Shown here in pieces: positions 1-37,976 of a stretch of DNA of 37,976 nt. Numbering within the stretch: the first letter of the stretch is position 1; each line of letters begins with the position of its first letter. The notes under the pieces were generated by a model. The model was given only the letters and a program-made list of their open reading frames with translations. It searched no databases and had not been told where the DNA came from. The stretch lies in contig RHPI01003011.1 of the NCBI GenBank assembly GCA_009103225.1, positions 1 to 37,976 of the forward strand. The letters run 5' to 3'. The DNA is from Chlorokybus atmophyticus (lineage: Eukaryota; Plantae; Mesostigma and Chlorokybus algae). The position numbers and the translations under genes are program-made.

Positions 1-1
1 A

Positions 2-3000
2 TCTGGCGCAGTCATCGTGCGATCTGGCTCAAGCCCGTCAAGCGGTCGCTCTGGAGACGTACTTCTTGAGACTGGTGCATCATGCGCTGGAGATACAGGC
101 AGCATTTTGTTGCAAACAGGCAGCACTACTACTACTGGCCGTGCTGGCCAGTTTTTAGTCCTGATTGGAGGTGCTGATGGCGAGAGCAAACTAACGATGA
201 ACTCGACATATGCGGAAATCACCGTTGCCAATGCTGCACGTTTTGCCGCAACTAGCTTGCACACGACCCTTGCAAGTCCAGTTGGTGGGCTGGTTGGGCT
301 GGCTGATGCTTATGGGAAGGTCCCTGTCAAAGTAGTTGATGGTGCCGTTGTTGTTGATACGCATGAGCTTGATATGTCAGGCAATGTAATAAGCTTAAGT
401 GCTGGTTCAGCAACAGCAATCAACATGAACCACACTCACACCATCATATCTGCCAGTACACTTGGCATAAGCGACGACAATGATGCTGATGTTGGTCTGT
501 GGCTCACCGATGGTAGACTTCAGCTTGCCAGCGCAGGCTCAAAGTCCACCGTCGTGACTGGCGGCTCTCAAGTTGTCATCAACACAACGGTGTCTGGCTT
601 TGACTCTGGTGATATTGAATTGGCCACATCATCAGCACCAACAGGAGCAAGTGGCAGTGTAAGCATTCTGGGTGGAGTTTCGGGTGGCGCAGGAGGCGGT
701 GGTTCCATAGAGGTGGTAGGTGGAAACAGCATACACAGTGAAGGGGGCTCTGTAGAGGTTGCAGGCGGAGGTGGCGCTCGTACTGGTGGGGTCGTTGCTT
801 TGTCTGGTGGTGCTTCCAGGCACGAGACCTGCACCGCCGTGTTCACTTGCCAGAGTGTTGTCGTGACACCTGAGGAGTATCTAGCGATTCAAGAGGGGTG
901 TGACGCTGTCTGCTCGTTTTACGGTGCCTCCTTTGAGCGGTTGTGCGGCAGACAACGTGTGGCTGTTGATGAGGGAACATATGCAGCTGTGCTGCAGGGC
1001 TGCACGCCCGACTGCATGGGTGGCGCGCTCAACTTGGCTGCCGGGAATGCAAACAGCGGATATGGTGGCACAGCCACAATGCGTGGCGGCACTTCGCAGT
1101 CGACTGTGGGAGGCAATGTCATCATCGCCAGCGGGCAGGGTGCTGACGCAAGCGGTGACGTGTTTATCGGCTCAGCGTTGCCCACTGATGCACACGGTGC
1201 ATCTGGGTCAGTCACATTGTCTTCTGCAGATTCCTGCATGGGTACAACGGGTGGCATCAGCTTCACCACAGGCAGCGCCGGTGGTGGTGATGCTGGCAAT
1301 ATTATCTTGACAGTGGGTGCTGCGGACGCCCTAACAAGTGTGCAACTTGGGGACGACAGCGTGACCGTGTCAGTGCAAGACCAAGCACGCTTCCTGGCAA
1401 CAGCTGCAACAACAAGCATCGCTGGTGACAGTGTCAGCATCAGCACAAGGGACTATACAAACTTTTACGCAGGCCCCAGCAACACCACTCTTGAAGGAAG
1501 GCTTATTATCCTGTCGGTCAACAGAGTATCGCATGTGGTTGCCAACAGCAGCGGCACAACTCTTATGGGACAGTCTGTGCGTATTTGCGTTAACAATCAA
1601 ACGCAATTCTTGGCAACCAATAGCAGCACAACAATGTCAGGAGCAGCTGTGTCTGTGCTCGTTAACGGCACTGCCCGTCTCCACGCCTCCGCTGACACAA
1701 CTACCATTCAAGGCCCAGCAGTGGAAGTCACTGCAACATCACAGGATCGGCAGGGAGGATCAGTTGCGGTATCTGGAGGAACGTCAGCGGCAGGAGGTGC
1801 GGTACACATACAAGGAGGGTCTGCTTGGGGTGATTGCGGCAACGGCGTGTACACTTGCGGCAACATTGAAGTGCCGCTGGCTGCGTACTTGGCAATCCAG
1901 GCTGGCTGCGAGGACAGCTGTGTGTTTTATGGTGCAACGCAGCGTCACTGTGGGTCTGGTTACATCGTGGATGAGGACACCTATCAGGCAGTCATGTCTG
2001 GGAGCTGCTCGCAAGGTTGTGCCGCAGGAGTGGTCACAATGACTGGTGGTAGTGCGGAGTCGGCAACTGGCGGTCATGCCATCATACGCGGTGGAAGCTC
2101 GGCCGCAGGTGACGGTGGCTCCATCATCCTGGCATCAGGCAAGGGTGCCGACAGCACCGGCGTTGTGTCTGTTGCATCTGCAGATAATAGCGGCAATGGT
2201 GCAACTGGCGATGTTGTTTTGCGCACTGGCCGGTCTTGCGCTGGAAGTACAGGCGACTTGTTATTGGAGACGGGCAGCACTGACGGCACATCCGGTAGCA
2301 TCATTTTGCTCGTCGGATCTGACGGCGTTTCAAGCAAGAGCAAACTTACTGTCGCAGATGAGATGTTCAAACTCCAACTAGGAGATGCATCTGTTGTGTC
2401 AGCAAGTGTGAACGGCACTTTCATGGGTGGCCTGCAAGATACAGCGGAAGTCACTTTGCTTGACCCTTCCGGGAACAAGCGGGTGCAAGTGCTTGACAGC
2501 GGCAAGGTGTCCATCAACAGCGCCAGTGCTCAGCAGGTGGCAATCCAGAGTGGCGGCTCCGTTTTCATTGAAGCTGCTGCTTCGCAAACACTGTCTCTCG
2601 CTCAAGACGGTTATGATCGCGTGTCCGTGGACACTGGTGGTGGTATTAGCTTGACACCAGCCTCAGGCTCAGGCGTGAATGTCCAAAGCAGTTCAGGGAG
2701 TGCACAGTTCACTGTAAATGCGCTGGCAGCATCGCAAACAGCAACGCTCACAGTAGAAACCAATGCAGCAGATGCCTTGCTGACGTTGTCCGATGGCTCT
2801 GGGTCTGCTTCATTGACATACAGCACTACCGGTGATGGTCTCGTGATTACTGGTATGGAAAAGTCCCTCTGCACAATTGTGGCGGGTGCGGTGACTTGTA
2901 ACACAATGGCTGGGATCATCACGTCGGAGACAACAACATTGGGTGCTGGAGCTACAGAGATCATCACACTAACCAACAGCAGAGTAACAGCTGGCAGCGT

Positions 3001-3169
3001 TGTCGTGGCCACTGTATCCGCTCCTTGCGTGGCCTCCACAACGGACTACGTTTTGATGGCAGTTGTTTATGCCCGAGTATCAGTCAATACCGTATACATT
3101 GCGGTCAAAAACCACGACTCTTTATCATGCATGACAACTTACAAGATGTCATACTACATCATCAACTAG
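2..3169 (+). CDS. Large Gly/Ser/Thr-rich repeat protein (5'-partial) with Cys-rich modules; probably a fibrous, beta-solenoid-like surface or structural protein
   Basis: The frame is open from position 2 (SGAVIVRSGSS...), so the track's GTG start at 17 is not the real start. Stop TAG at 3167-3169. No stops over 3.1 kb. Recurrent GGxVxIxGG / TGxVxLxTG motifs. Confidence 0.85.
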   Translation, partial: SGAVIVRSGSSPSSGRSGDVLLETGASCAGDTGSILLQTGSTTTTGRAGQFLVLIGGADGESKLTMNSTYAEITVANAARFAATSLHTTLASPVGGLVGLADAYGKVPVKVVDGAVVVDTHELDMSGNVISLSAGSATAINMNHTHTIISASTLGISDDNDADVGLWLTDGRLQLASAGSKSTVVTGGSQVVINTTVSGFDSGDIELATSSAPTGASGSVSILGGVSGGAGGGGSIEVVGGNSIHSEGGSVEVAGGGGARTGGVVALSGGASRHETCTAVFTCQSVVVTPEEYLAIQEGCDAVCSFYGASFERLCGRQRVAVDEGTYAAVLQGCTPDCMGGALNLAAGNANSGYGGTATMRGGTSQSTVGGNVIIASGQGADASGDVFIGSALPTDAHGASGSVTLSSADSCMGTTGGISFTTGSAGGGDAGNIILTVGAADALTSVQLGDDSVTVSVQDQARFLATAATTSIAGDSVSISTRDYTNFYAGPSNTTLEGRLIILSVNRVSHVVANSSGTTLMGQSVRICVNNQTQFLATNSSTTMSGAAVSVLVNGTARLHASADTTTIQGPAVEVTATSQDRQGGSVAVSGGTSAAGGAVHIQGGSAWGDCGNGVYTCGNIEVPLAAYLAIQAGCEDSCVFYGATQRHCGSGYIVDEDTYQAVMSGSCSQGCAAGVVTMTGGSAESATGGHAIIRGGSSAAGDGGSIILASGKGADSTGVVSVASADNSGNGATGDVVLRTGRSCAGSTGDLLLETGSTDGTSGSIILLVGSDGVSSKSKLTVADEMFKLQLGDASVVSASVNGTFMGGLQDTAEVTLLDPSGNKRVQVLDSGKVSINSASAQQVAIQSGGSVFIEAAASQTLSLAQDGYDRVSVDTGGGISLTPASGSGVNVQSSSGSAQFTVNALAASQTATLTVETNAADALLTLSDGSGSASLTYSTTGDGLVITGMEKSLCTIVAGAVTCNTMAGIITSETTTLGAGATEIITLTNSRVTAGSVVVATVSAPCVASTTDYVLMAVVYARVSVNTVYIAVKNHDSLSCMTTYKMSYYIIN
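830..1015 (+). repeat. Cys-rich module copy 1 (C-x5-C-x16-C-x3-C-x10-C-x18-C-x3-C)
   Basis: CTAVFTCQSVVVTPEEYLAIQEGCDAVCSFYGASFERLCGRQRVAVDEGTYAAVLQGCTPDC; aligns with copy 2. Confidence 0.85.
1355..1714 (+). repeat. Five exact-length 24-aa tandem repeats
   Basis: DSVTVSVQDQARFLATAATTSIAG / DSVSISTRDYTNFYAGPSNTTLEG / RLIILSVNRVSHVVANSSGTTLMG / QSVRICVNNQTQFLATNSSTTMSG / AAVSVLVNGTARLHASADTTTIQG. Confidence 0.85.
1835..2020 (+). repeat. Cys-rich module copy 2 (C-x6-C-x16-C-x3-C-x9-C-x18-C-x3-C)
   Basis: CGNGVYTCGNIEVPLAAYLAIQAGCEDSCVFYGATQRHCGSGYIVDEDTYQAVMSGSCSQGC, starting 335 codons after copy 1. Confidence 0.85.
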
Positions 3170-4297
3170 ATGTTGATGTTACTAGCCTTGTAAAGTAGCG
3201 TAGGTATATCGTTCGCAATATCATTGTGCATTGTTCCTAGCATAGCGTTCAACAGGTAGTCAATAGTCTTAGCATTGCAGTATATTGGGATTTCACTCCA
3301 TTTTGTTCAGATTGTCATGCTTATGGGAGTTGGAGTGGTCACAATGAAATGCTGTTTGTCAAGCCTTTAAATCCAAACCAGCCTTTGCCATCTGAGGTTA
3401 ACATCATCAAAATGCTTTTTATGCATAAAGCACGCATGTGCTTTGTAGAGAAGCATGTATTTGCTAGATGATCTTATAGCTCACAACAAGCGCGTTAAGT
3501 ATACAAACCGCACGACAACACAAGCATGAAAATTCTGTAAAGTAACCCGCGGCCGCATGTGGTTGATCACTTTACAAAGCGCACATGCATGCATAGTCAT
3601 TGTCCCATTATCATTGTGCTATTGTTATTGGTACATTCATGATCCAAAGTGTCCCGCTTGTCCCTTACTTACCTGCTGGTGAGGATCACAAACTATTGCA
3701 CAAGAAGTTCACTACACACCTTGCAACACCCCTGCTATCACCACACCCACAAAGGAGTAGAGGGAACCCCTTCAACGGCTTCAGCCAGGCACTGCTGGGG
3801 GCACCCCACACAAGTAGTTCTCGCAAGGCCAGCAATTGGTTGCCCCCACCAGGTGGCAGCCTGAGACGGTCTTGCCTTTATACTACTTACTGCTCTCCAA
3901 CCTGGTACATAAGTTGTTCAAGGCCAATGAGGCCTTGCCACCTATACGCTGACCTGTCAGCACAAGCTGACCTTGTCCCAGCTGAGACACATCCACACCA
4001 TCTTGCTGCCTTAGCGACTCTGCGTTTAACACTGACCAGTCCTGCAGTTATTGGTAGACAGTGCGCATGCCTTGTGTAGCTGCTATGTTTCTACACACTA
4101 CTAGTAAATGCATAAGAACTGACCATTTGTTCTTGGCATACCTGCTCATGAAGCTTATGAGCACGTAAGCCAAGTGCTACACGGCTCCATGACTATACAA
4201 GATCCGATCCCTGGAGTCCTCATTTAATCATTATTACTTACCACGTAATGAAAGAACTAAGAGTGACTTCAGCCAGCCTTTTATGCATGGCATTCCT

Positions 4298-4967
4298 TGT
4301 AACGGTGCTCGTGCCCTGCCACCTGTGAGTTGGTCCAATCAACAACCCTCTCACCAAGGCACGGTAATCACACCGGAACCTTGCCCCCTCTGCCAAGCAC
4401 ACACGCGCGCCCCACCACGCGCGTACGCACGCGCATGCGCTCCAAGCTACACACCGACTTGTGTAGCGCCTTGGATCGTCACACAAGCAAGCACACACCA
4501 GTGGACACACGCTAGCAACCCCTGCTAACCACCACCAAGCTTGCACACCAGAAACTAGGGAGCTAAAGGTTGTATTGCAAATTGTAATATGTCACTTTTA
4601 TACGTACCAGTCTGCACATGCTACTGTCTAGACGGTCCTAGCGCTAGACGGAAATAGAAGCTAAGATATTCTGGCAGAATCTTGTAGTATACTTCTAGAC
4701 CTTTCCGACGCACAAAAGATCTCCTCATTTTTTGCTCATATGGTCAAGTTATACTACTTGGCGCCAAGCCCTTCCAGAAATCTGGTCGAGCCCTTCTCGA
4801 CTGGCCCTCCGTTTTCTGGCGTCTTCCAGACTTGCCCTGGGCCGGTCGATATCTGCGGCAGACTCGCAACTCGCCGATATCCGCCACAAGTCATGAAAAA
4901 CATGATATCTCACAAATAAGGCCTAACATGGCCATGAAAATCACGAAATTCGGCCTTAACTGTTACA
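4298..4967 (-). repeat. 3' LTR of element A
   Basis: Direct repeat of 8583..9252, about 97% identical by eye; TG...CA termini. Confidence 0.95.
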
Positions 4968-4980
4968 TTCCTCCTCACCC
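4968..4980 (-). promoter_or_regulatory. Polypurine-tract-like sequence (GGGTGAGGAGGAA) next to the 3' LTR
   Basis: Purine-rich on the minus strand and abutting the LTR. The same sequence also follows the other LTR, so the call is ambiguous (see findings). Confidence 0.5.
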
Positions 4981-5030
4981 GCATTGCAACACCTATGTAT
5001 ATTGTATATTATGTCATATGGTATATATTA

Positions 5031-6834
5031 TGTCTTTTCCATGTCGGGGTGAGCCAGGACTGGTGCCTCCGTCAGCGCCTTTTTCAACGCAGCAAATGCA
5101 TGTTCCTCTGTTGCTGACCAGCTCCAAAGCTTTCCCTTCTTGAATAGGGCAGTCAAGGGAGCAGCTATGCGCGAAAACCCCATGACAAGGTTGCGATGAT
5201 ATCCCGCAAGGCCTAAAAAGAACATAACCTCCTTTACGTTGGTCGGAGAAGCCCACTCGCGCACCACCTGCACTTTGTTGGGGTCCGGCTTGATGCCTTC
5301 ATGCGACACGATGTGGCCTAGGTACTCCACCTCTCAAAGCAAGAATTTGCACTTTTGTAGCTGGTCGTACAACTTGTGTTCGCGCAAACGCTGCAACACG
5401 CGCCGTAGAAGTGCCACGTGCTCCTCCTTTCTTTTCGAGTACACCAAAATGTCGTTGAGGTACACGAGGACTCCCTTGCCAATCAAGTCAACAAAAACGC
5501 TGTTCATCAGCATTTAAAATGTTGCCGGCGTGTTCGTAAGTCCGAAGCACATAACCAACTACTCGTAGTGCCCATAACGTGTGTTGAAAGCTGTTTTCTC
5601 CACATCCTCGGGCGCGATGCGGATTTGGTGATAACCTCCAGCAAGATCAAGTGTTGTGAAGTACTGCGCACCTTGCAATTGCTCCAGCAACTCGTCGATA
5701 CGTGGGAGTGGAAAGCAATTCCTCTTCGTGATGTTGTTGAGAGCTTGGTAATCGACGCACATTCGCAAGCTCCCAATTTTTTTCGTACCAACACTATAGG
5801 TGCACGATAAGGGGACTTACTAGGCATAATGTAGCCTCTTTTCAGCAAGTCCGCCACATGCCTCTCGGCCTCTTCCAGCTCCAAAGGTGACAACTTGTAT
5901 ACGGGTTGATACGGTGGCTTGTGCACGCCCTCAATCAGCTCCACACGGTGGTCTACGCTCCGTGGAGGTGGTAGACCAGATGGAAGTCCACCATGATATC
6001 TTGGTATTCTTTAACAAGTTTACACACCTCGGGGTCCATTGTAGCCGTCTTAACATTGTCACTCAGCTTCGGTGCTGACTTTTGAGTGTTTTCGCGCACC
6101 ACGCACAACCATGCAGCCTTTGCCTTCCGTGGAGACTATAACTTCCTCAATTGCACATAAGTGATCGGGTCAGTTGTCGTACCACCTCATTGTGCGTGCC
6201 GCGCCTCGATGACGTCCGACGCAGCTATGGCAAAATCTCTCTTGCTTTCCACAAAGCGATCTTCCTCTTCAACAGGGCATGCGCGCATACCTTGAATGGA
6301 CTTTCCACCGTTTTGTTCGATGGTGAGCACGCGCTTCCTCCAATTGATGGATGGATTATGTTGCCATAGCCACGGTAGTCTCAAAATTCCATCAAACCCA
6401 TTCCATAGGGTGATGCAGCAAGTCGCATGTTCTCCTTCATCTTCCCAAATAATGAGAACGCACAACTCTTTAATCATAAATGCAGCGCCATCACCTCCAA
6501 AGGGTGGCTCTCCATCAGCGAGCTTCACTTCACCTCCTCGTCATGACGAAAGCCAACCGTAACGCCGCGCAATATCAATACTCATAAAGTTGCTGTTGGC
6601 ACCGCTATCAATCATGAGCTTACACTCTCTCCGTCGTCCTTGGTCATCACAAATGTGTGCTCGAAGCCCGAAGTACTTTGTTGTCTCCTTCTTTGCATCA
6701 CTCACCACCGTTGGCGCGTTCAATGCCATCTTCTCCTGCTTCCTTGATGGAAATGTCACAACAACTGTCCGTGCATGAGGCTCCTTCCTATTCTCAGCAG
6801 TAGCCTCCTCACCTACCAGGGGAAGTCGTTTTCC
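5031..6834 (-). pseudogene. pol: pol of element A: aspartic protease plus reverse transcriptase, with stops and frameshifts
   Basis: LMIDSGANSNFMS protease motif; SKSPYRAPIVLVRKK; MCVDYQALNNIT; LDLAGGYHQIRI; EYLGHIVS; truncated at VLAHPDMEKT, just before RNase H. Confidence 0.92.
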
Positions 6835-8500
6835 TGCTCCACGCCATTGCTCCTGGTGTTGACGCGCCGATCACGGCGAGGGTTGCCATCCGGTGTTGGC
6901 CTTTGCGTGCTTCGTTTGGGGCATCCATACGCCAAATGCTCAGTCGACCCACACGCATTACACTTGCGCACACCTTTACCTCTTTCACTACGTCCGCCAT
7001 GCTTCGCCTCACTTCCATGCGTGTGTATGTGTAACGATGCTCGTACTGATTGAACACCTCACCAGAGCTACCAGCCTGATGAACGAGCTAGGATGCAACT
7101 GAGCACACTAATGGCGCTATCACACGTGCACCTACTCGCAATCAATCAATCAACAGTATTCGCACCGTGGGGTTGAACACCTTGAGGGCAATGTAGGCGC
7201 CTCAAAGCTTGTGGGGGAGTCCGGTCCGTGCAAGAGCTGTAGCAAAAGCACACCCACGCGCACACACGCACCGTGGATGCAAACTACACAAGCACGCACA
7301 CACCACAACAAGAGCAATAACTTAATTTCTACTTGGTCCAACCTCCCTAATAGCAGTATACTAGCTTCTTATATACCTAAGAGGCTATACTAACATTGTC
7401 GAAGTCAACTATGTTTACTACACCGCCAACACATGCCTAAAACATGTGTATTAGCTGTTTAAAACTGCGTCGGCGCATAGAAACTGTCAACGGTGGTCAA
7501 ATGTCAGCGCATAACGCTCGCGTGACCTTTGAAACGCGCGCCCTTGATGTAGGAATAATCCGGCGACTTGGGACTTTATATAAGCATAACGCGTCAGGCC
7601 TGTTAAACAGGGCTGTTTTGGGGTAAAAGGGCTAGAAATTCAGCTTAAAAGCAAGTGTAATGCCAACTTTGTTACAGTATGGCACCCACCTCCATTGGTG
7701 CAAGCCCAAAATCAGCTCCACCTCCATTGGCAAGCGCTAAACTTGGTTCTCCTCGTCTCCATACATGTTGGAAGCCTCCCCGGGGCTGATCACCATGCCT
7801 TTGCTTCCAGGCAGTGTTTCTTGTGGTGAACTGGAAGTACAACGCGTCGAGACGCTCCGCGATGCATATAGCCTCCGCGAGTGTCTTCGGGTCCCGTAGC
7901 TCCACTTCTTTACGCCCCAAAGGTTTTAAACCACGTGTATATCTGTCCAGCTGCTCCTACTCGGTCATATTGGGTATGGACATCACCAATCGCTGAAACG
8001 CAGCCGTGTACGCCATCACCGACCCCATTTGCACAAGGGCTGCAAGTTTGTCGCGTGCGGCCTTCACACTCTCAACGGGAACAAATTAATGCCTGACCGC
8101 CAGTGCCAACTCTTCCATGGTGGTCAATGGTAGCGCCAACCCTTGCAACACGCGTACAACGATGTCTCCACCCTACAAGTGCTGCAACTTTAAGCAATAT
8201 CGCTGCAACCTCCACGTGCAGATGCGTGGGCACCTTCGTGAGATTCAACCAAGACGATACTTGGAACATCCATTCATCTACTGCATCTGCATTACGTTGA
8301 CACTTGAATGGCTTGGGCTTTGGCACCTTCACATGCACGCGCGAGCTTGATGCCATGAGAACTTGTACACGCGCCATCGCATGCTCGTACGCCTCGCGTT
8401 GTGCTTGTGCCACCGCTTGAGTGTGATGAAGCTCTTCCCTCAATGCTAAGATGGCAGCTTGAAGCTCTTTCATGCGAGCATCCACCATCTCCACTAACAC
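6813..8500 (-). pseudogene. gag: gag of element A, interrupted by the solo LTR at 7030..7676
   Basis: Retrotransposon-gag-like VDEWMFQV and PKTLAEAICIAERLD, then PMEVGA. Removing the solo LTR and one TSD copy restores the frame IHTHGS...CNACGSTEHLAYGC (CCHC knuckle at 6921-6962). Stop at 6813-6815. Confidence 0.88.
7030..7676. mobile_element. Solo LTR of a family related to element A, inserted in gag
   Basis: TGTAACGATGCTCGT...TTGTTACA (647 bp) flanked by a perfect 5-bp TSD GTATG (7025-7029 and 7677-7681). Its 5' end resembles the LTR-A start TGTAACGGTGCTCGT. Confidence 0.9.
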
Positions 8501-8568
8501 ACTACACTCCGCTTCCGAATGACAAGTGTAAACGCCTACACACTTCCTCTTGCACCTTCATAAACCGT

Positions 8569-8580
8569 GCTCCGATACCA
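8569..8580 (-). promoter_or_regulatory. Primer-binding site, tRNA-iMet type (TGGTATCGGAGC)
   Basis: 2 nt inside the 5' LTR; one mismatch to the canonical TGGTATCAGAGC. Confidence 0.9.
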
Positions 8581-8582
8581 GT

Positions 8583-9252
8583 TGTAACGGTGCTCGTGCC
8601 ATGTCACCTGTGAGTTGGTCCAATCAACAACCCTCTCACCAAGGCACGGTATTCACACCGGAACCTTGCCCCCTCTGCCAAGCACACACGCGCGCCCCAC
8701 CACGCGCGTACGCACGCGCATGCGCTCCAAGCTACACACCGACTTGTGTAGCGCCTTGGATCGTCACACAAGCAAGCACACACCAGTGGACACACGCTAG
8801 CAACCCCTGCTAACCACCACCAAGCTTGCACACCAGAAACTAGGGAGCTAAAGGTTGTATTGCAAATTGTAATATGTCACTTTTATACGTACCAGTCTGC
8901 ACATGCTACTGTCTAGACGGTCCTAGCGCTAAACGGAAATAGAAGCTAAGATATTCTGGCAGAATCTTGTAGTACACTTCTAGACCTTTCCGATGCACAA
9001 AAGATCTCCTCATTTGCTGCTCATATGGTCAAGTTATACCACTTGGCGCCAGGCCCTTCCAGAAATCTGGTCGAGCCCTTCTCGACTGGCCCTCCGTTTT
9101 CTGGCGTCTTCCAGACTGGCCCTGGGCCGGTCGATATCTGCGGCAGACTCGCAACTCGCCGACATCCGCCACAAGTCATGAAAAACATGATCTCTCACAA
9201 AAAAGGCCTAAAATGGCCATGACTATCACGAAATTTGGCCTTGACTGTTACA
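8583..9252 (-). repeat. 5' LTR of element A
   Basis: Direct repeat of 4298..4967 with the PBS adjacent. Confidence 0.95.
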
Positions 9253-9957
9253 TTCCTCCTCACCCGCATTGCAACACCTACATTGCAAGCGGATGGTGCA
9301 CGAGTGCCGCACAATAATTGCCAGCAAAGAATGCCAACCCTTTTGTATTATTGCACATTATGCATGAAATATTGCAAGTCACGGAAGTGGCATCCAACCA
9401 AAAATCTATATTCAATAATATAGGTTATAAGTGACATTGCGCACATGTTGGCATGTCACAGAAGAGAAGTTGCACGTATTTGCGTTGCAATTGAATATTA
9501 GCTCTTTAAAGGGGCATCTGCAAATCCAAGCTCACTTCAACTTTTTCAACTTAGCAGTACAATTTGTCAAGTTATAGATTGGCGTGAGAGGTTACGCTCT
9601 TTACTTAAGTCCAGCCACCTGAGTATTTAAGAGACCCCAAAATTCAAGAATATTCATTGTTCTTGTACATATCATGTATATAAGGATGATGGATGTTCAC
9701 GGCTTCCATAGGTAAATTTCCATTGCACTTAGATATAAGGAGCTGCAATGTCTGTGCCCGATCTAGCAATGAAGTGTGCCATCGAACACTCATGTGATTC
9801 GGCGGTGACCATATTTAGCAGAGCAGCCTACACACTTATACATGATCATACATGTCTAGCATTTAGCGCGCACACAAGTCCCAATCGTGTGAGAGTGTTT
9901 ACACATGAAGTTAAATTGAACTGTCCTGTTGTACATTCACACGGAACTTTTTCCACG

Positions 9958-12144
9958 GACCAGCCCTGGTCCGCACGTACGGATCCGGGCCTAAACGCCA
10001 GGGCGGCTTGGGTCCGGACCAGGGTCGCGCGCCTTGGTCTACACGCGGGGACCAGGGCTGGTCCAAACAGTACGTAATTGTCCCACGGTCCTCCGAAAAC
10101 TGAGCCAACCCTGGTGCCGGTGGAAACCGACAAGTGCCCGACCGAAGTCCTCTTGCATGGACCATGCTTGATCAACGGAATGCCGCGCACGTTCATGAAG
10201 CAGGTGCGCTTACGTTAACCCATGGCGTGACTGCCGGTCTAAGACCGGTCGTCAAGTTGAATGCGTTTGGCCGGACAGCATGAAGACAACTGACGACGGT
10301 TGAAAGTACTATGCTGGCGGCTAACTGCAACTAAGCCGCAGCTGACTGCGATTAGGCCGCTGCATGGTAGCCTGGCGGGCGGCCTGGTGTTTCATATCAA
10401 GAGCACCAGGCCACGCCGATGGCCTGGTCATCCTGGTCGCTTCCAGGCCAGCATAACTTGGCCAGAGACGGTAGCCACAGCCATGGCGTTCTCAGCCGCC
10501 CTGCACGCTCAGGGCCTGGTGACGTTCAGCAGGCTATGAGCCATAATTAGAATGAATGCTCAGGCCAGGAAGAGTGCCGGCCTTCATGCTGCACCTGTTG
10601 ACAATTAGGCATACATGCACACCAAGCAGACATACCAACCAACATTGCAAATTACGTGAAGAGTGGTATCGCATCAGCAATTGATACGCACCTACATCAA
10701 TCAACAACCACGCTAGTGCTAACTACCTAGTCAAGCCTGGTGTAAGTTGAGTACCTCATCTACAGTAGACAAGCGAATACATGCACACACACGCATGCAC
10801 TTTAACAATTGAATACTCAGTCACACGCGCACACATCATAAAAACGCGTACCTGCCACAACCTGACGTCCGCTCCCACTACATTGAGTGCCACAAACTTG
10901 GCCACTGTGCGGGGCCTGCACGTATGATCAAAAGGCTTGCCCGCGTGGGCATGCCTTTGTGCATACTGTGCCTGAACACGGCAGACATGCGCAGGCTTAT
11001 CTACGTATGTGCACATGTGTGCCCTTTCACACATAAGCAATGCTCAATGGTCACAACACGCATGCACGCATGCGTGCATGCACGCTCACTCAAGCGCGTG
11101 CACACATACACACTCATCGCACCTTGAGATTGGTGCAGGGCACGGAGCAGCTGAGGCGAGGTAGTGCTTAAAGCATCATGATGGGGGGCAGTCCACACAC
11201 CTGCGCGTGTGCATGAGCGCATGCACATGCGTGTGCACGTGTGCGCATGCTTTATATGTGTGCCTGTGTTGTCTCTTTTAGAGAAGGGCGACAGGGGGGG
11301 GGGGGGGGGGGNTACACGCAGCTACTGCCTCAGAGGCCGCACTGTTCAGTGCGGCTTGTGAGCCATCCTATAGACTGTCTGATAGGTCGCACTGGCCAGT
11401 GCGGTCTATGAGGGAGCCTCATAGACTGTCCTGGATAGTGCGAGCTATACAGCCCAACAAGTGTGTATGTGTGTGTGTGCGCGCGCGTGCATGCATGCGT
11501 GACAAGGAGCAGCACTTGCATGCTTGCATGCCTGTGCGGTCTATGAGCTCAACTACAGGTGTGTTCGTTTACACATATGCAATGTTTCACAACACACACG
11601 CACACGCACTTATGCACGCACGCACGCACGCATGTGCGCACAATCATGCGCGTGCGCGTGTGTGTGTTTCACAGCACACACACACTCAGCGCACCTTGAA
11701 GATGGTGGAGAGCCGCGCACCACAAACTCGAAGCAGCGCGTTGCTAGTTGCCAGCTTTGGGGGCAGTTCGCGTTGTGAGCGCATTCATATGCGTGCGTTC
11801 ACATGAGCACGCGCGTATGCTTGTGTGTGCGTGTGCGTGCGTGTGCGCTTCTTGAAAGAGGAAGAGGGGGGGCCGGGGAGGGGGGGGGGGGGGGGGACAC
11901 TTGTTCACATGCATAATGTACATACGACGNATTGGCTTACAGGCCGCACTGGACAATGCGGTCTATAAGCCTACAGCAATCGGCTCATAGGCCGCATTGG
12001 ACAGTGCAATCCGATTGCAAATGATGAGCCGAATCTTGACCAGTGTGTGTACATGCGTCTTTCAGAAGGAGCACATGTGTACTCGTGCATACGCGTGCAA
12101 ATGCGCACGCATTCACCTCTTCGTCCCCTTACCCCTCCGCTCAC
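9958..12144 (+). repeat. Non-coding repeat element of about 2.2 kb (left copy), rich in hairpins and TGCA/CA tracts
   Basis: Collinear inverted homology to 34985..33855 plus 25783..24888. Anchors include GTGTTTCATATCAAGAGC vs GCTCTTGATATGAAGCAC, GCACTTGCATGCTTGCATG, and CCCCTCCGCTCAC (12132-12144) vs 24888-24900. Confidence 0.75.
11327..11454. repeat. Array of three ~38-bp palindromic units (consensus GGCTCATAGGCCGCACTG-NN-CAGTGCGGCCTATGAGCC)
   Basis: Units at 11327, 11377 and 11416. Further copies at 11934, 11982 (partial), 24208, 24267 (partial), 25051, 25554 and 25606. Confidence 0.8.
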
Positions 12145-12294
12145 AGACCTATTAAAGAGGTCTAGGTGCACTAATTGCAGGGCTCTGGTCCCTCGCCTTG
12201 AGCAGCAGCATGACAGAGCTCCCTCACCAACACCGATGTCCGAATCACTTGTACAGTGAGGGTTTCAGTCGCGCACACACGCGCCTAGCGTTTG

Positions 12295-13554
12295 TACATA
12301 CCCTATTCTCGATATATATATATCGATAAACCCTATTCTTGACCGTTTACACATAGGTTCCAATGAAAGAAAAAGAATATACATAACCCTAGTCGCCCCA
12401 AAGCGCCGCGTGACATTGTCGCTGTTGACGCGCATCGGCATTAAAACTTGAGGTTACGCTCGTCGCCGCCGACAACAGTTGAAGCGTTGTGGTCCATCGA
12501 TATTGACAAACAACGACGTGTCGGTCGCTGTCATCAGCGACAAGCGCCGACGTCGTCACAAGCATCCCAAGTCGGCGACATTAATGATGTAATGCTTGCC
12601 CCCCGATAGCTGCTCAGGCCCCCCGACCCGGAGTGGAAGCGACAACCATTCAAAAGCGGCAGTAGGCCTAGTGCAGGCGCGGGGCCAAGGTCCCGACGCC
12701 ACTGAAAGCCTTGCCAATAAATTGCCTGGTAGCGTCGTTATTTCTGACATGTGACTGAGTGCACTTGGTTGTGCTGTCCTGCTGTTATCGTTTATGATGT
12801 GCTGTAGTGGTCTCAACGTTGGTCGATGAAAGGCTTTTCATCGACAAGTTAGACACAACATTCATGGGCAGCAATACTGTTGTCTGACTGCCTTAATGTC
12901 AATGCATAAATGTGTTAACATTCACGACCTTCATGTGCAAGCCATGTTTGCCGCCTATTCAACGGAATGCTCATCAATGGGTGACACTTTCGCAAGGAGC
13001 GGTGTGATAAGCGCCAAATTTCGTTCCGCCTAATGGCAACGTAATCACGAGTCGGCTGTGATTGCTCGTCGACGTAATATGGAGTTGTCGGTCAATCTCC
13101 AGGCCGGCATTGTCGGCATCGCATGTCGTTGTCGACGTGAGTCGCTCGCCACACCGTTGGGCGGCCAGCTGTAGTGCTTCAGCAGCTATACATACCCTGT
13201 TCTCAATAAATATCGCAGTATATAAGTCGATGAACCCTACTTTCGACGGATTACACATGGGTTTTAATAAGAGTACATAACCCTAGTCGCCCCAAAGTTG
13301 TCGCTGTCGACGCGCATCGGCATGGAAAACTTTAGGTTACGCTCGTCGCCGCCGACAACAGTTGACACATCGTGGTCCATCGTCATCGTCGATAAGTGAC
13401 GTGTCAATCGCTGTAAAAAGCGACAAGCGATGACATTGTCTTAGGCATCTCAAGTCGGCGACATTAGTGATGTAATGCTTGCCCCACGATAGCTGCTCAG
13501 GACTGCGAGTGGAAGCTTACTTTGCACGACCATTTCAAAGCGGCAGTAGGCCTA
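12295..13554 (+). repeat. Diverged direct repeat of about 370 bp, two copies (12295..12670 and 13189..13554), offset 894 bp
   Basis: Shared TACATACCCT, TACATAACCCTAGTCGCCCCAAAG, GGTTACGCTCGTCGCCGCCGACAACAGTTGA and AAAGCGGCAGTAGGCCTA. Confidence 0.85.
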
Positions 13555-13584
13555 ATGACAAGAATCAATGCAATAGGCCTGGAG

Positions 13585-14110
13585 TGTAACAGCACCACCG
13601 TCGCCGGTGATGCCCCTTCAATCCTCTACCCCAACACCCACACCGCTGATGACAAGCCTTTTAGCGTCGTGGCCGCCACTGAGCAGAGAACTGAAAGTGA
13701 GGTCGCATCAGTTTGATGTGACCTTATTTCAAGAGTATATCAAATATACACCTAACAATATTAACTCACAACAACACAACAACTACCCTACAGATAGGGT
13801 AATTAAGAAATCCAGCGTAAGCCAATCACAGCTCAGATAAGGTACCTATTGATAAGGTACCTACCGAAAGGTACCTATCGTAAGGTACCTAACGAGATAG
13901 TGATCACATTTTATCAAATGTGACACCAAATAGGCTTGAATAAGCGGTTCTACACCCATAGGGACTTATTCAAGCCATGATAAAGCATCATAGCCTTTGA
14001 TAAGCGAGGAACCGTAGAAAAAAGGTATAAATAAGCATATTTAGGTACTCATTAATACAGAATGTGTTATTTAGGCAGCAATAATACCCATATTATTATT
14101 GCTCCCTACA
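13585..14110 (-). repeat. Putative 3' LTR of the chromovirus (about 526 bp)
   Basis: TGTA...TACA termini and an adjacent PPT. No second copy in the window to confirm the left end. Confidence 0.6.
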
Positions 14111-14696
14111 TTCCCCACCACTTTGGTTTTCAACGTCCTCGTCGAACTCAAGTTGATCAGGCTTGATTTTGAGTAATTGTAACCAGTGAGATGGCAGGAA
14201 ATGACAGGGTGGTGATGAAACTGCACTGCCAGTCTGTCATCAACCAAGCCCACAGTTTTACGGGTCGGGACGTGTGTCCCAGTAAGCTCGAAGCAACTTG
14301 CGGTAGTGCGTAAGATGCCTGTCGGGCTCCCAACTGTTATGTTTCGGGCCATACCGTTTCCATTTCACCAAATAGCAGGTTGCGCGTCCCCGACTATTCA
14401 GCTTATGGTCCAAAATGGTTTCCACCTCGTATTCGAGCTCGGTGTCCACCTCAACCGGTGGTGGTGGAGGCTGTATTCTACCGTCTGAGCGGTATGGTTT
14501 CAACAAGTTCACGTGGAACACGTTGTGTATACGCACACTTGGTGGCAATCGCAGTCGATAAGCGTGCGTACCAACTCTATCAATGATAGAGAAAGGACCT
14601 AACCATCGGGGTAGCAACTTGCGAGCACCCGTACCTTTGATGGTCATGTTCTTTGTATTGAGCAAAACTTTATTGCCGACATCGAAAGTGGGCAGT
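13585..14696 (-). mobile_element. 3' end of a chromovirus (Ty3/gypsy): integrase C-terminus with chromodomain, PPT and 3' LTR
   Basis: FDVGNKVLL...KLLPRWLGPF...AYRLRLP...HNVFHVNLLKPY (GPY/F region); YEVETILDHK...YLVKWKRYGPKHNSWEP (chromodomain); PPT AAAGTGGTGGGGAA at 14111-14124 followed by TGTAGGG. The LTR boundary at 13585 (TGTAAC) is tentative. Confidence 0.88.
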
Positions 14697-14926
14697 TGTT
14701 GGGTCGGGGGAAGTCGAGGGTCACACTGTCTCGGGCCGCGGCAGGGAAAGTCATGCGTGTTGGTCCTGGTGCTGCAACATGGTATAACCTGTGGCAAAAG
14801 TAATTGAAAACCCAGCTTGTATAGCGAGGAGTGCTTGGTGGAGCCGCTCCATATTGCTAAACACGGACATGTGGAGGTGGTGTCTTCCTTAGTATACATG
14901 CTGTGCTGTAGGACACACAGTCAACA
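14697..14926 (-). repeat. 3' LTR of element B (about 230 bp), with PPT AGGGGGGGTGGCT at 14927-14939
   Basis: TGTTG...CAACA termini; homologous to 21822..22053 and 22687..22914 (shared GAGAC-x3-GACCCTCGAC). Confidence 0.8.
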
Positions 14927-17815
14927 AGCCACCCCCCCTGAGCTTCTGGGGAGGTTCCAGCTCCAGAGCTCAGCTGCTAACGCAGCTGAGGAGGGCCGTT
15001 GGCGCGGCAATCGTCGCACCAGTACTCCTCCATGGGTATTGCGTCTACTGGGGGCTCCAGACAGTAGCAATGCAGGCCCTTGTTACATCGCAGAGCATCA
15101 TGAGTGCGTCATTGCCAGCGCTGCCGCAGCGTTCACAGCGTGTGCTGCGGGCGGGGCGAGGGTGCTGGATGCGCGCGAAGCCTGCTACGTAGGGGAGGTG
15201 ACATGGCGCGCAGTTCACCATGTTGTCTTTTAACCTCTCGCCAATATGACCAAGAAGGTCCAGCACTCCTGCGGGGTACACCTTGAGTACCTTGTAGACG
15301 GTGCGGCCCACGGAGGTGTCGAGCGTGTTCTTGGTGGCTGTCATGCGGTAGGCAAAGTCACCTGCTTGAAACCGCCGTTGGCGCTCCTTGTAGAAGCCGC
15401 TTCGCACGCGCTCGTAGCGCAGAGTGTCACGGTGCTGTGCAATGCGCAGGTTGTGGAAGGCCATCGGGACGGTGTGCTCGAACAGCGTGGCACGTGTAGT
15501 GATGTCGTGGTGCATCCAGTGGGGATCGTCGAGGTTGTCCACCACACGGTCTACTTCCTGCTGTGCACGAAAAGGAAGCAACGGCGGACGCCCGAACGGC
15601 GAGTAGTATGGGTTGTACTCGCGCAGCGCCGCCTGCTTCGACAATTGGTAGCCGAGAGCCACCCACGGAAGGTGGTCGTCCCAGGTGTTCTTTCATAATC
15701 CAGCACGTACTTGCGGAGTGCCTTCTTGATAGTCTGCACCGTCCGCTCGGCGAGACCGTCGGCTTGAGGGTGGTCACGCGAAGTACGGCGATGATCGATG
15801 TAACATATGTCCAGCAGGGTGTCAAACTCCCCTCTGAACTCAGTGCCCTGGTCGGTAATGACCTCAGCGCAGCTGCCGTACCGGCTGAGGACATGGGAGA
15901 GGAAAGCTTGAGCCACCCCCCTGCTGCTCTTGTTGGGTAATGGCACCAGCTCCACCCATTTGTAGAAGTGCTCGATTATGACCAGGATGTTGCGGTTGCC
16001 CCGCGCCGAGGGTGCCAAGTCTTTTAAGATGTCGAGTCCCCAGCGGTAGAACAGCTCAGAGATGGGGAGAGGGTGCAAGGTGGCGCTGCGTGTGTTGAGG
16101 CTGGCACGTACCATGTCACACTGCTGGCAGCGACTGACGAACCCCTGCACCTGTTTGAACAGCCCATACCACCAATATTGCGCCCTTACCAGGCTGACGG
16201 TACGCTTGACACCGAAGTGCCCAAGCTCCATGTGGAGGGCAGCGATAATGCCCTCGCGTGTGGCTGGTGTTGGCACCTCCTTGTCCTCGGCCTGGACGCG
16301 GCGGTACACTTTGTCGTCCGCCCACCGGTATTGACGGGTGCGCTGACTGACACATTCTTGCTCTCGTGCACTCTTACTCGAGGGAAGTTGGCCACTTTTA
16401 AGGAAGGAGAGTGATGGCTTGTCTATCCATATGTTCTGCCTGGTGTCGGTGGGTGCCAGCTCGGTGTCATCGACTTCGATGTCGATCGCGTGGACGTCCC
16501 CTAGTGGTGTGGTCACCGTGGGGTTGGTAGCCTCAAGGGCAAGAACCTCCCGGTCGTTGAGGTGGTGTTGATCTGGCGCCCTGACCGTAACGTGGCAGCA
16601 GCAAACATGGCCGCCATGGTGGGAGCTGCTTCTGCGGGGCCGAGCTCGTGCTAAGCTCCGGTTGCATCGTTGGTACTGCGGTGAGGGTTGCGACTGAGGC
16701 CATCAGCGTCCTGGTTGGTGAGGCCGGCGCGGTGGTCGATATCAAAGTCATACTCCTGAAGTAACAGGGCCTAGCGAGCAAGTTTCCCTGTCAGATGTTG
16801 GTTGGTCATTAACCACTTGAGTGGCTGATGATCGGTGATCAGTTGGAATTGTCGACCAAAAAGGTCTGAAGAAGAAGATAGCCCATACTGCAGCGAGGCA
16901 CTCACCCCCCTCGTAGCTGCTGTAGTTGGCCTCAGCGATGTTGTTGCTTCGGCTGGCGTACGACACCACCCGCTCCTTCTTGTTCTCATTGTGCTGTACC
17001 AGCACAGCCCCCATCCCAAGTTTGCTCCAGTCGGTGTGAAGGAAGAAGGGCTTGTTGTAGTCGGGACGTTGCAGGATGGGAGCGGTGGTGAGCCTGCCCT
17101 TTAGCTCCTCAAGTGCCTGCTGTTGTGGCCCCTTCCACGCAAACTCCACCTCCTTCTTCAGGAGCTCGTTGAGGGGTCGCGCGATCTTTGCGAAGTTCTT
17201 CACGAACCGGCAATAGTAGTTGGCAAAAGCCAGAAAGGCACGCAGACGCATAAGGTCTGTGGGAGCAGGGATAGCCGCCAAAGCCTCCACCTTTGCCTGC
17301 TGTATGTACACACCGTGGGGCACAATCATGTGCCCTAGGTAGGGTACCTTGCGAGTGAAGAAGGTGCACTTGTCGGGGTGCACTGTCATCCCCACCCCCT
17401 TGAGTCTCTCCAGCACTTCCTCAATGTGTTGCAGGTGCACGTCGTTACTGCGACTGAAGTTGAGAATGTCGTCAATGTAGCATCGCGCGGAGTCCGGCCC
17501 CTTCAAGGCTTTGTCCATGACGCGCTGGAACTTGGCAGGAGCGTTCTTCAGTCCGAAGGGCATGACCTTCCACTGGTACAGCTGCCGGTTGCCCCAGATT
17601 GAGGTCTTGTGCTTGTCCTCCTCCTTGATGGCAATCTGGTTGTACCCTTGTCGCATGTCCAGGATGCTGAAGACGGTACAGTCTCCTGCATTCATCAAAG
17701 ATACCCTATGCATTAGGCATTTTATAGCTATCTTGTTTGGTTTGTTGTGGAGGGGGCGAGAGTCGCCGCACATACGCCGATCTGTCCAGTTGCCTGCAGA
17801 ATCCTTCTTCTTTAC
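14697..17815 (-). mobile_element. Ty3/gypsy element B (RT, RNaseH, integrase, PHD finger, PPT, 3' LTR), degenerate, abutting the chromovirus integrase
   Basis: RMCGDSRPL, LDMRQGYNQI, MPFGLKNAPAKFQR, CYIDD (YIDD at 17468-17479), LHTDWSK, HMELGH...CQQC (HHCC), WGLDI...VITDQGTEF...ERTVQT (DDE), and a PHD at about 15007-15140 with a small frameshift. Confidence 0.93.
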
Positions 17816-18610
17816 CGCACTGTAGCCTCCGTTCAGCATGCGTATCCACCCCCGAAAGATGGCCGCGAACCCCATGGCCTGCATCACTCGGTCCAGCAAC
17901 GTCAAGTCCAGCCGGTCGAACGCCTTCTCAAAGTCCAAGAGCAAGATCGCCACCTCCTGCTGCGAGGACTCCGCACAGCTAATGGCATCCAACGCGGTGA
18001 GCACGTTGTCGAGGATGTAGCGGTGCTTCACGAAGCCCGTTTGCTCCACAGAAAGCACCTCCGACAACAACGGTGACAAGTGAAGAGCCAACGCCTTAGC
18101 TAGGATCTTATAGTGGATGGGCAACAAGTTGATGGGGCGCCAGTTACGAAGATCACCCAATGCACCCTTCTTGTGTAAGAGCACAATGATGCCCGTGCGC
18201 TGCGACGCACCCATGCTACCTCGACGCAAAATGTCTTGGCAATAGGTGGTGTAATCAGCACGTAAGACAGGCCAAAGATGCTGCCAAAACGCAGCAGTTA
18301 AGCCATCTTTGCCAGGGCTTTTATGCGGGGACATGGCCCGCAAAGCTGCATGCAGCTCGACCATGGAAACCTCCGCATTGAGGGTTGCGCTCTCCTCCTC
18401 CGAGAGTGCGGGTGCGATAGCTTTCACACACATGTCTAGTGCAGCAGCTTTCTCCGCGTCCACCGGGGAGGATGTGTAGGGGGTGTGCGTAGAAATCCTT
18501 GGCAGCCTCAGAAAGCGAGGCTTGCAAGGTGAGCGGGGGGTCGTGAGCCTGCAGTGTGTAGCTGAGCTCGAGCAAGGGGGCTGCCACTCTGTCCGCCCGT
18601 CCTTTGGCAA
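16748..18610 (-). pseudogene. Chimeric open frame: N-terminal half of a LINE RT fused in frame to a gypsy RT and RNaseH start
   Basis: KSPGKDGL, WRPINLL, QTGFVKHRYILDN and LLDFEKAFDRLD are non-LTR motifs. After NGGYSAV the frame reads KKKDSAGNWTDRRMCGD...YIDD...TDWSK, which are Ty3/gypsy motifs. Confidence 0.9.
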
Positions 18611-20830
18611 AGAACGAGAGGCTCATCCGCTCGCCTTCCAGCCTCCAGCGGCTGCTGGCTCGGATGAAGCTGCCTTCCAGCGCGCGGCTTTCCAGCTCGT
18701 CCAAGGTGGCGTGCAAGCGGTGACAAGCCGCTTGCGCACCTGCGTTGATGGGTGCGTAACACAGTGCCTGTTCCGCCGCTGCGAGGAGGCTGCGACTGAT
18801 TGCCTCGTTCTGCGTGCGAGCACTGCGAATTCTAGTGGTGTGCTGCTTGGCCAGGGTAGCAAGGGCGTCAATGCCATCTTCGAACCAGTCCACAAACGAC
18901 GGGGAGGAGTGGCGTAGATGTTGCCGGTGCACCCACAACTGTTCCGCATCGGAGCAAAAAAAGCTATCCTTTAGTAGGGATGGGTCCAGCTTCCAGCAAC
19001 CGGGGCCGCGAGGAAGGGAGCACAAAGAGCGAAAGGAGAAGATAACCGGGAGGTGATCGAACATGGTCTCTCCAAACTTAACTTCCGAAGTCAGCGTGTG
19101 CGTACGCAGGGAGATGCTAGCATAAATCCGGTCCAACCTAGCTGCTCTTCTCTCATTTCCCCCTCGCCAGTTGCTCCGTGTGTAGCATACATCGTCGGGG
19201 TGGAGAATGCGGTGAGTGTCCTCCACTTCCAGCGCCGCCGTGAGGTGGGAGAAAGAGAGGGGAGAGTAGGCCGAAAGCAGAGTAGAGGTGTGCAAACGGT
19301 CTAGTGGTGCGTCCTCCACGAAATTCCAATCCCCTCCGAGTATGCAGTAATCCGCTGAAGGCAGAGCTGCAGCCAAGGTGGAGAAGAAGGTAGATCTGTC
19401 GGACTCGGTGTTGGGTGCATACACCGAGGCGATGAGGAGCAGAGAGCCCTCCCAATGCAGCCTAAGCCAGCAACAAGGAGCCGGGGCGCAGGTGCCGTGG
19501 TCGACAACATGCTGCTCCCAGCGTTTGGCATACAATATCGCAACCCCGCCTTTACTACCATCAGCGAGAGACCACCCCGAGCTGCCCGACCAGCAGGCAT
19601 CCGACGATGTGCCTAGCTTGGTTTCTTGAAGTAAAACAAAGAGGTTGTCCCCGTGTCCCCAGGCACGCAGCCGTCGAAGTAAAACCGCTCGTTTGCTTCT
19701 TCCGAGATGCGTTGCCGTTCCCCCCAGCCCGCGCACATTCCATGCGCATACGGACAAGGCGGTCCTCATGGGGTGGAGCGCGAAACGTCCTCAGGCTGAA
19801 GCCCAGTAGTTCCGCGAGGGAGACGACCTGGGTATCAGCTGGGGACCAGCGCAAAGCATCCTGAAGCGAGGTGTCTGCGTTGCAAGGCAGTGGCAGAAGC
19901 TGCTGCGCTTGCGCTCGAAGGAGACGGAGAGCGGATGCGGTGACGGGCCCAACAAGCGCGTCCATACCACCCTCCACGTGTGCCAGCTTGCGCACATTGA
20001 CCCACACCACGTTGCCTCCCTCCGCTGCTAGCAGCATCTCCTCGAGGGAGATCACCCAAACCACGCATTGCTGCACCCCCTCCTCGCGGAGTAGCAGCGT
20101 GCTGGAGGCTGCGCTCCATTCCTCCCAAGGGACGTCTACCGAGAGCTGGAGCAGGTCTGCTGCCAGACGTCGCAGCTGCACCTCTGTGGCGCCCTCCCCA
20201 GAGCTGGCCAAACCAAAGGGAACGGGTGAAGGAGCTGTGCATCTGCCAAGGCCCAGCCACCATTCACCATCTTGGCAGCGGAGTACGGCCATGAGCGCGC
20301 GCACAGCTCGTGGGGCCGTGGCCTTGACAGGTAAGTGGAAGCCTCCGGCCAGTTTCTGAGAGTGGGGTGTGGGTTGGGTGGCCTCCGCGCGTGGAAGCAC
20401 CGGCTTTGGAGGAGAGAACAACCTCCTTTCCACCAACTTCTGCCCGGAGGAGATTGCGGACGCAGGGGCAACTGGAGCATCAGTGACTGGTTGGGGGGAG
20501 ACCAGCTGCTTGGAAGGCGTCAAGGAAGGTGAGGCCTAGCGCAATGCGTCCGGATGCCCTGTCGTGCAGAGATTCCGCCCATGCAGTCACGGTGGCCCAA
20601 CGATGTGTGTCCGTGAGTGTCATGGTAAGGGTGGAGGCCATTGCGGGGAGCACCACCAGCAGGTACAACTTGTTGTGCCTCTTGCCGTTGCCTCGCACCG
20701 CAACAATGTTGGACAGGGCGCGTGAAGGCTCCAGCTCCTCCGAGTCCGATGCCAGCGGGTAGCCAGTCGCAGTGATGGTCTCGCACAGACAGCTACTCAG
20801 CCAAGACTCAGAGTGAGGAGAGAGGGACGG
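17816..20830 (-). mobile_element. L1/Tx1-type LINE fragment (ORF1 C-terminal region, APE endonuclease, RT N-half), truncated at both ends
   Basis: ORF 18321..19769 has the APE motifs WNVRG, LQETK, SVYAPN, GGDWN, RLDRIY and DHLPV. A frameshift near 18480 leads into the RT. Homologous to the LINE at 25784..33854. Confidence 0.9.
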
Positions 20831-22053
20831 CAGCGAGGGAGTAGCCCAGGCTTTCCTCTCCCATGTACTCGGACGCTGTGCTAGAGTCATCACCGACCGA
20901 GATACGGAGTTCAGAGGAGCCTTCAACAAACTCATGGACAAATGCTTCATTGGTCATCGCCGCACTTCCACAGGCCGATGGTCTCGCTGAGCGTATCGTG
21001 CAGACCATCAAGAAGGCTTTGCGCAAGTACGTCCTTGACTACGAGAAGAACACATGGGATGACTACCTCCCATGGGTAGCACTGGGGTACCGGCTGTCCA
21101 AGCAGGCAGCACTGCGGGAGTACAGCACGTACTATTTGCTGTTTGAAAGGCAACCATTGCTCCCTTTTTGCGCACAGCAAGTTGTCGACAGAGTGGTGGA
21201 CAATCTTGACAACCCCGACGAGATGCTGTATGACCTAACAGTGCGCAGCGCACTGCTCGAGCACACTGTCCCTATGGCCTTCAACAACCTGCACATTGCT
21301 CAACACCGCGACACGCTTCACTACGAGCGTGTGCGCAGCGGTTTTTACAATAAGCAAAAACGCCGCTCCTAAGCAGGAGACTTCGTCTACCGCATGGCGG
21401 CCACACACGACACCCTCGACACCTCCGTCGGGCGCACTGCTTATAAGGTATTGAAGGTGTATCCCACAGGGGTACTGAACTTTCTGGGACAACAAGGCGA
21501 CCGCATGAAGGACAACATGGTGAACTGCGCGCCGTGTCATCTTCCCCACGTTGCTGGCTTCGGCAAGATCCAGCACACGCGACCGCTGCGAAGCATCCGC
21601 TGCGAGAAATGTGGCGGTGCCGACAACGACCCGGTGATGTTGTTATGCGAAGGCTGCAACCATGGCATGCACTGTGACTGCCTTGACCCTCCATTGGACA
21701 AGATGCCGCTGTGGGAGTATTGGTGCGCTGCGATGACTGCTGCATCAGCGGTCCCCCACACAGTCGGTTAAAGCTGAGTCCTAGAGCAGGAGGCTACCCC
21801 AGAACTTTAGGGGGGGTGGCTTGTTAACTGTGTGCACTATAGCACAGTAGGTACAGTAAGGAGGAAAGCGTCACCAGCTCTACAACTGACCAATCCTCAC
21901 ATTGGTTCATCCCCGAGCCTATGCCTATGTCTAGGGGGTTCTCTTTGTTTGTGTTGTTCTAGTGCTGCGCGCAGCACCATCATGCCCACGGCATGAGCGC
22001 TCATTTGCAGTGTGCCCGAGACGGCGCGACCCTCGACCATGGTAGGCACGACA
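20831..22053 (+). mobile_element. Gypsy element B' (diverged copy of B): integrase core, PHD, PPT and 3' LTR
   Basis: ADGLAERIVQTIKKALRKYV...; CEKCGGADNDPVMLLCEGCNHGMHCDCLDPPL...YWC; PPT at 21809-21821; LTR 21822..22053. Confidence 0.9.
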
Positions 22054-22686
22054 GCTGTCATGCCAAATACCCTCGCACGCCAGTCCTCGAGCATGTCTAC
22101 ATCCAGCCCCAAGCCCGGCCTACCAGCATGAAGACCGCGCGCGCCCTAGTCTACTGCTAGCTACTACTTCGCACTCCATGTAGCATGTAGCTAGGGCTAC
22201 TCTATAGACCTCTTTGTAGGAACCGCGCGTCGCTGATCAGTTAGGAATCTATTATCAGCTGATGTGCTATAACGAGTCTTAGAACATTTTCGTCATACGG
22301 CCTCGATGTGACCGTTGGCCTAGTGCCCGCATGGCACTGCACAGTCATGACATTGACAAGTATAAGTAGGAAGTCACTAGACTCGCTGATGACACTGTGA
22401 GTCAGTAATAAGATTAGAGACTCTGACTTCAAAAGCTGTTGAAGCGATTAGATCTGGAAGCACATCACGTCCTGGTTGCCAAGGTCCGCCTTACCACGCG
22501 AGACACAGTGTATGCTCTTGTGTGCGCTGTGCTTGTCATTGCTGTGAGCTTGGCGGTGGTGTGTTTGACACATCAGTCACGACATAGCATCTTTGGGTTG
22601 CTTGTTCATTCACCTCACTTAACAGTGTAATACATCATCCACTCATGCAAAGAACTGTGTATACAGGATTACCTATCGTAGTGTCT

Positions 22687-22914
22687 TGTTGACTGTGTGT
22701 TCTACAGCACAGTCGGTACAGTAAGGAGAAGAGCGTCACCAGCTCTACCACCGATCCTTATATATGTTCATCCCCCAGCCCATGCCTATGTCTGGAAGGT
22801 TGTCTTTGATTGTGTTGCTCTAATGCTGCGCGCAGCACCAGCATGCCCACGGCATGAGCGCTCGTCTGCAGTGTGCCTGAGACGGCGTGACCCTCGACCA
22901 TGGCAAGCACGACC
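22687..22914 (+). repeat. Isolated B-family LTR copy (solo-LTR-like)
   Basis: Homologous to 21822..22053 over its full length; no clean TSD. Confidence 0.75.
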
Positions 22915-23214
22915 GTGTGAAGAAGCTTCTCAACAACGGTGTATTGTTGTGGGAGGGAGCTTATGCCAAGACCACCAAAGAGCACATGAAGAGCTACGAC
23001 CCTTGTCAACTGCCAAACGTGGATGACAGTGTGGATCCGGCTTTGGCCATACCAGATGTGGGCCACCGCTGTGAGCGGTGTGGCCGAGCAGAGGGACACC
23101 ATGCTACTATGCGACAAGTGTGTTGCCGGTTGTCACATGGAGTGCCTTCGTCCACCACTTGAAGAGATCCCTGACGGAGCATGGTACTGTCCGGCGTGTA
23201 CGAGGACTACGTGA
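22915..23214 (+). pseudogene. C-terminal fragment of a third PHD-bearing gypsy pol
   Basis: RVKKLLNNGVLLWEG...PCQLP...CERCG (frameshift) MLLCDKCVAGCHMECLRPPLEEIPDGAWYCPAC, a C4HC3 PHD finger. Confidence 0.85.
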
Positions 23215-24887
23215 TGAGCGTGTGAGTCAGCTGAAGGCGCACGAGGGCATTGGCGCTCAGCTGCACGGGGTGGTGACACGCATCTTTAATTGTGTGTGTC
23301 TACTATGTGATGAGAGACAATGCATGAGACAGCATGACATGGTCTCATGGTGTACAATAGCATGCAGACATGCATGATAAGGTGGTTTACGACGAGTTCA
23401 AGCCACGATGATGGAAGGCATGACACGTTGTTGCTACATTGGTGCTGTTGCTGCTACAGCTTGTCCCAAGGTGGCATGGCTTTCTCATCACGACAACACT
23501 TGTGTCGTGGCGACAGCTGTCATTGTGCCGTAGTTGTAGCTGTACTGTTTTGCTGGCTATGCTGCGGACTGCAGCCAGCTGTATTTGCGGCTGCTCCCGC
23601 ACAGTCGTTGCAGCAGGAGCAGCATCGTTGCTATCATTGTTTTCTTTCATTAATGTTGACATTTGTTAACGTCTTTGCTGCCTTACTGCTGTTTGTTGCT
23701 GTTTTTGTTGTGCCTTGTGAAAGCATTCCCCCCTCCCCCCATCTTCCCACAATAGGTGCCGGAAGAGCCGTCCAGGTGCCAGTGGCCGCCTACCATCGCT
23801 GGGAGGAACGGCCGTGAAGACTATGACAAGCGCACTTGGCAAATTGCTGATTATGATGTTACAATTTCAATAGCTCATAAAGTGTGTACACGCACAGCTT
23901 TTGCGCATGACTTTTTGTATAACACTTTGTTTGTACAGCCGTGCGTGCATGTGTCTAACTGCGTGTCCGACTTAGATTCTTGTGTGTTTGCTTGCTACAG
24001 AAACTTCCACAAGCATAAATAGCAAAACTAACTTCTTGCGCACACGCAAGCGCACCGCATTCACATGCGCAAGCACATGCACACCGGCATGCGCGTGCAA
24101 GCAAGCATGTGCTCTTTGTAATGCATGCATGCACATACACAAATTATAACTGTGATATTTATGTGACATGCTTACTACAACCATTTGGGCATAGATTTAT
24201 GGCATCTGCCTTATAGGCTGCTCTGACCAGTGCAGCCTACGAGTTGCTATTGGCGGGCTTATCACTGGCTCATAGACTGCACTAACCAGGATTAGGGTCG
24301 CATGCAGGTTGCGGGCGTGAAGGGAAGTGTGGCATGAAGGCAGAGATGACGGAGCAGCTCTGCCAGCACCTGCAGCGTTGGCAATTGCATCACAACGACT
24401 ACAGTTGCGGTTTTCAGCAATGATTGTGCGGAAGACGCGCAACTGGCGGCAGACGCTGCTGCAGCTGCTCTCCCCCCCCCCCCCCNAGGGAGTTGGTTGA
24501 GCTGGAAGGCTCCATCTTGTCGTTCCCCTCCTCCTCCTCCTCCTCCTCCTCCTTGGCTACGCCTACCGAAAATCTCACCAAACCTACCATCCCTCCAAGA
24601 TCAATGCCAACGACAATGTCCTCTTCAACAACGTCCACACACCCCGCCTTTCAGGTGCTGCAAGCATTCCAGTGCATGTTTAAGAAGACACACATATGCC
24701 TGCGTGCACACACATCGGGCCACCACACTTGTGCACATGTTATGACGCACATGCGTGTGCACGCACAAACATGCATATGCATGCATGAGCTCACAATGCT
24801 GCCTCTTTCCGTCATGCAGCATCCAGAGCTCTTTTGTGGGCGCAGGATTGGGGGCTGGTGCGACGAGGTGCAACAGCTGAACCGCAG

Positions 24888-25783
24888 GTGAGCGGAGGGG
24901 AAAGGGTGAGGAGGATGTGCGCACATACGCATGCGCACGCGCAAGCGTGCCGTGCATTACTGAGCACAGTCATGCGCGGTGCAAGCGTGCATGCGCTTTT
25001 CATCAGCAGGCATGCATGTACACAAGTACACACAATTGTTTGTTACAGTCGGCTCATAGGCGGCACAGTCCAGTGCGGCCTATATGGCAGTTTTGCGTGT
25101 ACACATGCATGTGAACAGGGTCCCCCTCCCCCCNTCCTTGAAGAGATGCGCACGCACACACATACAAGCATGAACACCCGCACTCGCGCACACGCAGGTA
25201 CGCGGACTGCCCCCCAAGCTGGCAATCAGCAACCCGGTGCTAAAGAAGAGAACTTTGGAGTGCACGGCTTGTCAGCGCAAGCACTATCTCGCCATAGCTG
25301 CTCGTGCTGTCCATCTCCATTTTCAACGTCCCAAGGTGCGACGAGCGTGTGTGTGCGCATGCGAATGCGTGCGTGTGTGCATGCGTGCGCATGTTGTGAG
25401 ACATTGCTCATACGTAAGTGCGTATGCAAACACTTACGTTGGGCTCATGGACCGCATTCCACAAAGGTATGCGCATGCAAGCATGCAAGTGCTCTCTGTC
25501 ACACACGCGTGTGCACACATACACACACTTGTTGGACTTCTACCTACTATAATGCCTCGTAGGCTGCACTGTTCAGTGCGGCCTGTAAGGCAGTGCTTAC
25601 GGGCTGGCTCGTAGGCTGCAGTTACCAGTGCGGCCTATGAGCCAGCAATAGCTGGTCAGAATAAGTCATAGGCGGCAATCTAAAAGTGCCAGCTGTATAG
25701 ACAGGCCTGCATACATGCATGTGCGCAAGTGCATCCATTCCTTTGTATGCACACACACATGCAGTCGCTAACAATTGCATCCT
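24888..25783 (-). repeat. Right (inverted) copy of the ~2.1-kb non-coding element, part 1; the copy continues at 33855..34985 after the LINE
   Basis: The reverse complement of 25100..25535 aligns with 11455..11905, and that of 24888..25025 with 12040..12144. Confidence 0.75.
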
Positions 25784-25927
25784 GGGCGGCGGCTAGGAGG
25801 GGACGTCCTTGGCGGCGGAGGGGGTGACGTAATGGGGGGGTGGGGTGGGGGGTAAGGCTGGTCCCTTACCCCTGGTTAGGGGGGCTCTCCAGCCCCACCT
25901 GATCCGGCGGTAGTTTGCCCGCTGCGC

Positions 25928-26437
25928 TGCAGCAGCTGGTCAACGCAGCTGACTTTTTCTGGTGCAGCTCCTAAACGCTGCACCACGTGGAGACCATAGC
26001 CATGGTGGCTGCTGGTGATCAGGGGCAGGTCCCCCTTAACTCCTCTCCTACCTATGGAGGACTTCCCTTTCCTCGGAGGCGTCGTCCATGAGCGACCAGG
26101 AGCGTCTCTTGGTGTTCCAATTCTGGACGAGCCCGTGCTCAAGCCCACTACATGGGCGGATGCAGTGGCAGGCGCCCCTCGGNTGCAGCAGCTGGTCAAC
26201 GCAGCTGACTTTTTCTGGTGCAGCTCCTAAACGCTGCACCACGTGGAGACCATAGCCATGGTGGCTGCTGGTGATCAGGGGCAGGTTCCCCTGACTCCTC
26301 TCCTACCTATGGAGGACTTTCCTCCCCTCGGAGGCGTCGTCCATGAGCGACCAGGAGCGTCTCCTGGTGTTCCAGTTCTGGACGAGCCCGTGCTCAAGCC
26401 CGCTACATGGGCGGATGCGGTGGCAGGCGCCCCTCGG
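25928..26437 (+). other. Tandem duplication of about 255 bp joined by a single N (26183); probable assembly artefact
   Basis: 25928..26182 is repeated at 26184..26437 with a few substitutions. Confidence 0.7.
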
Positions 26438-29088
26438 CAGCCACCCCTCCATTCTCTCAACGGCATCGAGGAGACTCTCTCAGGGAGTCCCACTCTCACA
26501 GCTAAGTTGATGGCTAATCTTGCACACGCTCCGGGCATCATTGCTAGCACCCTCACCACCACATCCGCATATGCTATCTCACTAGATGAGCGTGCGTGTG
26601 AGCGGTGGCAGTCAGTTTTAGAGCAGCGAGCACTAGTGTTTAGATTCCGATACACTCAGACATTAGAGTCACGCTTGACATGGATAGAAGCTTTGAGTGC
26701 ACGCCACCCGGCTGCCCCACTGATTGCATCAGTGCACTACACACGGGCGGGGGAAATCCAAGCACTCTTCACACGGCATCCAGCACAAAGCACGTCCTTG
26801 CCCTTGCAGAGCAACGTCGCTTGCCCACGCTGTTGGGCAAGCCAGTCACGGTGCTTCGTTGGAGCGAGGGCGGTGACGACGACAACTTCTGGGTCTCCTT
26901 CCAGGGAGCGCATCCTCGAGTCCTTTTCTCTCTCTCTCTCTCTCTCAAGTCCTTTCTCCGTATGGGCAGCTTGGCGATCCCCTGCGCTCAGCCGCCTCCG
27001 CTTCCCGCTCGTTCACCACACCATCTATGCGCTTTTGCTTCAAACGCAAGGCAGGTGCAGTGCTCCCCCCCTCCGTGCTCATCAAGTCCGTGTCAGGAGT
27101 GGAGCCTCATGGAGGTGCGCATCATCACCCCCCAGACACCTCCCACCTGCTTCCGCTGCAAGCAAGTGGGGCACTTGCGCAGTCATTGCACGGCGCCCCT
27201 CCCAGCGTCAACGGCAGCACAGCCAGGCGCAGCTCCCCCCGCAGACCAGGAGCCGCTTCCCCCCCTCAACAACCTCCCAACCCCCCGCCCAACCAACCCC
27301 CCACTCACCCACCTGCTGCAACAATCAGCACCCCCCTTCTCNNNNNNNNNNNNNNNNNNNNNNNNNNNNNNNNNNNNNNNNNNNNNNNNNNNNNNNNNNN
27401 NNNNNNNNNNNNNNNNNNNNNNNNNNNNNNNNNNNCACACCCTCCGCCAGCGCTTTGTGCGCAGACCTTGCCCTCGACCTCCAGCAGCTGCCTCGCATGA
27501 CTGCTGATGGCCCAACCCAGCAGCAAACGCTGGAAGGTTGGCTGGAGACCAAGCCTCCGCCGCTGCGCGCAGAGCACCCTCCTCCCTCCTCGCGTGTGGC
27601 TCCGTATCCGTCACCCTCAAAGCTGTGGTGTGACGATCAGGATGAGGAGGATGACCTCCCGCCAGCCCCGCCTGCTGGTGGGATGGTCCCCTACGACCAT
27701 TCAGTGCAAGCTGCTCGCACAACCCAGGCTGATCGCCATCCCCAACAGCGTCTCTGGTTGGGAGAACTGCTTGAGGATGCGGGTTTCAAGCCTTCTTCTT
27801 CACCATAGGAGACGGCGTTCATCGTCCCCGTGGTGCTTGCCAACGCAGGGGACTCCGCTGACTGCTTGTCCCTACTTCTCACGGACACAACACAACGCAC
27901 CACGGGGCTGCGTATTGGCAACCTCCTCCCCTCTGCGCAGGGTGAAGCTGACGGCATGCAACATTGTTGCTCCATACTGCGGGCAACGCTGGAGCAGGCC
28001 GGTGTGTCACTAGACGCCACCAGGGAGGACGCTGAGCATGAGTCGTCTGTCTCAAACTCAAGCCCACTCGCAGGGGGCACGCCATTGCATCCGTGCCTAT
28101 TCGTTCTTTGCCCACTGCTTCTTCCTGCCGAGGCATGCCACCAAGCATCGGCGCAGCAGCAATGGGTGTCCTTGTCGGAGTGGCAAGCCCTGGCCCACAC
28201 CAAACTCAGCAAGCACGGCAAGCCTCGCATCACACCCTTGATGATAGCCTCCGCGATGCGCACATGGTGGGAGCAACATGCACGCACTCCGCTATCATCA
28301 CCGTCTCACCCCTCCTCCTCACACACGGACTTCTCGGAGTCTCCCTACACTACCCCTCGCCCACACCACCCCGCAATGTCCGCCTCCCCATCCCAAATGG
28401 ACAGCTCCTCCGTTCCCCGCCTCCCTCCCCATCCCATCATACACCCTTCAAGGAGGCTTCCCCCCCGTCGGTGAGAAGAAAATTGCAGCTCTCCCCGTCA
28501 CACCCCCCTCTCCCCGCAATCACCACCACCCCTTCGGAACGACTTGCACCCCACCTGCATGCTCTGGCAGTCCTGGTGTACAAGTATGCGGCCCAATGCT
28601 GGCGGCTGGGTCTGGTTCGCCAGAACGGCGACAAGCTAGCAACCATCCCGGCTACCTTGCCAGCGGACCCCTCCCCCTGCGACCATGGTAGGCAGGCGCG
28701 GCGGCTGGCTTCGGCCATGCTGGGCGTCCCCGAGTCTACACATTTTACTCCAAGCCCGGAGCTCTCATTCATACAAACGGCTGCAGATGGCATGCCATAC
28801 CATGTTCACACATGGTTGTGGCACGACGAGGAAGTAATGTCACAACCCCCCAACACCTCAGGCGCGCAGGATGTGCTGTGGGTTGATCCACTCCTTGTTG
28901 AGGGCGTTGCGGGAGGCAGCCACGACCTCGTTGAGGCACAGGTGCTGGAGGTGTTAGAGCACGTTTCTCACTTCACCGCCAACACCTCCGCTCAGCACCC
29001 TTCTTCATGTCCGTCATGGCCTTTGGCTGGCGGAACCCCTCCTCAAGGCGTGCCATATTCTTGGGAGCGGGTGTTGGGCCTTGACTGA
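26243..29088 (+). pseudogene. LINE ORF1 region (RNA-binding region, zinc knuckle, two Nudix-like domains), frameshifted and containing a 94-N gap
   Basis: Pieces lie in ORFs 26243..27808, 26680..27507, 27830..28474 and 28093..29088. The TAG at 27806-27808 is followed by in-frame coding sequence. The true start is not determined. Confidence 0.75.
27342..27435. other. Assembly gap (94 N)
   Basis: Run of N. Confidence 0.99.
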
Positions 29089-32000
29089 TGCAAGTGTCTT
29101 CAAGTCTCACGTCCACGCTCTCCGTGTGGACGTGGAATGTTCGAGGCATGAACGGCAATCAGTCAAGCTTGGCAGGTGCATTTTCGCATGGTCGGCGTCG
29201 CATATCGGCAATCACCCGCTTTCGCTTATGGCCTTCGTCGAAGGATGGAGTCCTTCTTTTGCAAGAGACCAAACTAGGAACGTCACCAGCTGCCCATGGA
29301 CGGCGAAATGTTGTTGGCGAGGCCCGAGTGTGTGGGCCCTGCGGAAGGCACACGCGGGGGGGTGGCAATCCTGTGCCCACCAGCTTGGCAGGACTATATC
29401 ATTGACACAGGCGTGGCCGTCCCTGCTAGATGCTGCTGGGTGCATGTTCGTTGGTTTGGTGGAGTCCTTCTCCTCGCCAGTGTGTATGCACCCTCAAACT
29501 CGCGAGAGGCCAGAGACCTTTTCTTCTTTGCACTCCCCTCTCTCCTCCCTCACGCGGATTGATATTTGCCGGGTGGTGACTGGAACTGTGTGGAGGATGT
29601 GGATGAGGATCGCTCTCGCCATGGTAGACTCTTTAGCATGGAAGACGCAGGTGCTCTTCATGCAATGGTGGGGGAGATGGACTTGCATGATGTGTGGCGC
29701 AGCTGCAACTCTGGCATGCGCGCCTTCACTTGGGACAACAGGCGTGAGGACAAAGGCCGCAGGCTTGCGCGCCTTGATCGGTTTCATGCTTCCGCCTCTC
29801 TCAGTACTTTCTTTGACAGCTCTTCAATCCTGCAGGAGGAGTGGCTATATGACCATAAGCCAGTGCGTTTATCTATACGCTCTGGCTCGGATGTGGACCA
29901 GGGTCCGGGCTTGTGGAAGCTCAACCCCGCTCTTCTAAAGCGTTCTTCTTTTAGGGCAGAGTTGGAAAGTCTGAAGCAGCTGCACCGGCTTACCTCTCCG
30001 CACTCCGGGCAGGCCTACATACGATGGTTTGAAGCTGGGCTTGCGAAGGTTGCCATGATGGCGCGGAAGCACTGGCACACTGTACGGCAACAACACAACA
30101 TGCAGCTACATCATCTGCAGGACCAGCTGGGCAGATGTGAGGCGGCGTTGTCTGCTAGTCCTGGAGACACAGCCATTCAACTAGAGCACTCCCGTCTGCT
30201 GACTGATCTAGGTGCACTCTCTGGGGTATTGCAAGAAGGTGCTGCAATACGCTCAAGTGTCCGCTGGCGTCTTCAACGGGAGCGGATGACCTCCTTCTTC
30301 TTTGCCGAAGGCCGCTCTTACACTCCTGCACACGTGCTTCTTTCTGTCACTCATGCCCATGAGCTTTTGCCAACACCGGTGACCAGCAATAATGGTTTGT
30401 TGGACGAGGTCTCAGCATTCTACCACAAGCTATACACCTCCTCGCCCTCCCCGCCAGCAGCAAAGGCAGCTGCAGCCCGACAGTGTTGGCAGGCATTGGA
30501 TATGAAGGTCTCCGCTCAGGTCTTGGAGTCTTCGGTGACGCTACTTGAGTTGCACGCTGCACTACAGAGCATGCCCCCGCACAAAGCCCCAGGCAAGGAC
30601 GGCCTCACCACGGCGTTCTGGCAAAGTGCATGGCCTCTCTTAGGGGAGGATTATTCTCTTTACTGTCAGCACGTTCCAGCGGAAGGGCAATTGGGTGAAG
30701 CTCAGTGCGAGGGGGTTATCCTCATGTTGCACAAGAAAGGAGAACAGTCTGACCTTTGCAACTGGCGGCCCATCACGCTGCTGCCCACCCACTACAAGAT
30801 TCTGGCAAAAGCTCTAGCAGTTCGCGTGGCGCCTGTGCTTCCTACGGCAGTCCACCCGTTGCAGGTAGGCTTTGTGCGCCACCTGTACATCTTGGACATG
30901 TGCTAGTGGCCCTGGACGCTATGCAGCATGCTGCACACACAGGGCAGCGCGGTGCTCTTATCTTGCTAGACTTTGAGAAGGCATTCGACCGGTTAGACTG
31001 GCACTTTCTAAATGGCGCGCTCTCGCATTTGGGCTTCGGCCTAACCTTTCGGCAATGGGTACGCATGATGAATGGGGGGAGCTGGAGCTCGGTGCTAGTG
31101 AACGGCCACGTGTCTTCTCCCTTCGCTCTGCACCGCAGTGTAAGACCGAGCTGTCCATTGGCTCCCTCTCTTTTCACCCTTGCCATTGAGTATTTGGGTG
31201 CTCTCCTCCGCATCACCCCTAAGGTTGAGGGCATACGGCAAAACTTGGATGAACTGCAGGACGAGGCCCACGAGCTGAAGTACAAGGATACGCGGACGAC
31301 ACGGAGGTCTACGTTGCTCTTACCCCGAGCAGCTTCCACGCCCTTCGCCGAGAAAGTCCTGGACCTGTATTGCTTGGCCTCGGATTCCAGTCTCAACCTG
31401 AGGTAGTAAAAAGGCATTCTTCTAGGTCCTCCCTCGGATCCCCCCCCCCCGGACTGGGAGGTGCATTGGCTGTCAGCAGGGGAAGCGGTCTCTCTTCTTG
31501 GTGTCCCCATGGGGATTTCTGTCCACCAGGAACAGCTATTTACCGAGGTGATAGCCAAGATGCGGCGCAAGCTTGAGCTATGGTCGCGCCAGCAGTTATC
31601 CTTGGTGGGGCGGGCTCGGACAGCCAACCAGACCGTCCTGTCATGTCTCTGGTATCTAGCAGCGATAGCCTCTCCCCCGGCGACAGATTATAAACAGCTA
31701 ACCGCCAACNCCCCCCCCCCCCCCCCCCCCCCCCCGAACTGAGGGATGCATTGGCTGTCAGCAGGGGAAGCGGTCGCTCTTCTAGGTGTTCCCGGCATTT
31801 TTGTCCACCAAGAACAGCTATTTATCGTTGTGATAGCCAAGATGCGGCGCAAGCTTGAGCTATGGTCGCGCCAGCAGTTATCCTTGGTGGGGCGGGCTCG
31901 GACAGCCAACCAGACCGTCCTGTCATGTCTCTGGTATCTAGCAGCGATAGCCTCTCCCCCGGCGACGGATCTCAGACAGCTGACCGCCAACTGCAGGGGG

Positions 32001-33741
32001 TACATATGGCGGCATGACCCTGAGCAGCGTCCCAGAGGCGGGCAAGTTGACTGGCCCACTGTTTGCTTGCCCAAGCGGCTTGGGGGCCTAGGGGTGCTGC
32101 ACCCGACATGGCAAACCACGGCTTTACTAGCCAAGTGGGCTGCCCGCTTGATGGACCCAACATGGGCGAAATGGAAGGTGCTGGGCTTTCATCAGGTTGA
32201 CATGTGGGGCACTGAGCACCTCCCCTCACGGACAGGCCTTTCTCGCTTAATACGCTGGGTACCTAAAGGGGCGGCCCTTTATGCTGTCGGCCTGCCCATT
32301 CGACCTTCCGGCGCAATCATCTTTCAGGCGTGGATGCAGGTCCGCCCTGCTGCGCCGTCACCAACAAACTTTGATGAGGTTTTGAGACAACCTCTCTTTC
32401 ACAATGCACACGTTGTGGACGCGCTCGGCCAGGTGGTGGGTGGCTTTCAGCCTTCCAGGCGCTACTGGCGACACTGGGCAGAGGTAGGCTTTCTCGCGGT
32501 GGCAACGCTTTGGGATAGTGTCCTGCGTCGGCCATATCCGGCTTCTACCCTTGCACTGTGGGTGCCCTTGGATGCTAGGGCGGAAGAACACGCAGCCGAG
32601 CTGTGGAACCTCCTCCCGGCAGCTTGGCGCCTGCTGCTGCACGGCGGGAAAGGGTTTCCTACTGTTGGAGAGTGGTGGGCCTTCTCACTCCTAATCACAA
32701 GATCAGTGCGGCACTGCGTGCAGGGTCCACACACGGCCAGCTCTGCACCGGCTTGCTCTTTCCTCTTATCGGCGATGAGGGAGACATCCTCGCCCCTCCC
32801 TCCTCGTTCACAACTGGCATCTTCACGTTGCAGCGCATCTGGGTCCTTTAAGAGCCTGTGCGCTGGCAAGGCAAGCTCGCCATCGGCTCCCCGGCATGAT
32901 TGGCATTGCCCGACACTCAACGCTACCTGGGGTGGCATATAGCGGGGGGAGCTCCCTTGCACATGCTCCACATGGACCCGGCATTGTCTGTATGGGGAAC
33001 GCAGGCATCTTCCCCGCAGCAATCCCTCTTACTATGGGATTACACGGTCAGGTTCGGCTACACCCTCCTCAGCACAGCGCACGCACATCAGGCGCCCGCA
33101 TTGCGCCGATGGGACCCTGAGCAACACCCTGTATCGTGGCCAGCTCATTAATCGCGCCTGCACAAGACACCCTTGGCGGCCAAGCACCGTTCTTTCTTAT
33201 GGCTACTGTCACACTGGGCATTGCACTCAGGTGACAGGCTTGCGAAAATGAACTTTTCTGGGGAGTGTATGTCATGCTCTCTGCAATGTCTTGAAACTCC
33301 CGAGCACCTCTTCCTTCGCTGCTCGCTGGTCCGTGCAGTCTGGGCTTGGGTCTGTGCTATATAGAGACGCCTTGGCGGCTTTTTTCCCCTCTCCTTTTCC
33401 CATCTCCTGTTTCACACTTCGTTTCCTAGTCCTCACACACAGCTCCGTCCGGCGTGGTTGATTCTCTACGCATTGACTCTCTGGCACGTCTGGGTGGCCA
33501 GGTGTTCGGTGATGTACTCAGGTTCCTCCCCCTCTTCAACTGTTATTGTGTGCTCTCTCGCTTCCAGTGTTCAGGTTCTGGCCAAGGAGGAGTGGCTTCT
33601 AGTCACGTCCTCGCCACAGGAAGACATTTGACTTGCTCCTTTCACAGCCTTCACGGACTCGTGGGCTCGCCACTCTATCCTCTACTCTACAGCCTGGGCT
33701 TCCCCTCTTCCTCGGATACACTGGCATACGCTAGATACTAG
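29088..33741 (+). pseudogene. LINE ORF2 (APE, RT, C-terminal zinc-binding domain), with multiple stops and frameshifts
   Basis: ORFs 29088..29405, 29296..29562, 29566..30906, 30756..31406, 31746..32942 and 33173..33364 carry the motifs in order. Confidence 0.9.
31441..31991 (+). other. Tandem duplication of about 270 bp joined at an N (31710) and a poly-C run; probable assembly artefact
   Basis: The segment HWLSAGEAV...KQLTAN occurs twice (ORFs 31461..31742 and 31746 onward). Confidence 0.7.
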
Positions 33742-33854
33742 TGTTCGTGACTGTTGATTAGCATGTACTAGCCCTTTTGTCGCCTCCAACTCTTGCATGT
33801 TTCTTTTTGATACATTTCTCTTGTTTGGGGAAAAATAAAAAAAAAAACAAAAAA

Positions 33855-34985
33855 TGCATCCTTACCCGACTCATGCACACCAATAGTTGCATACATGCAC
33901 GTGTGCAGACTGCGCAAACTGGCCATGGTGTGGCATTGACAAGGGGGTGGAAGAGCTGGCATGAAATATGGGCAACATGTATCAAGTTGTAATCTTGTGT
34001 TGTGGTATGATGGGTGTACATAACTATTTAACCGATGCTTGCGCACGCATGCGACAATTGTTGGTTGTGTATGGGTAGGTAGGTGACAATGCTTTTAAAC
34101 TTGCAGCTGGCTCGCAGTGTTGTGATGTACTAGTTGTATGCTAAATCTGATGTAATGAAGCTTGGTTCCGCTCATGGGGTTGTGACATGACAAGCATTGC
34201 TGCTGCGTGCATATATGCCGTTGCATGTAGCCCTGTACTTTATTTGCACAAGTGCATGTAGGGGGGAGGNGGGGAGAGGCTACTGAAAGTCACTAAGTTA
34301 TAATAAGGAGATGACCTCATGGCCATTTGCTTGCCATATGGCCTGGCTGGTAGCAGGGCAGAGGCGGCAGCGCCAGAAGCCATGGCCTGGTGTCAGCTAA
34401 GCCCTTGGCCTGGCCATGCTAGCTTGGTCGCCACCAGGCCAGCGTGATCCGGTCAGCGGCGTGGCCTACCGCTCTTGATATGAAGCACCAAGCCGCTTGC
34501 CAAGCCACCAACAGCGGCGGCCGAATGGCGGTCAGCTGCGGCTTAATCGCAGCTGCGGTTGACCGCAATCAGCCGCCAGTGCACAGTTAACTGATAGCAA
34601 TCTCAGCCGCTGCCGGTCAGTCTATAAAGCTGGTTTGGTTGCAACCGACCATGTTATGTGCATACGCACAACAAAATTTGTTAACCGGACCACACCTGGT
34701 TCAATGATTGATATCCAAAGATGCGCACCAGCCATAGCTGCTGCTACTTTGCATCAAGACTTGGATCAATAATGGTCTTTACAGCGAACCATACTCGGTC
34801 CGATTTAAACTGGTTTACAACCGGGACCAGGGCTGGCCCGGTTTTTGGGGGACCACATGACAATCACGTAATGTTTGGACCAACCTTGGTCCTCCACGTT
34901 CGACCAAAAAGGGCGACCCTGGTCCGGACTCCAAGCCGCCCGGGCAATTTGGTCTTGGTCCGTGCTCATGATCAGGGCTGGTCCA
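33855..34985 (-). repeat. Right (inverted) copy of the ~2.1-kb non-coding element, part 2
   Basis: Reverse complements: 34819..34985 aligns with 9958..10127, 34330..34580 with 10310..10500, and 33897..33935 with 10880..10925. Confidence 0.75.
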
Positions 34986-35531
34986 TGTGCTTGGAGTGGA
35001 AGTTGATGATGTACGCATCAGGTGGTGTCAGCACGTCTGGCGAAGCGCAGGGAGTTGGTTGAGCTGGAAGGCTCCATCTTGTCGTTGTCAATGTACAAAG
35101 GAGGTGAAGCTCGTCAACAAAGAGTGAAGTGGAAAGAGGTGCGACTGGAGATGGGGCATGAGCCTCTGCTGCTATGGTAATTGCTCCCTTCCCTTGATTG
35201 CTCGTAGGTAAGGTTGGAGGTTGAGCTCTAGCTGTTGAAGTCCCCCTCATTTACTGGCGAGAACGGGGTGGGCCTGCTCATTCAGCTGATGCGATAGTGA
35301 AAGTGTATGGAGGGTAGAGTGTTCTTGCTTTACGAAGCTATCTCATTGCTGCTACCACTCAACGCACTAGTGCTTGTGCACACTATGTGATGATAGTGAT
35401 AACAATGCACAAAGATGTATCAAATTGCAAGCTGCACTTCTGATATGCAAAATGCCACCACTCGTTTAAGCAAAGAGGGTGACACTACAAGTCAACAAGT
35501 CAGTACTATGAGTGGCGCTGTTATACGGTAT

Positions 35532-35680
35532 TTTGCATGAGTGGAAAATGTACTATGTTGGCAAATGAGGTGATTGAGCAAGCAACACGTCGATGCTATG
35601 CCCTGACTGATGACAACAAAGCACACCGTAACCAAGCACACAAAGCTCACAGCAATGACAAGCACGGTGCACAAGAGCAT
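35532..35680 (-). repeat. Dispersed repeat of about 150 bp, inverted copy of 22512..22651
   Basis: Shared GTGCTTGTCATTGCTGTGAGCTT, CATCAGTCA, CATAGCATC, TCACCTCA and CCACTCATGCAAA. Confidence 0.8.
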
Positions 35681-36315
35681 GCAGAGGCTCTCACACGGTG
35701 AGAGGATTTTTGTCAACTGGGGTGGCGTGCTCGTAGTTGCTTAACAAGCTCTTAGCTTTCTCACAGTTTCACCAGTTGATCCGATGAACACTGTGACAAC
35801 TACTACTTATACAAGTAACAGCATGATTGTTTGGAACATAAGCTAACAGTCATGTTGAAGCTATTTTTGAAGAAACCCCCACTCGATATAAAACACAACT
35901 TATAACCGAACTCACAGCTGAACACCTACGCGCGGTGCCTATGTAGGCTACGGTCGTGAGCTAGTTTAGAGTCATGACCTAGCTACTAGTCAGTGGCGCG
36001 CGTGAGTTCTCTTGCTGATAGGCCGGGCGAGGGTCTGGATGTAAGCGTGCTTGATGAAAGGCTGACACCCGAGGACAATGGGAATGACAGCATACACACG
36101 CAAGCACCACACTTCAGTCAACACATGCACAATCACAATCACAACCACAAGCACAGACGGACAGACAAGCACAGGGCTTTTTACGCGCGGACCAGTCGTA
36201 CGCGGCCCGTAGACCACGTCTGGTACGCTGTGGCGTACCAGTGCCGCGACTGGTCCGGCATGATCGGACCACTGGTGGTCCGGCCCCGAAGCCGGACGAC
36301 CTGGTCCGAATGACC

Positions 36316-36603
36316 GGACCAGGACTGGTCGCATGCTCCGCGGTCTATGCACCAGTGCAGCATTGGTACCGTACGCGTGCAACCGGAAGGACCAGGGCTG
36401 GTCGCTTACCACGCGGCCTGCGTACCAGTGAAGCACTGGTGCAGCACGCGGTTCAAATGATGGAACCAGGGCTGGTCGCATGCCCCGCGGCCTATGAGCC
36501 AGCGCAGCACTGGTCCGGTACCAAGGCGGTCAGTAGCGCACCAGTCATGGTCCTGTGCCAGCAACAGGACCAGTGCTGGTCGCGTGCTCCGCGCCTGTAA
36601 GCC
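36316..36603 (+). repeat. Tandem array of 73-74-bp units (about 52 bp conserved plus about 21 bp variable) built on GGACCAG-NN-CTGGTC
   Basis: Units start at 36316, 36389, 36463 and 36567 (the last partial, after a longer spacer). Related motifs extend back to about 36185. Confidence 0.75.
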
Positions 36604-36832
36604 AGAGGAGTTTGTTAGTACACATGCACAGTACGCATGCATAGGGTGCATTGCTTACGAACCATGCATGGTACGGCGACCGGCTGCTTACTACAATACC
36701 GCTGACTCCACGGATGGGATCGAGCGTACGTCAGCAGAACGCGCAGGCAGCCTGCAGCTTGTAGTCATCCGCGCAGGCTGGTCAATGCATGCAATCTGCT
36801 GAGCTGTCGTTGCTGGTGCTGCGGTCCAAGCT

Positions 36833-36859
<27 letters not shown>
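36833..36859 (+). repeat. (GGC)9 microsatellite
   Basis: Read directly from the sequence. Confidence 0.95.
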
Positions 36860-36863
<4 letters not shown>

Positions 36864-37976
36864 GGGTGGTGCGGGCCGTGGTAGTAAGCGGCGGGTTGCT
36901 TGTCGAATGTTGCTTCGCTGCTGCTGGAAGCCAAAGCACTCATGTACCGTAGCATTGTTACTGTAGTCTTAGTGCAAGCATGCGCAGTGTGACAGCGGCC
37001 GCTGCTGCTGTTGTTACTGTTGCGGTTGAGGTTGTGGTTGGCTTACTACTGGTAGTTTGTGAGATGGGCGCCTCTTGCTTGACCTGCCGGCAGCAATTGC
37101 TGTTGAAATGCTGCTGGTGCTTATACATGCATAAGACGAGAGCAAGTTGCGAATGCATGTGTTTGCTTTGCAGTGTGAACAGCTGCTGGCAGCTGACATA
37201 ATTGTTGCTGCACAACTATGCTTGCGATTGATAAGCATGCAGACCTTCTGTCTTGTGCAGGCATACCGAGTCGGCAGCTGAAGGCTGCTAGCTTGGTCAC
37301 AATTGTAGTTGATCTATGCAACTGAGCAAGGTTAAATTTGTGCAGAAGCTACGTGCCTTGTGTCCGCAGCTGTGACTTGGCTAGCTATCAAAGTAGTCAC
37401 TCACATGAAGTACTTTGCATAGTTGCTGGTGCAAGCTGACTTGGAAGAAGTCGTGCAGGCGGATCATCCGCCTGCACGACTGAGCATGATGCTCAAGTGA
37501 AGTGCTGCCAACCAGAAGTTGCTTCAAGCAACTCCAGTGAGCCAGTGGCAGAGGAGGCATGGATGGTGCCATTCATCGAGCAGTTGGCATCTATACAACG
37601 CCTGCTTGCAGGTGCCAGGAGAGTAAGAACTTGTATGTATGTGCTGAAAGTACACCCACACAATGCTTGTAGGCGCGCGAGTGCATGTGCATAGTCATGC
37701 GTGTATGCATGTGTGCATACACGCAGTGTATGTTTACGTGTGTGTGCGTGCATGTGCTTACGCGCGTGTATGCATGACTGTTTGTGCACGTACACACATA
37801 TAATACTTGACACATGTGTCAACAGTCACTGCACAGGCACAGGTGACCCGGGGTGTACTGTCGGTGGGGGAAGCTCGTTGCTGCTGCTATGCTCAGGGCG
37901 CGGGACCAGGGGGTGCTGCAAGTAGATGCACCTGCTGGACCTCAAGGTGAGCGGACGGGGGGGGGGGGGGGGGGGG

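Follow-up and report, generated by a model that had tools for sequence, protein, structure and literature searches.

Of all parts of the non-LTR retrotransposons, the ORF1 proteins are the least understood, and the accessory domains found in LINE ORF1 proteins hint at the building or protection of the RNA particle. Type I (plant-type) ORF1p combines an RNA-binding region with a CCHC zinc knuckle. Among Nudix proteins, the Nudix box has the consensus G-x5-E-x7-R-E-U-x-E-E-x-G-U, which includes the catalytic glutamates, and CFIm25/NUDT21 is an RNA-binding, non-enzymatic member. ORF1 is classified into five types (PMC4120745). An esterase is known as an ORF1 accessory domain of CR1/L2-type elements (PMC3905857). 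Retrotransposon accessory domains are reviewed in PMC6338049, where the word 'Nudix' occurs zero times. The Nudix homology clan includes non-enzymatic members (PMC5389931).

The window analysed here is a stretch of 37,976 nucleotides from the alga Chlorokybus atmophyticus. It contains two diverged L1 families, which makes a direct conservation test possible. Our comparison supports the presence of two globular-looking coding modules, A and B, in a plus-strand LINE, downstream of the zinc knuckle and ahead of ORF2; a diverged second LINE on the minus strand keeps both. This ORF1 tail is real, conserved and orphan; its fold is unproven. The plus-strand LINE has the following layout.

26243-26700, plus strand: N-terminal part of ORF1, frame 2, taken from the ORF list and its translation
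27145-27192, plus strand: candidate CCHC zinc knuckle of ORF1, frame 1, as against frame 2 for the N-terminal part and module A
27342-27435, no strand: assembly gap of 94 N within ORF1, across which the frame relation is undefined
27806-27808, plus strand: premature TAG in the module-A frame, directly before module A
27809-28300, plus strand: module A, 164 aa, frame 2, delimited by its open frame and similarity to A'
28301-28533, plus strand: Pro/Ser-rich linker from A to B with a frame switch inside and a poly-C run near 28460
28534-29007, plus strand: module B, 158 aa, frame 1, delimited by its open frame and similarity to B'
29086-29090, plus strand: TGATG, in which the ORF1 (B-frame) stop overlaps the ORF2 ATG, read directly from the sequence
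29088-33364, plus strand: ORF2 with APE endonuclease, reverse transcriptase and C-terminal zf-RVT

By the relationships of its ORF2, the plus-strand element is an L1-clade LINE. The best PDB sequence match of ORF2 is human L1 ORF2p (E=1.2e-12, versus 8e-3 for R2), and both zf-RVT (E=1.3e-10) and RVT_1 are present. Its start, MQVSS...WTWNVRGMNG, aligns with the start of the minus-strand LINE endonuclease at 42% identity; ORF2 identity between the two LINEs is 35-42%. Like plant-type L1 elements, it combines an L1-clade ORF2 (APE, RT, zf-RVT) with a putative CCHC knuckle in the ORF1 upstream. The knuckle shows the pattern C-x2-C-x4-H-x4-C; at residues 156-171 of the piece 26680-27292 it matches Pfam zf-CCHC with E=0.0035 and 17.8 bits, short of the gathering score of 20.8. 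In contrast to plant-type ORF1p, more than 400 codons follow the knuckle here, with two orphan modules outside any Pfam family. We know of no tail of this kind in the described ORF1 types.

The plus-strand copy is dead: a stop precedes A, the frame changes between A and B, ORF2 carries further frameshifts, and there are assembly gaps. The first ~200 nt of the N-terminal part of ORF1 are present twice, the second copy lying just upstream at an assembly join (duplication pair 25919-26182 / 26175-26437, adjoining a single N at 26183). ORF2 has several frameshifts and an assembly-join duplication (31440-31709 / 31725-31991). The value of the observation is thus in the LINE family and not in the locus.

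The second LINE contributes three features.

20483-20836, minus strand: module A', without about 40 N-terminal residues
19873-20322, minus strand: module B', in a frame unlike that of A'
18321-19769, minus strand: ORF2' with APE endonuclease and linker (Pfam Exo_endo_phos, E=2.2e-9)

As in the plus-strand LINE, the first module precedes the second and both lie directly upstream of the APE start. The 5' end of the element is truncated against a gypsy integrase fragment, which has cost A' its first ~40 residues; in the ORF at 20480-20950, the initial 38 aa match the antisense of a gypsy integrase (tblastn, E=2e-6). Downstream, the RT of ORF2' is interrupted by a Ty3/gypsy chromovirus, whose RT, RNase H, integrase and chromodomain lie at 14258-18610.

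Translation recovers every peptide that the original prediction had quoted from A and B, each where it had been placed. The motifs W.LGL.R, RRLA and V.WV, said to be shared between B and the other LINE, are found in B', and the part of A that this LINE was thought to retain is A'. The details of the second correspondence have changed. LYLLVVL...TMTLTDT had been set against the first strands of A, but its significant alignment is to LFVLCPL...QQQWVSLSEW, which lies in the C-terminal half of the module. Comparing one copy per LINE family, the Smith-Waterman score of A with A' is 67, against 30.3±5.4 for shuffled sequences, with 0 of 2000 shuffles reaching it (z ~6.8) and every other frame pair at or below 41. 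B and B' score 47 against 29.3±4.8 (p ~0.005, z ~3.6) in a colinear in-frame alignment of ~115 equivalent residues.

It is very improbable that the region is not functional coding sequence, consisting of chance-long ORFs in C-rich, GC-rich DNA with a residual or compositional similarity between the LINEs. Several frames, and the opposite strand too, do hold long ORFs here, the plus-strand copy carries its stop and frameshifts, and off-frame comparisons of B with B' score 50-54. However, these off-frame matches are not colinear, and A with A' exceeds all shuffles and all other frame pairs. Neutral sequence would not remain alignable between elements with 35-42% ORF2 identity, and the end of the B frame coincides exactly with the ORF2 ATG. 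The codon-position GC of module B (0.70/0.46/0.65) resembles that of the RT region. At the level of sequence, these comparisons show A and B to be true coding sequence that at least two L1 families inherited from their common ancestor. The inference of selection drawn in the original prediction from retention in two diverged families holds in part: conservation is beyond chance, and retention at this degree of ORF2 divergence argues for purifying selection in the past.

The reading frames are less simple than had been proposed, namely knuckle, A and B in frame across one premature stop. The TAG before A is present, but neither the knuckle nor B fits this description. The knuckle is in frame 1, and the 94-N gap between it and A leaves their frame relation undefined. 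Module A lies inside an unbroken ORF (27830-28474) that stops at 28472-28474, and B inside another (28093-29088) that is already open from 28093, so a change from frame 2 to frame 1 is needed inside the Pro-rich linker. A frame change between the two modules is found in both LINE copies, and apart from this the A'-B' stretch of the minus-strand copy is fairly intact. This would suit A and B being parts of different polypeptides, whether an additional ORF lies between ORF1 and ORF2 or the linker undergoes programmed frameshifting. The shifts are opposite, however, -1 in the plus-strand LINE and +1 in the minus-strand LINE, so that random indels in a homopolymer-rich linker fit better than a conserved recoding signal. 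No start codon context was identified for B, and we regard separate polypeptides as improbable.

For relatives of the modules, A, B and their counterparts were searched as separate pieces, with the TAG stop and the frame change left unbridged. A, A', B and B' have zero matches in Pfam at E<=1 and E<=10, in NCBIfam and in PHROGs. In PDB sequences nothing relevant to either module turned up, whether the query was a single sequence or a two-sequence profile. The A and B ORFs drew a blank in word-index protein searches, as did A and B in scans of metagenomes and viral contigs. HMMER with the B profile against 1.84e9 representative proteins yielded no true relative; the sole match, a repeat protein with an LLRRLADG-type repeat, was rejected as spurious. 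The modules had been put forward as undescribed, which agrees with our search of literature and database families, where none describing A or B was found.

Both modules had been interpreted as a tandem pair of one domain type, a twin pseudo-Nudix. A and B have no detectable similarity to each other, so a pair of one domain type is not supported, and mutual duplication was rejected. Module A is an alpha/beta-looking orphan with a degenerate Nudix-box-like stretch, ILRATLEQAGVSL. The predicted order of module B, beta-beta-beta-alpha-beta-beta...alpha, is the secondary-structure order of MutT with similar spacing. At the aligned Nudix-box position, A reads R-A-T-L-E-Q-A-G-V and A' C-E-T-I-T-A-T-G-Y, while B reads R-L-A-S-A-M-L-G-V and B' R-L-A-A-D-L-L-Q-L. 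What is left of the box in the four sequences is R, G, a hydrophobic residue and at most one Glu.

With a Nudix profile HMM that we built from 11 E. coli proteins, the per-sequence P is 0.012 for B, 0.064 for B', 0.11 for A and 0.14 for A', and the empirical P is 0.035 for B and 0.49 for A. In the reverse direction, the B profile places E. coli Nudix proteins high (rank test p 0.036), and the A profile shows no enrichment of Nudix proteins (p 0.86). Global hhalign against the Nudix profile gives p 0.07 for B, and 97% of shuffles equal or exceed the score of module A. Support for a Nudix identity is weak in these sequence tests, borderline for B (p 0.01-0.07) and, for A, none by profile. Of the twin pseudo-Nudix, the half concerning B survives as a borderline signal; that concerning A is no better than shuffled sequence.

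A reading of both modules as degenerate Nudix folds, together making up a tandem ORF1p module that binds RNA, cap or nucleotides, appears doubtful. Beside the borderline profile tests of B, it draws on the ESM Atlas, where 13 of 30 neighbour clusters of A (score 0.92) and 4 of 30 of B (score 0.95) are NUDIX, the only named family among the neighbours of either module. The shared features, 132 (A) and 118 (B) of 256, are however in the range of chance matches or distant relatives. The best local hhalign match of A to the Nudix profile is exactly the Nudix-box helix (P 0.11). MAFFT --add aligns A, A', B and B' over the full length of the Nudix domain and keeps both the box helix and the C-terminal W-V strand in register, a register that is forced by the method. 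Against it stand the chance-level results for A, the dissimilarity of A and B and the lack of a match to Pfam NUDIX at E<=10. AF2 models from two-sequence alignments are too weak for fold assignment (pLDDT 34 for A; pLDDT 54 and pTM 0.53 for B), and searches with the weak B model (Foldseek against PDB and BFVD; VIA-align wide search) gave no Nudix match.

Another real possibility, tentatively held, is that the two modules are ORF1p domains specific to this lineage and of some other fold, for example RNase H-like or another three-strand-helix alpha/beta fold, the Nudix resemblance being a convergent pattern only. An RNase H identity of B was itself rejected (no catalytic pattern, no HMM match, low Z). 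We also rejected the recent capture of a Nudix gene from the host, which would still show by HMM.

The account that we favour, on balance and with moderate confidence, is an L1-clade ORF1 tail with two conserved, non-catalytic modules that likely serve in binding or self-association, B possibly being of Nudix descent. The segment 27809-29088 would form the C-terminal ~430-codon tail of ORF1, ending in the TGATG overlap with ORF2. It would comprise two unrelated-looking alpha/beta modules of ~150 residues joined by Pro-rich linkers. The modules are probably non-catalytic, since the Nudix glutamate set is preserved in neither and no other active site is recognizable in them. Their most likely place is in the ORF1p-RNA particle, where they may provide additional RNA or nucleotide binding or self-association beside the CCHC knuckle. 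On the borderline profile results, B may descend from a Nudix fold. A bolder version, which we consider unlikely, is that an ancient L1 lineage of an early-diverging streptophyte alga encodes an ORF1p with two dead Nudix-derived modules, which would have the cap, nucleotides or RNA of the LINE transcript as ligands or act as a decoy for a host nucleotide-based defence. If true, a Nudix-type domain would be reported for the first time in a retrotransposon protein.

Were B (and A) Nudix-derived, they would resemble the non-enzymatic Nudix clan members in being binding folds without the catalytic glutamates. They differ from these in having no HMM match, no structural match and borderline statistics for B alone. 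With the CR1/L2 esterase and similar accessory domains they share the arrangement of an extra globular domain on an RNA-binding ORF1 protein, conserved within a lineage. Those domains belong to recognizable known families, whereas A and B do not. A ~430-residue tail common to L1 families that share about one third of their ORF2 residues is a clear lineage-specific ORF1 innovation, and the lineage in question lies close to the base of the land-plant line. Should A or B prove to be a dead Nudix fold, the ORF1 repertoire would gain a nucleotide- or cap-binding scaffold; should neither, there is an orphan fold worth solving.

Searches by way of ORF2 reach only distant LINEs. A protein search with ORF2 retrieved 7 distant metagenomic LINE fragments only. 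A metagenome scan with the endonuclease retrieved 17 distant LINE loci at 25-36% identity, and sequence resembling A or B is absent upstream in all 17. Among these loci, one encodes an ORF1 with an RRM plus a coiled coil and another is a single-ORF LINE.

The C-terminal tail of ORF1 in the plus-strand LINE carries two modules, A and B, which lie ahead of ORF2 with an overlapping stop and start and are kept across diverged L1 families, with counterparts A′ and B′ in the minus-strand LINE. All peptides quoted in the original prediction are found where it had placed them.

Features of the two LINEs
~26.2-33.4 kb, plus strand: LINE with ORF1 and ORF2
27145-27192, plus strand: CCHC knuckle, frame 1 (Pfam zf-CCHC E=0.0035, under the gathering score)
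27342-27435: assembly gap, 94 N, between the CCHC knuckle and A
27806-27808, plus strand: TAG stop just ahead of A
27809-28300, plus strand: module A, frame 2, open frame to 28474
28301-28533, plus strand: Pro-rich linker with poly-C; frame change from A to B needed inside
28534-29007, plus strand: module B, frame 1, open frame 28093-29088
29088, plus strand: start of ORF2, with a typical endonuclease (APE) start and RVT_1 inside
33173-33364, plus strand: zf-RVT at the end of ORF2 (E=1.3e-10)
20483-20836, minus strand: module A′
19873-20322, minus strand: module B′
18321-19769, minus strand: intact endonuclease ORF (Exo_endo_phos E=2.2e-9)

By homology, the plus-strand LINE is assigned to the L1 clade, on the basis of the APE start, RVT_1, zf-RVT and human L1 ORF2p as best match among PDB sequences (E=1.2e-12; R2 at 8e-3). 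The two LINEs share 35% ORF2 identity across 284 residues and 42% at the ORF2 start, and thus represent anciently diverged families. The minus-strand LINE is 5′-truncated near 20836, so that A′ is partial, and its reverse transcriptase (RT) runs downstream into a nested Ty3/gypsy chromovirus.

Similarity between A and A′ is clearly above chance: the Smith-Waterman score is 67, whereas shuffled sequences give 30.3±5.4, with none of 2000 scoring as high; no alternative pair of frames, sense or antisense, exceeds 41. For B and B′ the excess over chance is modest (47 against 29.3±4.8 shuffled, p 0.005). Some off-frame pairs of B reach 50-54; these join non-equivalent positions or stay within their own shuffles. 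The in-frame B-B′ alignment is colinear over ~115 residues and contains W.LGL.R, Q.RRLA, a W strand, EE and V.WV, in agreement with the motifs that the prediction had listed as shared. Low GC at the second codon position is common to B (0.70/0.46/0.65 by codon position), B′ (0.77/0.50/0.67) and the RT region (0.62/0.43/0.65). Between A and B themselves, no similarity was detected. Since neutral sequence would be unalignable where ORF2 is only about one third identical, both modules appear to have been under constraint for a long time, which upholds the earlier argument that retention in two diverged families points to selection. The minus-strand LINE does keep part of A, in a register different from that first proposed: LYLLVVL of A′ is aligned to LFVLCPL, which lies in the C-terminal half of module A (BLASTP E=0.001). 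ORF 20480-20950 had been taken for the beginning of the A-like region; its first 38 residues are antisense of a gypsy integrase fragment (tblastn E=2e-6) at 20837-21372 on the plus strand, adjoining the truncated end of the LINE.

The modules had been described as lying in frame with the CCHC knuckle across one premature stop. The knuckle is in frame 1 and A in frame 2, and their relative frame is undefined because the 94-N gap separates them; joining A to B requires, besides the stop, a frame change within the linker. This change is found in both LINEs in opposite directions, -1 in the plus-strand and +1 in the minus-strand copy, which we interpret as indels that arose independently in a linker rich in homopolymers, although with only two copies compared a separate ORF or recoding could also, with lower probability, account for it. 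The B-frame stop TGA (29086-29088) overlaps the ORF2 ATG (29088-29090), which shows that ORF1 truly ends in the B frame. In contrast to this TGATG junction, the B′ frame stays open at the ORF2 ATG and continues for ~200 nt across the ORF2 start (19561-19769, minus strand). The plus-strand copy cannot make the protein, because of the stop before A, the frame change, broken ORF2 frames and assembly-join duplications. The latter are two local tandem duplications (25919-26437 and 31440-31991; 90-96% identical, 255-285 nt spacing), each adjoining a single N (26183; 31710), that copy the beginning of ORF1 and a stretch of the RT. Rather than a biological feature, they resemble overlapping contig ends left unmerged where scaffolds were joined.

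For database searches A and B were queried as separate pieces, with the stop and frame change left unbridged. Pfam, NCBIfam and PHROGs gave no match even at E≤10, and searches of PDB sequences by single query or by profile, a word-index search of the A and B ORFs against 5.8 billion clusters, and metagenome and viral-contig scans returned nothing. In a HMMER search of 1.84 billion representatives, the lone match of the B profile was a repeat protein sharing only a short Leu/Arg/Ala repeat, which was set aside as spurious. A/B-like sequence is absent from the flanks of all 17 distant metagenomic LINE loci fetched through their endonuclease (25-36% identity). Two of these loci, distant L1-like LINEs on JGI metagenome contigs and both without A/B-like modules, encode an ORF1 of 441 aa, in which an RRM-like segment is accompanied by a long coiled-coil-like repeat rich in Lys and Glu (L012, 71-1396), and a single 1240-aa ORF in which an acidic N-terminus is fused to APE and RT (L019, 564-4286). 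We found no paper tying Nudix domains to LINE ORF1, and LINE proteins are not a topic of the main text of the Chlorokybus genome paper. The expectation that the tail is not an already annotated LINE ORF1 module is thus borne out in these databases and this literature.

In other respects the plus-strand element is a usual member of the L1 clade, its ORF1 being of the plant (CCHC) type; what differs is its orphan two-module tail. Unlike the esterase of CR1/L2-type ORF1s (PMC3905857) and the other accessory domains reviewed in PMC6338049, which are recognisable families, A and B belong to none. The present analysis adds direct evidence that two diverged families have conserved them, as well as the TGATG junction.

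The original prediction had taken A and B for twin pseudo-Nudix domains. NUDIX is the sole named Pfam family among their ESM Atlas feature neighbours (A, 13/30 at 0.92; B, 4/30 at 0.95), with 132/256 (A) and 118/256 (B) shared features, a range that the tool gives for chance matches or distant relatives. Comparison with an alignment of 11 E. coli K-12 genes annotated as Nudix gives borderline results for B, in tests that depend on one another: P 0.012 analytic and 0.035 empirical against the Nudix HMM; high ranks of Nudix proteins when the B profile is run on 161 E. coli ORFs (nudE 2nd, nudI 8th; Mann-Whitney p 0.036); and a global hhalign score of 5.9, where column shuffles give 2.3±1.9 (p 0.07). 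The best local hhalign match of B is a pair of C-terminal strands (P 0.15); that of A is the Nudix-box helix, ILRATLEQAGVSL on VVRELQEEVGIT (P 0.11). For A the corresponding tests are null (HMM empirical 0.49; rank test p 0.86; global score equalled or exceeded by 97% of shuffles). MAFFT --add aligns A, A′, B and B′ over the full length of the Nudix domain, keeping these motifs in register, a colinearity forced by the method. All four sequences lack the Nudix-box catalytic glutamates. Modelling, proposed earlier as a check, yielded weak AF2 models (A, pLDDT 34; B, pLDDT 54, pTM 0.53), and Foldseek found no match in PDB or BFVD at E≤1e-3. The AF2 elements of B (strands 8-17, 22-29 and 35-40; helix 48-63; strands 79-82 and 88-97; helix 131-153) match the MutT secondary structure in order and spacing. 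On these non-independent tests we tentatively consider a degenerate Nudix fold possible for B; for A it is a lead only, and it is unlikely that both modules are Nudix.

A and B are probably non-enzymatic parts of the ORF1 protein-RNA particle, joined by flexible Pro-rich linkers. They could add RNA or nucleotide binding beside the CCHC knuckle, or else serve self-association or host-factor binding.

The window is GC-rich eukaryotic DNA (50-61% GC). A 620-aa ORF at 16748-18610 on the minus strand joins the N-terminal RT motifs of the minus-strand LINE to Ty3/gypsy RT and RNase H; it is a nested insertion, in frame by chance. The integrase, SH3 and chromodomain of this gypsy element follow further on, down to 14258. 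An intronless plus-strand ORF at 17-3169 (1050 aa) matches no Pfam family beyond a weak Cupin_3 hit (E 0.035). Just upstream of the plus-strand LINE, both strands of microsatellite-like CA/TG-rich DNA at 24800-25600 contain long ORFs, rich in Cys, His, Thr and Ala, that are spurious.
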